Source of the DNA: a virus | Direction: 5' to 3' (one strand) | Virus record (IMG/VR): IMGVR_UViG_3300027734_000056 | Span: 10,061-74,060 of that record | Length of the DNA: 64,000 bases | Shown here: piece after piece, positions 1 to 64,000 of the stretch | Numbering within the stretch: the stretch's first letter is position 1 | Layout: every line of letters starts with the position of its first letter | Notes under the pieces: model-generated | Told to the model about the DNA's origin: nothing | Seen by the model: the letters and a program-made list of their open reading frames with translations, nothing else | The model's database searches: none | Position numbers and translations under genes: made by a program

Positions 1-2
1 AG

Positions 3-1268
3 CCAAATACAACTTACTATGTTACCACAGCTACTACTAATTCAGCTGTTGCAATTCTTAGTGCTACACTGGGCGGAGCTGCATTCACCACTACAACAGC
101 CACTGTTAGTGGAGCACCAGTAGTAGTTGTTTCTTCGGTAAAAAATAACGTTGTATCAGTTCCAAATACAGCAAGTACACCAACTTATGCACCAACAACT
201 GGAGTAATATCAATTGCAACAAGTGCCACTACAACTAACTTATCCGTTGGCGACATTGTTGTAATTGGTGGATTAACAGCAAGTACGGATAGTGATACAA
301 AAACTATAAACGCTGCAGCAAAAGTACTTACTAACGATTCTAGTAGCTTGACCTTAACACTAATCAGTCCAAAATCACCAACCGCGGCAGGTAGTACTAT
401 TACTATTAGTGCTCTTACTGTAGTAAATAGCGTTAAACTATATAAGTCTGCATGGGCCCCAGTAAAATCAGACATTAGCTATGCTTCAGTAGGTGCCAGT
501 GATTTAAATCAATTGCAAACTTTTGGTATGCTTTTTGCTGTCGATAATGTGCTTTATACACTAGACAACTGCGCTATGACTCAGGTTAGTATTGATTTTG
601 GTTTGGACGGTATTGCAACAGCCGCTTGGAGTGGTCAAGGTACTAAGCTAAATGAAAGCTCAATTTCAATTGCTACTCTTGCTGCAGCAGCTACAGCTAA
701 AAACGTTTCAGCACCTTTTATTACCAATAAACTAAGCACTGTTGACCTAGAACTAGAGAAAGCACTGGGCAGTGTTGCAGCAGGTAGAAAGTATACACTA
801 GCACTAACTGGTGGTAATATTACAATTAATAATAATATTAATTATATTACTCCAGCCAACTTAGCTACCGTTAACATTGCTAATACGTACTATACAGGCA
901 CACGTGCTATTAGTGGTACACTAAATGCTTACCTAAAAACAGGTAATGCTGCTAGTAGCGAAAACACAGGCGAATTGCTAAGAGATATGTTGGCAGCAAT
1001 TACTTCTAGTAGTCTGTCTAGTACTGCTATTGAGCCAATGTTCAGCTTAGTACTATCAATTGGTGGTAAGTCAGCAACTGCTCCAGCACGAGTTGAGTTA
1101 GAAATGCAGTCTGTTGTTTTAAGTGTTCCAACAGTAGACGTTCAGCAAGTTATTTCAACAGCTATTAACTTCACTGCTCAAGGATATAAACCAGGCGCTA
1201 CAGCAGCAGATAATACTTTTGCAGTTGACGTACCAAGTGACTTAGCAATTCGTTACTTCGCAACTTAA
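3..1268 (+). CDS. Major tail tube protein (T5 pb6-like), 5'-truncated by the window edge
   Basis: Frame 3 is open from base 3 to TAA at 1268, so the ORF-track start at 348 is internal. The C-terminal part (IDFGLDGIATAAWSG, GTRAISGTLNAYL, VISTAINFTAQ) resembles T5-like tail tubes. It lies directly upstream of the chaperones and tape measure. Confidence 0.85.
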   Translation, partial: PNTTYYVTTATTNSAVAILSATLGGAAFTTTTATVSGAPVVVVSSVKNNVVSVPNTASTPTYAPTTGVISIATSATTTNLSVGDIVVIGGLTASTDSDTKTINAAAKVLTNDSSSLTLTLISPKSPTAAGSTITISALTVVNSVKLYKSAWAPVKSDISYASVGASDLNQLQTFGMLFAVDNVLYTLDNCAMTQVSIDFGLDGIATAAWSGQGTKLNESSISIATLAAAATAKNVSAPFITNKLSTVDLELEKALGSVAAGRKYTLALTGGNITINNNINYITPANLATVNIANTYYTGTRAISGTLNAYLKTGNAASSENTGELLRDMLAAITSSSLSSTAIEPMFSLVLSIGGKSATAPARVELEMQSVVLSVPTVDVQQVISTAINFTAQGYKPGATAADNTFAVDVPSDLAIRYFAT

Positions 1269-1279
1269 TTTTTTTTTAC

Positions 1280-1310
1280 GGCACTGGATTGATCACCAGT
1301 GCTACTTTTT
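1280..1310 (+). terminator. Intrinsic terminator or attenuator after the tail tube gene
   Basis: Stem GCACTGG (1281-1287)/CCAGTGC (1296-1302) followed by TACTTTTT. Confidence 0.6.
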
Positions 1311-1345
1311 CTCTCCTATTATAACAATCAAAGGACAATTCCCTC

Positions 1346-1771
1346 ATGACAAACGCAGCAGTAAACCTTAAATCGCTATTAGTTCCTTCTAAAAGTGTAG
1401 AAGTAGACTACCCAGGTTTAAATGGTTTTAAAGTTAATGTTGTTTTCCTAAGCCGTGAAACCTTAGTTGGTATTCGCAAAAAAGCTACAAAAACTACCTT
1501 TAAAAATCGTCAACCAGTTGAAGAACTTGACGAAAAGTTATTTTTACAACTTTATGTAAATGCTTGTATTAAAGGTTGGTCAGGTCTAAAGCTTCGCTAT
1601 CTAGAAGAACTAGCACCAGTAGATTTAACTGGTCAAGATCCAGAAGCAGAACTAGCTTACTCACAAGACGATGCACTATTCTTGATGCAAGCCAGTGCAA
1701 ACTTTGATGCTTTTATCAGCGAAACAGTAACTGAGCTATCAAATTTCACGAAGACCAGTACAAGCAAGTAA
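1346..1771 (+). CDS. Tail assembly chaperone (gpG-like)
   Basis: 141 aa between tail tube and tape measure; IKGWSGL motif; AAGGA upstream; ends just after a slippery heptamer. Confidence 0.85.
   Translation: MTNAAVNLKSLLVPSKSVEVDYPGLNGFKVNVVFLSRETLVGIRKKATKTTFKNRQPVEELDEKLFLQLYVNACIKGWSGLKLRYLEELAPVDLTGQDPEAELAYSQDDALFLMQASANFDAFISETVTELSNFTKTSTSK
1741..1747 (+). other. Programmed -1 ribosomal frameshift site A AAT TTC
   Basis: X XXY YYZ heptamer in the 0 frame of the chaperone. The -1 frame (AAA TTT CAC GAA GAC ... CAA AAT ATG) is open into the 1801-2139 ORF. Confidence 0.85.
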
Positions 1772-2139
1772 ATCACCAACTTGCCAGCTACTTTCAAAAT
1801 ATGCAAGTTAATGTAACCAAAGACTCATATTTTGAAATATGCGAAGCACTAGGCACAGAGCCAGTAGAAGAAGAAATTCCAGTTGACTTTGAAGATTTAC
1901 ACGTGGATGTTCAGGAAGCTTTAGGTATATACTATAAACTTAAAGATGAGTGGGATACTATGAATGGTAATTATATGGGCAAAAGCTATGCTGGACTGCT
2001 TGATATATTTACCATACTAGAAGTACCGGTCCAAGATCACCAAACACTGTTTAACTTAATAGGTATTATTGATCATCACAGATCAAAAGCCATAGCAGAC
2101 AGTAAGCCAGACTCCAGCAGCAAATCAGCCTCTGTATGA
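1741..2139 (+). CDS. Tail chaperone frameshift extension (gpT-like; ORF-track 1801-2139)
   Basis: Reached by the -1 shift at 1741; no clear Shine-Dalgarno before ATG 1801; immediately upstream of the tape measure. Confidence 0.8.
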   Translation, partial: KFHEDQYKQVNHQLASYFQNMQVNVTKDSYFEICEALGTEPVEEEIPVDFEDLHVDVQEALGIYYKLKDEWDTMNGNYMGKSYAGLLDIFTILEVPVQDHQTLFNLIGIIDHHRSKAIADSKPDSSSKSASV

Positions 2140-2157
2140 AAATACAGGGGCTTTTTT
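2127..2157 (+). terminator. Intrinsic terminator
   Basis: AGCCTCTGTAT-GAAA-ATACAGGGGCT stem with a GAAA tetraloop, then TTTTT. Confidence 0.85.
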
Positions 2158-2178
2158 GTACCTGAAAAAATTTAACTA

Positions 2179-2207
2179 TTGACAAAATCGCACCAAAATG
2201 ATATAAT
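2179..2207 (+). promoter_or_regulatory. Sigma70-type promoter for the tape measure gene
   Basis: TTGACA-17 bp-TATAAT with extended -10 TG and an A/T tract upstream. Confidence 0.9.
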
Positions 2208-2258
2208 TAGGGTTACTACGAGTACCATATTTTGGTAAAATGCTTAACTGGAGATGTT

Positions 2259-5200
2259 ATGGCAATTCAAGAAACAATACAAGTTAATGTACAGTCGAAC
2301 TTAGCAGAAGAAGAAAAACTAGCCAAAAGTATAAATGCTCAGTTGAGATCAGCTGCAAACGTTAGAATGAGTGCACCCAGTTCCGCAAAAATGGCAGCTG
2401 CCAATCCTGACGGTACTGCCAGCCCCACTAACTTATCTCGCGGCATTGCTGGTCAAACTGGTGCGTCAGGCAGAGATTTTGCTGCACAAGCTCAAGGCTT
2501 GGGCGGGCTTGTGCACGTGTATGCTACTTTTGCCGCTAACATATTTGCTGTGTCGGCAGCTTTTACAGCACTAAGTAAAGCAGCGGATACCACAAACTTA
2601 ATTAAGGGTCTAGACCAGCTTGGCGCAGCCAGCGGTCGTGCTTTGGGCGGGGTTGCCAAGGCAATGGTTATGGCTTCAGATGGGGCACTAAGCTTACGTG
2701 ATGCCATGAGTTCAGCAGCGCTTGCTAGTAGCGCGGGTATGAACAATGCTAATATGATGCGTATGACTGAAGTAGCTAAAAAAGCTTCACAGGCGCTTGG
2801 TCGTGACATGGCTGACAGTATGGATCGTTTAACAAAAGGTATTGCAAAAACGCAACCTGAATTGCTAGACGAACTTGGTATTATGGTTCGTGTAATACCT
2901 GCACAAGAAGCTTATGCACGTCAAATTGGCAAAACAGTAAGTAGCCTAACAGATTTGGAAAAAAAGCAAGCTTTTGCTAATGCTGTGTTGGAGGAAGGTG
3001 AAAAGAAGTTTTCTGCTATTAAAATTGACGCCAACCCTTACAGTCAACTTTCAGCCAGCTTGATTAATGTTTTACAAAGCTCCCTAGAATTTATAAACAA
3101 AGGTTTAAGTCCAATAGCTGCGTTTTTAGCAAGTAGCCCAACTGCACTAACTGCTGCATTAGCAGTACTAGGTTCAATACTACTAAAACAAGCGCTTCCT
3201 GCCCTTGGTCAATTTAAAGAAAGCTTGCAAACAAGTGCAGACTTAGCTACGTCTATTTCTAATAAGCGTAGTATAGCAGCAAACGCCTCTAGAAAAGCTG
3301 ATTTTGAAAACTTAAAACAAGCACTTGATAATGAAGCAGAAGTAAGAGTTGCTGCAGTTGTTAAAGCTGAAGCAGACGCACGTAAAATAGCAGCTGCAAG
3401 CAGTTTCAAACCCAGTAAAGGTGTACAAACAATTTTAGCTAAAGATTTAGGCGATATAAATGAAAAAGATTTTACAAAAATAGAAAGTGTAGCACTAGCC
3501 CAACAAACTCAGGGCAGAACTGCCCTTGCACAAGCTTATAGAGATTTAAGTGTTGCTATTAAACAAGCGCAAGTAGCAAACGCTAATTTTGATAAAGAAG
3601 TTGCTGCAGCTACGATACGGCTGCAAGAGCAACAAAAGGTTATCACTACAACAGGTCAAGTTCAAGTTATTGCAGACAGAGCAAACCAAGCTGCCAGAAC
3701 CAGAAGCATTGCTAGTTTAGCTGCGGAAACTGGAGCAACTAATGGTTTTATGGCTGCTTACAAACAACTGCAACAAGAAATAAAAACAGCTCAATCAGGT
3801 CCGATAACAAAAGACATAATGGACGGAACTACAAAGTTAGGGGAAATAACTGTACCTGCCATGAGTAAGGTGCGTGGAGCATGGACACTATTTTCAGGAT
3901 CTATTGCTGCTGCTGGCGGTTCAATTAGTACTTTTTTAAACTTTGCTGGTCCTTGGCTACAAGCTATTGGTTTGGCAGTTACTGCTTTTACTTTTTTAAG
4001 CGAAGCGCTAAGTAAAAATGGTAAAGCTGCTGCTGAAACGCAGGCAGCTTTTGATCAGCTTGGTGAATCTACAAAAACAACTGTTAATGTTTTTGATCGT
4101 TTACAAGGCTTAGACCCTCTTGAACGTTTATCTAGTCAAAATATATCAGCAAAAAGCACTGCAGTTACTGAAACCGCTGCTAGCATTGAAAATGCTTTTA
4201 AGAAAATAACTAAACAAGCGGAAGACGCCAATTTATTTGACAAATTTTTGGATGGAGCAAAAGTAGGTATTGGTTTAGGTTTACTAAAAGAAAGTTCTAC
4301 CGAACTAGCTAATGCAACTGCTAATAGCTTGCGCTTAGCTAAAGGCACAGCTGCGGGTGCTAAAGCAGCTGAAGACTTATCAAAAGCTTTAAACATTGAT
4401 GCCACTGATAAAGATGCTTTAAAAAGGGCTTTAGGCGATAGCCCAGAAAAGTTTTTTAAACTTGGCCCACAAGTGGTTGACATTATGAAGAAACTGGGTA
4501 CTGAGCTTACTAAAGCCAGTATGGCTGCACAAAACTTTGATGCAGCTATAACAACTGCTAATAAAACATTTGATGATTTATTAATTAGTATGCTGCCAAC
4601 AGACAGTGTAGCTAAACTTGGTTTTGATCTTATTAATGTGGGCAAATCAATGGCAGAGGCATTAGCAGAGCCAGAGCAAGCTATACAAAAGCTTGCCGAT
4701 ATTGCCAAAGACAATCAAAAATTAAGACTTTTTAGTCCAGAGTTTGCTGCTGATATTGTTGCAAATGGCAAAAAGATTCAGGACTTTGCTTTCAGATTAA
4801 CAGCATATCAACAAGGAATTAAAGATCAACAAGACTATATTAAAAAATTAGCTAAAGATCGTGAACTACTTGAACCAGATGTTGGTAGTGACGCGGGGCC
4901 GAATACTAAAGCACTTAACGAGAACTCAAAGGCTACCGCAAAAGCAAAAGAAGATATTAAGCAACTGGAGAGAGAGTCTGCAACACTATCAAAAAATCTA
5001 GAACCTTTTGTTGAAAAATTTACTCAAGAACAAGATCAGGCCTTTGTTAGAGGGGCTAAATATGTTCAGGATAGTATCAGCGATGGGTTTGCCAAAGCAG
5101 CTGTTACAGTTAGCAAAGCATATGCCGAAGGTTTAGGTGGCACAATTGCTGGAATAGAAGAACGTGCTAGACTTGAAAAAGAAAGTCTGCAAATACAACT

Positions 5201-8200
5201 GCGTCAAATTAATGTTCAACTACAACTTGCTGCTTCAGTGGACAAGTTAGCGCTGTTAACAGAAGAACGTTTACTTGTTGAAAGAGAACAGAGCTTAACA
5301 GACAAAGTTGAGGGTGGTGATACTTCAAAATTCACTGCCGATCAGTTGGCGTTAGTTAAAGCACAACAAAAAGGCCTTGAACTTGCAAAAGCTTCTTTAA
5401 ACGGAAACGGTAAGACTATTAAAGACGTTACAGAAATGCTTAACAGCAGTGATCGAGTAATTAAAAGTCAAGGACAGTTTTTGTTGCCATCAACACAAAG
5501 AACTGAAGCAGGCAAAGCTCAAGCAGCTGGTGTAAATGCACAAATTAAAGCTGCTGATATAGCTGCAGAATTTCAAAAAATGCAACAACTTGCTGCACTT
5601 GAAAAAGATCGTTTGGATACTGCGGCAAGTGGCTTAACACTAGACAAAGCAAAACTTGATATTCAAGCAAAAAGTGCACTTTACATGGGCACAGATTTGT
5701 TAGATAAAGTACAAGCAAATGAAGAACAAATTGCACTTAATAAAACAACTCAAGAAAATTTAAGTTATGAACTTGACATATCAAAAGCTTGGAAGGCTTA
5801 TGCAGGTGCTAAAAAAGACAGCGTAGCTTCACAACAAGCACTAAACGCAGTGTCAGAACTGGGGCTTAAGTACGCCAATAAATTAAACCGTGATGAAAAC
5901 GAAAGACAAAAAAGAGATTTAGCATATATACAGCAACGTCAGGCAGAAGAAAAAAAGCTATTTGATTTAATGCTGTCAAATCTTACTAAAATTGAAGCAG
6001 GTCGTGCTCAAAATGCTGGTGTAGAGCTACAAATACAAGATGATATTATAGAAAGACTAACTACACAAGGCACAACTATAAGCGCAACAACCGTGGCTTT
6101 AACAGCTCAAAATGCTTTAAGTAAAGAAACTGAACGTACTACTGCGGCGCAAAATACTGCGGCACTAACTTACGCAAAAGAAATTAATGACTTAGTAAGC
6201 AAAAAGAAAAACCTTAATGATGAAGAAGCTAAAGCTATAGACGAGCAAATTGCTTTAACTGCTAAACTCTATCAAGATAGAGTAGCAGGCGAGTCAAGAC
6301 TTAGTGAATCAAAACTAAAAACACTGGCTGTTCAAAATGCTATAAAAGCAGCAGAAGCGGAAGCAGCTAATGCTGCGCTATTAGAAAAAGATAGATCAAG
6401 CGCAGAACAAAACAGATTGGATATACAAGTAGAATTGTTAAGTAGACTATCTATAACTAATGCACTTTCTAAAGAAGAATTAGCTCGTAGAACTGGTCAG
6501 CTTAATATAGAACGAGAAATAGAAAGAAGTAAAAGTGCTCAAGCTGCAATTATTGCAGCAAATGCTATTAAAGAAGCAGAACTAAAAGCCAAGCAAAATA
6601 GCTTTAAAAATAGCAAAGGTGATATTATAGACGAAGCTAAGTTCGAAGAAACAGGTGCACAGCTAGCAGATGCTCAAATTAGAGGTGCCACAGCAGTAAA
6701 GCAAGAAAAAGATTTAAGTGCGGCTAAGCTAGAAACTATTGGTGTTCAATCAGCTATGGATCAGCTGCAGGCAAAGCAAGAACAACGTATGCAAACTATG
6801 ATTGGCCTAACACAAAATTTAACTACTGTGTTTGGTGAAATGGGTACTACTCTTGGTAAAAGCGTAGAAGCTTTTGGAGAAATTCTTGCTACTCAAGAAA
6901 AGTATGCCTCAGCAAGAGCTGAGTTAATGAAAGAGGAAAAGAAAAATGCTGATGCAATTAGACAACTAGATGAAAAAAATACAGCTCAACAACTTAGCAA
7001 TAGCAGTAAACTTGCAAATTCATCTAAAGGGCTTTTCAAAGAAAAACAAAATGGCTACAAGTTGCTTAGCGCAATTGAAAAAGCTAGTGCATTGGCAAGC
7101 TCGGCACTGGCAGCAAAAGCACTTGCAGAACAAGCCATAAATGCGGCAAAATCAATAGGTATTGATATTCCAGCAATTTATGCTGAATTTATGGCACAGC
7201 TTGGACCATATGGTGCTGCTGCTGCAGGCGTTGCAATTGCAGCATTTTTAGGTAGTAGTGGTGGTGGCGGCCCTAAAAGCTATACAGGTCCCTCAGCTGA
7301 AGACCAGCAAAAAGTGCAAGGCACTGGCATGCAGTATCAACAAAAAGGCGACAAGTATGAGCTTGTGGATACTGGTTTTGGTGTGTTGGGTGCGTCAGAT
7401 CAACTTAGCGATACATTAACCAAAACACAAACACTACTAGCAGAAAACTCTGTTAAAGGGCTGGAAGTTGATAAAAGCATGCTTAAAGCTATTAACCGTT
7501 TGGTTGATGCTATAGGCTCAGCTGTTACAACCATAGCGCTAGAAGGCAACCTTGGTAAAGGTTTAAACTTTGGCATGTTGCCAGGAACTAACAAAACGCC
7601 TGGTGCAGCAGAAGGGCTTGGACAATCACTTGGTTCGCTGATACCAATACCTTTAATTGGTCCTATGGTAGGTAATCTTATAGGTAACGTACTTGGTGGT
7701 ATATTTGGTGGCGGTACTAGTGCAACCTCAAGTATTGCAGGTGCTGGTATACTATTTAATGGCACTATCAAAGAACTAGCAGATGGCGCGGAAGGAGCAC
7801 TCTATCAATATAAAGATGTGCTAATACAGTTTCATAAAGACGGTGGTTGGTTTGGTAGGGACCGAAACTGGACCGAAATGCGTCAACAGCTACAAGGTGT
7901 AACAAAAGAAGTTAGTGGTGCGATTGCTTTAGTATTTATGGGTGTTCAGGATGTTGCATATGCTGTTGCTAAAAAAGCAGGCGTTGCAGATACCACAGTA
8001 GAGGCAGCATTAAAATCTATTCGCATAACCGACAAATTAAACCTACAAAATTTATCGATAGAAGATCAAAATAAACTGCTTCAAAGCGTAACTAGTAAAG
8101 CTTTGACACAAGTGTTTGAGCAAGTTTTACCCCAGTTTAAAAAGTTTCAAAAAGCAGGCGAAGATTTAGCTGCCACAGTATTCAGAGTTATAGATGCTCA

Positions 8201-10424
8201 AGACAAAGTAAACATGTCACTTGATTTAGTGGGTAGCAAGTTCACACATAATTTAGGTTATGACTTTACTGAAAAATTAATAGCCGCAGCTGGTGGCTTG
8301 GACAAATTTGTGGATCAAGCAAACTTTTTTGCAGAAAAATTTAACACAGAAGCTGAAAATATTGCACTTACTCAAGAGCAAGTAACTAAAAGCATGACAG
8401 CGTTAGGTTTTGGCACGGTAACAACTCGCGAACAATTTAAGCAATTGGTAAAAACCATCAGCAAAAATCTAACTCCAGCAAATGCAGGCTTATACCAACA
8501 GCTAATGAACTTAGCACCAGCGTTTGATGCAGTAGCAAGTGCAGCAGAAAAATCGGCAGCAACTACATATGATCTACAAACCAGTTTGTTAAGTGCACAA
8601 GGTTTCTCAAGTGCAGTACAAGAGCGCAACAGGCAAAAAACAATAGATGCTATAGCTTCTGCAAGTGATAAAACTCTACAACGCCAAATTTATACACAAG
8701 AAGATTTAAATAAAACAAACAGTTTAAATATAGAGCTGCTTAATGCTGAAAATAAAAGCTATGAAGCTTTATTATTAACTAGAGCACAAGAACTTAAAGC
8801 CCTAAGTGACACAGATAAAGTTATTAAAAGGAAAATTTATGCTGAACAAGACGCCGTAAAAACTCAAAATTTAAATATTCAATTGTTAAACCTTCAAGGA
8901 AAAACACAAGAGGCTTTAACTTTAACCAGAGAGCGAGAATTGTTAGCACTAAGTGTTAGTGATCAAGCTATACAACGTCAAATTTATGCACTACAAGATC
9001 AAGCTACAGCAACTAGCAAATTAAATACAATTAGAAGCAGCGAAATAACACTTTATAATTTACTAGGTAAGTCAGCAGAAGCACTAGCGCTTCAAAGAGA
9101 ACAAGACTTAGAAAGTACAGCAGATTACTTAAAAGCAAGTAAACGTTATCAGTTTGCACTAGAGAACGAAAAGGTTGTAAAAGATAAAATTGCAGCAGCT
9201 TACACAAAACAAAAAGATGCACTAAAGTCAACAATATCAGGCTTAGACGGTTCAATAAAATCATTAAAAGACTTTAGATCAAGTTTATTAACAAGCGCAA
9301 ATACAGTACTAACACCAAGTCAAATTTATCAACAAAATAAAAACAGTTTTGATGCACTAGCTGCCACAGCTAGCATGGCTATAACAGATAGTACCAGCGA
9401 AGCAGATAAGCAAGCTAGAGACGATGCTTTAAACAAGTTGCCTCAAGCTGCATCAGCCTTACTGGACAGCTCAAGAACTATGTTTGCAAGCGGTGATCAG
9501 TATGCTGCTGACTTTGGTCAAGTATCGGCAATACTAGATAAAACTGTTGGCTCACTAGAAAATCAAAAATCAACTGCAGAATATCAACTTGTTGCACTAG
9601 AAGACAGTGTTAGCTTCTTAAACTTAATTGAAACCAATACTGAGACTACTACACAACTATTAGCACAACTAGTAGCACTAGCACCTGCTACAGAGACTGC
9701 TAGAGCAGAAGCTGCTGCCAGTGGAAGTATAGCAGCGGGTCGTACCGTTTCTATATCTCCAATTTTTCCAGAAAAAGTTGTTCCAGATCATATAGTTGCA
9801 GCACTAAATAGTTCTACAACCACAAGCTCAACAGCTGTAACAACTGCAATACAAACTGCTAGCGAAATTTCTTATAATCTTGCACTTATTACTAATGCCA
9901 CTTTAGACAGAATAGCCACTCTTCTTAGCAAAGACAGAACAATAACAGTAGTAGTTACTCCTAGTATAACAATTGGCCAACTTGCGTCAGAGCCAGCAGC
10001 TGTAGAAGCTCCAAAAAAGAAAAAAACGTGGTTTGAGCAATTGTTTGGCAAACCTGATGACTCAGAAAATCGAACGTGGCTTGGCTTTCGTAAGTTTGAG
10101 TATGCCGAAGGCGGTTTAGCACCAGCAGGCATTAACTTAGTTGGTGAAAAAGGGCCTGAATTGGTTGACTTCAAAACACCTGGTAGAGTTTACAGCAACA
10201 AAGCAAGTAATGACATCTTTAACAGCAAGCAACTAGTAGAAGAAATTAGATCACTAAGGCAAGAAGTTAGCAGATTACGTAACGATCAAAAAGAACAAAC
10301 AGGACATTTAATTACTGCAACTTACGATGCAAATGCACAAAATGCCGAGCAAGTAACAGCAGGTACAGAAGACGCACTACAAGCACAAAACTGGAAACAA
10401 CGATCACAAATCAAGTTTGCCTAA
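2259..10424 (+). CDS. Tape measure protein (~2720 aa)
   Basis: Very long Ala/Leu/Gln/Lys-rich helical ORF after the chaperones. T5-like N-terminus (GLVHVYATFAANIFA, PELLDELGI) and C-terminal GGL..G..LVGEKGPELV motif. Start set at ATG 2259 after GGAGA. Confidence 0.93.
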   Translation: MAIQETIQVNVQSNLAEEEKLAKSINAQLRSAANVRMSAPSSAKMAAANPDGTASPTNLSRGIAGQTGASGRDFAAQAQGLGGLVHVYATFAANIFAVSAAFTALSKAADTTNLIKGLDQLGAASGRALGGVAKAMVMASDGALSLRDAMSSAALASSAGMNNANMMRMTEVAKKASQALGRDMADSMDRLTKGIAKTQPELLDELGIMVRVIPAQEAYARQIGKTVSSLTDLEKKQAFANAVLEEGEKKFSAIKIDANPYSQLSASLINVLQSSLEFINKGLSPIAAFLASSPTALTAALAVLGSILLKQALPALGQFKESLQTSADLATSISNKRSIAANASRKADFENLKQALDNEAEVRVAAVVKAEADARKIAAASSFKPSKGVQTILAKDLGDINEKDFTKIESVALAQQTQGRTALAQAYRDLSVAIKQAQVANANFDKEVAAATIRLQEQQKVITTTGQVQVIADRANQAARTRSIASLAAETGATNGFMAAYKQLQQEIKTAQSGPITKDIMDGTTKLGEITVPAMSKVRGAWTLFSGSIAAAGGSISTFLNFAGPWLQAIGLAVTAFTFLSEALSKNGKAAAETQAAFDQLGESTKTTVNVFDRLQGLDPLERLSSQNISAKSTAVTETAASIENAFKKITKQAEDANLFDKFLDGAKVGIGLGLLKESSTELANATANSLRLAKGTAAGAKAAEDLSKALNIDATDKDALKRALGDSPEKFFKLGPQVVDIMKKLGTELTKASMAAQNFDAAITTANKTFDDLLISMLPTDSVAKLGFDLINVGKSMAEALAEPEQAIQKLADIAKDNQKLRLFSPEFAADIVANGKKIQDFAFRLTAYQQGIKDQQDYIKKLAKDRELLEPDVGSDAGPNTKALNENSKATAKAKEDIKQLERESATLSKNLEPFVEKFTQEQDQAFVRGAKYVQDSISDGFAKAAVTVSKAYAEGLGGTIAGIEERARLEKESLQIQLRQINVQLQLAASVDKLALLTEERLLVEREQSLTDKVEGGDTSKFTADQLALVKAQQKGLELAKASLNGNGKTIKDVTEMLNSSDRVIKSQGQFLLPSTQRTEAGKAQAAGVNAQIKAADIAAEFQKMQQLAALEKDRLDTAASGLTLDKAKLDIQAKSALYMGTDLLDKVQANEEQIALNKTTQENLSYELDISKAWKAYAGAKKDSVASQQALNAVSELGLKYANKLNRDENERQKRDLAYIQQRQAEEKKLFDLMLSNLTKIEAGRAQNAGVELQIQDDIIERLTTQGTTISATTVALTAQNALSKETERTTAAQNTAALTYAKEINDLVSKKKNLNDEEAKAIDEQIALTAKLYQDRVAGESRLSESKLKTLAVQNAIKAAEAEAANAALLEKDRSSAEQNRLDIQVELLSRLSITNALSKEELARRTGQLNIEREIERSKSAQAAIIAANAIKEAELKAKQNSFKNSKGDIIDEAKFEETGAQLADAQIRGATAVKQEKDLSAAKLETIGVQSAMDQLQAKQEQRMQTMIGLTQNLTTVFGEMGTTLGKSVEAFGEILATQEKYASARAELMKEEKKNADAIRQLDEKNTAQQLSNSSKLANSSKGLFKEKQNGYKLLSAIEKASALASSALAAKALAEQAINAAKSIGIDIPAIYAEFMAQLGPYGAAAAGVAIAAFLGSSGGGGPKSYTGPSAEDQQKVQGTGMQYQQKGDKYELVDTGFGVLGASDQLSDTLTKTQTLLAENSVKGLEVDKSMLKAINRLVDAIGSAVTTIALEGNLGKGLNFGMLPGTNKTPGAAEGLGQSLGSLIPIPLIGPMVGNLIGNVLGGIFGGGTSATSSIAGAGILFNGTIKELADGAEGALYQYKDVLIQFHKDGGWFGRDRNWTEMRQQLQGVTKEVSGAIALVFMGVQDVAYAVAKKAGVADTTVEAALKSIRITDKLNLQNLSIEDQNKLLQSVTSKALTQVFEQVLPQFKKFQKAGEDLAATVFRVIDAQDKVNMSLDLVGSKFTHNLGYDFTEKLIAAAGGLDKFVDQANFFAEKFNTEAENIALTQEQVTKSMTALGFGTVTTREQFKQLVKTISKNLTPANAGLYQQLMNLAPAFDAVASAAEKSAATTYDLQTSLLSAQGFSSAVQERNRQKTIDAIASASDKTLQRQIYTQEDLNKTNSLNIELLNAENKSYEALLLTRAQELKALSDTDKVIKRKIYAEQDAVKTQNLNIQLLNLQGKTQEALTLTRERELLALSVSDQAIQRQIYALQDQATATSKLNTIRSSEITLYNLLGKSAEALALQREQDLESTADYLKASKRYQFALENEKVVKDKIAAAYTKQKDALKSTISGLDGSIKSLKDFRSSLLTSANTVLTPSQIYQQNKNSFDALAATASMAITDSTSEADKQARDDALNKLPQAASALLDSSRTMFASGDQYAADFGQVSAILDKTVGSLENQKSTAEYQLVALEDSVSFLNLIETNTETTTQLLAQLVALAPATETARAEAAASGSIAAGRTVSISPIFPEKVVPDHIVAALNSSTTTSSTAVTTAIQTASEISYNLALITNATLDRIATLLSKDRTITVVVTPSITIGQLASEPAAVEAPKKKKTWFEQLFGKPDDSENRTWLGFRKFEYAEGGLAPAGINLVGEKGPELVDFKTPGRVYSNKASNDIFNSKQLVEEIRSLRQEVSRLRNDQKEQTGHLITATYDANAQNAEQVTAGTEDALQAQNWKQRSQIKFA

Positions 10425-10425
10425 C

Positions 10426-10456
10426 AAAAAAGCCCTGCCACAAGCAGGGCTTTTTT
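10426..10456 (+). terminator. Intrinsic terminator (could act in both directions)
   Basis: AAAAAA-GCCCTGC-CACAA-GCAGGGC-TTTTTT. Confidence 0.88.
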
Positions 10457-10476
10457 GTGCCATTTAAAAATTATGC

Positions 10477-10505
10477 TTGACTTGTGGTAGCTAAACAGGT
10501 ATAAT
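10477..10505 (+). promoter_or_regulatory. Sigma70-type promoter for the tail-tip genes
   Basis: TTGACT-17 bp-TATAAT. Confidence 0.85.
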
Positions 10506-10538
10506 TAAGGAAAATATTATTTACAAGGTAATAAAGTT

Positions 10539-12161
10539 ATGAGTTTAGTTACACAAACCTGGTTAGAAGATACTAACAGCATAAGATGCTTATTAGTCGA
10601 ATTAAAAGTATTAGACTACTTTAATACATACGGCGGTACTGTGGGAAACGGCTATACAGGAACTGTTTATCTTGGTACTACAGGCTATAACTTAGGTGAT
10701 TCTAGTACTAGTTTTTTGCCGTACTTAACCAATAGTTTTCAAACTAGTGAAAATATGTCACTAGACGGCAGTTTAAGTTTAACATATGGTGATCTAGAAA
10801 TTCAAAATCCAAACGGTGATTTTGACAACTGGCTGGATAATACAAAATACATCTGGGCAAATCAAGCAGTAAAAGTTTATTTTGGCGATCCACGATGGAG
10901 CTCAACCTCAATAGATGATGTTCGTTTAAACTTTGAATTAGTGTTTGATGGTATTATTCAAGAAATAGATAGCAAATCCAGAGAAACTGTAAACTTAAAA
11001 ATAGCAGATAAACTGCAGAGATTAAACAGCCCACTATCAGAAGATAAAATTGGTACAACAGGTACATGGGCAGGCGGTCAGCCAAATAGTGACACACTTA
11101 AGCCACTTGTGTTCGGCGAAGTGTTTAATATGACCCCCGAGCTGGTAGACCCTAGTACCTTGCAATATCAATTTAATGCTACCACAACTGAGTTGGTTAT
11201 TGAAATCAGAGACAACGGTGTGCCTGTATATACAGATAGTTCAGTTTACAACAGTCAAGGTGTTACAGTTGCATCACCAAGGCCCACAGCTGCCACAATT
11301 GATTTAAACACAGGCAAGTTTACATTATCACAGCCACTTGCTGGCTCAGTAACTTGCAGTGTGCAAGGCGTAAAAAATAGTATAAACTTAAGCTCAGGTG
11401 TTTTACAAACTGGTACATATAAAAACAACATTGCCAATTTAATTGCACTTATTGTCACACATTATGGTAATGCTAATTTGCGATTATCAGTAGCAGATTT
11501 AGATTTAACAAATTTGCAGGCTTTTGAAAATGCAAACACACAGCCTGTAGGCTACTTAGTCACAGACCGAACAAATGTGCTTGAAGTATGTCAAAGCTTA
11601 GCAAATAGTGTGGGTGCACAAATTTACATGGCACGTACAGGAAAACTGCAAATTTTACGACTGGCAGTACCTGCCGCTGCCACAACAGAAATAACAGACA
11701 ATGACATTTTACACCACAGTTTAAGCATAAGCACAAAAACTGATGTGGTTGCTGGCATCAAAATAGCTTACAGTAAAAACTGGACTACGCAAACTGATTT
11801 ATTAACAAATATACTGCCTCCACATAAAGAAATATTTGCCACAGACTGGTATACAGAAACGGCACTTGATGCCACAGTAAAAAGCACATATAAACTTTAC
11901 GCAGATCCTGAACAAAAAGAAACTTACTTATTGCAGCAGTCAGATGCACAAGCAGAAGCAGTAAGACTTCGTGATTATTTTAAAACGCCGCGTATGGTTT
12001 ATAAGTTTACTGGCACAACTAAACTATTGCTGTTAAACTTGGGAGATGCTGTACGTTTAACACACAACAGGTTTGGTTTAACTAGTGGCAAACTTGGACA
12101 AATAGTTGGTTTAAACCAAAATTGGGTAGCAGGTACAGTTGATGTGGAGGTACTAATCTAA
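10539..12161 (+). CDS. Tail tip / baseplate hub-like protein
   Basis: 540 aa directly after the tape measure; KPLVFGEVFNMTPELVD motif; hub-like C-terminus AEAVRL...LNLGDAVRL. Confidence 0.65.
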   Translation: MSLVTQTWLEDTNSIRCLLVELKVLDYFNTYGGTVGNGYTGTVYLGTTGYNLGDSSTSFLPYLTNSFQTSENMSLDGSLSLTYGDLEIQNPNGDFDNWLDNTKYIWANQAVKVYFGDPRWSSTSIDDVRLNFELVFDGIIQEIDSKSRETVNLKIADKLQRLNSPLSEDKIGTTGTWAGGQPNSDTLKPLVFGEVFNMTPELVDPSTLQYQFNATTTELVIEIRDNGVPVYTDSSVYNSQGVTVASPRPTAATIDLNTGKFTLSQPLAGSVTCSVQGVKNSINLSSGVLQTGTYKNNIANLIALIVTHYGNANLRLSVADLDLTNLQAFENANTQPVGYLVTDRTNVLEVCQSLANSVGAQIYMARTGKLQILRLAVPAAATTEITDNDILHHSLSISTKTDVVAGIKIAYSKNWTTQTDLLTNILPPHKEIFATDWYTETALDATVKSTYKLYADPEQKETYLLQQSDAQAEAVRLRDYFKTPRMVYKFTGTTKLLLLNLGDAVRLTHNRFGLTSGKLGQIVGLNQNWVAGTVDVEVLI

Positions 12162-15100
12162 TGGCAACATTAATAAACGCAAGAGATAAAGCCTTACAAA
12201 CTGCACGATATAGACGTGGTGCTACGCAAGTAACACTAACAGCGCCAGCAGGTGCTTTTATAAAGCCTAAAAATGGAGCAGCCATAACTCCTACTAGTAT
12301 AAAAATTAAAGCCTCAGCTAACTATGTGTTTACTGCAGCAGCTAGTTACAGCTGGCAGTATGCCTTAAGTACTGCGCCTGATGTTTATACAACATTAACA
12401 GACAACGGTACTCCAGTAACAACTGATGAAGTAATTTTAAATGGAAGTACAATAGCAGGCTTAATAGGCTCAGCTAGCGAAATTTATTACAAGTGTACAG
12501 TTACGGAACCTAAACTGGATACAGCTAGTGCCATATACAAAATAATTTACAGCAAGGAAAGTGATGATCCTATTACTGTAAATATGACAAAAACCAACGT
12601 ATCAGTACCCTGCGATCAGTACGGTACACCCTCATCACTTGCTGGCACAGGCACCACAATCACAGTAGCTCGTGGCAGCACTACACTAGGCTATAATAAT
12701 CTTGGCGGAGCTTTGGCAAATACTTTTACAGTAACTACCAACGCAGATGTAAATCGTACTCTAGGAGGAACTGCAAATAGTACCGCTATCAGCTATGTGT
12801 TAGACGATTTAACTGCTATAGAGCAAACAATAGATCAAACCAGTACAATTTTTACAGTTACTGTGTATGATGGTAACGGCACAGCCACAAATACCTTTTC
12901 AAGAACTCTATCTTATACAAAAGTAAAAAATGGTTTAGTTGGTCAGGATGCTACAAGATATTTTTTACAATTAAATACTCCAGTTATAGCAAAAAGCAGT
13001 AGTAGTGCAGTTGTAGTAGGTGTACATACACCTAGCACTATAGTAGCCACGGGCAAAACACAAGTTGGTTCGGGTAGTTTGAGTAATTTTGGGTATGTTA
13101 CAATTACTCCGAGTGATGGTGTTGAAAGTTCTCCAAGTCAGTATACGCAAAGTTTGACTATTACAAACTCAAAACAAGCAGCTTTATATACAGTAAAATT
13201 ATACGCAGACGCACTTAAAGCTACCTTAATAGATAGCCAAACTATACCTGTTGTATATTCTGGTAGTAGCGGTACAAGTGGTACAAGTGCTATAAGTTTA
13301 GTATTAACAAATGATAATGTTAGTATACCTACAGCAAGTGATGGTACTAATCCTGTGTATACTGGATCAGGTACAGATATTATAGTTTATGAAGGTAGCA
13401 CACAGTTAACTTATGCAGCAACAGGTACTACTCCAGGTACTTACAAAATATCTAGCATAGATGCAGTAAATATAACTGCAGGCAGCTATGCAATAAAAAC
13501 AGGATCAACTACTATAATAACTGCTGCTGCACCAGTGTCTATAACAGCAGATACTGCTAGTATTACTTATAATATATCAGGAATAACAGCAGCTGGTACA
13601 ACTTTTACAATTAGTAAAACTCAGAGTTTAAAGAAATTAAAAGCTGGTAGCATTGGTATAGACGGAAAAAGATCAATTATAATAAATGCTTACCGATGGC
13701 TTTTGACTGCAGTAGTTTCACCAGATCAAGCTTTTACATATACTTGGGCTACAGGAGCGGTAAGCAATTATCCTACTGGTTGGACTGCATCTGCAGGTGC
13801 AGCACCTGGTGACGGGTATACTCTATATCAACTTAACGTAACTATTAGCGAGTTACCTACTGTTGCTATAACTTCAGGTTTAAACTGGAGTGTCGGCACA
13901 CAAAATATAATTGGTTTTAGAAAAGACGGCACTATAGGCGAACTTAGTGCTTATACTAAAACAGCTTATATTACCTTAACTACAACAACTCCGCCAAGTA
14001 CTCCAGCAGCTACCACAGGTGCCAGTAGCTTACCTGCCGCGGTTGGTACAGTAAGCTGGACAAGTACAAGTCCTGGCACTGTACCAGATGGAAGTTATGT
14101 TTATATTAGTACTGGTATTTATGGTGCAACTAGTAATCAAGTTGTATGGGCAGCCCCTTACTTAAGTTACTTTAAAGTAGGTAGTTTAAGTGCAATTAGC
14201 GCTAGTTTAGGTGTAGTAGGAGTATCTACCACAGGTAATATACATAGTGGTACAGGTGTTGATTCAAAAACATATGGCGATACTAAATCAGGATTCTTTT
14301 TAGGTTATGATAGCGATGCCTATAAAATGGAGGTAGGCAGCCCAACAAGCTATTTACGTTTTAACGGCACAACACTAAGTGCCACAGGTATGAATATTTA
14401 TACTGCAGACAATCAAGATATTTTAACAATAGCGGGCGGACAAGAATGGACTACTACAGGCACTATTACAAAGTTCAGCGCTGTAAGTTTACAAAAAACA
14501 GGGACTGGTAATCTCACAGATGCCTGGGCTTATAGCAATCAATTTTATACAAGTGGTGCTGCTGTAAGTTTTCAAACTGGCTTGGTAAATAAACAATTTG
14601 AAGTTGGACTAGATAATAGTGGTGCAACTCCTGGTGCAGATACTACTATTGATTACGGTATACTATTAAGTACAACAGGTTATGTCTATCCGCGCGTGGG
14701 TGGAAATACTCAAGCCGCTATAGCTACCAGTCATTCTACTGCAGATGTATTTTTAATTGCTTATGATAATAAAGCAGTATACTATTATATTAATGGCGTA
14801 TTAAAATATACCTATACTACTGCAGTAGCTGCTACTCAAAGTTACGTAGCAAAAATAGTTTTTACAACTAGCTTAGCTAATGCCAAATCAGTTAAATTTA
14901 TACCTTGGGGCGGTGTTGGTACTAATGGTACTAATGGTACAAATGGTACAAATGGTATAAATGGTGATACAGGCCCAGCAGGTACTCGTGCTGCAGTTAC
15001 TTATATTTTAGCTGGTTATGATACTTTTACTAGTAGTGCACAAACTGCTACTGAAAACTGGTTTACTACAAATTATGGTGGACTTATACTAGGAGATAAA

Positions 15101-15328
15101 GTTACTGTTTATAACACAGCTACAGGTAAAAGTGAAACACGTAGTTGGATAAGCACAAATAACTGGCAAAAAGTAAGTGTTTATATTGATGGTAATCTAC
15201 TAGTAAGTGGTACTATAACTAGTGATGCTTTGGCTTTAAATTTGGTAACTGTAGGCCAACGCATAGTTTCACAAGATGGGTTATTTGTAGTAGATTTACA
15301 AAATAAATATATAAGTATAAGTGTTTAA
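12161..15328 (+). CDS. Central tail fibre / tip protein
   Basis: 1055 aa, Thr-rich, repeated beta-sandwich units, collagen-like GTNGTNGTNGTNGINGDTGPAG stretch, KVGSLSAISA and IDGNLLVSGTIT motifs typical of gpJ-like C-termini. TAATG-coupled to the hub gene. Confidence 0.65.
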   Translation: MATLINARDKALQTARYRRGATQVTLTAPAGAFIKPKNGAAITPTSIKIKASANYVFTAAASYSWQYALSTAPDVYTTLTDNGTPVTTDEVILNGSTIAGLIGSASEIYYKCTVTEPKLDTASAIYKIIYSKESDDPITVNMTKTNVSVPCDQYGTPSSLAGTGTTITVARGSTTLGYNNLGGALANTFTVTTNADVNRTLGGTANSTAISYVLDDLTAIEQTIDQTSTIFTVTVYDGNGTATNTFSRTLSYTKVKNGLVGQDATRYFLQLNTPVIAKSSSSAVVVGVHTPSTIVATGKTQVGSGSLSNFGYVTITPSDGVESSPSQYTQSLTITNSKQAALYTVKLYADALKATLIDSQTIPVVYSGSSGTSGTSAISLVLTNDNVSIPTASDGTNPVYTGSGTDIIVYEGSTQLTYAATGTTPGTYKISSIDAVNITAGSYAIKTGSTTIITAAAPVSITADTASITYNISGITAAGTTFTISKTQSLKKLKAGSIGIDGKRSIIINAYRWLLTAVVSPDQAFTYTWATGAVSNYPTGWTASAGAAPGDGYTLYQLNVTISELPTVAITSGLNWSVGTQNIIGFRKDGTIGELSAYTKTAYITLTTTTPPSTPAATTGASSLPAAVGTVSWTSTSPGTVPDGSYVYISTGIYGATSNQVVWAAPYLSYFKVGSLSAISASLGVVGVSTTGNIHSGTGVDSKTYGDTKSGFFLGYDSDAYKMEVGSPTSYLRFNGTTLSATGMNIYTADNQDILTIAGGQEWTTTGTITKFSAVSLQKTGTGNLTDAWAYSNQFYTSGAAVSFQTGLVNKQFEVGLDNSGATPGADTTIDYGILLSTTGYVYPRVGGNTQAAIATSHSTADVFLIAYDNKAVYYYINGVLKYTYTTAVAATQSYVAKIVFTTSLANAKSVKFIPWGGVGTNGTNGTNGTNGINGDTGPAGTRAAVTYILAGYDTFTSSAQTATENWFTTNYGGLILGDKVTVYNTATGKSETRSWISTNNWQKVSVYIDGNLLVSGTITSDALALNLVTVGQRIVSQDGLFVVDLQNKYISISV

Positions 15329-15854
15329 TATGAATAATTTATATACTGAATTTTACAATCAAATAGGTAAGCAAGCAGATATTGTAAATGGTGAAGTAGT
15401 ACTTTCGAACTCTGGATTTTTAGAAATTTCCGAATTTCCAAAATTAGGCAGCGTTTATGTAGACAATTTCAATAAAACTGCTCAAATAATACCTTTAAAA
15501 AATGATTTTCGTGGTTATGCGTGGGATTTATATGAAAATAATTGTGTCATGTGCTGTGCCAGATGGCATGATAACTTTTTTGGCACTAGTTTAACCAAAG
15601 ATTTTCGTGGATTAACTCATCAAGAACGTTTACAAGTTATGCAAACTGGTTATGAAAATCTAATTGAGCAGTTTGGTTTTCAAACTATTGAAATACCAAA
15701 ACTAGGTTGTATTTTTATTTATGAAGAGTATAACCATCTTGCCATACTTGTTGATAATGATACCATCTTACATCACCCTGCTAGAAAGTTTTCTGGATTA
15801 GATAAACTTGATAGTCAAAAAATAATTAAAATACTATGGTTTTCCAAGACTTAA
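15321..15854 (+). CDS. NlpC/P60-like protein (lambda gpK-like tail assembly protein)
   Basis: GYAWDLYENNC (Cys), NHLAILV (His) and ILHH (His) match NlpC/P60 spacing; lies within the tail-tip cluster. Confidence 0.65.
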   Translation: MFNMNNLYTEFYNQIGKQADIVNGEVVLSNSGFLEISEFPKLGSVYVDNFNKTAQIIPLKNDFRGYAWDLYENNCVMCCARWHDNFFGTSLTKDFRGLTHQERLQVMQTGYENLIEQFGFQTIEIPKLGCIFIYEEYNHLAILVDNDTILHHPARKFSGLDKLDSQKIIKILWFSKT

Positions 15855-18800
15855 CAGGTACAGTTGTACCAACACCAGGTTTAGTTGGGTATACTTTTAT
15901 ATTTAAAGAGTATCGTTATTATAATTACTGGTATTACCCTGGCGTAATTTATGTAAGTGGCACAAGACCAGTTATAGGTGAAAAGTTAAATACTAGCAAT
16001 TATAATACTTATGGTAAAACAATTACCATAACTGCCATTGAACTTAATACTGTATACGGTGATATATATTATTTAAGCAATAGCTTATATTATTTAAATA
16101 CTGGTGGACAGATTAGTTATAGTGATACATCTACCCTAAGCTTTAGTAGATCAGAAAGTTATAGCGCTTTAACAACTGAAAGTTATAACAGTTTACCAGA
16201 AAGTAGTTACAGTTTAGGTGCTTACTATAGCCCTAATCAACGTTATAGACCTATCAGTAATACTGTATATTATAAACCATCTGGAGCAACTGCTGCTAGT
16301 GTTGCTACTTTAAATTTAAACTTATATAATCAGTATACCGATTTTCAATTAAATAATGATTTAAGTGGTGTATACATTGGTAATTGCTTACATACTATAG
16401 AACAAAGAGGTCCTGCAGTTTGGTATTCTGGTACTGGTTTAAAATCAGTTGCCGTAATACTAGAAGATGGTGTAGAAACCAAAGTAGCAAGTCAAGAGCC
16501 TGTAGGCAACAGCACTATTCCAGTAGCTAATTGGGCTACATCAACAGCAGTATCAAATACTGATAATAGTGCTGGCACTGAATCTGCTAAATCTGCATAC
16601 AGTGTTAGTAGTAACGCTGTGCCTGGAGGTACAGGAATAGGTGACTATATAGTAAAATTATATAGTAATATTGATACGCAAGATCCTTATAGAGTAAGAG
16701 CAGAACATAGATATGCTATAGTAACTAGTACGGCACCACGAGTAAATGCAACAATTAACACACTAACAATTCCAGTTACCTTAGATGGCTCAATTATTCA
16801 ACCACCTGCATCAAGTACCAATACAAATAACTTTCAAGATAGTTATTTAATTTGTAGAAGCAATAAAACCCCAGCTCTTAGTAGTACATCAACATATAAT
16901 TGTCCACCAATAACTTTTGCAGGATATAATACTGGTAGTGGTTTAGAAAGTACAACAAATAAGTTAGATATTACTTTAGGTAGATACCTTTTAGCTGGTA
17001 ACGAAATTAGTTTAACAAATGGAAGAAATTACTTTACTCTTTATGTTAGTCAGATGGGACTTGGATATTTAAATCCAGTTACAGGTTATGTAGGCACAGA
17101 GTTTATTCCTGCTGCAGGTCAAGCATTAACAATTATAGATAGTCAATATTATAAAGTAAATTTTTCAACAACAATTACTAGTGTAGATTTCAACTATAAT
17201 AATAATAATCCTTATTATGTCATAACTCATACAGGTACCTTTAGCGGTACTACGGGACTTTACTCTAATACTTTTTTTAGATTTACTAAAACTTATACAA
17301 AATATACACTGGATCCAGAAACTTCAGTTTGGCCAGAGGACTGGACACGTTCGGGAGGTAGTGGATATGCTCGCCCCAAACTAGGTGATGCTTATAGCTA
17401 TTGGATTCCAGTAGAAAATAGATGGGTAAGTAGTGGGTTTTTTACAGTAAGCCCCCAATATACTATAAAAAAATTGGATGGTACATTAATAGGTATATTT
17501 AATGATACTAGTTTAATTGAGTCAGTGCTTACATCTACTGATACTACAGCAAATAATCAACTATTTAATACATCTCTTAGTTCAATAACAAATAATTATT
17601 CTATACAAGGTTTTTCATCGCCAAGTAATATGGTTTGGAAAAGCTATAATGCAGCTGAAATAGGCGGAATAGGTTGGTTTACAACTGCTACTGCAGCAAC
17701 TGCACGCTATAACACTCAAACAAACTTTAAATCAGCAAAAATACGTAGAGATAAACTAATGGAGTTTTATTATACTTATGGTCCTTGTATAATAGAACTT
17801 AAAGCCGATATATTAATCAGAACCATGACTAGTGGGCGTTCACAGGTCCAAAGACACCCTTATACATATCCTTACGCTTCAGCTACTGGTTCTGTAGCTG
17901 AAACTTATACAAGTAGTACTTATAGTGATATTATAAGATTTAAAATTCAAGAAACAGTTGTACCCATAAATACACCACCATTAAATATAATAAGACCTTC
18001 AAGTTTAATTGGATTTAGTACTGCACCAGCAGACTATAAGATCAGTTTTAGTGCTGCGCGTTTAACTAATAGGTACAAAGATAGTAAAAAAATCTTAATA
18101 GAAAGTATTAATCCTAGTACTAATTTAATTACAATTACAAACCATGGATTTAAACAATTTCAATTGGTTCGTTATGTATCAATTGGAACTGTAGCTACTG
18201 GTTTAAAAGATAATAATTATTATTATGTAATTTTGAACGGCTCTGATCCTGATTCCTTTTATTTAGCTAAAGACTATTATTATACTTCTGGTGTATTGCA
18301 AGGTAAATTAGATATAAAATCAACGGGCAGTCCTGGCAGTCAATATATTTGTATAGATTCCAGTAATTATACTTTTAATACAAATCTTAGTAATGTTAAT
18401 GATACTACTGATACTGTTTATTTTGCCACACAACACGGATTAAATACAGGTGATAGGGTACAATATTTAGCGCCACAGTACGCAGTAGCGACTAATGTAA
18501 CTAATTTAGTACATTACTCTTATTATTATGTTAGTAAAATAGATAATAGTAGTATAAAATTACTTGATGTAACAGGTAGTCCAGTAAATATAACTAAAAA
18601 TTATTCATTTGCTATACCAACATTAACTTTTAGTACACAAACATCTAGAACTGGTTGGACAGTTACAAAAAATTATAATAGTAATACAACAACATTAAGT
18701 ATAAACATACAAGGCAACTATTCACGCGCTACTGTTAGTTTTGATGTTATTTATAATATTAGTGTATCTACAGCAACTAACTATAGTTGGAGTAGTGTAA

Positions 18801-21103
18801 TTACTGGTAGTACAAGCGGTACATTTTATGGCACACAGTTGGGTAGTAGCGGAACAACTCAGCTTTTTGGTAAAACTATAACTACTACATCAGGTATAGC
18901 AAATGCCAGTGGTACTGGATCATTGACGGTTGGTACTAGTACTTTAAAAGTTAGTTTTATTTCAGGTTATTATGGAGATAGTCAGACAAATAGTTATACT
19001 TTTAATATTACATTTTCAAATCCAGTAGCTGGTGCAATAAGTTTTGTAAAATTTCCAGATGTAATACAAGAAATTTCAGATAAAAATGTTGGCTATATAG
19101 GTTTAGGTACTGAGACTAGTTTACTAAACGCAGCACCTACAAGAACTTTATCAAGTTTAACTGGTAATAATTTAAATGTAAAATTATATCGTAATAGAAT
19201 AAAAGGCGGTTTAGTTAATAGTATAAATATACCTGTATTAACAAATAAATCTAATAGTAATACAGTAACTATTACTAATAGTACAAGTTTATATGGTTTA
19301 ACAGAAGTGGCTTTTATGCCAGGTGGCTCTGACATTAAACATTATAGTATGCCGTTAGCTACCACTAATAACTATACTCAATATAATAAAAATTTTGATA
19401 AATTAAATAATTCAGCAGCTTATACCACAACTGCGGGGGATTTTCTAATTAATAGTCAAGGTAGTATATCAGACTCTACTGGTAGCCCTGCTAATGCTAT
19501 TTTTGCTACTCATGGATTAACAACTGGGAGTCCCGTACGTATTAGTACAGAAAATCAAAATACTATAAATACCACAAACTATAATGCTATTACTAAAGTT
19601 AAAATAAGTAGTTTAATTTCTGGTGATATAGGTAGTTTATTTGGTACAACATTTGCACATAACTATAAAACTGGTGATATAGTTATGTATCAACAAGGTA
19701 AAAGTGTTGGTAAATTTGAAAATTTATTGGACGTACTAAGACCAGGACAAAGGTATTATGTTATAGTTATAGATTACTATTGGTTTAAATTAGCAGAAAG
19801 TTTACAAAAAGCCCAAGCAAATAAAGGTATTATTTTAAATAGTTTTGGTACATTTGCAGGTGAAATAATAAATGGTATAGATACAACAACAGCAACTATA
19901 TACTTTAAATATCCACAAACATCAGCAGCTAATGCCGTATCGTATAATAAACCAAGTTACACTACTAAAGAAAATCCAATTTCAGTAATTTATAACGACA
20001 GCAATTATGATAAAACAACAGATGCTTTTGATACTAGTACATTTACATTTAAATATACGGGCTCAGACCCCTACAGTCAACAAATGTATACAACTACAGC
20101 TCAAACAACTTTAGCTACCACTGTTTTTAGTAAAATGGTTGTAGGTTATGTAGATAATTTAAATACAACCCCAAAAAATATAAATTGTTATGATACATAT
20201 TATGTAATAGTAGTTGATACTACTTCATTTAGACTTGCTAGTAACTACGCGGATGCCATGGCAGTTGTTCCTGTTTACTTACCAATAGAGCCAGCAGCGT
20301 TCCCTGTAAATCTTAATGTTTATGTAGGGCTTACTCCCCCTAAATTTAATTCAAGCAGAACTTCACTTATAGTAGATCAAATAGCTTTAAATACCGAAAA
20401 TCCTTTAGGATTATCCCTTGCCTGGGATTATACATTAGGTACAACTAGTACTAGTACTAGTAATATTGATGGATTTATAGTTTATGTAGGAGTATCAAAC
20501 AATGTAGGCAGTGATGTAGTAAATGATTTAACTTATTTAGTTAGTTATGAAGATTATTACGCTATTGGTAAATATGGTATAGTTATAAATAATTTACCTT
20601 CAAATTATTTATATGTAGCAGTTGCTGCTTATAGATATCGAAATAATTATGATTATAGACACGTTACAGTTATTGGCTCAGATGGACAAGAGTTTCAACG
20701 TAGTACTCTATTAAAAAGTAGTACAACTTTTCCTACATATAGCAATGCAACTACATTATCAATGCCTGATGCTGCTGGAACTACTAAGTATACTACAGTT
20801 AAAAAATATTTTATACCAAACTATAGATTAAATTATAATTTAAGTCAAGGTTATGATGCTGCCACAAGCACTATGTATATCGATGGCGCCAATGGTACTC
20901 TTACTGTTACTAAAAGTGGAAGTATTAAAACAAAACCACAATTTACAGTTGAAGGTGTAAATTATGATTATATTCCTTATATTTCAACATCAGGAGATTA
21001 TAAATATATATCATCAAAAGAAACAATAAATTATACTAGTAATACTATACTACCTTATCGTACACCAAAAACTTTTAGTAGTTCTTCTACTAATAAAGGA
21101 TAA
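15836..21103 (+). CDS. Large virion adhesin / tail-associated protein
   Basis: 1755 aa, Tyr/Thr/Ser/Asn-rich, with repeated (N/Q/T/A)H(G/N)x..G..V.Y...YYV..D..F.LA modules. Confidence 0.55.
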   Translation: MVFQDLTGTVVPTPGLVGYTFIFKEYRYYNYWYYPGVIYVSGTRPVIGEKLNTSNYNTYGKTITITAIELNTVYGDIYYLSNSLYYLNTGGQISYSDTSTLSFSRSESYSALTTESYNSLPESSYSLGAYYSPNQRYRPISNTVYYKPSGATAASVATLNLNLYNQYTDFQLNNDLSGVYIGNCLHTIEQRGPAVWYSGTGLKSVAVILEDGVETKVASQEPVGNSTIPVANWATSTAVSNTDNSAGTESAKSAYSVSSNAVPGGTGIGDYIVKLYSNIDTQDPYRVRAEHRYAIVTSTAPRVNATINTLTIPVTLDGSIIQPPASSTNTNNFQDSYLICRSNKTPALSSTSTYNCPPITFAGYNTGSGLESTTNKLDITLGRYLLAGNEISLTNGRNYFTLYVSQMGLGYLNPVTGYVGTEFIPAAGQALTIIDSQYYKVNFSTTITSVDFNYNNNNPYYVITHTGTFSGTTGLYSNTFFRFTKTYTKYTLDPETSVWPEDWTRSGGSGYARPKLGDAYSYWIPVENRWVSSGFFTVSPQYTIKKLDGTLIGIFNDTSLIESVLTSTDTTANNQLFNTSLSSITNNYSIQGFSSPSNMVWKSYNAAEIGGIGWFTTATAATARYNTQTNFKSAKIRRDKLMEFYYTYGPCIIELKADILIRTMTSGRSQVQRHPYTYPYASATGSVAETYTSSTYSDIIRFKIQETVVPINTPPLNIIRPSSLIGFSTAPADYKISFSAARLTNRYKDSKKILIESINPSTNLITITNHGFKQFQLVRYVSIGTVATGLKDNNYYYVILNGSDPDSFYLAKDYYYTSGVLQGKLDIKSTGSPGSQYICIDSSNYTFNTNLSNVNDTTDTVYFATQHGLNTGDRVQYLAPQYAVATNVTNLVHYSYYYVSKIDNSSIKLLDVTGSPVNITKNYSFAIPTLTFSTQTSRTGWTVTKNYNSNTTTLSINIQGNYSRATVSFDVIYNISVSTATNYSWSSVITGSTSGTFYGTQLGSSGTTQLFGKTITTTSGIANASGTGSLTVGTSTLKVSFISGYYGDSQTNSYTFNITFSNPVAGAISFVKFPDVIQEISDKNVGYIGLGTETSLLNAAPTRTLSSLTGNNLNVKLYRNRIKGGLVNSINIPVLTNKSNSNTVTITNSTSLYGLTEVAFMPGGSDIKHYSMPLATTNNYTQYNKNFDKLNNSAAYTTTAGDFLINSQGSISDSTGSPANAIFATHGLTTGSPVRISTENQNTINTTNYNAITKVKISSLISGDIGSLFGTTFAHNYKTGDIVMYQQGKSVGKFENLLDVLRPGQRYYVIVIDYYWFKLAESLQKAQANKGIILNSFGTFAGEIINGIDTTTATIYFKYPQTSAANAVSYNKPSYTTKENPISVIYNDSNYDKTTDAFDTSTFTFKYTGSDPYSQQMYTTTAQTTLATTVFSKMVVGYVDNLNTTPKNINCYDTYYVIVVDTTSFRLASNYADAMAVVPVYLPIEPAAFPVNLNVYVGLTPPKFNSSRTSLIVDQIALNTENPLGLSLAWDYTLGTTSTSTSNIDGFIVYVGVSNNVGSDVVNDLTYLVSYEDYYAIGKYGIVINNLPSNYLYVAVAAYRYRNNYDYRHVTVIGSDGQEFQRSTLLKSSTTFPTYSNATTLSMPDAAGTTKYTTVKKYFIPNYRLNYNLSQGYDAATSTMYIDGANGTLTVTKSGSIKTKPQFTVEGVNYDYIPYISTSGDYKYISSKETINYTSNTILPYRTPKTFSSSSTNKG

Positions 21104-21108
21104 CAAAA

Positions 21109-21447
21109 TTGGCAAATTATAAATATGATTTTGGAATATCGCCTATACCTAGTACTGCCAGTAGTACTAGTGGTAATATACTAGATAATAGTATTACAGT
21201 ACCTGTAATAATATCTACTATTACATTAGATACTATCACCCCCACGGTGGGTGGTAGTACTGTAATAACTCAAAATATATCTAGTATAGGTCCAGCTATT
21301 GTACAAAGTAATGGTGATAGTTTAAGGGTGCTAATACCAGTAATAGATAGTAGTAATGTAGTATCACTAGCAGAAGTATATTATACTTATGCCAGGGAAT
21401 TACCAGATATTAAATTTACAGCAGTTTTAAAAGTATTGGGGATATAG
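21109..21447 (+). CDS. Hypothetical tail-tip accessory protein
   Basis: 112 aa with TTG start after AAGGA; tightly packed in the operon. Confidence 0.55.
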   Translation: MANYKYDFGISPIPSTASSTSGNILDNSITVPVIISTITLDTITPTVGGSTVITQNISSIGPAIVQSNGDSLRVLIPVIDSSNVVSLAEVYYTYARELPDIKFTAVLKVLGI

Positions 21448-21448
21448 T

Positions 21449-22198
21449 ATGGCTGTAGAAAGAATAAAAATAACACCTGACTATATAATAGCAAAAAATT
21501 CCGATGGTATAATAACTTATAGTGCAGGTACTGTTCCTGCTACTGGAACTGAATTTCCAAGCTATTTAAGAAGTACAGAAACAAGTGATACTATTAATGT
21601 TAATAGTGGTTATGATATATACTATAATCAACTAGCCCCAATACCTTATCCCATAAATAATATAAGCGGAATTCCAACTACTCAACCAGGTGGATCAATA
21701 TTTAGTATAACCCAAATACCTGTAATAACTGCTAATGCAGATATATTTAATTTTACATTAACAGAACCTGGAGTTTATACAATTGTACCAACTTTATGGT
21801 TTACTGAATCTGGTTCACCTCAAAATTATAAAAATACAACTGCATATGCTACTAATACTGGTAATTTGGCATATATTTCAACTACTTTTAATGCTACATT
21901 TGGTGGATTTTATTTAGCTAGTTATCAATTTAGTGATGATAGTAAGGGCTGGTTTGGTCCATGTGATGGGAACGGTGATTTGATGAGTGTAAGTTTTAAT
22001 TATGGTATGGATAACCCAGATAGCACAAGTTTAAGTGTTCCAGCAAGTTATAGTACTACATATACTACTTCACTATTAAAAGCAAGCATTAGTGCAACTG
22101 AATTAGCTTCAGCAGGTATTAGCAGTAGCTGGGCAAGAGGAATTATAAAAGTATTATACTACTCTCGTGGTTATTTAAAATTAAGGTATACAAAATGA
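21449..22198 (+). CDS. Hypothetical tail-tip accessory protein
   Basis: 249 aa beta-rich ORF starting 1 bp after the previous stop. Confidence 0.55.
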   Translation: MAVERIKITPDYIIAKNSDGIITYSAGTVPATGTEFPSYLRSTETSDTINVNSGYDIYYNQLAPIPYPINNISGIPTTQPGGSIFSITQIPVITANADIFNFTLTEPGVYTIVPTLWFTESGSPQNYKNTTAYATNTGNLAYISTTFNATFGGFYLASYQFSDDSKGWFGPCDGNGDLMSVSFNYGMDNPDSTSLSVPASYSTTYTTSLLKASISATELASAGISSSWARGIIKVLYYSRGYLKLRYTK

Positions 22199-22716
22199 TT
22201 GATATATCTTCGACAGGTATTCGTGTACAAGCTCAAGGTAATACAGTACCAGAATTAACTGGTAATACTCAATTAACAACTTATTTAACAACAGCTAGTG
22301 GAAGTTGCACATTTACAGGAAACTCAGGCAGCTATCGTCAAATCATAAATTTGAGTAATAGTACGGTTAGTATAATAGCAAAAAGCTATAATACTTATCA
22401 AAGTAACTTTACTCACTTTTATGTAATTTATATAACGCCTACTAATTTACCTACTGGCAGCCCCTTAATGCCTTTATTAAATAAAAAATTTCAATTGTGT
22501 ATGCCAATACCTTATCAGGTAGCTAATAGTACTACAACTTATAGACTAGATAAGTTTGATGTATTAACAGGTAGATTAGTATATGGTAGCCCAAGTTACA
22601 TAGAATTTCAAGCGTATGATGCTACAAATTTGGATAGCTTAAATCCAATTGCGCAAAGCTCAATTAGTTTTAATTGGCAGATTCATACTTATTATTATAA
22701 AAACTATATTTATTAA
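22195..22716 (+). CDS. Hypothetical tail-tip accessory protein
   Basis: 173 aa; ATGA overlap with the previous gene. Confidence 0.55.
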   Translation: MIDISSTGIRVQAQGNTVPELTGNTQLTTYLTTASGSCTFTGNSGSYRQIINLSNSTVSIIAKSYNTYQSNFTHFYVIYITPTNLPTGSPLMPLLNKKFQLCMPIPYQVANSTTTYRLDKFDVLTGRLVYGSPSYIEFQAYDATNLDSLNPIAQSSISFNWQIHTYYYKNYIY

Positions 22717-22720
22717 AACT

Positions 22721-22939
22721 ATGGATTTATCAAACAAACAAGTGATAGTTAAGTCGCTAATAAATAATGCAATACCTGAACCCGAAACTGTGGTAACTGT
22801 TATTATTTATGAAATTATATCAACAGGTATAAGAAAAAATGTAGGCGAATACGATATTACATTACGTAACGTATTATACTATGACCTGCAAGACCCTCAA
22901 CTGATGCAAGCTGTACTACTACAACTTGCTGAAATCTAG
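22721..22939 (+). CDS. Small hypothetical protein
   Basis: ATG 22721 lies 4 bp after the previous stop and is more plausible than the ORF-track start at 22649. Confidence 0.55.
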   Translation: MDLSNKQVIVKSLINNAIPEPETVVTVIIYEIISTGIRKNVGEYDITLRNVLYYDLQDPQLMQAVLLQLAEI

Positions 22940-22947
22940 GAACAAAA

Positions 22948-24012
22948 ATGGCGGCAAATAATTTAAAAGTAATTTATGATAATGTAATAGATTACTCAAC
23001 TACCACACTTTCAGCAGATAGTGTTGCAGGTGCATCTTATGCAGCAGCAAATCTTAAAAAAGACGCAAAAAGCCAAACTTGGCGCAGTACGGCAAAAACT
23101 GCTACCTTAACAGTTGGCTTTGGCTCAGGCACGTTTAGTGGATATATTACAGGTACAACGCTTGTAGTTACAACTGCACCTACCATTACACTAGCACCAA
23201 ATCAAGTTATCACAGGTGGTAGTATTGCAGCAGGTACTTACATTACAAGTTTTGGCACAGGTACTGGCGGTACGGGTAATTATGTAGTCAATACCAGTCA
23301 AACTGTGGGCAGTAGTGGCTCACCTATTACTGTAACTGCTGCAAATGCAAGGGTTTTAAGTGGTGTGCTACTGGCATTTACCAATTTAACTAGTACAGCT
23401 ACAATTACAACCACTGCCATAAATGTAATTGCAGGTGTAAACCCCAGCGCATTAGGTGCTGTACTGGCCAGGCCGTGGACAGACACAGCTTGGGACAGTA
23501 CATTTTTACCTGCCAACAGCAGCAGCTATAGTTATGGTGCTGGAAGCCATGCCAGAATCTGGTTTAGCAGCGACGTAACTTGTACGGGACTTACTATTTT
23601 AATAACTGATACGGCTAATAGTAACAGCTATCTAGAAGCAAGTAGGCTGATAGTAGGCAAGTCGTGGAGTCCAAAATACAATACAGAATTTGGCATAGAA
23701 GTTGGGGTAAAAGATTTAAGCAGTCAATCAAGAACTGAAAGCGGTGATTTAATTACCACCCGCGGTGTACGTTACAAAACTTTAAATTTCAACTTAAATT
23801 GGCTAACATACACTGACCGTACAACTTTTGTAAATTTACTAAAAACTAGTGGTTTAAGCAGGCCGCTGGCAGTTAGCTTATTTCCAAATAATAGTGACGA
23901 CTGGGATGCTGAAGGGTTATACCAAATATTTGGAAAATTAACAGATACAGCAGCTGTTACACATCCAATGTTTACTGTATACACAAGTTCAGTAAGCATA
24001 GAAGAAATATAA
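22948..24012 (+). CDS. Distal-tail (Dit)-like protein with an inserted Gly/Thr-rich module
   Basis: AANLK...TWRST N-terminus and YLEASRLIVG..WSPKYN..G..D.S...RTESG C-terminus; insert FSGYITGTTLVVT...GTGTGGTGNYVVNTSQTV; AGGA upstream. Confidence 0.55.
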   Translation: MAANNLKVIYDNVIDYSTTTLSADSVAGASYAAANLKKDAKSQTWRSTAKTATLTVGFGSGTFSGYITGTTLVVTTAPTITLAPNQVITGGSIAAGTYITSFGTGTGGTGNYVVNTSQTVGSSGSPITVTAANARVLSGVLLAFTNLTSTATITTTAINVIAGVNPSALGAVLARPWTDTAWDSTFLPANSSSYSYGAGSHARIWFSSDVTCTGLTILITDTANSNSYLEASRLIVGKSWSPKYNTEFGIEVGVKDLSSQSRTESGDLITTRGVRYKTLNFNLNWLTYTDRTTFVNLLKTSGLSRPLAVSLFPNNSDDWDAEGLYQIFGKLTDTAAVTHPMFTVYTSSVSIEEI

Positions 24013-24042
24013 AAATAGCCTCCATTAGGGGGCTATTTTTTT
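24011..24042 (+). terminator. Intrinsic terminator
   Basis: AAAAATAGCCTCC-ATTA-GGGGGCTATTTTTTT. Confidence 0.85.
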
Positions 24043-24045
24043 AAC

Positions 24046-24074
24046 TTGACTGATTTTTGCTAACATGGTATAAT
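24046..24074 (+). promoter_or_regulatory. Sigma70-type promoter for the fibre/lysis operon
   Basis: TTGACT-17 bp-TATAAT with extended -10 TG. Confidence 0.87.
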
Positions 24075-24138
24075 AGTACCAAAAATATGTAATAGATTTT
24101 AAATTTAAATACTAAATTGCTGTCAAGGAGTACATCAC

Positions 24139-24480
24139 ATGGAAATAACAGACCCATCAAATATATCCCAGTGGCTTACGGCAGCTTTTTTGGCTGTAGT
24201 TGGACTAGCTATGGGATTGCAAGTAGTAGTTAAAAACTGGAAAGCAAATAGTACAGAATCAGCTTTATTAAAGATGATGCATGATGAATTAGAACGTATG
24301 AGTGCGCAAAACTTAATACTAAGCCAAGAAATTGGCAAATTGCAAGCTGAACTAGTAAACTTAAGCAATCAACTTAGTGAATTAACTAGTGAAAATACTA
24401 AACTGCGTGTTGAAGTCAGCAACTTAAATACTGAAATTACCAGACTACATGGTATTATAAAAACAAAGGCGGTAGTATGA
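24139..24480 (+). CDS. Membrane-anchored coiled-coil protein
   Basis: N-terminal hydrophobic helix (WLTAAFLAVVGLAMGLQVVV) followed by a Leu heptad coiled coil; AAGGAG upstream. Confidence 0.7.
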   Translation: MEITDPSNISQWLTAAFLAVVGLAMGLQVVVKNWKANSTESALLKMMHDELERMSAQNLILSQEIGKLQAELVNLSNQLSELTSENTKLRVEVSNLNTEITRLHGIIKTKAVV

Positions 24481-25064
24481 CTGATGCAGTAAAAATAAAT
24501 TATAAAATTATGCAAGGCAATACTTTTTCAGAAACACTGCGCTGGGAAAGCGGTGAAAAAGTTTATAAGCCTATTACTGCAATAACACAAAGTGCACCAC
24601 TAACCCTTACTAGTACAGCACATGGTATTCCACCACAATGGCGTATTAAAATCAGCAACGTGGTAGGCATGACTGACATTAACAGCAGTGATATATATAG
24701 ACTGGGCGAACCTACTACAGCTAATGTAATAACTATTAATGACATTAACAGTGTAGGTTACCGTGCTTATACAAGCGGTGGTATACTAGAATACAATAAA
24801 CCTGTTGATATGACAGGGTATACTGCAAAAATGCAAATTAGACCAAATGTAGATAGTAGTACATTAATTTATGAAATGACTACTAGTAATGGCGGTGTTA
24901 CAATTGATAATACAAATAAAAAGATAACTTTATTTATTCCTGCAACTGTAACTAGTACATTTAATTTTACAACTGCAGTTTATGCACTTGAAATTTATGC
25001 AGGTACCACAAGCTTTGTGTTAATTTATGGCAGCATGGGATTAACCAAAGAGGTTGTAAAATGA
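24477..25064 (+). CDS. Side-fibre collar/anchor (T5 p132/LtfC-like) with an inserted module
   Basis: IMQGNTF...PVDMTGYTAKMQIR...AVYALEI beta-sandwich interrupted by ITAITQSAP..TAHG..ISNVVGMTDIN; directly upstream of the long fibre, as in T5. Confidence 0.65.
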   Translation: MTDAVKINYKIMQGNTFSETLRWESGEKVYKPITAITQSAPLTLTSTAHGIPPQWRIKISNVVGMTDINSSDIYRLGEPTTANVITINDINSVGYRAYTSGGILEYNKPVDMTGYTAKMQIRPNVDSSTLIYEMTTSNGGVTIDNTNKKITLFIPATVTSTFNFTTAVYALEIYAGTTSFVLIYGSMGLTKEVVK

Positions 25065-28000
25065 CAGAAATAGTAAAATTTGTTAATACTATAATTGTTG
25101 AAAATGCCGTAACCAGCGAAACTATTGTTAGTGGCGTGCAGGGACCACCAGGTGCAACAGGCCCACAAGGGCCTGCTGGCGTTGCAGGTACTGCAGGTGC
25201 ACCAGGTCCACAAGGCACTCCAGGTGCTGTATTAGTAAATTTAGCCAATAGTGTACAACTGCCAGTAAATTTAACTAGTGGTCAAGCGCTTTATAATTAT
25301 GCGCTAGGAGCCAGTACGGATTATGGTGACAGACTATTTATAGGTGTACCAAGTGGCAGCGGTGTTACTGGTGTGCTTGTTGGCGGAAAGTATTATACTG
25401 ATTTACTGGATACGGCCACTAGCTTGGCTACTGCTGGTATGCTTGTAAAAAGAGATAATACAGGCAAGCTAACAGGTGATATTACTGGTAACAGTGCCAC
25501 TGCTACAAAATTGTCCACAGCAAGAAGCATAAGTTTAGCTGGAGATGTGGCTGCTAGTGCAGTAAATTTTGACGGTACTACTAATATACAATTAAGTGCT
25601 GCACTTGCAACACAAACTGGTTTAACTACTGGTACTTATGGTAGTAGTACATTGGTACCTATAATAACTGTTAATAGTAAAGGTGTTATTACAGCTATTA
25701 GCACCCAAACTATAACTGGCGGTAGCAGTGGAAGCAGCACTTTATTATTGGGTGCAGATAATTCTAGTTATGGATCAGTGGTCAGCGGCAGCAGTTTACA
25801 AATATTAGGCGGAACTGGTATTACTACAAGTGCTGGTAATAATACTGTAACAATTGGTGTTAATAATAATATTGCCACAACCAGCGGCACCCAAACGCTT
25901 ACTAATAAAACTATTAGCACTAATAGTACTTGGGCAGGTAATACTATTAGTCAAAGCCGCGGCGGTACTGGAAGTACAACTGGTAGCATTGTTACAGATA
26001 GTGATTTAACTTTTGGTAGCGGTGGTACGCTTTACTTAAGTGCACAAACAATAGACGTTGGTGGTAGTAGTTTAACAAATTTAACAACACCACAGCAAGA
26101 TAGTGATGCAACTACCAAAGCTTACGTGGATGCACTTAAGCAAGGCTTGGATATAAAGGACTCAGTTAAAGTTGCTACTACAACTAATATTACGCTATAT
26201 GGGCAACAATCAATTGATGGTGTAAGCGTACTTGCTGGCCAGCGCGTATTAGTAAAAAATCAAACTAATGCTAGTGAAAATGGTATATGGAACGTAGATT
26301 ACCAATATTGGTATAGAAGTAGTGATGCTGATACTGATTTAAAAGTAACGGCAGGATTATTTACATTTGTAGAGCAGGGTACACAAAATGGTGGAAATGC
26401 CTTTACATTAATTACAACTGGCACAGTTACACTAGGTGTTACTGGTTTAACGTTTACACAGTTTAGTGGTGGCGGCACAGTGTTAGTTGGCAGCGGTTTA
26501 ACTAAAACTGGCAATACAATATCTGCAAATTTTAGTGGCAGCTATAATGATTTAATTAACAAACCAACTATACCAGCTGCACAAGTGCAGACTGATTGGA
26601 ATGCTACTAGTGGATTAGGTGTTATCCTAAACAAACCCGCACTATTTGATGGTAATTATAATAGCTTAACCAATAAACCTACACTATTTGATGGTAATTA
26701 TAATAGCTTAAGTAATAAACCTACCATACCAGCTGCACAAGTGCAGACTGATTGGAGTGCTACTAGTGGATTAGGTGTTATTCTAAACAAACCCACACTA
26801 TTTGATGGTAATTATAATAGCTTAACCAATAAACCTACACTATTTGATGGTAATTATAATAGCTTAAGTAATAAACCTACCATACCAGCTGCACAAGTAC
26901 AAAGTGATTGGGCAGCTGTAAGTGGGTTGGGTGTTATCCTAAACAAACCCACACTATTTGATGGTAATTATAATAGCTTAAGTAATAAACCAACTATACC
27001 AGCTGCACAAGTACAAACTGACTGGAATGCAACAACTGGTTTAGGTGCTATTTTAAATAAACCTAATTTTGTTGCGGTAGCTACTAGTGGCAATTATAAT
27101 GATTTAACTAATAAACCTACTCTATTCAGTGGCAACTATATAGACTTAACTAATAAACCAACAATACCAGATGCATATACACTACCAATAGCAACTACTA
27201 GTACACTAGGCGGTGTTAAAGTTGATGGCTCAACAATCACTATTAATAACGGAGTTATTAGTAGTTCAGGCGGTGGTGGTGGTGGTAGCGGTACTTCGGG
27301 AATTGATCATAAAACATATACAGCTACAGCTGGACAAACTACTTTTAATGTAGCATATACTATACCATATGTAAATGTATTTGTCAATGGTATTAGATTA
27401 TCTCCAGAAGACTATAGTGCAATTAATGGTACTAGCATAGTATTAACCGCTGCCTGCGCAATCAATGATATAGTTAATTTAGTTGGATTTAGTGCTTTAT
27501 CAATTACTACAGCCAATACAGCCGTAGCACTAGCAACTCCGCGAGCTATTAATGGTGTAAATTTTGACGGATCAACCGCAATCACTATAACAGCAGCAGC
27601 AAGTACATTAACTGGTACTACGTTGGCTAGCGGTGTAACAGCCAGCAGCCTTACTTCACTAGGTACTATTGCAACTGGTGTTTGGAATGGTTCAAGTATC
27701 AGCACAACTTATACAGATGCCAAAGTTACTAGTGTAAATGGTAGCACTGGTGCTATAGCTGGATTGGCAACTGAAACTTATGTTACTACGGCATTAAGCG
27801 CTAAAGTAAACACTTCTGCACTTGCAACTGTAGCTACCAGCGGCAGCTACACAGATTTAACAAATAGATTTACTGGCTATGACTATGAAATACACGTTAG
27901 TCAAGTAGACGGAAACGATACTACTGGTAATGGTGACTTGTTAAATCCAGTTGCCACGATTACCAAAGCAATGACTTTAGTAAGTACACAAAGAAGAAAA

Positions 28001-29530
28001 GTAATTGTTCACTCTGGCGGTTATACTGAAAACTTCACAATAGATTTATCTTATGTAACATTAACTACTGAAGCACAAAAAGGTGACGATGTTGTAATTA
28101 CTGGAACTATAACTGCAAACAAAGGCTGTACTATTTCAGGTTTAAAAATGACAAACCTGACGATTACAGCAGCTACAGGAACAGGAAGTGTAAACATACT
28201 TGGTTGTGATATTACCGGTACACTTACAAAAAGCGGTGCTGCCGACTATACTCTTATTCGTTTTTGCGATATTGGCACTACAAACATTACTGGTAGCGGT
28301 GGTTTAGTTGCCATATTTGGGGGTAATCCTAACTTCATTACAATCAATAATGCTGGAGCAAGGGTAATTGTTAAAAACGCTGTTACTGTTTCTCCAGTTT
28401 TAACTGCAGGAAACGCAAACTTTGTAGACAGCATATTACCAGCCATTGCAGTCCAATGGGTTTCTGGTACAACTTATGCTGTTGGTAATTATGTTTTCAA
28501 TTCAGGTTTTACTTATCTTCGTATAATTGCTGGTGCTGGTACTACTGCTCCTGCTTCTGATACTGCCAATTGGTTAGTTCAGACTCCATTAAATGGTATC
28601 GACACTAGAAATGCTATAACTACTGCTCCCGGAACTATTGTTACCTTAGCTAATAGTCAATTTATTGTACCAACATATAACAATGTTGCCAGAGTTTCAT
28701 TAAGTGGTTTCTACTCAATTTTCAACTGTGTATATGACAAGCCAAACTCAACTTTGGCGGCATCGTCAGCAAGTGGCGGGTCAACTAATTCTGTTGATTA
28801 TTTTCAGTACATTAATGCTGATAGATTGATACTGGCAACAGGTGGTCAGATTACATTTCCAGACGGCAGTGTTCAAAATACAGCAGTACCTACTTATTCA
28901 ATAACAACTGCTGCAGCAAGTGCTAGTGGCAGTTTAAGCTTAACTGGTAATACATTTACATTTACTCCACCTGTAATACCTACAGTACCTACTTATTCAA
29001 TAACAACTGCTGCAGCAAGTGGCAGTGGCAGTTTAAGTTTAAGTGGCAGTACATTTACATTTACTCCATATGCTTTAGCTCAAGCAACTACTAGTACACT
29101 AGGCGGTGTTAAAGTTGATGGCTCAACAATTACTATTGATGCTGCTACTGGTGTTATTAGTAGTTCAAGTGGAGGTGGTAGTGGAACTACTTATTCAATA
29201 ACAACTGCTGCAGCAAGTGGTAGTGGCAGTTTAAGTTTAACTGGCAGTACATTTACATTTACTCCACCTGTAATACCTACAGTACCTACTTATTCAATAA
29301 CAACTGCTGCAGCAAGTGGCAGTGGCAGTTTAAGTTTAAGTGGCAATACATTTACATTTACTCCATATGCTTTAGCTCAAGCAACTACTAGTACACTAGG
29401 CGGTGTTAAAGTTGATGGCTCAACAATTACTATTAATGCTGCTACTGGTGTTATTAGTAGTTCAGGTGGAGGTGGTGGTAGTGGAGTTACTACTGGCAAG
29501 GCTATTGCAATGGCCATAGTATTTGGATAA
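25061..29530 (+). CDS. Long side tail fibre
   Basis: 1489 aa with collagen-like GPPGATGPQGPAG, ATATKL.TAR.I, DATTKAYVD, NKP tandem repeats and LGGVKVDG repeats; beta-helix-like segment (VSQVDGNDTTGNG..NPVATITKA); C-terminus AIAMAIVFG. Confidence 0.85.
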   Translation: MTEIVKFVNTIIVENAVTSETIVSGVQGPPGATGPQGPAGVAGTAGAPGPQGTPGAVLVNLANSVQLPVNLTSGQALYNYALGASTDYGDRLFIGVPSGSGVTGVLVGGKYYTDLLDTATSLATAGMLVKRDNTGKLTGDITGNSATATKLSTARSISLAGDVAASAVNFDGTTNIQLSAALATQTGLTTGTYGSSTLVPIITVNSKGVITAISTQTITGGSSGSSTLLLGADNSSYGSVVSGSSLQILGGTGITTSAGNNTVTIGVNNNIATTSGTQTLTNKTISTNSTWAGNTISQSRGGTGSTTGSIVTDSDLTFGSGGTLYLSAQTIDVGGSSLTNLTTPQQDSDATTKAYVDALKQGLDIKDSVKVATTTNITLYGQQSIDGVSVLAGQRVLVKNQTNASENGIWNVDYQYWYRSSDADTDLKVTAGLFTFVEQGTQNGGNAFTLITTGTVTLGVTGLTFTQFSGGGTVLVGSGLTKTGNTISANFSGSYNDLINKPTIPAAQVQTDWNATSGLGVILNKPALFDGNYNSLTNKPTLFDGNYNSLSNKPTIPAAQVQTDWSATSGLGVILNKPTLFDGNYNSLTNKPTLFDGNYNSLSNKPTIPAAQVQSDWAAVSGLGVILNKPTLFDGNYNSLSNKPTIPAAQVQTDWNATTGLGAILNKPNFVAVATSGNYNDLTNKPTLFSGNYIDLTNKPTIPDAYTLPIATTSTLGGVKVDGSTITINNGVISSSGGGGGGSGTSGIDHKTYTATAGQTTFNVAYTIPYVNVFVNGIRLSPEDYSAINGTSIVLTAACAINDIVNLVGFSALSITTANTAVALATPRAINGVNFDGSTAITITAAASTLTGTTLASGVTASSLTSLGTIATGVWNGSSISTTYTDAKVTSVNGSTGAIAGLATETYVTTALSAKVNTSALATVATSGSYTDLTNRFTGYDYEIHVSQVDGNDTTGNGDLLNPVATITKAMTLVSTQRRKVIVHSGGYTENFTIDLSYVTLTTEAQKGDDVVITGTITANKGCTISGLKMTNLTITAATGTGSVNILGCDITGTLTKSGAADYTLIRFCDIGTTNITGSGGLVAIFGGNPNFITINNAGARVIVKNAVTVSPVLTAGNANFVDSILPAIAVQWVSGTTYAVGNYVFNSGFTYLRIIAGAGTTAPASDTANWLVQTPLNGIDTRNAITTAPGTIVTLANSQFIVPTYNNVARVSLSGFYSIFNCVYDKPNSTLAASSASGGSTNSVDYFQYINADRLILATGGQITFPDGSVQNTAVPTYSITTAAASASGSLSLTGNTFTFTPPVIPTVPTYSITTAAASGSGSLSLSGSTFTFTPYALAQATTSTLGGVKVDGSTITIDAATGVISSSSGGGSGTTYSITTAAASGSGSLSLTGSTFTFTPPVIPTVPTYSITTAAASGSGSLSLSGNTFTFTPYALAQATTSTLGGVKVDGSTITINAATGVISSSGGGGGSGVTTGKAIAMAIVFG
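26540..27170 (+). repeat. Coding tandem array of 72-nt (A) and 42-nt (B) units, order ABBABBABA
   Basis: A = TIPAAQVQ(T/S)DWxAxxGLGxILNKP; B = (T/A)LFDGNYNSL(T/S)NKP. Near-identical at DNA level. Confidence 0.9.
28891..29484 (+). repeat. 297-bp direct duplication containing 99-bp sub-repeats
   Basis: TACTTATTCAATAACAACTGCTGCAGCAAGTG occurs at 28891, 28990, 29188 and 29287. Confidence 0.9.
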
Positions 29531-29540
29531 GGAATAAAAA

Positions 29541-29903
29541 ATGGCAAATCCCAACATAGTAAACGTAGCAAATATTTATGGTAAAATAGCAGGTTTGGCA
29601 GTTACTACAACTGCTAGTGCTATTGTTTCAAATACCACAGGCTCAGGCAAAATTTTAAAAATTAACTCTTTAATTATCGCAAATGTAAACGGAACAAGTA
29701 GTGCTGACGTTACAGTTGATGTATTTAAAAATCAAACTACTAGTTATCGTGTAGCATTTACCATTACTGTGCCTAACGACGCTACTTTAGTAGTAATATC
29801 AAAAGATAGTAGTATATATCTAGAAGAAAATGATTCTTTAAGAATATTAGCAAGCGCTAACTCTTATTTAGAAGCTATATGCAGTTACGAGGAAATTAGC
29901 TAA
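29541..29903 (+). CDS. Small fibre adaptor-like beta-sandwich protein
   Basis: 120 aa, MANPNIVNV...IYLEENDSLR...SYEEIS; AAGGA upstream; immediately follows the fibre. Confidence 0.65.
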   Translation: MANPNIVNVANIYGKIAGLAVTTTASAIVSNTTGSGKILKINSLIIANVNGTSSADVTVDVFKNQTTSYRVAFTITVPNDATLVVISKDSSIYLEENDSLRILASANSYLEAICSYEEIS

Positions 29904-30331
29904 TGACTTTTAACTACTTTGATAATAAAAGCATACTAGGTAAAAACACAAAACAAGTTGTTAAAGGAATTAGTAGTTTAAGTTCAGAGCAAGGTGGTGC
30001 AATTACGTTTATTAGCAGCTCCAGTCCTTTTACTGATAACATTACTGGCACTAGTCAAGTTACAACACAAGGTTCAGTTAGTATTATTTATGAAGTAGGT
30101 GGAATTGTAACGCTTAACTGGAGGCTTGATACAAGCAGCGAACCCAGCTATGATTTTGGCACGTTAGTATTAAATGGTATTCAGTTGGCTCGTATAAGTG
30201 GTAATCCTAATTCTCAAAGTGGATCTATACAAATGCCTTCAGGAACAAATACGTTAAATCTTATTTACACTAAAGACGATACTGTTGATGTTGGCTCGGA
30301 TAACACAACAGCGTTTTGGTCGTTTACGTAA
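29903..30331 (+). CDS. Small putative receptor-binding / lectin-like protein
   Basis: 142 aa; jelly-roll-like W.LDTSSE.SYDF...L.YTKD.TV..GSD segment; TAATG coupling. Confidence 0.5.
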   Translation: MTFNYFDNKSILGKNTKQVVKGISSLSSEQGGAITFISSSSPFTDNITGTSQVTTQGSVSIIYEVGGIVTLNWRLDTSSEPSYDFGTLVLNGIQLARISGNPNSQSGSIQMPSGTNTLNLIYTKDDTVDVGSDNTTAFWSFT

Positions 30332-30347
30332 ACAAACAGGAAATAAA

Positions 30348-33300
30348 ATGATTAGAAACGGCGGAAAACTTACTAAAATTCGTTATACTACATCAAGCTC
30401 TAATACTGCAGGAGCAACGGGTATTTATGACACCTTTGACGCTTATAATGCACGTCTTTCTGATCTTTGGCCAGTTCTGCCAACTTTTTCATCTAACGTA
30501 ACTGCTAGCACTAGTACTATTTATCATAATGGCAATGGTGTTACAATAACTAATACTAGTAAAAATATTACTGCTAACACTACTTTATACTACACAATAG
30601 AAACAGTTAGCGGTCCTTCTGGTAGTTTTACGGGCACTGGTCCTTATAATAATCAACAGTACGGAACATTTACGCAACCCGCTGGCGTAACTGGTATTGC
30701 TAGTTTTTCTATATATCCAGTTGCAGATCAGGAACCTGACCCTACCCGTCAACCAGTTCAATTTAAAGTTAATATACGCACTACCAGTATAACTGGGCCT
30801 ATAGTTGGTAGTAGTCCAGTTATTACTATACCTACGCCTATACCTACGCTAAGTTTTGTACCTTATCTTAGTAGTGTAACACAGTTTGACGAAACTCAGT
30901 CTGGATGGAATTTAAAGCTTACTTGGGCTAATGTAGGTACTGCAAATCCTGTATCACAAATAAATTATAACATAACTTATTCTGGAACTGCAACAACTCA
31001 AGATTTACTAACAACAGTTGCAACTATGTCAACTGTTCTAGACAGTTATAGTTACGATGCAACTAGTGCTTATATTTACGGTAAAAAAGACTACTTAACT
31101 GAAGGCACAGAATCTTTAACTATGACTGTAACAAGTCCGTCGTATGGCTGGACGATAGGCACTATAAGCGCAAATATTATAGATACTAGTATTACACCTG
31201 TAACTACAATTACACCTTCAAAAACTGCAGTTGAAAAAGGTACAACTATACGCTTTGATGTTGCTATTCAAAATGCTCAAGAAACTACTATTTATTATGT
31301 TATCACAGGTAGTGCCGCCAGTAAATTTAGCGCTCAAACTGGCAATTTTTTATTAAGTGCAGGCGGAATTACTTTAACTGTTATAAATAACTTTAACTAT
31401 AGCGAAGCAGACACCACTTTTCAAGTACAGTTTCGTGCACAAAGTACTAGTGGCTACTTATACGGCACATCACAAGTTATTACTGTAACAAGTCCAGCAC
31501 AACCAAGCGCAACCATTGTACCTATAGCTAGCATGAACGAAGACACAACAAATAGTTTTGTTGTAAATACCACAAACTATAGTGGAAATCTAGACTGGAA
31601 AATACAAGAAATAAAAAGTGGATCAGTTTTAACAACACCAGTACCAACTGATTTTTTAAACGCTACTAGTGGTACTATAACTGTTGTTAATGGTGGAAGT
31701 GATACAATTGCAGTAAAACCGCGTGCTGATACATTTACTGAAGGCTCAGAAACTTTTAGGTTAACTGTATCAGTACCCAATGGTGGCGGAACTTTAAGCA
31801 CTTCAGATTTTACAATTAATGACACGTCAACAGGTACTACAGAACTGTTAGATTTATATAGTTTTTTAAGTTTTAAATTTCTAAGTGGTGCGGATGACAT
31901 TAATTATGTTAGTGGAATTACTGCAAATAAAACAGGCGACTCATTATCAACACTTCTTAGTAAATATAATACCACAACATATCCTTGGCTAAACAATACC
32001 AGTTACTATAATGTAGTTACTGCTGGAATACAATTGTGGACTGTTCCTTTTACTGGAGTATACCGCTTTAAAGTAGCGGGTGCTAGAGGTGGCGGATGGT
32101 ATTATGCTACATTACCTGGTGGCTGGGGTGCAACATTAAATGGCGAGGTATTTTTAACCAGAGGCACTGTGTTAAGTATTGTAGTAGGAAAAGCTGGTTC
32201 TTCATCTACAACTACAGGTTCTGGTGGCGGTGGTGGCGGTGGTACTTTTGTTTATACAGGCAGCATTGGCGGTACAGGTTTGTTGTTTGCTGCAGGTGGT
32301 GGTGGTGGTTCAGATGATGATGGAGCTACTGCTGGTCAAAATGCTCGTGAAGATTTATGTGCTGGATTTAATGCTACTAGTGTAAGAGCTGATCCCACAA
32401 ATGGACAGGGTGCTGCACTTGCGGGAAGCGGTGGTGGAAGTGGTACTGGTTGGCTAAGTGACAGCACCGGCACCAGTGCTGGCACTAGATTTCTAGGAGG
32501 CGACGCTGTTGCGCCTTGTGGCTGTGGTGGTTTTGGCGGTGGTGGTGGTGACATAGACGATGGCGCTGGCGGTGGTGGATATACTGGTGGAACTAGTAGT
32601 AATCTTCCAGCTGGTGGATGTGGTGGTTCTTATTATAATCCTCAACGTGTAAACAACTATAGTTGGGGAGGTACAAATCAAGTGGATAGAATTGCCAATG
32701 GTTTTGTAGAAATAACTGCAATTACCACAGGAGCTACTGCGGTAATTACCCCTAGTTCTAGTACTATAACAGAAGGACAGAGTGTAGCTTTTAATATAGT
32801 AACTACTGGTTTTGTAACTGGCACGCTTTATTATTATTTGTTAACTAATACTGGAAGTATAAGTACTACTGAGTTTTCTAATACTACTAATACTCTTGCT
32901 GGAAGTGTAACAATAACAGACAGCACTGGACAAGTAACTTATACATATAGAAATGATGGCTATACTGAAGGATCAGAAGCTGTTAGTTTATTGGTTTACT
33001 ATAACACTGGCGGTATTAGGTACACAATGGGTACTTCTAGTCAAGTAACAATTAGTGATAGTTCTACAGGGGCAGCTACTCAATTTACTAGAAGTGATTT
33101 TATACAGCCTATTGTTGGCAATATTTATTATGAAGTTCGATCTCCATCAGCATCTGGAGCTACTAATCTAGGGGCTCTGGGTTGGACTATTTTACGTGAT
33201 ACAACTACTGCTACAGCTGATAGTTACTTTTCAGTACCACTACCTTTTACATTTAAAATTAATAATACCAATTTTACTGATGTAATTGTTAACGAAAATG

Positions 33301-33773
33301 GCTGGATAGTTTTTGGTACTACAGGCGAAATTCTTAGTGCTGGCTTTATTAGTTCAACAGCTGCAAGTGCTCTTCCTCGAAATAAATTTGTTTTTAGCGG
33401 CGGCGGCAATAACAGCATGCAACGGCTGTTTTACAGAGTTGATGGGCAAAATAGGTTTGTAATTATCAGATATGAAGGTAATGCATCAACTTCAGGAACT
33501 CATGGCACTCCAGGAATAATTGCAGAAATTAAACTTTTTAATCCACAATTTACAGGTGGAATATCTATGATAGAGTTAAATTTTCAGACTAACAGAGCAA
33601 CTGGAACCCATCCAATATCAATTTCAAATTCCAGTGCATACTTTACTACTAGAGCTTATAGTTCATCTAGTTATCAATTTAGTACAGTTTTTTATGCTGA
33701 CAATGCTGAAGCAACAAGCTGGTCTGCTCTTGGTATGACATACAATGGTGATAATTATGGTGTGATTTTATAG
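30348..33773 (+). CDS. Large adhesin with Calx-beta-like repeats and a glycine-rich domain
   Basis: Start at ATG 30348 after AGGA. Repeated D..TEG.E motifs; GIQLWTVP.TG.Y....GARGG...GGGGGTFV...AAGGGGG Gly-rich domain. Confidence 0.7.
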   Translation: MIRNGGKLTKIRYTTSSSNTAGATGIYDTFDAYNARLSDLWPVLPTFSSNVTASTSTIYHNGNGVTITNTSKNITANTTLYYTIETVSGPSGSFTGTGPYNNQQYGTFTQPAGVTGIASFSIYPVADQEPDPTRQPVQFKVNIRTTSITGPIVGSSPVITIPTPIPTLSFVPYLSSVTQFDETQSGWNLKLTWANVGTANPVSQINYNITYSGTATTQDLLTTVATMSTVLDSYSYDATSAYIYGKKDYLTEGTESLTMTVTSPSYGWTIGTISANIIDTSITPVTTITPSKTAVEKGTTIRFDVAIQNAQETTIYYVITGSAASKFSAQTGNFLLSAGGITLTVINNFNYSEADTTFQVQFRAQSTSGYLYGTSQVITVTSPAQPSATIVPIASMNEDTTNSFVVNTTNYSGNLDWKIQEIKSGSVLTTPVPTDFLNATSGTITVVNGGSDTIAVKPRADTFTEGSETFRLTVSVPNGGGTLSTSDFTINDTSTGTTELLDLYSFLSFKFLSGADDINYVSGITANKTGDSLSTLLSKYNTTTYPWLNNTSYYNVVTAGIQLWTVPFTGVYRFKVAGARGGGWYYATLPGGWGATLNGEVFLTRGTVLSIVVGKAGSSSTTTGSGGGGGGGTFVYTGSIGGTGLLFAAGGGGGSDDDGATAGQNAREDLCAGFNATSVRADPTNGQGAALAGSGGGSGTGWLSDSTGTSAGTRFLGGDAVAPCGCGGFGGGGGDIDDGAGGGGYTGGTSSNLPAGGCGGSYYNPQRVNNYSWGGTNQVDRIANGFVEITAITTGATAVITPSSSTITEGQSVAFNIVTTGFVTGTLYYYLLTNTGSISTTEFSNTTNTLAGSVTITDSTGQVTYTYRNDGYTEGSEAVSLLVYYNTGGIRYTMGTSSQVTISDSSTGAATQFTRSDFIQPIVGNIYYEVRSPSASGATNLGALGWTILRDTTTATADSYFSVPLPFTFKINNTNFTDVIVNENGWIVFGTTGEILSAGFISSTAASALPRNKFVFSGGGNNSMQRLFYRVDGQNRFVIIRYEGNASTSGTHGTPGIIAEIKLFNPQFTGGISMIELNFQTNRATGTHPISISNSSAYFTTRAYSSSSYQFSTVFYADNAEATSWSALGMTYNGDNYGVIL

Positions 33774-33785
33774 GAAAAATAAATT

Positions 33786-34223
33786 ATGTTATACTCACAT
33801 AACCAACAAACTCCTGGCCTTTTACCAGACAGAATAAGATTGTCAACAGGTTTAACTAAAACTGATAAAAGTACTTTTACTGCACAAGAACTTTTAGATG
33901 CAGGGTATATACCTGCAGATGTTCCTCCTGCTTACAACCCTAATCAACAACATTTAGTCTGGGATAAAACAACTTGGAAATTGATTGATTTTACAGCAGA
34001 AGAGCTAGCCGCTAGGATAGAATTAGAATGGAAAGGCGTACGTGCTCTTCGGAACAAATTTATACTTGATGTAGAGTGGAAAATATCTCGTGCACTAAGT
34101 CAGCAAAGAATGGGTTTGCCTGTTACTGACAATATTGCCGCTTTAGATAATTATATACAAGCACTGCGAGACATAACCAATCAAAGTGATCCTTATAATG
34201 TTATATGGCCCACACTTGAGTAG
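33786..34223 (+). CDS. Tail fibre assembly chaperone
   Basis: W..VR..RN.......W......YIQALRDIT.Q..P.NV.WP motif typical of fibre chaperones. Confidence 0.75.
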   Translation: MLYSHNQQTPGLLPDRIRLSTGLTKTDKSTFTAQELLDAGYIPADVPPAYNPNQQHLVWDKTTWKLIDFTAEELAARIELEWKGVRALRNKFILDVEWKISRALSQQRMGLPVTDNIAALDNYIQALRDITNQSDPYNVIWPTLE

Positions 34224-34271
34224 CCATATCAAATAAAAATTTAAGTTTAAAGGTACAAAGGATGCTTAAAC

Positions 34272-34670
34272 ATGACTACTAATAGAAATTTATCATTACT
34301 GGCACCTAATGTAGACGCTTTTGGTATACTTAAAGCTGGCGGCTATATTTTACCAACAGCAAGTACTAGTGTACTAGGCGGTGTTAAAGTTGATGGCACA
34401 ACAATTACTATAAATAATGGTGTAATTAGCGGTAGCAATAGTTATACTTTACCAACAGCAACTACTGGTACACTAGGCGGTGTTAAAGTTGATGGCACAA
34501 CAATTACTATAAATAATGGTGTGATTAGCGGCAGCACCAGTTTAACTGCAACTGGTGTAACTGCAGCAACTTACACTAATGCAACGTTAACTGTAAATAG
34601 TTACGGACAAGTTACTGCAGCCAATAATGGCATAGATCCAATAGCTGCAGCTTTTATTTTTGGTGAATAA
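34272..34670 (+). CDS. Mini tail-fibre / linker protein
   Basis: 132 aa; two 33-aa LPTA....LGGVKVDGTTITINNGVISG repeats; TY...TVNSYG.VT motif; C-terminus IAAAFIFGE resembles the long-fibre end. Confidence 0.7.
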   Translation: MTTNRNLSLLAPNVDAFGILKAGGYILPTASTSVLGGVKVDGTTITINNGVISGSNSYTLPTATTGTLGGVKVDGTTITINNGVISGSTSLTATGVTAATYTNATLTVNSYGQVTAANNGIDPIAAAFIFGE

Positions 34671-34671
34671 A

Positions 34672-36045
34672 ATGGCAAATAAATCAATAATTAAATCTGC
34701 TAGTGCCATAGGAAATAACACATTATATACTCATACCGATAGTACGCCTTTACTAATATCTACTAGTAATTTTAAAGTTAGTATTCCAAGTTATGCAACT
34801 TATTCTACAGATTTTGGAGTTTACTGCACTTTATATTTAGCAAAAAAACAAGCAGACGGTACTTATATTAATATAAAATTAGATCATACTATGTTTGCAG
34901 GTCAAAAAATGGTTGGAGCTGATGAATATTCCGCAGGTACTAAATATACCATAATAGGCTATAATGAAGCTGCCTATTATGCAGTTTCTACTATTTTTTC
35001 TGGTAGTTATCCAGCTTATTCTAATGTTATCCCCAATTATTATGTTAGCTGGCTTACTGGGTATACAATTTATGATTATGCAGTTGGCAAAGGTAAATTA
35101 ACTATAAGTTCTGGAGATTATATCTATTGCACAATTGCTGGAACTAATGCAGGTGGACTAGTAATTTTTACTGCAATAATTACAGCAACAACTTTACCAC
35201 AAAACCGTACATATAAAGCAACATTATTTAAAGGTTATTGGGGTTCTGGCGGCAATTATCAAAAAAATGACACTGTTATTAATGACAGTCATTTATATAT
35301 GGCTATACAAGCTAATAGTGCTTCAACTATAACTACCGATAATTGGGTATTAATTAAAAATAATGCAGCAGTTATAAAAGCTTTAACGCTATCAGATTTA
35401 ACTACCGCTTCTGGTAAACTAAGTCCACTTGTTAAAGAAACTCTTAATGTATCAAGTACCCTATCTAATAAACTTTTTGTTAATGTTTGTGTAACTGACA
35501 GTTTTGGCCCCGCCAGCACTAGTACCACTATTTCAATACCACCCATATCAACTAATGTTACTTTAGCTCTAGCAACAAATACACAAACATTACGTAATAA
35601 ATATTTTTATAATAACGGGCTTAGGGATAACACGTGGAGAAGTAATAATACTTTTAATTTTTCTGGTCAAACTGTAAACCTTAATCCTAACAGCTTTACT
35701 AAGCTTTCCAGTTATGTGTTACTTACGCCAGTAACAAAAACTTTAACAACTGGTACAAATAATATACTTCTTAACAATACAGGCGGTATTAATTTTGTAT
35801 GTCAAACCACAACAACAGCTGCAGATAGTTTTTCTATTGTTTTACCTAGTGCAAGCAGTTACGCTGGATATTTTATAATATTTTTTATAAAAATGTTAGC
35901 AGCAAATCAAACTGTAAGTTTTTCTACAGTTAAAACTAGTAGAAGTTTTAGTGCTAGTACTACAGCTAATCTTACAGACAAGTATCAATTAGTATGTGAT
36001 GGCTACAATTGGTATTGTATACAAGTAAATAAAGGTATATCATAA
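34672..36045 (+). CDS. Fibre adaptor/fibre protein (paralog 1)
   Basis: ATG 34672 lies 1 bp after the previous stop; CBM5/12-like FKGYW....Y..ND.V....Y.A segment; C-terminal TAN.TD.Y....DG.NWY....KG. Confidence 0.6.
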   Translation: MANKSIIKSASAIGNNTLYTHTDSTPLLISTSNFKVSIPSYATYSTDFGVYCTLYLAKKQADGTYINIKLDHTMFAGQKMVGADEYSAGTKYTIIGYNEAAYYAVSTIFSGSYPAYSNVIPNYYVSWLTGYTIYDYAVGKGKLTISSGDYIYCTIAGTNAGGLVIFTAIITATTLPQNRTYKATLFKGYWGSGGNYQKNDTVINDSHLYMAIQANSASTITTDNWVLIKNNAAVIKALTLSDLTTASGKLSPLVKETLNVSSTLSNKLFVNVCVTDSFGPASTSTTISIPPISTNVTLALATNTQTLRNKYFYNNGLRDNTWRSNNTFNFSGQTVNLNPNSFTKLSSYVLLTPVTKTLTTGTNNILLNNTGGINFVCQTTTTAADSFSIVLPSASSYAGYFIIFFIKMLAANQTVSFSTVKTSRSFSASTTANLTDKYQLVCDGYNWYCIQVNKGIS

Positions 36046-36047
36046 TT

Positions 36048-37178
36048 ATGGCAATTATTACAAGATCATTTAAAATTACCAGTACTACTTTACAGGATGT
36101 ATTTACAGCTGATACAGATGTAACAATAATTGGGTTTGTTAAAAGTAATACAGCAGGAAATATATTCACAAGACTATTTGATAGTACAGGTACTGCGTAT
36201 GATCTAACAACTGTTAATTCTGGTACTAATACTACAAAAATAACACTTTTTTTGCCACAAGGCAGTATAGTTAGATATAGTAGCATTTATGCAACTGTTA
36301 GTGCTCCAGATTATCTTAATATAACTTATTATTATGAAGATAGTTCAACTGATACAATAAATGCGGTAGGCATATGGAACACTAGTACTACATATGCAAG
36401 AAATAGTATAGTTTATAGAGATACTAATAGTACTAGTTATATAGCCAATATTACTAATACAAATAAACCTCCTGAAAGTAGTTTAGGCTATTGGCAAATA
36501 CTTGCTGGACAAAATGTTGGTTTAAATATTACTTTAACTAGTGAATTAACTAGTGATACTACGGGATTTTTAACAGGAGCTACTACTGCTCTTGGTATAG
36601 CATCAACTTTAACAAATAAAACTTTAGCAGGAATCACACGTTTTAGTAACGATAGATTTTATGATTCTACAAATACTTACTATTACCAACTACCTACTGG
36701 TAATGGTGGTACCCTTGTTGATACAGATAGTGCACAAACCCTAACCAGTAAAACACTTGAAAATTGTACTATATATAATGCAACTCTTCAGTCTCCTATA
36801 AATTTTACCGCTGGCAGTATACTAAGTTTATCCAATAGTTATATTCGTGATAGCGTTCAGACATTTGATAGCAGTTATTTTATTAGTAATAATTTTAGTT
36901 GGAGTAATCAAATACAAGGTATTACAAAACTTACTACTCCAGCTACCGCAGGTGCAGTATTATCAATTACTTTACCAGGAGTAAGCCAATATAATTCTGG
37001 TGCAAGCGGTTTAATTTTTATTACTATGGGTGCTGCCACTCAAACAATTAGTTGGCCAAATGTAAAATTAGCTGGCAGCGTAACAGCTAGCCAAACTGCA
37101 AATGCCATAGATATATATAGTGTTATCAATGATGGCACTTATTGGTACTTAACATTACTAGATAAAGGTTTTGTATGA
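36048..37178 (+). CDS. Fibre adaptor/fibre protein (paralog 2)
   Basis: Same architecture as 34672-36045: VGIWNTSTTYARNSIV, QTLTSKT, C-terminal TANAIDIY....DGTYWY....KGFV. Confidence 0.6.
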   Translation: MAIITRSFKITSTTLQDVFTADTDVTIIGFVKSNTAGNIFTRLFDSTGTAYDLTTVNSGTNTTKITLFLPQGSIVRYSSIYATVSAPDYLNITYYYEDSSTDTINAVGIWNTSTTYARNSIVYRDTNSTSYIANITNTNKPPESSLGYWQILAGQNVGLNITLTSELTSDTTGFLTGATTALGIASTLTNKTLAGITRFSNDRFYDSTNTYYYQLPTGNGGTLVDTDSAQTLTSKTLENCTIYNATLQSPINFTAGSILSLSNSYIRDSVQTFDSSYFISNNFSWSNQIQGITKLTTPATAGAVLSITLPGVSQYNSGASGLIFITMGAATQTISWPNVKLAGSVTASQTANAIDIYSVINDGTYWYLTLLDKGFV

Positions 37179-38971
37179 GTTTTGCTGTTTTAAAATTTGC
37201 AAGGTCTCAATATTTACGAGATAATACTGGTGTTTTTGTACCATCAGATGCTTATTGGAGTTATGTAATAGCATTAGTACGAACAAATCCAGAATGTACA
37301 AATTTAACGTCTTATTCTGGATCACGCACACTTCTTACTAGTTCCATAAATGACACTAGCAGCCCAAATTCTGCATATTTAAATGGTTATAGTAGCCAGA
37401 TGTGGTTTTTATCCCCTAATAGTCCATATACTACTAATTATCCAAGTACCGATAGTGTATACTCTTTATCACAAAATGGTTATCACTTATCTACTGGTAT
37501 TAATAATTATGCAAAAATTGCGTATTCCAATGCTGGTTATCCTGAATCACCTGGTAGTGAATTATCACAGTATAATTATAATCTTATTCAACCTACTTAT
37601 AATCAAATACAGATGGACAGCTATCTTGATATAGGTGTTGCTATAAAAAATGGTTTTACTCTTGAATGTTGGGTATATGTACCCACAACTGGTATTTCAA
37701 CTCTTAGTGGTTTTTTACTTGGTGCTCAACACAGTGTGTTTTTATTTGTAAATAGTAATCTTACTGTAAATGTACAATATTCGCCTTTTTATAATACTAC
37801 TTCTTCTGTTACTCCTGCTGGCGTTGATGAGTATGGTAGTTCATACCCAGCCAGTTACAAAACCTCTAACAGCAGTGTAAATTTATGGGATTATACTAGC
37901 AGCGCAACTTTAACAGCAGGTAGTTGGAATCATGTAGCTGTAACTTGTAGTTATACACCTCAAATGGGTGCTAATACTGGCAGCACAAATTTATTTATTA
38001 ACGGCACTAGGGCAGGGCAACTACTAAATCCCACAGTATCAACAGGAGTTACGGGTGTACGAACATATTCAATTTCTGCAGACACACTTAAAAATGTAGT
38101 AATTATAGGCAGTAAACTTGAAATAACAGGTATAAGATTTATAGCAGGAAATTGTTTAAGTATAGATAGTTTTACACGACCAACTTCAAAAGTATCAAGT
38201 AATGTAATTGGTTGGAATAATAATACTAGTACTTTTACACATACTGCTTGTTTTGTAACCCATTTTAGTAATAATGGGAAAAATGTACCACTTATTGATT
38301 ATAGTCCTTATAGACATTATGTTACAGCTAGTACGGGGGCATACTATATTGAACAAAGTAGCAGTTTACCTAATATATCTAATGCTACTACAAATTTAAA
38401 AAGTATATATTTTAATGGAACTACTACCCCTACCGTTGGGTTAATGCAAAACCCTCAACAACAACTTTTAAATACAACCAATAGTGTTTTAGGTTTCTTG
38501 AATGGTCAAAATTTGACAATAAACCTTTTCTTTTATAGAACTGCTTATAGTAATGACTACATATTTGATCACGGCTCAATAGCATTATATGTTACTGGCA
38601 CTCAACTTAATCTTAGACTTAGCAATAATAGTAGTCTTTATATATCTTTAGCCGCAGGTAGTGCAAATACTGGCACTTGGTATTATGTTCAACTTAGCAG
38701 AACTAATAACGGTACTAGCAAAACATTCAAATTAACAGCAATAGATCAGTATGGAACTGTATATTCGGGTACTGATTATACTCATGCTAGTAGAGGCGGA
38801 GATGTAGCTTATGCTCCAACTGTATCACAACTATTTATTGGCAGTGATTATCTTAGTAGTGCTGCAACTATTTTAAATGGAAACATAGTTGACTACAGGG
38901 TTACTGCTGGCATAGTTAGACCTACACCCACTACTTTTCCAAATTTTCATCCAACAGTGGCACCTACATAA
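37175..38971 (+). CDS. LamG/concanavalin-like receptor-binding protein
   Basis: Two LamG-like units (FTLECWVY...WNHVAV...LFINGT; TINLFFY...TWYYVQLSR...GNIVDYRVT); SDAYWSYV N-terminus; ATGA overlap. Confidence 0.75.
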   Translation: MSFAVLKFARSQYLRDNTGVFVPSDAYWSYVIALVRTNPECTNLTSYSGSRTLLTSSINDTSSPNSAYLNGYSSQMWFLSPNSPYTTNYPSTDSVYSLSQNGYHLSTGINNYAKIAYSNAGYPESPGSELSQYNYNLIQPTYNQIQMDSYLDIGVAIKNGFTLECWVYVPTTGISTLSGFLLGAQHSVFLFVNSNLTVNVQYSPFYNTTSSVTPAGVDEYGSSYPASYKTSNSSVNLWDYTSSATLTAGSWNHVAVTCSYTPQMGANTGSTNLFINGTRAGQLLNPTVSTGVTGVRTYSISADTLKNVVIIGSKLEITGIRFIAGNCLSIDSFTRPTSKVSSNVIGWNNNTSTFTHTACFVTHFSNNGKNVPLIDYSPYRHYVTASTGAYYIEQSSSLPNISNATTNLKSIYFNGTTTPTVGLMQNPQQQLLNTTNSVLGFLNGQNLTINLFFYRTAYSNDYIFDHGSIALYVTGTQLNLRLSNNSSLYISLAAGSANTGTWYYVQLSRTNNGTSKTFKLTAIDQYGTVYSGTDYTHASRGGDVAYAPTVSQLFIGSDYLSSAATILNGNIVDYRVTAGIVRPTPTTFPNFHPTVAPT

Positions 38972-38972
38972 A

Positions 38973-39242
38973 ATGACAGTTTACGCAAAATTACTACAAA
39001 ATAGGTTGGTACTTATTACTGACCAAATACAGGTTAATGATCCTGATAATCCTCAATGGGTTCAATTTGACTATTCTCAAATGCAGCCACAAATTGGTGA
39101 TTATTATGATTTTTATACCAATACTTTTTCAAGTGTTAGTGCTAGTAGAAAAAAATATTCAAGTGCTTTTCAAGCAACTAGCATGGACGATAGTACTTTA
39201 CAATATCAAACCAGAGTTATAGGCAAACCAAATGGTACATAA
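38973..39242 (+). CDS. Small hypothetical protein, possibly a fibre chaperone
   Basis: 89 aa; YA.L...PQIGDYYD...F motif; follows the LamG gene. Confidence 0.5.
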   Translation: MTVYAKLLQNRLVLITDQIQVNDPDNPQWVQFDYSQMQPQIGDYYDFYTNTFSSVSASRKKYSSAFQATSMDDSTLQYQTRVIGKPNGT

Positions 39243-39615
39243 ACAAATTATATTAGTAAGCAATTTGTGGGTTAAACAAATGCATTTTGAAGAAGTTGGT
39301 GATGTTATGACTGGGCACAGTCATAAGTTTGATCACCCCACTTTAATTGCCAAAGGCAGTGTGTCTGTAAAAGTAAATGATAAAACTACTACGTTTACTG
39401 CGCCACATATAGTTTACATTGCAAAAGATCAACTTCACGAAATTACTGCTTTAGAAGCAGATACAGTAGCTTATTGTATTCATCCAATACGCGGTGAACG
39501 CCAAGAAGATATTTATGATCATTCGCAAGTGCCAGCAGGTATAACTGTTCGTGACTGGAATATTTTAAATACTCCAGAGCTTTCCAAAAAGTTTGATGAG
39601 GCACAAGATGCCTGA
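39232..39615 (+). CDS. Cupin-domain protein
   Basis: GHSHKFDH.T....G.V.V...F.AP..V.I.....H.ITALE...CIH cupin metal-binding pattern. Confidence 0.8.
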   Translation: MVHKQIILVSNLWVKQMHFEEVGDVMTGHSHKFDHPTLIAKGSVSVKVNDKTTTFTAPHIVYIAKDQLHEITALEADTVAYCIHPIRGERQEDIYDHSQVPAGITVRDWNILNTPELSKKFDEAQDA

Positions 39616-39661
39616 TGTATTTAGTATACCCAACTTTATTGTTTAACATCAAGGAATATAC

Positions 39662-40435
39662 ATGACAGAGTGTCCAGTAGCCACAGTTTACAAATCAGTA
39701 AACTTAGCAAATCATTTACAAGCTATAGAACTAGCTAACTTAGGGCCTGCAGATCCACGCCAACCCAATACACTTTATTGGGGTGACAAAATGGAGTTGT
39801 GGAATGTCGCAGAAGGCGTCGCCAGAACACAGCTGTGTTTAAACTGTGAAAATTACAAAACTGACAGTGATAGCATGCAGTGTATAACTGCTGGAGGCGG
39901 TGCCACATTAAAACCAAGTGAATTGCCAGTAACACCAAGTTGGGCAGATATTACAGACATGCCAGTTGGTTACTGCACTCGTTGGGCAATAACTTGTACA
40001 GCACTACGCACTTGTGATGACTGGGAAAGTTGTAGCAGTCAAGATGATATTCAACTTGAAAATTACTTAGACGAAGACGGTTGGAGCAATTCAACCAAAA
40101 GTGCTGAAACCTACAAACCTACCAGCGGCATGGCAACTGAAGCACAACGTGCATTAGACTGGCATGCCGAAGGTCATCGTGGTGGTACTAGTGTGGGATT
40201 GGCACGAGCAAATCAACTGGTTCGTGGTGATAACTTAACTGAAAGCACAGTTATGCGCATGCATAGTTTTTTCAGTCGTCATGAAGTTGACAAAAAAGCT
40301 GAAGGATTTAGTCCAGGTGAAAAAGGTTATCCCAGCCCAGGTCGTGTAGCTTGGGGACTTTGGGGTGGTGATGCAGGTCAATCATGGGCACGTGACAAAG
40401 CTGCACACATACAAGCAGAAAGAGCAAAACAATGA
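39662..40435 (+). CDS. Two-domain hypothetical protein (Cys-rich N-terminus plus helical C-terminus)
   Basis: CLNC...GYC.....C....TCDDW, then MATEAQRAL.W...GGT.VG.ARA.QL...MHSFFSRH...AWGLWGGDAG; AAGGA upstream. Confidence 0.7.
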   Translation: MTECPVATVYKSVNLANHLQAIELANLGPADPRQPNTLYWGDKMELWNVAEGVARTQLCLNCENYKTDSDSMQCITAGGGATLKPSELPVTPSWADITDMPVGYCTRWAITCTALRTCDDWESCSSQDDIQLENYLDEDGWSNSTKSAETYKPTSGMATEAQRALDWHAEGHRGGTSVGLARANQLVRGDNLTESTVMRMHSFFSRHEVDKKAEGFSPGEKGYPSPGRVAWGLWGGDAGQSWARDKAAHIQAERAKQ

Positions 40436-41034
40436 TTTCAGCAGAACAACTAAAACAAATTATTCCACAAAATAAAAATCAAGCAGAGTGGTTAGCGGCA
40501 CTTAATTTACTATTACCAAAATATGAAATTAACACAAAAAGCCGAATCACTTGTTTTTTAGCACAGTGCGTTCATGAGTCTGCTGGTTTTACTGCACTAA
40601 AAGAAAATTTAAATTACTCAGCAGAAGGTTTGCAGAAAACATTTGCAAAATATTTTACTGCAGAGCAAGCAGCTGACTACGCTCGCAAACCTGAACGTAT
40701 AGCCAATCGTGTATATGCCAACCGCATGGGTAATGGTTCAGAAGCATCTGGTGATGGTTATCGTCACTGTGGTCGTGGAGTTATTCAACTAACAGGTAAA
40801 GCAAACTACGAAAACTTCAGTAAAGCCATAAATAAAACAGTTGCAGAAACTGTAGTTTATTTGGGTACTACAGCAGGTGCATTAGAAAGTGCTTGTTGGT
40901 TTTGGAAAACCAATAACCTTAATCCGCTAGCTGACAACGAAGATATGAAAGCAATTACCAAAAAAATTAATGGCGGTTTTATAGGTTTAGAAGATCGTGT
41001 AAAACATTTTAATCATATCAAACAGGTGATTTAA
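40432..41034 (+). CDS. Glycoside hydrolase family 19 endolysin
   Basis: FLAQ..HES.GF..L.ENLNYS, YANRMGN, GRG.IQLTG..NY, SA.WFW and ITKKINGG motifs. Confidence 0.93.
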   Translation: MISAEQLKQIIPQNKNQAEWLAALNLLLPKYEINTKSRITCFLAQCVHESAGFTALKENLNYSAEGLQKTFAKYFTAEQAADYARKPERIANRVYANRMGNGSEASGDGYRHCGRGVIQLTGKANYENFSKAINKTVAETVVYLGTTAGALESACWFWKTNNLNPLADNEDMKAITKKINGGFIGLEDRVKHFNHIKQVI

Positions 41035-41597
41035 TGTGGTTATTAGAATACATACCCAATTGGATATATTGGACATTACTACTTTTTAGTAGTATCGCTG
41101 TTGCTACCAGTTGGAGTCAGCAATGGCGCAACTATAATTTTTTAATGGTAATTTTTTGTGTGTTTTGTTTGAGCTGGTTTAGTAGCCAAGAGTCTTGGAA
41201 GGCTGAACTAGCAGAACTCAAGCAGCAAGCAGCTGTAATTGAACAACAATCTACACAAGCCAATCAAGAAATTCAGACCAAAACAGTAATCAAAATTAAA
41301 AAAGTAAAAGAGATTGAATATGTTAACAGAGACATTTTACAACAAGTGGTTGTTAAAGAGCTTGACAGCAGCTGTGTTTTGCCTAAGTCTGCAGTCATGC
41401 TCCACGACAGTGCCAGTCAAAATGCCGTGGCCCAAAGTGCCAGAGACACTACTGGAGCCGCCACCGATGTTAAAGCCAGTGAGCTCCTTGACACAGTAGT
41501 AGTTAATTATGCCACTTACTATGAACTAACAGAAAAACTAAAAGCTTGGCAAGAGTGGTATCGAACTCAAAAACAAATATACGAATCTGCTAAGTAG
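41034..41597 (+). CDS. Rz: Inner-membrane spanin (Rz-like)
   Basis: N-terminal transmembrane segments, a coiled coil and a Cys in the periplasmic part; follows the endolysin and contains a nested lipoprotein ORF. Confidence 0.8.
   Translation: MWLLEYIPNWIYWTLLLFSSIAVATSWSQQWRNYNFLMVIFCVFCLSWFSSQESWKAELAELKQQAAVIEQQSTQANQEIQTKTVIKIKKVKEIEYVNRDILQQVVVKELDSSCVLPKSAVMLHDSASQNAVAQSARDTTGAATDVKASELLDTVVVNYATYYELTEKLKAWQEWYRTQKQIYESAK
41314..41499 (+). CDS. Rz1: Outer-membrane lipoprotein spanin (Rz1-like), nested in the +1 frame
   Basis: Signal LLKSLTAAVFCLSLQS-C lipobox, then Pro-rich STTVPVKMPWPKVPETLLEPPP; fully embedded in Rz. Exact start codon uncertain. Confidence 0.82.
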   Translation: MNMLTETFYNKWLLKSLTAAVFCLSLQSCSTTVPVKMPWPKVPETLLEPPPMLKPVSSLTQ

Positions 41598-41605
41598 GAG
41601 TTGCT

Positions 41606-42379
41606 ATGATTGATCCAGTAACACTCTTTGCATTAGCTAATGGTGCTGTAAGTGCTGTTAAAGCTGGATGTAAACTTTACAAAGATATAAAAGGTGCGGC
41701 TGGTGATGTCAAAGCAGTTTTAAAAGACTTAGAAGATCAATTTCATAAAAAACATCCTGCAGATAAACCAGCTAGCGTAGAGCAACGAAATCAATATGTT
41801 CAAGAAAAAAATCGCGTTATTGAATTAAATAAGCACGATGGAGATACCACTAACATCTATCAACAAATTGGTGAACATTTAGGCACCTATTATGATAACT
41901 ACTATAGATGTATAGCCGTACTTGAAGAACAAGAACGTCGTAGTCGTACCGAAATTTATACTGGTGATAGTAGTTTAGGCAAACGTGCGCTACAACGTGT
42001 GTTAATGAAAAAACAACTAGAAAAAATGGGTAAGGATCTACAAGAACTAATGATTTATGAGTGCCCGCCTGAATTGGGTGCACTTTGGACTGAAGTTAAC
42101 GAAATGATGTTAAAACTTGGCAAAGAACAAAAAAGTTTGGTTGCCATTCAAATGCAACGTTTTCGTGTAGCAGAAGCTAGGCGGTTGGCAAGAAATCGTA
42201 AGTTAACCGAACAAGCCGTAGTTGGAACTATTATTTTATGGATAATTATACTATTTATGTATTTAATGATGTTGGTAGCTCAGGATAGGCAACAAAGATA
42301 CCCTGAGTTTGGACAAGACATAATACCTCACAGAGAAATAAAAAGGAGTGCTAATGGGCATAGAATCGTCAACAATTGA
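41606..42379 (+). CDS. Hypothetical helical membrane protein within the lysis cassette
   Basis: 257 aa; AGGAG upstream; amphipathic MIDPVTLFALA start; C-terminal TM AVVGTIILWIIILFMYLMMLVA. Confidence 0.7.
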   Translation: MIDPVTLFALANGAVSAVKAGCKLYKDIKGAAGDVKAVLKDLEDQFHKKHPADKPASVEQRNQYVQEKNRVIELNKHDGDTTNIYQQIGEHLGTYYDNYYRCIAVLEEQERRSRTEIYTGDSSLGKRALQRVLMKKQLEKMGKDLQELMIYECPPELGALWTEVNEMMLKLGKEQKSLVAIQMQRFRVAEARRLARNRKLTEQAVVGTIILWIIILFMYLMMLVAQDRQQRYPEFGQDIIPHREIKRSANGHRIVNN

Positions 42380-42662
42380 AGAACAAAAAGAACATTGGAT
42401 GAATACTAAATGGCGTCCAATGATGGGTTGGAGTTACATGGCAACTTGTATTGCTGATTTTGTATTATTTCCAATACTTTGGAGTTTACTACAAGCAATA
42501 AGTCATGGTAGTGTACAAACACAATGGCAACCAATTACCTTGCAAGGTGCTGGATTATATCATATTGCAATGGGTGCTGTTCTTGGTATCGCTGCATTTG
42601 GTCGTACAAAAGAAAAAATTGCCTCATTAACAGGCAGTGATTCTTCTAGTGAAACAAAATAG
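42354..42662 (+). CDS. Holin (GTA/3TM-type)
   Basis: W...WRPMMGW.Y....DF..FP...GAVLGI...GRT.EK motif; AAGGAG before ATG 42354. Confidence 0.75.
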   Translation: MGIESSTIEEQKEHWMNTKWRPMMGWSYMATCIADFVLFPILWSLLQAISHGSVQTQWQPITLQGAGLYHIAMGAVLGIAAFGRTKEKIASLTGSDSSSETK

Positions 42663-42730
42663 GAGAAAAACAGCTGTTAACAAGTAAAAAGAAAAATGGT
42701 TTTTCTTTTATTACATTATTGAGGAATTAT

Positions 42731-43435
42731 ATGTCAAGTGGAAAAAAATCCCGAAAAAATAAAGATAACAGATATGATGAAGTAGAAGGTTTAGTGCCAG
42801 ATACGCGTTATCAATCTTTTAAAGAAGTAGAGCCTTTAAACTTTATACAACAACAGTATTTACAAGCAATACACGAAAATGATATTATTTTTGGTGTTGG
42901 CAGTGCAGGTACTGGTAAAACATATATTTCTGCAAGTTATGCAGCCAGTCAACTTTATCACCGCAAAGTAAATAAAATCATTTTAACCAGACCAAATGTA
43001 GAAGTTGGCAGAGGTTTAGGGTTTTTACCAGGTGGTATAGATGAAAAGTATGCCCCTTATTTAATGCCTTTTGACAGTATATTTACAAAATGTCTTGGCA
43101 AAGGTTTTTATGAGTATGCACTAAAATCTCAAGATATAGAACCTACTCCACTTGGATTTTTACGTGGAGCCACTTTTGAAAACTGCATTGTACTAGTAGA
43201 TGAAGCTCAAAACTGTACTCGTGAAGAAATGAAAATGATGCTTTCCAGAATTGGAAAAAATTGTAAAATGATTCTTAGTGGAGACATTGAGCAAGCAGAT
43301 ATTCCTAACTCAGGTTTGTCAGATGCAGTAACAAGACTTGAAGGTATAAAAGGTATTGAAATTGTTAGATTCTTAGATGAGGACATAGTCAGATCTAAAA
43401 TGTGTAAACAAATTATTCAAGCATATAGAAATTAA
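42731..43435 (+). CDS. phoH: PhoH-like ATPase
   Basis: GSAGTGKT, LTRP, GFLPG..DEK, LRGATF, DEAQN, GD..Q.D and IVRS motifs; GAGG before ATG 42731. Confidence 0.95.
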   Translation: MSSGKKSRKNKDNRYDEVEGLVPDTRYQSFKEVEPLNFIQQQYLQAIHENDIIFGVGSAGTGKTYISASYAASQLYHRKVNKIILTRPNVEVGRGLGFLPGGIDEKYAPYLMPFDSIFTKCLGKGFYEYALKSQDIEPTPLGFLRGATFENCIVLVDEAQNCTREEMKMMLSRIGKNCKMILSGDIEQADIPNSGLSDAVTRLEGIKGIEIVRFLDEDIVRSKMCKQIIQAYRN

Positions 43436-43444
43436 TAAGCAAAC

Positions 43445-43482
43445 AAAAAAGCCCTGTAAATTTAAATTTACAGGGCTTTTTT
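43445..43482. terminator. Bidirectional terminator; perfect 38-bp palindrome
   Basis: AAAAAAGCCCTGTAAATTTAAATTTACAGGGCTTTTTT at the convergence of the two genome arms. Confidence 0.9.
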
Positions 43483-43673
43483 TATTCTGCTGTTGTTTCT
43501 TCGGAAACTTCAGTAACTTCTGGATTTAATTGACCTTTTGCTTGCTCATGAATTTTTTGTGTAAGTGGATTACAGATTTTTCCTGGTAGTTCTTGCAAAC
43601 CAGCAAGTATTTGGTTAATTTCTTCTACTGAAAGATGTAGAAACAATAAAGTTTCATTAGTTGGTGTTGTCAT
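43482..43673 (-). CDS. Small hypothetical protein
   Basis: 63 aa; LSVEEINQIL..L.ELP helix; 9 bp after nrdJ. Confidence 0.6.
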   Translation of the reverse strand: MTTPTNETLLFLHLSVEEINQILAGLQELPGKICNPLTQKIHEQAKGQLNPEVTEVSEETTAE

Positions 43674-43682
43674 TTTTATTTA

Positions 43683-45647
43683 TTATCTAATTGGGCAAGC
43701 GCCCGTTGCACATTCTTCTCCAATAATTTCATCAAAGCTATTTGCCTCATCTAAATTTACTGGCTTTAGGGTAACGACATAGTCGTTGTAACTTTGCTCA
43801 CTTACTACTTCTTGTGGAAGATATAAGTAACCAAGATCTTTTGCTGTTTTAGTTGGGTCTGTACGATAGATAAAACTAACGCCTACATAACAATCCCAAT
43901 TAATTAACAACCAATCAATAATTGCAGGTACTTCTGCAGGATCATAACTAATTGTTACACTAGTATTTTGTTGATTCCATGATGTTTGCAACAGCTTGTA
44001 TCGTTCTAGCTGTATTACTGCTGACTCTAGATTAACCTCTTTGCCAGCGACATTGTCAAAAGGCACACCTTCCCAAGCTACTGGAAAAGTTACTAATACT
44101 CCTGAATCATCTACTGGGTGGTTGATTACTCTGTAGTTTGCTTCGCGTAGTTTTTCTACTACTGGGTCATGCTTACTAAACTGCACATTATTAAAAATAT
44201 ACTTGCCCAGCGGCTTGTGCACACCTTCGGTAGTATCCATGATTTTGCTTAGTGTGCCTGAGGGCTTAACACAAGTGATATTTTTTGGACTAGGCAGTCC
44301 AAGTTCTTGTGCCATTCCAATAGCAGCACCTGTTGCTGTGCGTTTTAGGTATTCATAGTCATAGCTGCCCATATCGGGTCGCATTGCAATACCTGTTAAA
44401 CCAACACCACACAAACGCATAAAGTAATTATTTAAATGCCAAGCTTCTTGTAAGATTCCGTCTTTGAGGTCCACACAAGTTTGTCTATAGTTTGCTCTAG
44501 CTGCCAATCTGATGGCACTGTGCAAACCAGCGGTGTCTCCTTTAAACTTGGCAATGTCAGTTTCGGTAAGGTTACAGAAACTTTTATTTCCGAGTAAGAT
44601 TTCAACGCAGGGATTTGCTCCTTTAAACCAAGGGGCACGTCGTAAGGCTTCAACTTCATTTATAAATCCTGGTTCGCTTCCGCCAGCTTCTTGCATCATT
44701 GAAAAAATGCGTTCTAAGTCTGAGCGTAGTGGTTTTTCTTTAAATACTAAACTGTTGTTTGACTGTGTGCGGTGTGCGTTGTTATGTAGCCACCAGTCTT
44801 TTTTAGCTACGGCAAATTCTTCCCACTCTGGTTGTCCGTAGTCAAAAAGGGCAATTTCAGCACTGCGGCGACTGGATAAAATAGTGCCAAGATGATTAAC
44901 AATGTCCAGAATATCCATCCTAGACAGTAAACTATCAGCACGGCCATTAAGTATATTGGCGATAGCAAGATAAGCAGTACTAATTGCGCTATCGCCCGAA
45001 GAAATCCAACCATAACCTTTTAACCTTTCCCCTGCGGGGCGTAATTGACTAAAATCTAATACCAGCGTATTTGCTGGATATTTACCTGCTAGCAGTTTGC
45101 CAATAGATTTGGCCCAAGCTTCTGCACTGTCACCGATTTGCAGTGTCCAAGTAGCTGTTTCTGCATCCCAAGTTTCTGTGTTGTGCTCGTTTCCGCCTTT
45201 ATCAACACGCGTACTACGAACTGTTTTGATATTTTTAATTGGCTTTGAAAAACCGTTAAGTGTACCAACAATTGGTTTAAACCCTACTCCGCAACCTTGT
45301 AGCAACAACCATAACACATCCACTACATCATAAACTGTTTCTACATTTGTAAAACTACAGTTAAATTGTGAAGCTTCACGTGTTTTGGCTACGTTTGTAC
45401 CACCCAGCCAAAGTGTACGACCACTCATTAGCACTTTGCGATCCAGCATAAGCTGCTCAAGGTCGTAAAGCTCTGCATATTCTAAGTCATTTAAATCACG
45501 ACCAACTGCTCGTTGCCACAACCATTCTTGATGATCAATAACTCTGGCTACTGTTTCTTGCCACGTTTCAAACTGTTTACCGTCGTCTGAAACGGGTCTG
45601 TTATATGTTCTACGCGTAATAACTTGCGCTCTTGTACTTACTGTCAT
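43683..45647 (-). CDS. nrdJ: Class II (adenosylcobalamin-dependent) ribonucleotide reductase, RTPR type
   Basis: RTY.R, SGRTLW.GG, FNC, GCGVGF, NPCVEI, CNLTE and TCVKPSGT motifs; C-terminal CATGACPIR; no nrdB partner. Confidence 0.92.
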   Translation of the reverse strand: MTVSTRAQVITRRTYNRPVSDDGKQFETWQETVARVIDHQEWLWQRAVGRDLNDLEYAELYDLEQLMLDRKVLMSGRTLWLGGTNVAKTREASQFNCSFTNVETVYDVVDVLWLLLQGCGVGFKPIVGTLNGFSKPIKNIKTVRSTRVDKGGNEHNTETWDAETATWTLQIGDSAEAWAKSIGKLLAGKYPANTLVLDFSQLRPAGERLKGYGWISSGDSAISTAYLAIANILNGRADSLLSRMDILDIVNHLGTILSSRRSAEIALFDYGQPEWEEFAVAKKDWWLHNNAHRTQSNNSLVFKEKPLRSDLERIFSMMQEAGGSEPGFINEVEALRRAPWFKGANPCVEILLGNKSFCNLTETDIAKFKGDTAGLHSAIRLAARANYRQTCVDLKDGILQEAWHLNNYFMRLCGVGLTGIAMRPDMGSYDYEYLKRTATGAAIGMAQELGLPSPKNITCVKPSGTLSKIMDTTEGVHKPLGKYIFNNVQFSKHDPVVEKLREANYRVINHPVDDSGVLVTFPVAWEGVPFDNVAGKEVNLESAVIQLERYKLLQTSWNQQNTSVTISYDPAEVPAIIDWLLINWDCYVGVSFIYRTDPTKTAKDLGYLYLPQEVVSEQSYNDYVVTLKPVNLDEANSFDEIIGEECATGACPIR

Positions 45648-45656
45648 CTATTTCCT

Positions 45657-46136
45657 TTATGTACCAGTACTGCCAAATCCGCCAGTACCACGTTTTGTAT
45701 CATTCCATGCATCTACAAAATCAACCAACAAAACTGGCATGATTACCAGTTGTGCAATTCTGTCTCCGCGTTTTATTTCATAACGATCTTCGGAAATATT
45801 TTTTAAAATTATTTTTATATTTCCACGATAATCACTATCAATAACGCCTACTGAGTGAGGGATAGTAATTCCCTTTTTTCCCTGACTGCTTCTGTTAAAC
45901 ACAAAGCCTGCATAGCCTTCTGGAATTTTTACCGCTACCCCAGTATCAATCATTTTTTGTTCGTTGGGATAAATTTCACAAGTTTCAGTGCTCATTAAAT
46001 CTGCACCAGCATCTGTGCGATTGGCACGTTGCGGTAAAAATTCAGCGCTATCTACTCGGCACTCAACTGTTTGCTTTATGGCTACTCCACGATTGTGATC
46101 GTAGTCTCGATTAATATTCATAATAAAATTACTCAT
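45657..46136 (-). CDS. dut: Trimeric dUTPase
   Basis: DAGADL, RSS, GVIDSDYRG, DRIAQL and RGTGGFGSTG motifs. Confidence 0.96.
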   Translation of the reverse strand: MSNFIMNINRDYDHNRGVAIKQTVECRVDSAEFLPQRANRTDAGADLMSTETCEIYPNEQKMIDTGVAVKIPEGYAGFVFNRSSQGKKGITIPHSVGVIDSDYRGNIKIILKNISEDRYEIKRGDRIAQLVIMPVLLVDFVDAWNDTKRGTGGFGSTGT

Positions 46137-46983
46137 TTATATACTTTTCTAAAATTTTATCTACTATTTTACAATTTTCTACACCCAGGGCTTCTTCAGA
46201 GTGTGTAACCAAATCCATTAATTTATAGTTTAACAATAAGTTGTCTACACCAAATTCATTTAGTGCGGCAATATATTTATATTTGCTAGCAATAGGCAGC
46301 GCTGCAATAATATCGTAAGTGCTACCATACTGTTGTACCAGCTGCAAAGCACGCTTTGGGCCAACACCAGGAACACCAGGAACGTTATCACCAGTATCGC
46401 CTGTTAAACACTTAATTGAAATATATTCATCTTGCGAAAAGTCATAGTGCTCATTCCAATTGTCGTGTGTTATTTCTTTGCGTGTAACATAGCTAAATCT
46501 TGATACTTCAGGCTGTACTAACAAATCCCAGTCTTTATCACTGGAAATTAACCAAATTTGTTTTAAATTGTGTTTTTTTCTTTTACTTACTATGTAAGCC
46601 GCAATATCATCTGCTTCCACACCTCGAAAACGAATTACAGGATATTTTTCTTGATTTTCATAATCAGTCAATATAGACTGCACTTCTTCAAAAAATATTT
46701 CAAATTCGCGTTTTTCTTGTTCGGTTTGATCTGCGTATTTATCTTTGCGATTTTGTTTGTATTCTGGATAAAGAGCCTTGCGGTAACTGCTAGAACCAAC
46801 GTCACCAGCAATTATTAGTTTGTCTGCTTTGTAAGATTTTTTAAGACTTTCTACCGTTCTCATGTAGTCTTCTGCAAAATCTACTGCCCCGCTGTGCTTA
46901 TATCTAAAAGCTAGGTTTAAACTATCCACAATCATTAATGTGCTGTTATCGGCTGCTGTAATTTCTTGAAATGTTTTAGTCAT
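46129..46983 (-). CDS. D15: 5'-3' flap endonuclease (T5 D15-like)
   Basis: IVDSLNLAFRY, YK.NR, GVEADD, SSDKDW and GDTGDNVPGVPGVGPK motifs. Confidence 0.93.
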   Translation of the reverse strand: MTKTFQEITAADNSTLMIVDSLNLAFRYKHSGAVDFAEDYMRTVESLKKSYKADKLIIAGDVGSSSYRKALYPEYKQNRKDKYADQTEQEKREFEIFFEEVQSILTDYENQEKYPVIRFRGVEADDIAAYIVSKRKKHNLKQIWLISSDKDWDLLVQPEVSRFSYVTRKEITHDNWNEHYDFSQDEYISIKCLTGDTGDNVPGVPGVGPKRALQLVQQYGSTYDIIAALPIASKYKYIAALNEFGVDNLLLNYKLMDLVTHSEEALGVENCKIVDKILEKYINE

Positions 46984-47007
46984 GGTGTTTCTCAGTTTTT
47001 AATATTT

Positions 47008-47036
47008 ATTATAACACTTTTTTGTTTGTTTTTCAA
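47008..47036 (-). promoter_or_regulatory. Sigma70-type promoter for D15-dut-nrdJ
   Basis: Minus strand TTGAAA-17 bp-TATAAT with extended -10 TG. Confidence 0.8.
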
Positions 47037-47488
47037 GCTATAAATTTTGGAGCTTCATGTTGTATAAAATCTTCTAGTAGCGCAACTGAGAACTCGTAGT
47101 CTTTTGCACTAATTGTCATAAACCTGTAGCCACCAGCAGGCAGATCACTGTAAGCACAAAATATCTTAGACCTGTCATGTTTGAAAATTAACAGAGGCTG
47201 TTTTTTAACTTGCTTGCCTTGCCTTACTGCTTGTTCCCACCAAGTTAATAGTTGCGGATCTTTAGCAGTAAGTATGCTACTTGTTAAGTGATCTTGTTCA
47301 TAGTGTTTTACTTCAACTGAGTACAAGTTATTTTCATTAGGCACATACAAATCGCCTTTTAGCCCGTGCTTAGGGTCTAAAGCGCCAGAGCTAGGTACTC
47401 GTTCCCACTGTAGTCCAGTTAGTTTTCTTAATAAATCTCTAACCGTTGTTTCTGCTCTTGCACCTTTTGCTCTGGAGTCTACTGTCAT
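47033..47488 (-). CDS. D14: D14-like PD-(D/E)XK nuclease / Holliday junction resolvase
   Basis: SRAKGARAE, RVPSSGAL, KGDL, VEVK and WWEQ motifs; T5 synteny. Confidence 0.85.
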   Translation of the reverse strand: MTVDSRAKGARAETTVRDLLRKLTGLQWERVPSSGALDPKHGLKGDLYVPNENNLYSVEVKHYEQDHLTSSILTAKDPQLLTWWEQAVRQGKQVKKQPLLIFKHDRSKIFCAYSDLPAGGYRFMTISAKDYEFSVALLEDFIQHEAPKFIA

Positions 47489-49293
47489 GCTTCTATCCTT
47501 GACATATTTTTTGATTTTGTTACTTGTAGTTTTTCTAGTAGTGGATGGCTAAAACCATGAGATATTAAAAATGTATTAAGATTTTCTTCTTTTAATAACA
47601 CTTCAATTAATTTCTCTTTGCCTTCTGCATCTAGATTTTCTACTGTTTCGTCTAATATCAATAGGTTAGTTCTAGAATTAGATAAAGACTGCATTAGTTT
47701 ACGTATTGCAAGCAAAGTACATACATTTACTCTTGCTCGTTCTCCGCTACTTAAAGCAATAATATCTATATCATTGCCATTATCAGTAACTACTACATTT
47801 AGTTTATCAGAACTGGTTATTTTAAAACTTATCTGAAACCTGCCGTCTGCTAGTTCAGCTAAGTATTCGTTAGTTAAACTTTCTAGATCTTTGACTAAGC
47901 ACTCAATTTTATAAGCAACCAAACCTGTTGTTGAAAAGGCTTTTACTAAAACTTGCAGGTTAGTTAGTTCACTTACTTTTACTACTAATTCTGCATTCAG
48001 CTCTTTAAGATCCTTTTTCATAGAATCCATTTGTTCTGAAACTACAGAAATTTTGGAATTATGCTCTGCTATACTTTTATTTGCGTTTCGTGCATTACTA
48101 ATTCTTGTATTTATATTGTTTATAATTTCTTCTAGATTATTTATTTCTTCTATTAGTAAATCTTTATCAGTTAATTTTTCGCTAATATCTGTGTCAATTA
48201 AAGCATGATACTTTTCTATTTCTAAAACTTTATCATTATGGGTTTTCCAGTCTTTGACTCGTGTTTCGGCATCTTCTATGAAAACAGTTAATTTAACTAT
48301 TTCTTTTTCTAGTTCTGGTCTTCTGTTATTTCTAAAATCTTCTGCCATTGAGTACATTGTGGTATTATCAATGGTTTGCTTACAAGTAACACAAGTACTA
48401 ATCGGTTCACTACATTTTGCTGCTAGTTTGCCACCTTCTTGCAGTTCTTTTTTAAGAACTGCCAAGTCAACTTTTAGCGAATTTATTTTATCACTTGTTG
48501 GCGGCTCGCTTGGCGCAGCTCCAATTTTTATTTTGGACAGCAATTCTTTGTATTTGTTATTGTTTATTACCTTTTTATTGGTAGTTTCAATATTCTTTAA
48601 TTCGTTTGTTTTTGTGTTAAGCTCTGAAACTAGTTCTGTTGGGGCTTCAGGCTCTTCAACTGGTTCTTTTGGTGTTAAATCAAAGTTTTGATATTTTTTA
48701 ATCCAAGACTCTATTGTACCAATTTTTGTTTGTATTGCATCAACAGTTTTATTAGCATCACTAGCTAAGTTTTTAAATACATCACTAGCTTTTGTGTAGA
48801 TGTTTAAATTTAATAAATCTATCAAAAACTTTTTTCGTGCAGTATCAGTTGCTGTTAAAAACTCAAGCGATCCCACACTGCTTTGATACACAATTTGACT
48901 AAAAGTTTTATGGTCATAACCTATAATATACTCAAGAGCTTTGTAAGTTCCTGTGGCAGTGTGATTGCTAATATCTACGCCATCACGGTAGAGCTTTACA
49001 GTTGAGTTTGCACCAGTTCTTGTGGTTTTAACGCAGTACTCTACTCCATCTTTGTCAAAATCAAGTTCTATTGTATAATTCTTATCTTTAGTGTATCTGT
49101 TAAGAATATCTGCTTTTTTAATCTTTTTGCTGTTTTGGTTGTATAATACTTCTTCTATGATTAAGGCTATGGAACTTTTTCCATGTCCATTTTTACCAAC
49201 AATTTGTGTTAGCGGACTGCCATTAAGTGTAACTGTATTATCTGTGCCATAAGAAAAAGCATTACTCCATCTTAGTTCTTTAAAAGTTATCAT
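47485..49293 (-). CDS. D13: D13 SbcC/Rad50-like ATPase
   Basis: Walker A GKNGHGKSS, coiled coil with CVTC zinc hook, LSSGE signature, LLILDE, ISH. Confidence 0.92.
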   Translation of the reverse strand: MITFKELRWSNAFSYGTDNTVTLNGSPLTQIVGKNGHGKSSIALIIEEVLYNQNSKKIKKADILNRYTKDKNYTIELDFDKDGVEYCVKTTRTGANSTVKLYRDGVDISNHTATGTYKALEYIIGYDHKTFSQIVYQSSVGSLEFLTATDTARKKFLIDLLNLNIYTKASDVFKNLASDANKTVDAIQTKIGTIESWIKKYQNFDLTPKEPVEEPEAPTELVSELNTKTNELKNIETTNKKVINNNKYKELLSKIKIGAAPSEPPTSDKINSLKVDLAVLKKELQEGGKLAAKCSEPISTCVTCKQTIDNTTMYSMAEDFRNNRRPELEKEIVKLTVFIEDAETRVKDWKTHNDKVLEIEKYHALIDTDISEKLTDKDLLIEEINNLEEIINNINTRISNARNANKSIAEHNSKISVVSEQMDSMKKDLKELNAELVVKVSELTNLQVLVKAFSTTGLVAYKIECLVKDLESLTNEYLAELADGRFQISFKITSSDKLNVVVTDNGNDIDIIALSSGERARVNVCTLLAIRKLMQSLSNSRTNLLILDETVENLDAEGKEKLIEVLLKEENLNTFLISHGFSHPLLEKLQVTKSKNMSRIEA

Positions 49294-50246
49294 TCTATTG
49301 CAATCTTATCTAAGTTATTATTTAGAACTTGTACTATGTCTTCAACAGTTTTTTCTGGAAGTTGAAGTATGTAAGTTAAATACTCCTGAAGTTCAGCTGC
49401 CAGAGTCATGTTAGGGTCTAGTATTAGTGCTGTATCAGATTGACGTTTTACAACTTTTTTATCTATTAAACTACTATCGGCTAATGAGCCTAATTCAGCC
49501 ATATCACCTTCAATTTCATAGATTGTGTGGTCGTATTCAGTAGCTGGCATAGCATCGCCTGCACGAATAGTTTTACGAATAAGTTGCGGAAGCTCTAGCT
49601 TTATCCACTCATGAGCCAGCGTAGTACTATCAAACACGATAACGCCTGTATCAACCCTGTTGCGATGAAAACTGGTAGTGACAGGGCTTCCAGGATATAG
49701 TATGTTGCGCTGGCAATTATCATAGCTATGCAAATCGCCTGCAAGGACCACTTGCCAGCGATCAAATAGTGCCAAATCAATTTCAGGTTTAACATGGGGT
49801 GGAATCTCGCCACGAACGTGTGTAAAACAAATGTCACCGTGTGTTAAATGCGGTGCCTTTTCAAATTCTTTTAGTTTATTGTATGGAATAAAATCCATAT
49901 TTTCTATTTGGTAATAATCATCTATTACTGTTACTAAACTGTTAAGTCTAGTAGTGCTACGCTTTAAATAACTAAAAAACGTAGTGTCTTTCTTTAAGGC
50001 TTCATGATTGCCTGCATAAATAATGCAAGGAATTGTTATTGAAGCTATTAGATCAAAGTAAACTTCCAGCTCATCCATAGTGGGCATACGATCAAATACG
50101 TCACCACCAAGCACTAGTAAATCACAATTTGCTTGAATTTGTTGCAGCTGTTCTATAAACAGTTTGTAGCGGTTAAGTGCCCAGTCTATTGGCACATTTT
50201 TTTGACCTAGTTTTATATGTATATCTGCTGTAAATAGTATTTTCAT
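49290..50246 (-). CDS. D12: D12 SbcD/Mre11-like nuclease
   Basis: ADIH, GGDVFD, GNHE, GDLH and YPGS motifs. Confidence 0.92.
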   Translation of the reverse strand: MKILFTADIHIKLGQKNVPIDWALNRYKLFIEQLQQIQANCDLLVLGGDVFDRMPTMDELEVYFDLIASITIPCIIYAGNHEALKKDTTFFSYLKRSTTRLNSLVTVIDDYYQIENMDFIPYNKLKEFEKAPHLTHGDICFTHVRGEIPPHVKPEIDLALFDRWQVVLAGDLHSYDNCQRNILYPGSPVTTSFHRNRVDTGVIVFDSTTLAHEWIKLELPQLIRKTIRAGDAMPATEYDHTIYEIEGDMAELGSLADSSLIDKKVVKRQSDTALILDPNMTLAAELQEYLTYILQLPEKTVEDIVQVLNNNLDKIAIE

Positions 50247-50266
50247 TAATTCTTTCTTTTCAGCGC

Positions 50267-50299
50267 AAAAAGCCCCTTGAACCTAAATCCAAGGGGCTT
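50267..50299 (-). terminator. Intrinsic terminator after D11
   Basis: GCCCCTTG/CAAGGGGC stem with a U tract on the minus strand. Confidence 0.8.
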
Positions 50300-50303
50300 G
50301 ACT

Positions 50304-50939
50304 TTATTGTGTTAAATCACTAACTGATTCAGCGTCAACACCACTATCATTACCTTCTTCTGCACCTGCAGACAGTCGATCTAGAGTGGCCTTAACTTCA
50401 TCAGCAGTAGCACGAGGAAATTTTTCATCAATGGCAACGGCTTGTTCAACGATTGCTTTTTCTTCTTTGCTTAGTGCGCGCTTTTTACAACGCAAAACTG
50501 ATAGTGTATATTCAACATTAAATGCAAGCGGCCCAGTTTTAACTCGTTTGAACACTACATCCCAGCCTGTGTCAAGATCAGTAGGATCACCTAAGTCTTC
50601 TGCTGCACTGCAAATTTGCTCAAACAATTTTTTCTTTAAGTTTAAAACAACTACTTTACCGTCTACTAATGCGTTTACAGAGTAGCTCCAGCTGCATTTT
50701 TTATCTGCGTAATAGTCAGGAACATGATCGTATTCAGTGTTTGTAAACTTTTCTTTTTCACGATCAAAAGCAAGGCACTCAACTGGAATATCTTTGTTGT
50801 TTGTACCCTTTAACCAGTAAATATATCTGGGTAAAATGCCACCAACTAGTCTAACAGTATTTTCACCGTCTTTGTAAGCGTATGCTTCGTATGAGCTTTT
50901 AATTGCTTTGCCTTTTGTTTGTGTAAATGCTAATGCCAT
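50304..50939 (-). CDS. D11: D11-like single-stranded DNA-binding protein
   Basis: RY.YW, ECL.FDR, LGDPTD..TGWD..F.R.KTGP..FNVEY motifs; acidic tail; T5 synteny. Confidence 0.85.
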   Translation of the reverse strand: MALAFTQTKGKAIKSSYEAYAYKDGENTVRLVGGILPRYIYWLKGTNNKDIPVECLAFDREKEKFTNTEYDHVPDYYADKKCSWSYSVNALVDGKVVVLNLKKKLFEQICSAAEDLGDPTDLDTGWDVVFKRVKTGPLAFNVEYTLSVLRCKKRALSKEEKAIVEQAVAIDEKFPRATADEVKATLDRLSAGAEEGNDSGVDAESVSDLTQ

Positions 50940-50942
50940 TTT

Positions 50943-51323
50943 TTAGTTTTCCTCGTATTTAAATTTAATTTCTTTTTGTGTTATTGTTAACAACGGATTG
51001 TTTTTAATTGCGTCATATTTTATATCTGGAAAATATGAAGTATCTAGTGCCTTGTATTTGTAAAGTTTATATAAACTGTAATCTCTATATGCTGCCAATT
51101 TTATGTATTGTACTTTATATAAAATGTCTGTTGACAAGTCTTCAAACAAAGGCTTTGGATGTAGAATGTAACTACTTCCTGCCAGTGGTATGCTGCTGGG
51201 TTTATACTTTGACTTTTTGTTTGCCAATCTGCCTGTGTAGTGGTACTCAAGTAAAGTAATAAACTTATCTGCATTTGTACCACATTGAGATTCTAAAACC
51301 TTTAAGTTAAAAAATAAAGCCAT
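50943..51323 (-). CDS. Hypothetical protein at a conserved T5-like position (between D10 and D11)
   Basis: 126 aa; GSS.I...YI.LA..R.Y...NPLL...F.YE pattern; GAGG upstream. Confidence 0.75.
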   Translation of the reverse strand: MALFFNLKVLESQCGTNADKFITLLEYHYTGRLANKKSKYKPSSIPLAGSSYILHPKPLFEDLSTDILYKVQYIKLAAYRDYSLYKLYKYKALDTSYFPDIKYDAIKNNPLLTITQKEIKFKYEEN

Positions 51324-51343
51324 TGTGCCTCTCTGACATAAGT

Positions 51344-51372
51344 ATTATAACATAATTTTATAGGTAACACAA
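51344..51372 (-). promoter_or_regulatory. Sigma70-type promoter upstream of the D11 operon
   Basis: TTGTGT-17 bp-TATAAT with extended -10 TG. Confidence 0.75.
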
Positions 51373-51380
51373 GTGTAAAT

Positions 51381-52673
51381 TTATGTTCCCACCACTTGCC
51401 AACCTTTTCGTGAATAAAAGGCAAGTCGTTCTTTGTTTTGTTTTTTGTCGCTTGGACCGCTAAAATTCATATCAAGTACAACTGGTTGAAGCTTGTTTTC
51501 ATGTTGACGCATTATTCGCCCAATTATTTGTTCTAGTAATGCGTCATTTGCAATGGGACTTGCCAAGATAACACAGCTGAGTATGTTGATTGAGATGCCT
51601 TCTGAGAAGATTTGACGGCTACCAGCAATGCAGCTTTTTTCTCCGTTTTCCACTTGTTGTTTAAGGGCAGTTCTTTCTTCATACGTTGTGCCCCCAGTAA
51701 TACACACACAGTCTTTGCCAATTAGTTCTCCCACTTGTTGTAAAAATTCTACTCTATCTGCAATAATTAATACTTTGTGACCCTTATCTATTTGCAGTTT
51801 TGCTACTGTTGCAATAAACTGTTGGTAGTCAGGATCATACTGTAAGATATTCATTTTTTTAACCCAAGGCTCACCTTGTGCTAAACTAACACCAGTTTGT
51901 ACAATTTGTACTATGGGAGTCATTGTGTTTGAGCTTGGTGGCTGATGCAGTTGAAAACCAAAAAAGTCTTTAAACAAAATATGTTTGCCGTCTTTTCTGC
52001 TCATTGTACCACTTAAGCCAATTTTATATCTAGCATGCATGCCGTCAATAAAACTAGTAAAAGTACTAGCAGGACAGTGGTGTGCTTCATCAATGATTAC
52101 TGTGCCGAATTCTTTGCTAATTTGTGGCAAAATTTTAGTTAGTGTTTGTATATTACCAACTACTAGTGCATGATCTATATCAAAGTGGCCGCTGCCAATT
52201 ATGCCAATAGGCATATTATAGATCTTTTTAGCTTCTTCAATCCACTGATCTCGCAGCATGGTGTTGTGACACACAATAAGTGTTTTTTTGCCTAATTTTC
52301 GTACTATATGCAGCGCACAAAACGTTTTTCCCCAACCTACCATGGCATTAATAAAACACGTATCTGAAACAGCGTCATAAACTGTTTGCTGATCGGGTCG
52401 TAAATTTAATTTTGGCACAGGAAATGGCATTTCTTGATTTATGCGTTTGTCAATGATTTCAAAGTTTTTAGGAATTAAATCAGTTCTGCCTATTGGAATA
52501 GTAATAACATTTTTGCCTACCAATTTGAAATTTTTAATAATTTCAAACTGACTGAAGTGGGTAGCACCTGGAATATTTTTTTTAATTTTGTAAGTTAGGG
52601 TACGAATTAGCTGTTGCGTTAGTTCAGGGGTTGTGTCTAGGTATATTCGGTTTGAAAGTACGGCTTTGGGCAT
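51381..52673 (-). CDS. D10: D10 superfamily 2 helicase
   Basis: VGWGKT, DEAHH, GLSGT, EGIS and Q..GRI.R motifs; start probably at the TAATG overlap at 52673. Confidence 0.92.
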   Translation of the reverse strand: MPKAVLSNRIYLDTTPELTQQLIRTLTYKIKKNIPGATHFSQFEIIKNFKLVGKNVITIPIGRTDLIPKNFEIIDKRINQEMPFPVPKLNLRPDQQTVYDAVSDTCFINAMVGWGKTFCALHIVRKLGKKTLIVCHNTMLRDQWIEEAKKIYNMPIGIIGSGHFDIDHALVVGNIQTLTKILPQISKEFGTVIIDEAHHCPASTFTSFIDGMHARYKIGLSGTMSRKDGKHILFKDFFGFQLHQPPSSNTMTPIVQIVQTGVSLAQGEPWVKKMNILQYDPDYQQFIATVAKLQIDKGHKVLIIADRVEFLQQVGELIGKDCVCITGGTTYEERTALKQQVENGEKSCIAGSRQIFSEGISINILSCVILASPIANDALLEQIIGRIMRQHENKLQPVVLDMNFSGPSDKKQNKERLAFYSRKGWQVVGT

Positions 52674-53233
52674 TAAATCATTCTCCAAGTGCTGTCATAG
52701 TGTTGGTCGTAAAAACCATATAGTATATGATTTTTTTGAAATGTTAGTACGCCCACATGAGTTTTGTCTGGCTTTGGCGGATAAAGAGCTTTAAATCTAG
52801 TTGTTATATCCACACACTGAACTACGACTCCGCCAGTTGGTATGGGTATTAAGTTTTCTATTTTGTGAAAAGTTAAACGTGCACGATTTGATTTTTTATA
52901 ACGAAATATACTGCCTACACTATCAATAAACCAAGTTTTTCTATCGGCCAGTTTTATTAAATCGCCCAAAAAGTATAAGGCATTGGTTAGCTTGGCTAGT
53001 GGAACAGCTTGATTTTTTAGCACCAATCTGCGGCGGCTTAGGGTATCATGTGGTATGTTTCTGTCATCTAGTATAGTATACTTTATAGTTTTAACAGACT
53101 CTGACTTTTCGTGTCGTTCTCTTTCAGCATAGTAATACACAAGCCCATTATCTATCTGAGGCTCGTGTATTCCTATTTTAAATACGGGAAAGTGTATTGT
53201 CTGTAAGTTGGTAATATTTATCAAATTTTCCAA
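52673..53233 (-). CDS. Hypothetical protein at a conserved T5-like position (between pol and D10)
   Basis: FPV, LDD.N, RRL and FIDS.G..F.YKK motifs; synteny. Confidence 0.75.
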   Translation of the reverse strand: MENLINITNLQTIHFPVFKIGIHEPQIDNGLVYYYAERERHEKSESVKTIKYTILDDRNIPHDTLSRRRLVLKNQAVPLAKLTNALYFLGDLIKLADRKTWFIDSVGSIFRYKKSNRARLTFHKIENLIPIPTGGVVVQCVDITTRFKALYPPKPDKTHVGVLTFQKNHILYGFYDQHYDSTWRMI

Positions 53234-55463
53234 AACTATAATCCTGCCCTATGTCTTGATCTACCCCTATTGGGCAGTTTTTAATAGAACAACCCCTGTC
53301 TTTTTGTGTATTTCTTTTTAAGATTTCACAGTACTGTTCAACGTCTTCGTCTTTTACTAGTGCCACTATTGAGTCATGCACTAACATAAATATTTTAGCG
53401 TCTAGTTTTTTATCGGCAATTTCATTGGCAGTATCTATTGCTGCAAGTAAATTTACATCACTAGCAATAGATTGGATTTCTGAGTTGATGCCTGACCTAA
53501 CCTCATGGGCGGCAATACCTTTATCTGAGCTAAACACATTGACAAGCCTACGCTTGCGCCCAAAAAAACTATAAGTATAACCATTTTGTTCAATAAATTC
53601 TTTGCGACTGTTAAGCCAGCTTTTAAGACCACTAAACTTTGTAAAGTAGGCCTTAATATCATCTTTTGCTCTTTCAACACCATATGTTTCTCCAGTTGAC
53701 TTAGACACTGTGTCTGATACCTTTTGTGGACCAGACCCGTACAAAATACCAAACGAAATAGCTTTAGCACTTTGACGTTTATCAGCAAACAGCTTTTTAA
53801 CATCTTCTACTTGACAAACTAAATCAAACACCATTTTAGCAATAGTTGAGTGAAAGTCGCCTTTTGAAATAAAAACTTGTTGTAAGTTACGATCGCCACT
53901 TAATACGGCAGCATAATACATTTCTGCAGTTGCCAAGTCTTGACTTACAATCTTATAGCCAAGTGGAGCTCGAATACATCCTTTAATGATTGGGTCATCT
54001 CGTGGAATTTGTTGAGCATTAAATTTGCCGCTACTTGATAGACGACCAGATGTGGTAAAAATAAGGTTAAAATTAGTGCGAATTCTATCATCTTTGTCCA
54101 ATTCAGGTAAAATTTTACTTATATAAGTATTTTTAATCTTTCCTAGCTTTCGTACATTTAGAATAGCCCCTGGTAGCGGGTGTTCTTCAGATAGTTCTTC
54201 TAGAACTTCTGCATCTGTTGATATAGCGCCTGTACCAGTCTTTTTACCTGTTGGAGTTAGTCCAACATAGTCAAATAATACTTTTCTAAGTTGCTGCACA
54301 CTGTTTGGATTAAAGATTACTCCAGTATCTTGTTCAAACTTTTTTACGGCTTCAAACTTATAAATTTCTTGTTTTGCTTCTACAACGCAAAAATCTAAGT
54401 AATCTTCTGCATGTGTCATACGTAATCTGTCAATTGGTATGCCCACTTCTTCCATATCCATTAAAAATAATGTGCCTGGAAGCAGTAGTGTGTTATATAC
54501 AGAAAGAAGTTTTGCGTTCTTTTGTACTGCAGGCCAAAATTTGTTGAATAAAGTATAAGTTACAGCAGTATCAACGGCAGCATACTTTGCCAGTATATCA
54601 AAAGGAATCAAATCATAAGTAAAGTCATCTACTAGTACACCGTTTGCAGCACAGTATGTCTTTTTAAAACTGTCTAGTTCACTGTCGTAATCGCCGTAAT
54701 CTGTGTATTTTAATGCCAGCTGTTTTAATCCATGACTGTCGTTTTCATCTAGTACATAGTGTAACAACATTGTATCATGTACTCTGCTGCGATCAAACTT
54801 TAGTCCTAGATGATACCCAATCATTTTAACGTCAAACTTCATGTTGTGAAATACAACGTGATATTTTGCAATTATTTTTTCAAGCAGTTGCATACACTCT
54901 TCATCTAAGCAATCTGCATTAATATACACACCTTGTTTATCTTTGTAGCTTAGGGACAGTCCTAAAATATGCCCGTCTCTGGGATACAAACAATTGGTTT
55001 CAGTATCCATTGTTACAAAGTAATTTGCATTGTCATATGCTTCTTGCAAAGCGGTTTTTGCCTCTTTAGTGCTAGTAATGCCCTTGTACTCGCCAGTTAA
55101 AACATTGTTAGTGAGTTCTTTAGTAATATACTTGTGTATACGATCAACCGCACGATCAAAATCTGGCTTGCCTTCTGGTTTAAAATGCAACATTGCTGGA
55201 TTGCTAATACAAATAAATTTATCATGCATTAGTTGTCCTGCATAATTAGTAATACTACTAATTTTTGCATATTCTTTTGCAGCTTCGCTGCCCACCAATA
55301 TAACAAACTCATACTGATCTAGGTCAACTACTAGGTCAACGTCTTTTTTCAGTAATTTTGTAATTGGTACAGAACTCATGTGAAATAAATCAAATGCGAA
55401 TTTGAAATAACTTTCATACTTATTACGACTTGGAGCTTTATCTATAATTGCAATTTTGTTCAT
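53178..55463 (-). CDS. Family A DNA polymerase (T5-like)
   Basis: 3'-5' exonuclease DTET / HNMKFD / YAAVD; TSGRLSS; motif A QDLATAE; motif B RQSAKAISFGILYG; motif C VHDS. Confidence 0.96.
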   Translation of the reverse strand: MNKIAIIDKAPSRNKYESYFKFAFDLFHMSSVPITKLLKKDVDLVVDLDQYEFVILVGSEAAKEYAKISSITNYAGQLMHDKFICISNPAMLHFKPEGKPDFDRAVDRIHKYITKELTNNVLTGEYKGITSTKEAKTALQEAYDNANYFVTMDTETNCLYPRDGHILGLSLSYKDKQGVYINADCLDEECMQLLEKIIAKYHVVFHNMKFDVKMIGYHLGLKFDRSRVHDTMLLHYVLDENDSHGLKQLALKYTDYGDYDSELDSFKKTYCAANGVLVDDFTYDLIPFDILAKYAAVDTAVTYTLFNKFWPAVQKNAKLLSVYNTLLLPGTLFLMDMEEVGIPIDRLRMTHAEDYLDFCVVEAKQEIYKFEAVKKFEQDTGVIFNPNSVQQLRKVLFDYVGLTPTGKKTGTGAISTDAEVLEELSEEHPLPGAILNVRKLGKIKNTYISKILPELDKDDRIRTNFNLIFTTSGRLSSSGKFNAQQIPRDDPIIKGCIRAPLGYKIVSQDLATAEMYYAAVLSGDRNLQQVFISKGDFHSTIAKMVFDLVCQVEDVKKLFADKRQSAKAISFGILYGSGPQKVSDTVSKSTGETYGVERAKDDIKAYFTKFSGLKSWLNSRKEFIEQNGYTYSFFGRKRRLVNVFSSDKGIAAHEVRSGINSEIQSIASDVNLLAAIDTANEIADKKLDAKIFMLVHDSIVALVKDEDVEQYCEILKRNTQKDRGCSIKNCPIGVDQDIGQDYSFGKFDKYYQLTDNTLSRI

Positions 55464-56311
55464 TTTGTATATTCAATTAATGAGTCTATATCTTCTTGCC
55501 CTAACACACCTGGATCCTGTCCTTCAGGTAGATCAATAACTTCTACAATAAATCCAGATTGTTCAATTAGGGGTTTTATCTTTTTTGCGGCTTCACGACC
55601 TGCATCATCTCCGTCATAAAGTATAAATATTTTTTCAATACCCATTACTTTATAAGGAAATAGCTTTTCTGAAACATCTTTTAGTAATTTACTTGTCCCA
55701 AAAGTACATACAACATTTTGTAATCCTTTGTCAAAGCAGTTAAGCATATCAAATATCCCTTCTACTAAAATCATAGTTTTATACTGTGAATCTAGTTTTG
55801 CGGGAAATAAAGGAATAGTAACGCCACTAGGGTAGTTTACATATCTGGGATTTCCACTACTCATGGTATGACGACCAACATAACAAACAGTTTTTCCACG
55901 AATATCTGTAATTGGAAACACAATACGATCTAACATTTGTTCAACTCTATCTGTGTCAAATGCTTTAAAGTATTTTAATGTTTGTACGCTTATGCCCCTA
56001 AATGTTTGTGTTATGGGTTTGGCGCCGTCAAGTTCTTCAAGCCCATTTGTGCTTTCTCGCAAAGTTTTTAGTTTTTCTTTGAGTTTTACTGTTTTTATAG
56101 ACAGGTTATTGGTTAGCAGCCCATAGTGTTTAAAAATGTTAGTTTTAAATCCGCAACTAAAACAATGCGCTACACCTGTTAGTCTATCTATTCGGAATGA
56201 AGGTGATCTGTCTTCGTGCTCTGGATTAAAACATTTTGTAACATAGTCTTTACCAGAAATAGAAAAACTAACACCTTTATCTTTTAATAAATCTAGTACA
56301 GGATCACTCAT
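55460..56311 (-). CDS. DNA primase
   Basis: Zn finger C....H...CFSC; TOPRIM LVEGIFD and YDGDDAG; start probably at the TAATG overlap at 56311. Confidence 0.92.
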   Translation of the reverse strand: MSDPVLDLLKDKGVSFSISGKDYVTKCFNPEHEDRSPSFRIDRLTGVAHCFSCGFKTNIFKHYGLLTNNLSIKTVKLKEKLKTLRESTNGLEELDGAKPITQTFRGISVQTLKYFKAFDTDRVEQMLDRIVFPITDIRGKTVCYVGRHTMSSGNPRYVNYPSGVTIPLFPAKLDSQYKTMILVEGIFDMLNCFDKGLQNVVCTFGTSKLLKDVSEKLFPYKVMGIEKIFILYDGDDAGREAAKKIKPLIEQSGFIVEVIDLPEGQDPGVLGQEDIDSLIEYTK

Positions 56312-57687
56312 TATGTATTCCAAGGTAAGTCAGCAGGTTCTTCTGATGTTATTGCTCGTTTAATTTTTGTTTTTTCTTTTTCTGCTTGTTGCGGCTTTTC
56401 TATAGATATAGGGCTAATTCTTAGAGTATCCCAATCCATACCACTTGTAAATCTCATCTCTTTAGCACCACGAATCTTTGTAGTTTCAAAACTCATGGCG
56501 TTGTCTTCTTTACTGTTTGGTTCCATTAGTAAAGCAATGTCGGCTGCATCTAAAATACCTTTAGCAAAACGCGCTTCACCTTTATCATCAATCTGATAGG
56601 GGCTTACAATAACAATATCATATTTTCTTGCTAATTCTTTTAGTTTCTTTGATATAATAACTTGTGGTTGCCAATCAAACTGGCTAGCACCTTCAACTAC
56701 AATTTGATTTAAATAATCAATTACTGCCACATTAAAGTTATCACCAAATCTAGCTTTCATTTTTCCCAAATGTAGATCAATAGAACTTAAGCTAAGTGCT
56801 CTATCATCTATAATAACCATTTGATTATCTTCTTTTAGAGCACACGTTCTTGTCAAAGTTTCTTCAAACTTAAAACGATCTCTATCTTTTAAATATTCTT
56901 TTACCAAATGGTCTGCATCTGAATACATTCCTGCTCTGGCTTTTACAACTTTTAAAATATCATCATCACTAAGAGTGTTATTTTTTAAGTTTTGATGGTT
57001 TACATTGGCTAAAATACTCATGTTTCGCTGTAGCGTTTCATGAGCAACCATTTCAATCGTAAAGTATATACAAGAGTTACCACTCTCGTATTGATTAATC
57101 ATAATATTACTACAAGTAATAGACTTTCCAGAACCTCGTCTGCCGCCAATTAATATTAATTCTTGTCTAGCAGCACCGCCAAGTACAGAGTCAAAAGTAT
57201 TGTTTAATCCAAGATGTACTCGTGTTTTAGCAAGCTCATCTGGTCGTATAAACAGTAAAATATCTGACATGGTGTATACACCTTCTGTTGTCAGAGTCTT
57301 TTCATCCAAGGTTAGTACTATACTCGCTAGATTTTCTTTTATCTCTGTGCTGTCATAGATAGGCAATTTATCTATAAATTTATCTAGTAAATTTATACAC
57401 TGATTTTGAGTATACTGATCTATTAATGCATCTAATGCAACTTCTGCATTAACATCCGTGTCATCAATAAGCCTAAGAGTAGCTAGCGTTTTTTGTGCCA
57501 AACCCTCCCGTGCAGTAGCTTCTAAATCATCAAACGATGGTATAGTACTATACTTATCATAGTACTTATTTATTAAACTATAAACCGAAGAGTAGGCAGG
57601 ATCCAAAAATGCTAATTTTAACTTACTCCAAACATCTAAGTTTTTCTCAGTAAGTAACTTATTTAGAACAACTGCACTAATATCCAT
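56311..57687 (-). CDS. D6: DnaB-like replicative helicase (T5 D6-like)
   Basis: GGRRGSGKS, FTIEM, IDYLN, PYQ and RFAKGILDAAD motifs. Confidence 0.9.
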   Translation of the reverse strand: MDISAVVLNKLLTEKNLDVWSKLKLAFLDPAYSSVYSLINKYYDKYSTIPSFDDLEATAREGLAQKTLATLRLIDDTDVNAEVALDALIDQYTQNQCINLLDKFIDKLPIYDSTEIKENLASIVLTLDEKTLTTEGVYTMSDILLFIRPDELAKTRVHLGLNNTFDSVLGGAARQELILIGGRRGSGKSITCSNIMINQYESGNSCIYFTIEMVAHETLQRNMSILANVNHQNLKNNTLSDDDILKVVKARAGMYSDADHLVKEYLKDRDRFKFEETLTRTCALKEDNQMVIIDDRALSLSSIDLHLGKMKARFGDNFNVAVIDYLNQIVVEGASQFDWQPQVIISKKLKELARKYDIVIVSPYQIDDKGEARFAKGILDAADIALLMEPNSKEDNAMSFETTKIRGAKEMRFTSGMDWDTLRISPISIEKPQQAEKEKTKIKRAITSEEPADLPWNT

Positions 57688-57986
57688 TAAACTACCTTGC
57701 TTTCGTTATCAATAATAACTTGATCTAAAATCTCTTGTAGTTTAAAAAGAGTTTCATTTCTAAGTTTTTGAATATTGCTTTGATAACTAAATTTATCATC
57801 AAATAATAAACCTAGTTGTTGATGTGTTATAATCTGCTGCAATCCAAAATAGATTAAATCGTGCGGTTTTGTAGATTCAGGCATAATATCTACTCTAGTA
57901 TTTTTGCCATAATTGTGTACAGCTTGTTGCACTACTTCTTCAACAGTTAACGCTTCATTGTCGTGATATGTAATAGTTATTTTCAT
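57687..57986 (-). CDS. Hypothetical protein
   Basis: 99 aa; TAATG coupling to the helicase. Confidence 0.65.
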   Translation of the reverse strand: MKITITYHDNEALTVEEVVQQAVHNYGKNTRVDIMPESTKPHDLIYFGLQQIITHQQLGLLFDDKFSYQSNIQKLRNETLFKLQEILDQVIIDNESKVV

Positions 57987-57996
57987 AGCTTAAAGT

Positions 57997-58030
57997 AAAA
58001 AAGGTCGGGAGTCAATAATAACTCCCGACC
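57997..58030 (-). terminator. Intrinsic terminator after D5
   Basis: GGTCGGGAGT/ACTCCCGACC 10-bp stem plus a U6 tract on the minus strand. Confidence 0.85.
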
Positions 58031-58047
58031 CAAAATCAATTTAATGA

Positions 58048-58791
58048 TTAAACTGCTTTTGCTTCGGCTTTAGCTTTTTTAGCTGCGCCGTCATAGTCTT
58101 TTACACTAATACCACGACGAGTTAAAAGAGTTTTCAAACCACGCTCAGTTTTATCAACTGCTGCTGCAATCTCTGCAACAGTCATTGTTGTAATTTTTGA
58201 ACCAAGAGCAGTAACTGGATCAACGGTATTCTTAGCATGGCTATCACGCTGTGCTGGAATCTTGTCAATCAAGTTTTTACGTGTTAAGCTGAGTGCTTTA
58301 CCACGAACAGAAGGAATTGTTTTACCTAATGTAACTGCAATTTCTTCAATATACTTACCAGCTTGAGCCATCTTAATAAAAGTAGCTTCTTCTGCTTCTG
58401 TGTAAGTACGAGCAACTTCAACCTTTTCAGCAGGCTTTACATCACCTGTCAACTCAAGAGCAAGCAATTTGCCTTGAATTTGTTTTGCGGAAAACTTACC
58501 GCCAGCAAAGCTTTCTGCAATTTCTTTATAAGTGTATTCACCACTGTTATTGGTAACAAACTTGTGAAGAGAACTGCTTTCTACTTCGGTAAAGGCAGAT
58601 ACTTTTTCTTTTGCCATAGAAGCAACTTCGCGGTCTAGTTGACGCAGTTTAGAAGCAACTGAACGAACTGTTACACCCAAGGCTTCGGCTGCTTGCTCAA
58701 CCTGCTCGACACTTACTGCGCCACTTTTACCAACAATACTGGTTAATTCGGCAACAGCTTCGTCAGACCACTTTTTAGCTTTTTCAGTCAT
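58048..58791 (-). CDS. D5: D5-like multi-HTH DNA-binding protein
   Basis: RSVASKLR, IQGKLL.LELT, SVRGKALSL and RGLKTLLTRRG..DYDG motifs; downstream of ligB as in T5. Confidence 0.88.
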   Translation of the reverse strand: MTEKAKKWSDEAVAELTSIVGKSGAVSVEQVEQAAEALGVTVRSVASKLRQLDREVASMAKEKVSAFTEVESSSLHKFVTNNSGEYTYKEIAESFAGGKFSAKQIQGKLLALELTGDVKPAEKVEVARTYTEAEEATFIKMAQAGKYIEEIAVTLGKTIPSVRGKALSLTRKNLIDKIPAQRDSHAKNTVDPVTALGSKITTMTVAEIAAAVDKTERGLKTLLTRRGISVKDYDGAAKKAKAEAKAV

Positions 58792-59542
58792 TTTTAATTT
58801 CTTTCAATAGAACATTTATATCGGTTATAATTTTGATTCCGTATTGAACGGCTTTTTCTCTTTTTGCTGACATTTTGTCTTCTTCGTCTATTAGATAGTC
58901 AGTTGATTTTGTAACTGAATCTACTAGAATGTAGCCTGCGGCTTTGAGCACACTCTCAGCGTCGGCTTTCTTTTTATAAGACTTTAATCTACCAGTAATG
59001 CAAACTTTTTTAGCGTTTGTGTCAACTATTTTTACAGTAGATTTGAATGAAAAAGGTAAAAACTCTTTCATTTCTGGATACTCTAGCTCTAACCAATCTA
59101 ATAAACTGGCTGTTGCCTTATCTCCAAGCCCTGCTTGCTTACAAGTATCTGCAGTAATTTCTTCAATTGAAGAAACCACTTTACATATCTTATCTGCTGC
59201 TGTAGCGCCTATTAAATGAATAGAGAAAGATGCAAGTACTGTGGCAAGGTCTGCCTGTTTAGCTCTTTCAATTTCATCTAATAGTTTTACTGCTGTTTTT
59301 TCTCCAAGAACTGCAGACACGTCTGGTAGCTCTAGATAGAATATTTCTGTTATATCTCTTAGATTTAACTTTTCTATAGTTTTAGGACCAAAGCCCTTTA
59401 TCTGTAACACTTTACAAAAATGTTCAAGTTTTTTACCAAGCTGTGCATCACAAGCTAAATTTCTACAAAACAGTTGTTCATTGACTGTTTCCAGCGTATA
59501 AGAACAGCAGGGACATTGAGTTGGTATAAAAATCTTTTGCAT
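58784..59542 (-). CDS. ligB: NAD-dependent DNA ligase, C-terminal subunit (Zn finger, HhH, BRCT)
   Basis: PTQCPCC...LFCRN..C, IKGFG, and BRCT VCITG...SVTK.TDYL. Confidence 0.9.
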   Translation of the reverse strand: MQKIFIPTQCPCCSYTLETVNEQLFCRNLACDAQLGKKLEHFCKVLQIKGFGPKTIEKLNLRDITEIFYLELPDVSAVLGEKTAVKLLDEIERAKQADLATVLASFSIHLIGATAADKICKVVSSIEEITADTCKQAGLGDKATASLLDWLELEYPEMKEFLPFSFKSTVKIVDTNAKKVCITGRLKSYKKKADAESVLKAAGYILVDSVTKSTDYLIDEEDKMSAKREKAVQYGIKIITDINVLLKEIKND

Positions 59543-59564
59543 TTTGTGTTCAGTTTAAGTGACT

Positions 59565-59593
59565 ATTATACATGAAAATAATATCTGTGACAA
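59565..59593 (-). promoter_or_regulatory. Sigma70-type promoter between the two ligase subunit genes
   Basis: TTGTCA-17 bp-TATAAT with an A tract upstream. Confidence 0.8.
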
Positions 59594-59626
59594 GCGTATT
59601 TTTTTCATGCCAGGGGCAAGGAAATA

Positions 59627-60586
59627 TTAAGCATCTACTTTATGTAGCACTTGAGGGATAATCATGCCAGCTAAAGCTATGGCAACAGTATCACCAATAC
59701 AAATTCCTAAACTTTCAATAAAACCTGGGTTATTTAAAGTTGCTCTAGTAATGACTTTATCTTCAATTTTTACTGGTTCTAGTATTGCTACTGGTGTTAC
59801 CTTACCGCTTTTGCCAACTTGCCATTCTACATCAATTAGTTTTGTTTCAACGGCTTGTTGACGTTCTTTTCTAGCATATGCGCCTCTTGGATGCTTTGCA
59901 GTATAACCAAGACTTTCAAATATTTTATTATCATTAATACGATAAACCAAACCATCACAAGGATAAATATTATGTAAGTCTTTTGCATATACAGTTTCAA
60001 ACCCAAAAGATTCTAAGTTAACCATGTCTTCATCAAAAGTTTTTGATAAACTTGGATAGACGCCATATGCATAAAAACTTATGCCTCTAGTACAAAAGTC
60101 TTCTAGGCTTTTTAAGTTTAAAGAACCAGCAGCGTAATTTCTGCTATTTGGTATCAGCTTAGGGGCTACAATTTCACCAGTTACTTGAAAAACATCTTTG
60201 CGTGAAACTTCTAGCGGCACTAAGTCTTTTCTAGCTATAAACTTATCTGTAATATCTGTGCCTTCGATGCCATTGCCACGAGTTAGAACTTGACAAAGCT
60301 TGCCATCTACATATAAAATGCTAATGGCAGCACCGTCAAGCTTAGGGGTAATAGCAATATCTTTTATATCTTTTAAAGGGGCTTCACCCTCATTTTCATA
60401 GTATTTTTGCAAAGAAAACATTTGGTTGAAATGTTTTTTGATGTTTTCATGTTGACGTGCGCCTACCTCGTTGTAGCCAATAGACTCTGCCAAACGATCA
60501 AAAGTTTCATCACTGATAAACGGGCTGCCTGCATAATATGCTAAAGCAGCCGAATCTAAGAATTGTTTAAGTTTATTCATTATCAA
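59627..60586 (-). CDS. ligA: NAD-dependent DNA ligase, adenylation/OB subunit
   Basis: YY.G...ISDE.FD, KLDG, LTRG.G..G.DIT, RNYAAG, DGLV, G.VTPVA and RATL.N motifs. Confidence 0.92.
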   Translation of the reverse strand: MIMNKLKQFLDSAALAYYAGSPFISDETFDRLAESIGYNEVGARQHENIKKHFNQMFSLQKYYENEGEAPLKDIKDIAITPKLDGAAISILYVDGKLCQVLTRGNGIEGTDITDKFIARKDLVPLEVSRKDVFQVTGEIVAPKLIPNSRNYAAGSLNLKSLEDFCTRGISFYAYGVYPSLSKTFDEDMVNLESFGFETVYAKDLHNIYPCDGLVYRINDNKIFESLGYTAKHPRGAYARKERQQAVETKLIDVEWQVGKSGKVTPVAILEPVKIEDKVITRATLNNPGFIESLGICIGDTVAIALAGMIIPQVLHKVDA

Positions 60587-61214
60587 TCAATTGTTGTACA
60601 AAATCACACATTAGTTCAGAGTGTACTTTGTTGTATAAAACTTTGTCCATTCCACCTTCAACAAACCACCATTCTTGGCTTTCTGGGTGACAACCAATCA
60701 TGCCAACATTGCCTTGAATGGCAGCCATGGCATCACCATTAGCGTATGTAGCTATAACTTCCATGTTGTTGCCGAGTATAGCACAACCATCATAAAAGTA
60801 CATACTATAAGGAACATTGTTCCAAGTTACATTAGCTACTGTTGGACCATCAGTTATAACATCTGCAGTTGGTTGAGCAATATACTGTTCTAATTCTAGA
60901 TCACTTACCACATTAAAGTAGTTTGGTCCTGACCAGTAAGCACCCATACATATACCAAAATATTTACCACCAACAGCAACGTAATTTTGAACAGCCTTGA
61001 TCTGCTCAGCGGTAAATACACTGTGAAAATCATCACTATCACCCATACCACCAGGAAATGCTAATACATCTACTGTGGCTAAAAAATCTGTGTGTAGGTC
61101 TTCAATGCCGATGGTTTTTACATTAAAATATTTGGAAAAAGACACAGCCATAGCCAAACCACACTCAGTTTCACACCAAGGATCGTGAATAAAAACTGCT
61201 ATTGTTGGTTTCAT
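60573..61214 (-). CDS. Class I glutamine amidotransferase-like (BPL_N-type) protein
   Basis: FPGG.G, GG.Y.GICMGAY (nucleophile Cys) and HPE (His-Glu); AAGGA upstream. Confidence 0.8.
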   Translation of the reverse strand: MKPTIAVFIHDPWCETECGLAMAVSFSKYFNVKTIGIEDLHTDFLATVDVLAFPGGMGDSDDFHSVFTAEQIKAVQNYVAVGGKYFGICMGAYWSGPNYFNVVSDLELEQYIAQPTADVITDGPTVANVTWNNVPYSMYFYDGCAILGNNMEVIATYANGDAMAAIQGNVGMIGCHPESQEWWFVEGGMDKVLYNKVHSELMCDFVQQLIDNE

Positions 61215-61238
61215 GATTATTCCTTTCTTTAAAAGAAT

Positions 61239-61267
61239 ATTATAGCATTATTAAGCAAACAAAACAA
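61239..61267 (-). promoter_or_regulatory. Sigma70-type promoter for the GATase-like gene and ligA
   Basis: TTGTTT-17 bp-TATAAT with extended -10 TG. Confidence 0.72.
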
Positions 61268-61269
61268 GT

Positions 61270-61557
61270 TTAATTTTCTTCAACTAATATTTTAGCGGCA
61301 TAATGGCGAATAATATCACTGCCTTCGGCTTCAGCACAAATGTCTAGTAATCCATCTAGCAAACCATATATGTTTTCTATAGTTGCTGGAATTGAAATAC
61401 CTTCACGACTGGCTTGCCAGTCGCCTTCGTAAGTTAAAAAGTATTTGCGTAGTTGAATATACTCTACGTCTTTAAATTCATTAACTACTAAACGAACTTG
61501 GAATCCTTTATCCATGTTTTCATCAATGATTTTATTATAGTGAATATTATCATCCAT
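61270..61557 (-). CDS. PC4/YdbC-like ssDNA-binding protein
   Basis: VRL.VNEFK..EYI.LRKY......W.....GIS pattern. Confidence 0.8.
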   Translation of the reverse strand: MDDNIHYNKIIDENMDKGFQVRLVVNEFKDVEYIQLRKYFLTYEGDWQASREGISIPATIENIYGLLDGLLDICAEAEGSDIIRHYAAKILVEEN

Positions 61558-62183
61558 TATACTCTTACTCCAAGTTCACGCAAGTGTTCTAGTGAGGCTA
61601 GTTCTTCTGCGGGTTGATAAGCCGACTGTTTCCATTTGTCTGCAAGAAGCCAAATGCGGTAAACCCAACCGTGTTTAGGGTGCGCTTGTTCTGTGTCAAT
61701 GCGTGCAGTAGAGTCATAGCGAGCAGAGTAAACTACTTCGCCAACTTTAAATCGTTCTCTTACTGCATCATCAGGAATAAGTTGAGGGGTAAAGTAAGTA
61801 TGCCCAGGCACCCTGATTGGAACAGCGTGTTGGTCTAGGATTGCTTTAACAAAGGCGGTTCCTCGATAAGTAGATTTTGAAATAGCATCTACTGGCTGAC
61901 CTTCTAGGTACTCTTGAATTACAAAAATCTTTTCGTCAAGGGTAGCTGGCTTGCCACGTAGTGCAGCTCTGCGTTGCGCATCGCGTTCACGTTTAGCTTT
62001 AAATTCTTCTAGGATTGTTCCAAGACGCGTGGTATTGTAAGCCATTCCAAGAATTTGGCAAGCGTCTTTTTTAGTAATAGGTTTTGCACCTACTTCTTTA
62101 GGCTCAAGCAAGCTAATAACGCGCAAAATATTAGCGTCAGTCATTAACTCTTGTTCTAGTTCGCTGCGTTTTTTAGTTGCCAT
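61557..62183 (-). CDS. Hypothetical DNA-binding protein (HTH-like)
   Basis: ITKKDAC.IL...YNTTRL motif and F.VGE.V.SARY C-terminal domain; AAGGA upstream. Confidence 0.7.
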   Translation of the reverse strand: MATKKRSELEQELMTDANILRVISLLEPKEVGAKPITKKDACQILGMAYNTTRLGTILEEFKAKRERDAQRRAALRGKPATLDEKIFVIQEYLEGQPVDAISKSTYRGTAFVKAILDQHAVPIRVPGHTYFTPQLIPDDAVRERFKVGEVVYSARYDSTARIDTEQAHPKHGWVYRIWLLADKWKQSAYQPAEELASLEHLRELGVRV

Positions 62184-62198
62184 TTTAATCCTTAAAAC

Positions 62199-62224
62199 AA
62201 AAAAGGCGGCATGAAGCCGCCTTT
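62199..62224 (-). terminator. Intrinsic terminator after D3
   Basis: GGCGGC/GCCGCC stem plus a U6 tract on the minus strand. Confidence 0.82.
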
Positions 62225-62226
62225 AA

Positions 62227-62586
62227 TTACTTAATTACAGACAAGAAGTAAACTGCTGCTTTACCAGTCAATTTAGACAAAATGTCTTCGTCAACTGGTT
62301 TGTTTGCGGATTCAATAGCTTCACGCAATTCAGCAATAGAGGTTTCTTTTGAAACACGCTTAGTGCCTTCGCCTTCTTTTTTCGTTGATGTTTTAGTAGA
62401 AGCACCAGCCTCTTTTTTAACATAAACGCCTGCTTGTACAAGAACCATACGAACTCCGTTAGGAGACATTTCGATTTCTTCTGCAATATCTTTGATAATT
62501 TCTGTTGATGTTTCTGGGGTTGGTTCTGCGCCTTCGTATTTTTCAATAACAGACGCTTTTAATTCATCAGTCCATGTTGATGCCAT
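62227..62586 (-). CDS. D3: D3-like protein
   Basis: WTDE, IAEE...SPNGVRM.L..AGVYVKK, RVSK and KLTGKAA.Y motifs. Confidence 0.82.
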   Translation of the reverse strand: MASTWTDELKASVIEKYEGAEPTPETSTEIIKDIAEEIEMSPNGVRMVLVQAGVYVKKEAGASTKTSTKKEGEGTKRVSKETSIAELREAIESANKPVDEDILSKLTGKAAVYFLSVIK

Positions 62587-62595
62587 TTTATTTCC

Positions 62596-62868
62596 TTATT
62601 CGTAGTCGGTTACTACATTGGTCATACGATTAGGTACGAACCTTCTGTAATTATGTTTGAGGTCAAATTGATTGTACAATTCTGTACGTTTGTTATAGAT
62701 TTCTTTTTCGAGTTCACTCAGTTGCTGAACAAAATCTGCATAAGAATCCATGCTCAATTCACTAATATCAATACCTTCAACGTGTTCAGTAGGGGTAACT
62801 AGCTCTACAATAGTACGCTGAGATACATCGCCGTTTGGCTTGGTATAAGTAAATTCTTTAATTTTCAT
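62596..62868 (-). CDS. Hypothetical protein (WYL-like features)
   Basis: F.YTK.NG..S.R...YR.F...R pattern; AAGGA upstream. Confidence 0.65.
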   Translation of the reverse strand: MKIKEFTYTKPNGDVSQRTIVELVTPTEHVEGIDISELSMDSYADFVQQLSELEKEIYNKRTELYNQFDLKHNYRRFVPNRMTNVVTDYE

Positions 62869-62894
62869 TGATGTTTTCCTTTGAATAAAGATAT

Positions 62895-62923
62895 ATTATA
62901 CACTATAACAAAACAATATTCAA
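62895..62923 (-). promoter_or_regulatory. Sigma70-type promoter
   Basis: TTGAAT-17 bp-TATAAT with an A/T tract upstream. Confidence 0.8.
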
Positions 62924-62933
62924 ATTTAAATTT

Positions 62934-63191
62934 TTAATCTTGGCTTATGTTCTTTAGCAAAGACTCACGAAACCTATCATTCATACTAGGTACTAATAGT
63001 GGAAGGATAATAAAAGGTGTCATAATCATAGTAACACAGAAAAATATAAAACAACTCAGTTTAAAATTATTAGTTAAAACATTGCTTACTGAGTTGTTTC
63101 TAGCTTTTAGCATTACTGGAATATACACATCAAACATACTATAAATTGAAGTTGTTAAGGCAATTAGCAAATACCATTCAAATATAGTCAT
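62934..63191 (-). CDS. Small two-TM membrane protein
   Basis: Two hydrophobic segments; TAATG coupling. Confidence 0.6.
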   Translation of the reverse strand: MTIFEWYLLIALTTSIYSMFDVYIPVMLKARNNSVSNVLTNNFKLSCFIFFCVTMIMTPFIILPLLVPSMNDRFRESLLKNISQD

Positions 63192-63379
63192 TAAGGTTTC
63201 CAGTTTACACGAGCAGCAATACTAAAATCTACTTTACCTTCTGGTAAGTTTGTTGCTCTTTTTGATAGAGCTTCTTGAATCTCTTTATTATTAGGATTTT
63301 GTTCAAGAAGCTGCTTTAACTTATTTACGCGAGTTGGCTGATACTGAGTATTAACTTTACTTTCCGCTACTTTTTTCAT
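63191..63379 (-). CDS. Small basic hypothetical protein
   Basis: 62 aa, packed in the operon. Confidence 0.55.
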   Translation of the reverse strand: MKKVAESKVNTQYQPTRVNKLKQLLEQNPNNKEIQEALSKRATNLPEGKVDFSIAARVNWKP

Positions 63380-63385
63380 TAGTGC

Positions 63386-63676
63386 TTACCACTCAAATGT
63401 GCGGATTTCGTCTTCGTCTTGCAAGAATTCTTCTTCCGCCTTACCTGCCTGAATGGTATCAACAGACTCTTGCATATTTTGCAAGACTTGGATAAGGACT
63501 TCTAGGTGGTTTGTTGACATAGGGATGCTGCGACCAACTGAATCGGTGATAACAAAGTCATCTTCGCCATTAAATTCAATTTGATTGTAGTACTGGTCAC
63601 CAGCATATTCAAAAAGACCTTCGTCTCCGTAATTGTCTGCGTCGTCGCTTTCTACTTGTCCAAAATAATATTTCAT
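63386..63676 (-). CDS. Small acidic hypothetical protein
   Basis: 96 aa, Asp/Glu-rich; AAGGA upstream; first gene behind a promoter. Confidence 0.7.
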   Translation of the reverse strand: MKYYFGQVESDDADNYGDEGLFEYAGDQYYNQIEFNGEDDFVITDSVGRSIPMSTNHLEVLIQVLQNMQESVDTIQAGKAEEEFLQDEDEIRTFEW

Positions 63677-63715
63677 TTGTTTCCTTTGGTTGGTTGGGGT
63701 TTATGGAAAGATTAT

Positions 63716-63744
63716 ATTATACTAAAGTTAACATAAAAGTTCAA
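63716..63744 (-). promoter_or_regulatory. Sigma70-type promoter
   Basis: TTGAAC-17 bp-TATAAT preceded by an A8 tract. Confidence 0.82.
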
Positions 63745-63762
63745 GATTATTTTTTTTGAATC

Positions 63763-63788
63763 AAAAAACCCAGCTAGGTAGCTGGGTT
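63763..63788 (-). terminator. Intrinsic terminator after the tRNA cluster
   Basis: AACCCAGCTA/TAGCTGGGTT stem plus a U tract on the minus strand. Confidence 0.8.
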
Positions 63789-63791
63789 GAG

Positions 63792-63868
63792 TGGTGCGCC
63801 GAACAGGACTTGAACCTGTGACCAACCGATTATGAGTCGGCTGCTCTGACCAACTGAGCTATCAGCGC
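63792..63868 (-). tRNA. tRNA with CAT anticodon, probably tRNA-Ile2 (lysidine-modified, reads AUA)
   Basis: GCGCTGA TA GCTC AGTTGGTCA GAGC A GCCGA CTCATAA TCGGT TGGTC ACAGG TTCAAGT CCTGT TCGGCGC ACCA. The CGACTCATAATCG arm matches bacterial Ile2; no initiator features. Confidence 0.9.
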
Positions 63869-63873
63869 GTGTT

Positions 63874-63948
63874 TGGTTGCCACGGACAGTTTCGAAATGT
63901 CGACCTATCGCTTATCAAGCGAGTGCTCTGCCTCTGAGCTACGCGGCA
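63874..63948 (-). tRNA. tRNA-Ile(GAT) with a non-canonical T arm
   Basis: TGCCGCG TA GCTC AGAGGCA GAGC A CTCGC TTGATAA GCGAT AGGTC GACAT TTCGAAA CTGTC CGTGGCA ACCA. Confidence 0.85.
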
Positions 63949-63949
63949 C

Positions 63950-64000
63950 TGGCGGAGAGTGTGGGAGTCGAACCCACTCACCCATTTCTGGATGACAGAT
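63950..64000 (-). tRNA. 3' half of a long-variable-arm tRNA, probably tRNA-Ser (truncated by the window)
   Basis: Variable arm CATCCAGAAATGGGTG, T arm GTGGG TTCGACT CCCAC, end CTCTCC-G-CCA. The anticodon is outside the window. Confidence 0.75.

Follow-up and report, generated by a model that had tools for sequence, protein, structure and literature searches.

A conserved fibre-terminal peptide paired with a small jelly-roll protein: a candidate joint for exchangeable tips on the side fibres of aquatic phages

How could a phage carry several different binding domains on its side fibres? The question is raised by a group of genes in the window, a stretch of 64,000 nucleotides of viral DNA (positions 10,061 to 74,060 of IMG/VR record IMGVR_UViG_3300027734_000056). 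The original prediction read the region 24477-39242 as a branched tail-fibre system of 11 genes, arranged in two parallel modules (here cassettes 1 and 2) and linked by short docking motifs at the protein termini. All 11 ORFs were located at the predicted positions on the + strand (Table 1), and the quoted termini were verified by translation. The long fibre (25061-29530) ends in AIAMAIVFG, within TGKAIAMAIVFG followed by the stop, and the mini-fibre (34272-34670) in IAAAFIFGE, within DPIAAAFIFGE and the stop; the adaptor at 29541 starts MANPNIVNV and gene 34672 starts MANKSIIKS.

No near-identical phage DNA was found among GenBank phages. The tail tube protein matches T5 pb6 (E 1e-15), and the phage is T5-like only distantly. 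Domain labels in the region are only borderline, among them the Gly-rich ALK_LTK_GRD match of g30348 (E 9e-4). Residues 7-186 of g24477, predicted to be the collar, match PDB 26dk chain M, named 'Structural protein' (E 4e-30), and the protein also matches phrog_1084 (E 6e-20); homologues lie upstream of the fibre in loci L002 and L093 as well. By sequence, no T5 p132 chain of the solved T5 tail-tip entries was among its matches at E up to 1, whereas the tail tube protein, used as query, did recover pb6 chains from those entries. The collar label is unproven. The string '26DK' was found in no paper in our literature search.

Table 1. Features of the fibre region, in window coordinates
Feature	Coordinates	Strand	Basis
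g24477, virion structural protein, 195 aa, directly before the fibre gene	24477..25064	+	PDB 26dk chain M and phrog_1084
g25061, long fibre, 1489 aa: collagen-like start, repeats, putative beta-helix region (label of the original prediction), Gly linker, C-terminal plug	25061..29530	+	tail-fibre PHROGs
Plug, final 12 residues of g25061, TGKAIAMAIVFG	29492..29527	+	translation and family consensus
g29541, MAN adaptor, 120-aa jelly-roll, free N-terminal arm MANPNIVNV	29541..29903	+	family HMM and AlphaFold2
g29903, small tip candidate, 142 aa, starts MTFNY..ILG	29903..30331	+	position and start only; weak
g30348, large mosaic tip/adhesin, 1141 aa, Gly-rich domain, leader at nt 30354-30485	30348..33773	+	leader HMM
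g33786, tail-fibre assembly chaperone, closes cassette 1	33786..34223	+	PF16778, PHROG, family HMM
g34272, mini-fibre, 132 aa, two LGGVKVDG repeats, tail DPIAAAFIFGE (nt 34635-34667)	34272..34670	+	translation
g34672, fibre/tip protein, 457 aa, starts MANKSIIKS, rare family	34672..36045	+	relatives and synteny
g36048, 376-aa paralogue of g34672, without its first ~70 residues	36048..37178	+	alignment E 3e-20
g37175, LamG-like tip, 598 aa	37175..38971	+	PF13385 borderline, synteny in L205
g38973, small protein, 89 aa	38973..39242	+	ORF

The long fibre g25061 matches tail-fibre PHROGs (phrog_9729, E 2e-48) and contains internal repeats; in the PDB, its sequence matched no solved chain except one capsid decoration protein. 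Its plug scores 44.9 bits on the position-specific scoring matrix (PSSM) of the plug family, the best of 66 window ORFs. The family consensus, built from 154 non-redundant partners, is T-G-K-A-I-A-M-A-I-V-F-G. Plug-bearing proteins are between ~50 and 1,900 aa long, their N-terminal anchors are of several unrelated types, and each fibre has one plug, located at the C-terminus.

The stop codon of the fibre gene and the start of g29541, the MAN adaptor, are separated by 10 nt. IMG/VR holds at least 570 MAN relatives. AlphaFold2 predicts a confident jelly-roll (pLDDT 93.9) with residues 1-11 unstructured; this N-terminal arm is free in the model and highly conserved across the family. Pfam, PHROGs and NCBIfam gave nothing significant for MAN, only a sub-threshold match to a GTA head-spike fibre (E 0.007), and searches of PDB sequences with the single sequence and with a profile gave no match. 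The fold search returned generic jelly-rolls (best Z 9.2) and no informative functional relative, and the structural relatives in BFVD, which are distant, are named 'virion structural protein'. Some members of the family carry inserted domains. Natural MAN-LamG fusions occur on 7 contigs, a single contig shows a fibre body joined straight to MAN with the plug missing (P0106), and the MAN-LamG fusion P0089 was not found in IMG/VR.

As predicted, the plug and MAN are neighbours in other genomes. A plug lies upstream of 206 of the 232 MAN domains collected from IMG/VR, GenBank phages and GTDB contigs. When loci were found through MAN, the upstream ORF ended in [ST]GK[AS]IA[ML][AS][IM][VI]FG in ~70 of 80. 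The reverse search used a degenerate DNA pattern of the plug against IMG/VR, which matched at least 120 stretches, of which 80 were examined; among the matches listed, all 80 plugs sit 0-2 residues from a stop, and a MA[NAT]PNIV start comes next in ~73 of the 76 that have downstream sequence. Cassette 1 of the window has the features by which we define the cassette: a fibre C-terminus fitting the plug pattern plus 0-2 residues, a MAN family HMM match in g29541 (E 6.5e-51), which lies within the limit of ~45 nt from the fibre gene, and a leader HMM match to residues 3-46 of g30348 (E 1.3e-10). Its gene order is a variable fibre with a C-terminal plug, the MAN jelly-roll, 1-3 variable tip proteins and a chaperone. 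The same grammar is found on GTDB contigs, including a Hyphomicrobium chromosome, and cultured carriers include Pelagibacter podophage HTVC033P (gp66/gp65), Synechococcus phages S-SKS1 and Bellamy, and DSL-LC04. Cassette 1 exemplifies a gene grammar that is widespread and unannotated, and its pattern occurs in hundreds of aquatic phages. In the related loci, a hydrophobic-FG C-terminus was found in 0 of ~1,650 other ORFs and the N-terminus MA[NAT]x[NST][IV][IV] in 2 of 1,782 (one of the two being a second MAN copy), the two patterns having been designed partly after inspection of the data. The occurrence of these termini in the window is more than chance. Other ~110-aa homologues of MAN are each preceded by a hydrophobic tail of their own, different from the plug. 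The motif strings were found in no paper in the literature search.

The conserved junction might instead be a DNA-level recombination linker for module swapping, with no docking role for the proteins. Fibre genes recombine at conserved motifs, and an identical ~25-nt core lies within a repeat common to the long fibre and the mini-fibre. Moreover, where MAN is 80-90% identical, identity is 33% over the 60 aa preceding the plug and 31% in the gene after MAN, and the sequence flanking the pair is swapped freely on both sides. However, codon positions 1 and 2 are 92% identical whereas position 3 is only 47% identical, all synonymous codons are used, and the spacer between plug and MAN varies in sequence and in length (0-42 nt); because of this pattern, selection acts on the peptides. 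A DNA linker is therefore very improbable, and we rejected it on the codon evidence. Pairing, protein-level selection and swapped flanks together give strong comparative support to the predicted role of short conserved termini as joints between successive gene products of cassette 1.

The genes after MAN are variable, and a leader of the form ..NGGxIG..ASGVW.. is shared at the N-termini of the tips. It is present in the gene after MAN in 89 of 163 cases (55%), versus 9 of 971 upstream genes (0.9%). In g30348, the leader match also supports the ATG start at 30348. The C-terminal 720 aa of this protein are 65% identical to the tip of L002, and towards its N-terminus the identity is 32% to the tips of L006 and L010. 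For g29903, the leader HMM gave no match and no homologues were found in Pfam, PHROGs, NCBIfam or the related loci; its position and start weakly resemble those of the gene that directly follows MAN in L002, L007 and L051, the nearest relatives. The last gene of the cassette, g33786, falls just below the PF16778 cut-off (26.2 versus 26.6 bits, E 7e-6) and matches a 'tail fiber assembly' PHROG (E 8e-6) and the family HMM of related cassettes (E 2e-58); this type of chaperone is present in 24 related loci. The N-terminal leader is a layer that the original prediction did not contain.

MAN itself could be a non-structural assembly chaperone that stays outside the virion and recognizes the C-terminal peptide of the fibre for trimerisation, like Tfa/gp38-type helpers. 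Its gene follows that of the fibre immediately, in the usual place of tail-fibre assembly genes, the motif it is paired with ends the fibre, and the literature search found no proteomics of the MAN family. We regard this as improbable: another protein with a Phage_tail_APC-like end already serves the cassette as chaperone, no other gene of the region is as conserved as that of MAN, whose neighbours are swapped, unlike co-varying chaperones, its fusions to LamG tips and inserted domains are as expected of an exposed structural part, and its structural relatives are annotated as virion proteins. It is quite improbable that MAN is instead a distal receptor-binding knob, a lectin acting in trans, with the downstream 'tips' being independent fibres or spikes that dock elsewhere. 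DSL-LC04 and S-CBWM1 annotate MAN as 'putative lectin', its fold resembles trimeric knobs and the N-terminal lectin of BC2L-C, and the domains inserted in some members could bind ligands. Nevertheless, MAN is 40-90% conserved over phages of Pelagibacter, Synechococcus, Gammaproteobacteria and many MAG phyla, unlike a host-specificity determinant; the gene after it carries the conserved leader, which is rare elsewhere, and the LamG fusions tie MAN to tips.

We rather favour the reading that the region encodes a modular side fibre whose pieces come from separate genes and are connected through short conserved termini, with MAN as the adaptor. The long fibre would consist of a virion-specific N-terminus, a variable shaft and a Gly linker, followed by the 12-residue hydrophobic plug. 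The plug would bind the jelly-roll of MAN, which we infer to be probably a trimer capping the trimeric fibre. MAN may in turn hold the tip g30348, and probably g29903, through the conserved N-terminal leader, and g33786 would help them fold. Contacts and stoichiometry would be as we infer them here, and different tips may share a single fibre (branched) or be spread over different fibres. In an artificial read-through single chain comprising plug, 13-aa linker and MAN (L005, table 6), the plug was a helix of pLDDT ~61 and undocked. Judged by the comparative sequence data, it is probable that with the plug-MAN grammar host-binding tips can be exchanged on any fibre: as a universal adaptor, MAN would let fibres of any phage type carry interchangeable, fast-evolving adhesins. 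To a wider claim we give slightly less than an even chance. It holds that plug, jelly-roll socket and adhesin leader form a portable, previously undescribed docking code common to podoviruses, siphoviruses and prophages of many aquatic bacterial phyla, in which any shaft can display any set of adhesins, and that this code is part of a wider family of hydrophobic-tail/jelly-roll joints that chain fibre segments, as in gp12-gp11-gp10-gp9 of S-SKS1.

In the branched tailspike complexes of CBA120 and G7C, several receptor-binding proteins are held on one scaffold through conserved terminal domains, the scaffolding being provided by N-terminal T4 gp10-like domains of large tailspikes; unlike in these complexes, no such domains were detected in the window proteins. 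The docking code had been thought undescribed for T5-like phages, a claim of novelty that has to be narrowed, as branched lateral tail fibres (LtfA/LtfB) have been published for T5-like DT57C and DT571/2, albeit with a different mechanism (PMC4728585, PMC10713586). The window phage is, like them, a siphovirus with a pb6-type tail tube, and it too would carry more than one receptor-binding protein on side fibres, whereas nothing is said of a C-terminal plug, a jelly-roll adaptor or a tip leader for DT57C and DT571/2 (PMC4728585, PMC10713586). The long tail fibre of T4-type phages (gp34-gp35-gp36-gp37; gp38 of T2/S16) is likewise composed of separately encoded segments placed end to end, with a separate, often Gly-rich adhesin at the tip of a trimeric fibre and dedicated chaperones (PMC12032242, PMC6957217). 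No sequence relation to it was detected; unlike it, cassette 1 has the conserved 120-aa jelly-roll adaptor between shaft and adhesins, and its proposed joint is a 12-residue C-terminal peptide kept over podoviruses, siphoviruses and prophages. Podophages GP4, VP1 and A1002 have chain-like 'bead-on-rope' fibres, in which small beta-rich proteins also dock on a short peptide of another protein, in A1002 by beta-sheet augmentation; there, however, many dimers occupy repeated sites of the rope, whereas cassette 1 has one plug at the C-terminus of each fibre chain (PMC13730344). Entries of these phages were absent among the best structural matches listed for the MAN fold. The Bacillus Ena endospore appendage subunits (PDB 7a02, 9i0y; Z 8.4-8.6 to MAN), which rank with the best structural matches, are similar in being ~110-aa jelly-rolls with a free N-terminal arm. 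They show no sequence relation to MAN and polymerise into pili via disulfide-linked arms, whereas the MAN arm has no such cysteines and MAN occurs once per cassette.

Receptor-binding proteins of aquatic phages are mostly unannotated, and plug, MAN and leader provide simple sequence marks for fibre, adaptor and adhesin genes. They would point to host-range genes in hundreds of uncultured genomes, including those of abundant pelagiphages and cyanophages. Should the joint prove to be a genuine non-covalent connector, it would account for the movement of adhesins between unrelated phage types and would offer a compact natural plug-in system for adding binding domains to the fibres of model phages. 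The plug-MAN pair is also a defined small complex for structural biology.

Cassette 2 parallels cassette 1 only in part. Its mini-fibre and the long fibre have the LGGVKVDG repeat in common (E 1e-13; 99-nt repeat family D3). The proteins g34672 and g36048 are paralogous, as had been proposed (25.5% identity over 388 aa), and g37175 lies slightly below the PF13385 cut-off (26.5 versus 27.6 bits, E 8e-6). About 11 full-length relatives of g34672 were found among 1.84 billion representatives; searches by peptide pattern gave none when based on the single sequence, one locus when based on the alignment, and none in the 4 records nearest by MAN. The arrangement recurs in one close relative only, L205, which has syntenic g34672 and LamG genes and a mini-fibre counterpart ending in DPMTTAFIFGG; g38973 has no counterpart there and gave no match in the family search. 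The view of the two paralogues as MAN homologues was not supported: Pfam, PHROGs and NCBIfam gave nothing significant, the MAN HMM did not match, and hhalign probabilities were 5.6% against MAN and 36% against non-canonical jelly-rolls. The mini-fibre tail scores -14 bits on the plug PSSM, and on these results a second canonical plug-MAN copy was rejected. For the predicted linkage of all 11 genes by terminal docking motifs, the plug/MAN pair has comparative support, and docking motifs of g36048, g37175, g38973 and g33786 have none.

It is unlikely, though the reading carries some weight, that cassette 2 is an unrelated second fibre whose hydrophobic ..FG end and MAN.. start are coincidental. 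MAN is a common protein start, no MAN homology was detected for either paralogue, the family of g34672 is very rare, and the exact tail pattern had no other match in IMG/VR. Yet the tail and MAN-start patterns, each very rare in the related loci (0 of ~1,650; 2 of 1,782), occur together at one junction that is kept in L205, and the 36% hhalign probability against non-canonical jelly-rolls also speaks against coincidence. The tail DPIAAAFIFGE, with its DP, hydrophobic run and G, fits a broader class, the hydrophobic tails found ahead of other MAN-like jelly-rolls. We prefer to see the first joint of cassette 2 (DPIAAAFIFGE then MANKSII..) as a possible divergent version of the type in cassette 1, and the mini-fibre, g34672, g36048 and the LamG protein as what may be a second, much rarer series. 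As a lead only, the language-model features of g36048 residues 1-100 resemble those of stand-alone ~100-aa viral proteins (score 0.91).

All 11 ORFs of the branched fibre system proposed in the original prediction are present as it described them. The long fibre (g25061; genes are named by their start) ends in TGKAIAMAIVFG, and the next gene, g29541, encodes a 120-aa protein (MAN) that starts with MANPNIVNV. The mini-fibre (g34272) ends in DPIAAAFIFGE and is followed by a gene starting MANKSIIKS. The claimed paralogy of g34672 and g36048 was borne out (E 3e-20). Both fibres carry a 99-nt repeat encoding Y.LP.ATTSTLGGVKVDGSTITI, with copies 70-91% identical and an identical core of ~25 nt. Domain labels of the fibre-region proteins mostly have borderline scores. 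The supposed collar protein, g24477, has a solved homologue, PDB 26dk chain M "Structural protein" (E 4e-30), and counts as a virion structural protein; a sequence search gave no match to T5 p132.

The module 1 terminal peptides and their gene order recur in many other loci. Relatives of MAN are encoded in at least 570 IMG/VR stretches, and in the best 80 of these loci the same C-terminal dodecapeptide (plug) ends ~70 upstream ORFs, whatever the rest of the protein. In the reverse test, a degenerate DNA pattern of the plug peptide matched at least 120 IMG/VR stretches; all 80 examined matches lay within 2 residues of a stop codon, and MA[NAT]PNIV followed in ~73 of the 76 examined matches with downstream sequence. 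The same order was found at 30 loci in GTDB genome contigs, one of which lies in a prophage within the complete chromosome of a Hyphomicrobium. With all loci pooled, a plug lay near 206 of 232 MAN domains (within -30 to +60 nt of MAN), and those without a paired plug mostly reflect contig ends, variant tails or an intervening gene. In L131 and L027, two related loci, an extra gene separates the plug-bearing fibre from MAN (a 177-aa ORF in L131), which may be a mobile insertion. Across 154 non-redundant pairs the plug consensus is T-G-K-A-I-A-M-A-I-V-F-G, which either ends the protein or has G, F or L after it. Among cultured phages, the joint is carried by Pelagibacter phage HTVC033P, which is a podovirus of the HMO-2011 type (PMC9038755), and by Synechococcus phages S-SKS1 and Bellamy; DSL-LC04 is a metagenome-assembled carrier. 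In these four, MAN is annotated as "hypothetical" or "putative lectin", and Pfam, PHROG and NCBIfam hold no model for the family.

Over 132 distinct junctions, identity across the plug codons and the nine codons that open MAN is 92% at codon positions 1 and 2 and 47% at third positions, every synonymous codon being used. Spacer length varies between 0 and 42 nt, and the spacer sequences are unrelated. Because third positions diverge and the spacer varies in length and sequence, a mere recombination linker is ruled out; the pattern indicates selection on the peptides, not the DNA. In comparisons of MAN proteins that share 80-90% identity, median identity falls to 33% over the 60 residues that precede the plug and to 31% over the first 120 residues encoded by the following gene. 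Both values lie near the background of 25%; the plug-MAN pair is a conserved island flanked by variable parts. Plug-bearing proteins range from ~50 to 1,900 residues and have several unrelated N-terminal anchor types, a diversity that fits one common distal joint on different virions.

The AlphaFold2 model of MAN (101-sequence alignment) is a confident eight-stranded jelly-roll (pLDDT 93.9). Residues 1-11 are its sole unstructured stretch, and conservation in MAN is highest there. Solved structural relatives are generic (best Z 9.2) and include KHP30/40 phage trimeric cement proteins, Ena spore-appendage subunits, turret jelly-rolls, nucleoplasmin and the Sf6 knob. BFVD gave ~200 matches at E <=0.001, the listed ones mostly of 100-130 aa; "virion structural protein" is the name given to a few of the matches (S-TIM5, MaMV-DC, S-SCSM1). 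Among longer MAN-containing proteins, seven contigs encode MAN and a LamG domain in one protein, connected by a proline-rich linker, and a single contig, as weak evidence, encodes a typical short fibre that runs straight into MAN, the plug and spacer being precisely the part that is absent. Many others have a loop interrupted by a ~105-aa domain, and one has a much larger insertion. These fusions and insertions fit a structural, exposed adaptor physically tied to fibre and tips. The common variant with the ~105-aa insertion (P0049, P0056 and P0066, 225-228 aa; also locus L089) has its insertion in the loop after ~residue 33, with an H..F..H and YYC..H..M pattern, cupredoxin-like in appearance. 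In an artificial single chain that joined the plug to MAN by a linker of 13 residues (locus L005 read through in-frame stops, table 6), the plug formed a helix (pLDDT ~61) with no confident packing; as a single-chain surrogate for the complex, it says nothing either way on docking in a trimer.

The gene 3' of MAN shares an N-terminal leader, consensus MARRYNGGIIG..ASGVWSL..WP. A pattern for its first part matched 89 of 163 first downstream genes versus 9 of 971 upstream genes. Among the window proteins the leader HMM matched only g30348 (residues 3-46, E 1.3e-10), which supports the ATG at 30348 as its start. The nearest relatives (L002, L003, L005, L006, L007, L010 and L051) keep the window's order of MAN, first tip (MGFYT../MTFNY..), second tip (M[KR]RNSG..) and chaperone (M.LYS[YH]..), and the chaperone family HMM matches g33786 at E 2e-58. 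The second tip, g30348, is a mosaic with pieces in common with different relatives; a homologue search with the first, g29903, found none.

In module 2, the MAN HMM did not match g34672 or g36048, and profile comparison of MAN with their family was negative (5.6%). This family is very rare: 1.84 billion representatives included ~11 full-length relatives. The whole series of mini-fibre (..DPMTTAFIFGG), MANKTIIK.., paralogue and LamG protein is kept in one close relative, L205, which lacks a counterpart of the small protein g38973. A hydrophobic ..FG end occurs in 0 of ~1,650 other ORFs and a MAN-type start in 2 of 1,782, patterns partly shaped by the data; a chance origin of the first joint of module 2 thus seems unlikely. 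Weightier evidence comes from other proteins of ~100-118 aa in related loci. They are true homologues of MAN (an HMM from them alone matches g29541, E 4.5e-10), and each lies directly 3' of an ORF that ends in a short hydrophobic tail of its own (DPVVMAIALG, DPNIFLLMGA, NPLIIALG and TPFILALGGD are examples). The mini-fibre tail fits among these. The N-terminal domain of g34672/g36048 may be a MAN-like jelly-roll; it scored 36% in hhalign against these homologues, and a language-model comparison gave a lead only. S-SKS1 has two jelly-roll joints in series.

Coordinates of features in the window and of the S-SKS1 fibre genes
Feature	Position	Description
99-nt repeat, long fibre	27176-27274; 29069-29167; 29366-29464	3 copies
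99-nt repeat, mini-fibre	34344-34541	2 copies
Tandem duplication, long fibre	28890-29479	293 nt, 97% identity
354-aa protein	22948-24012	5' of fibre region
113-aa protein	24139-24480	between tail-tip genes and fibre module
127-aa small cupin	39232-39615	directly 3' of module 2
S-SKS1 locus	L083, 1-8363	two joints in series, gp12-gp11-gp10-gp9
S-SKS1 joint 1		gp12 ends NPLIIALG, then 114-aa jelly-roll gp11
S-SKS1 joint 2		1,727-aa gp10 ends PIMMGMIF, then MAN gp9
S-SKS1 after gp9		two tips, chaperone, third tip

The observed genes and termini were thus confirmed and extended to many other loci. As to the proposal that the termini act as docking joints, the comparative evidence supports this putative docking well at the module 1 joint, and in module 2 makes it plausible for the first joint only. 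Multi-protein fibres with terminal joints, as proposed here, are established in T4 gp34-37 and gp38 adhesins (PMC12032242), in the branched LtfA/LtfB fibres of T5-like DT57C (PMC4728585, PMC10713586) and in chain-like fibres docking by beta-augmentation (PMC13730344); the plug, MAN adaptor and tip leader have no sequence match to any of these, and a literature search found no paper containing the motifs.

The source record, an IMG/VR virus record, is 74 kb, with an estimated completeness of 70%; the window covers its bases 10061-74060. Genes 5' of the fibre region encode a tail tube protein that resembles T5 pb6 in sequence (E 1e-15), two tail chaperones, a tape measure protein of 2,730 aa and large tip proteins; endolysin and spanins lie 3'. 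The phage is a siphovirus, T5-like at a distance only, with no close DNA-level relative among GenBank phages. The C-terminus of the 354-aa protein (..SSVSIEEI) resembles the last strand of the MAN family (..CSYEEIS, ..SYLEIT); HMM searches gave it no significant match. The 113-aa protein has an N-terminal membrane-like helix, a coiled coil and weak matches to Rz-like spanin PHROGs. The cupin matches AraC_binding (PF02311) at E 1e-5, above the cut-off, and a 2OG-Fe(II) oxygenase gene lies 3' of the tips in many related cassettes (HTVC033P, DSL-LC04, many IMG/VR loci); these neighbours hint at enzymatic modification of fibre proteins. GTDB contig CAIPNE010000714.1 (L208, 149.6 kb), binned as a lake Gammaproteobacteria MAG, encodes a MAN 73% identical to that of the window. 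This contig may represent the genome of a related phage and give a clue to the host.
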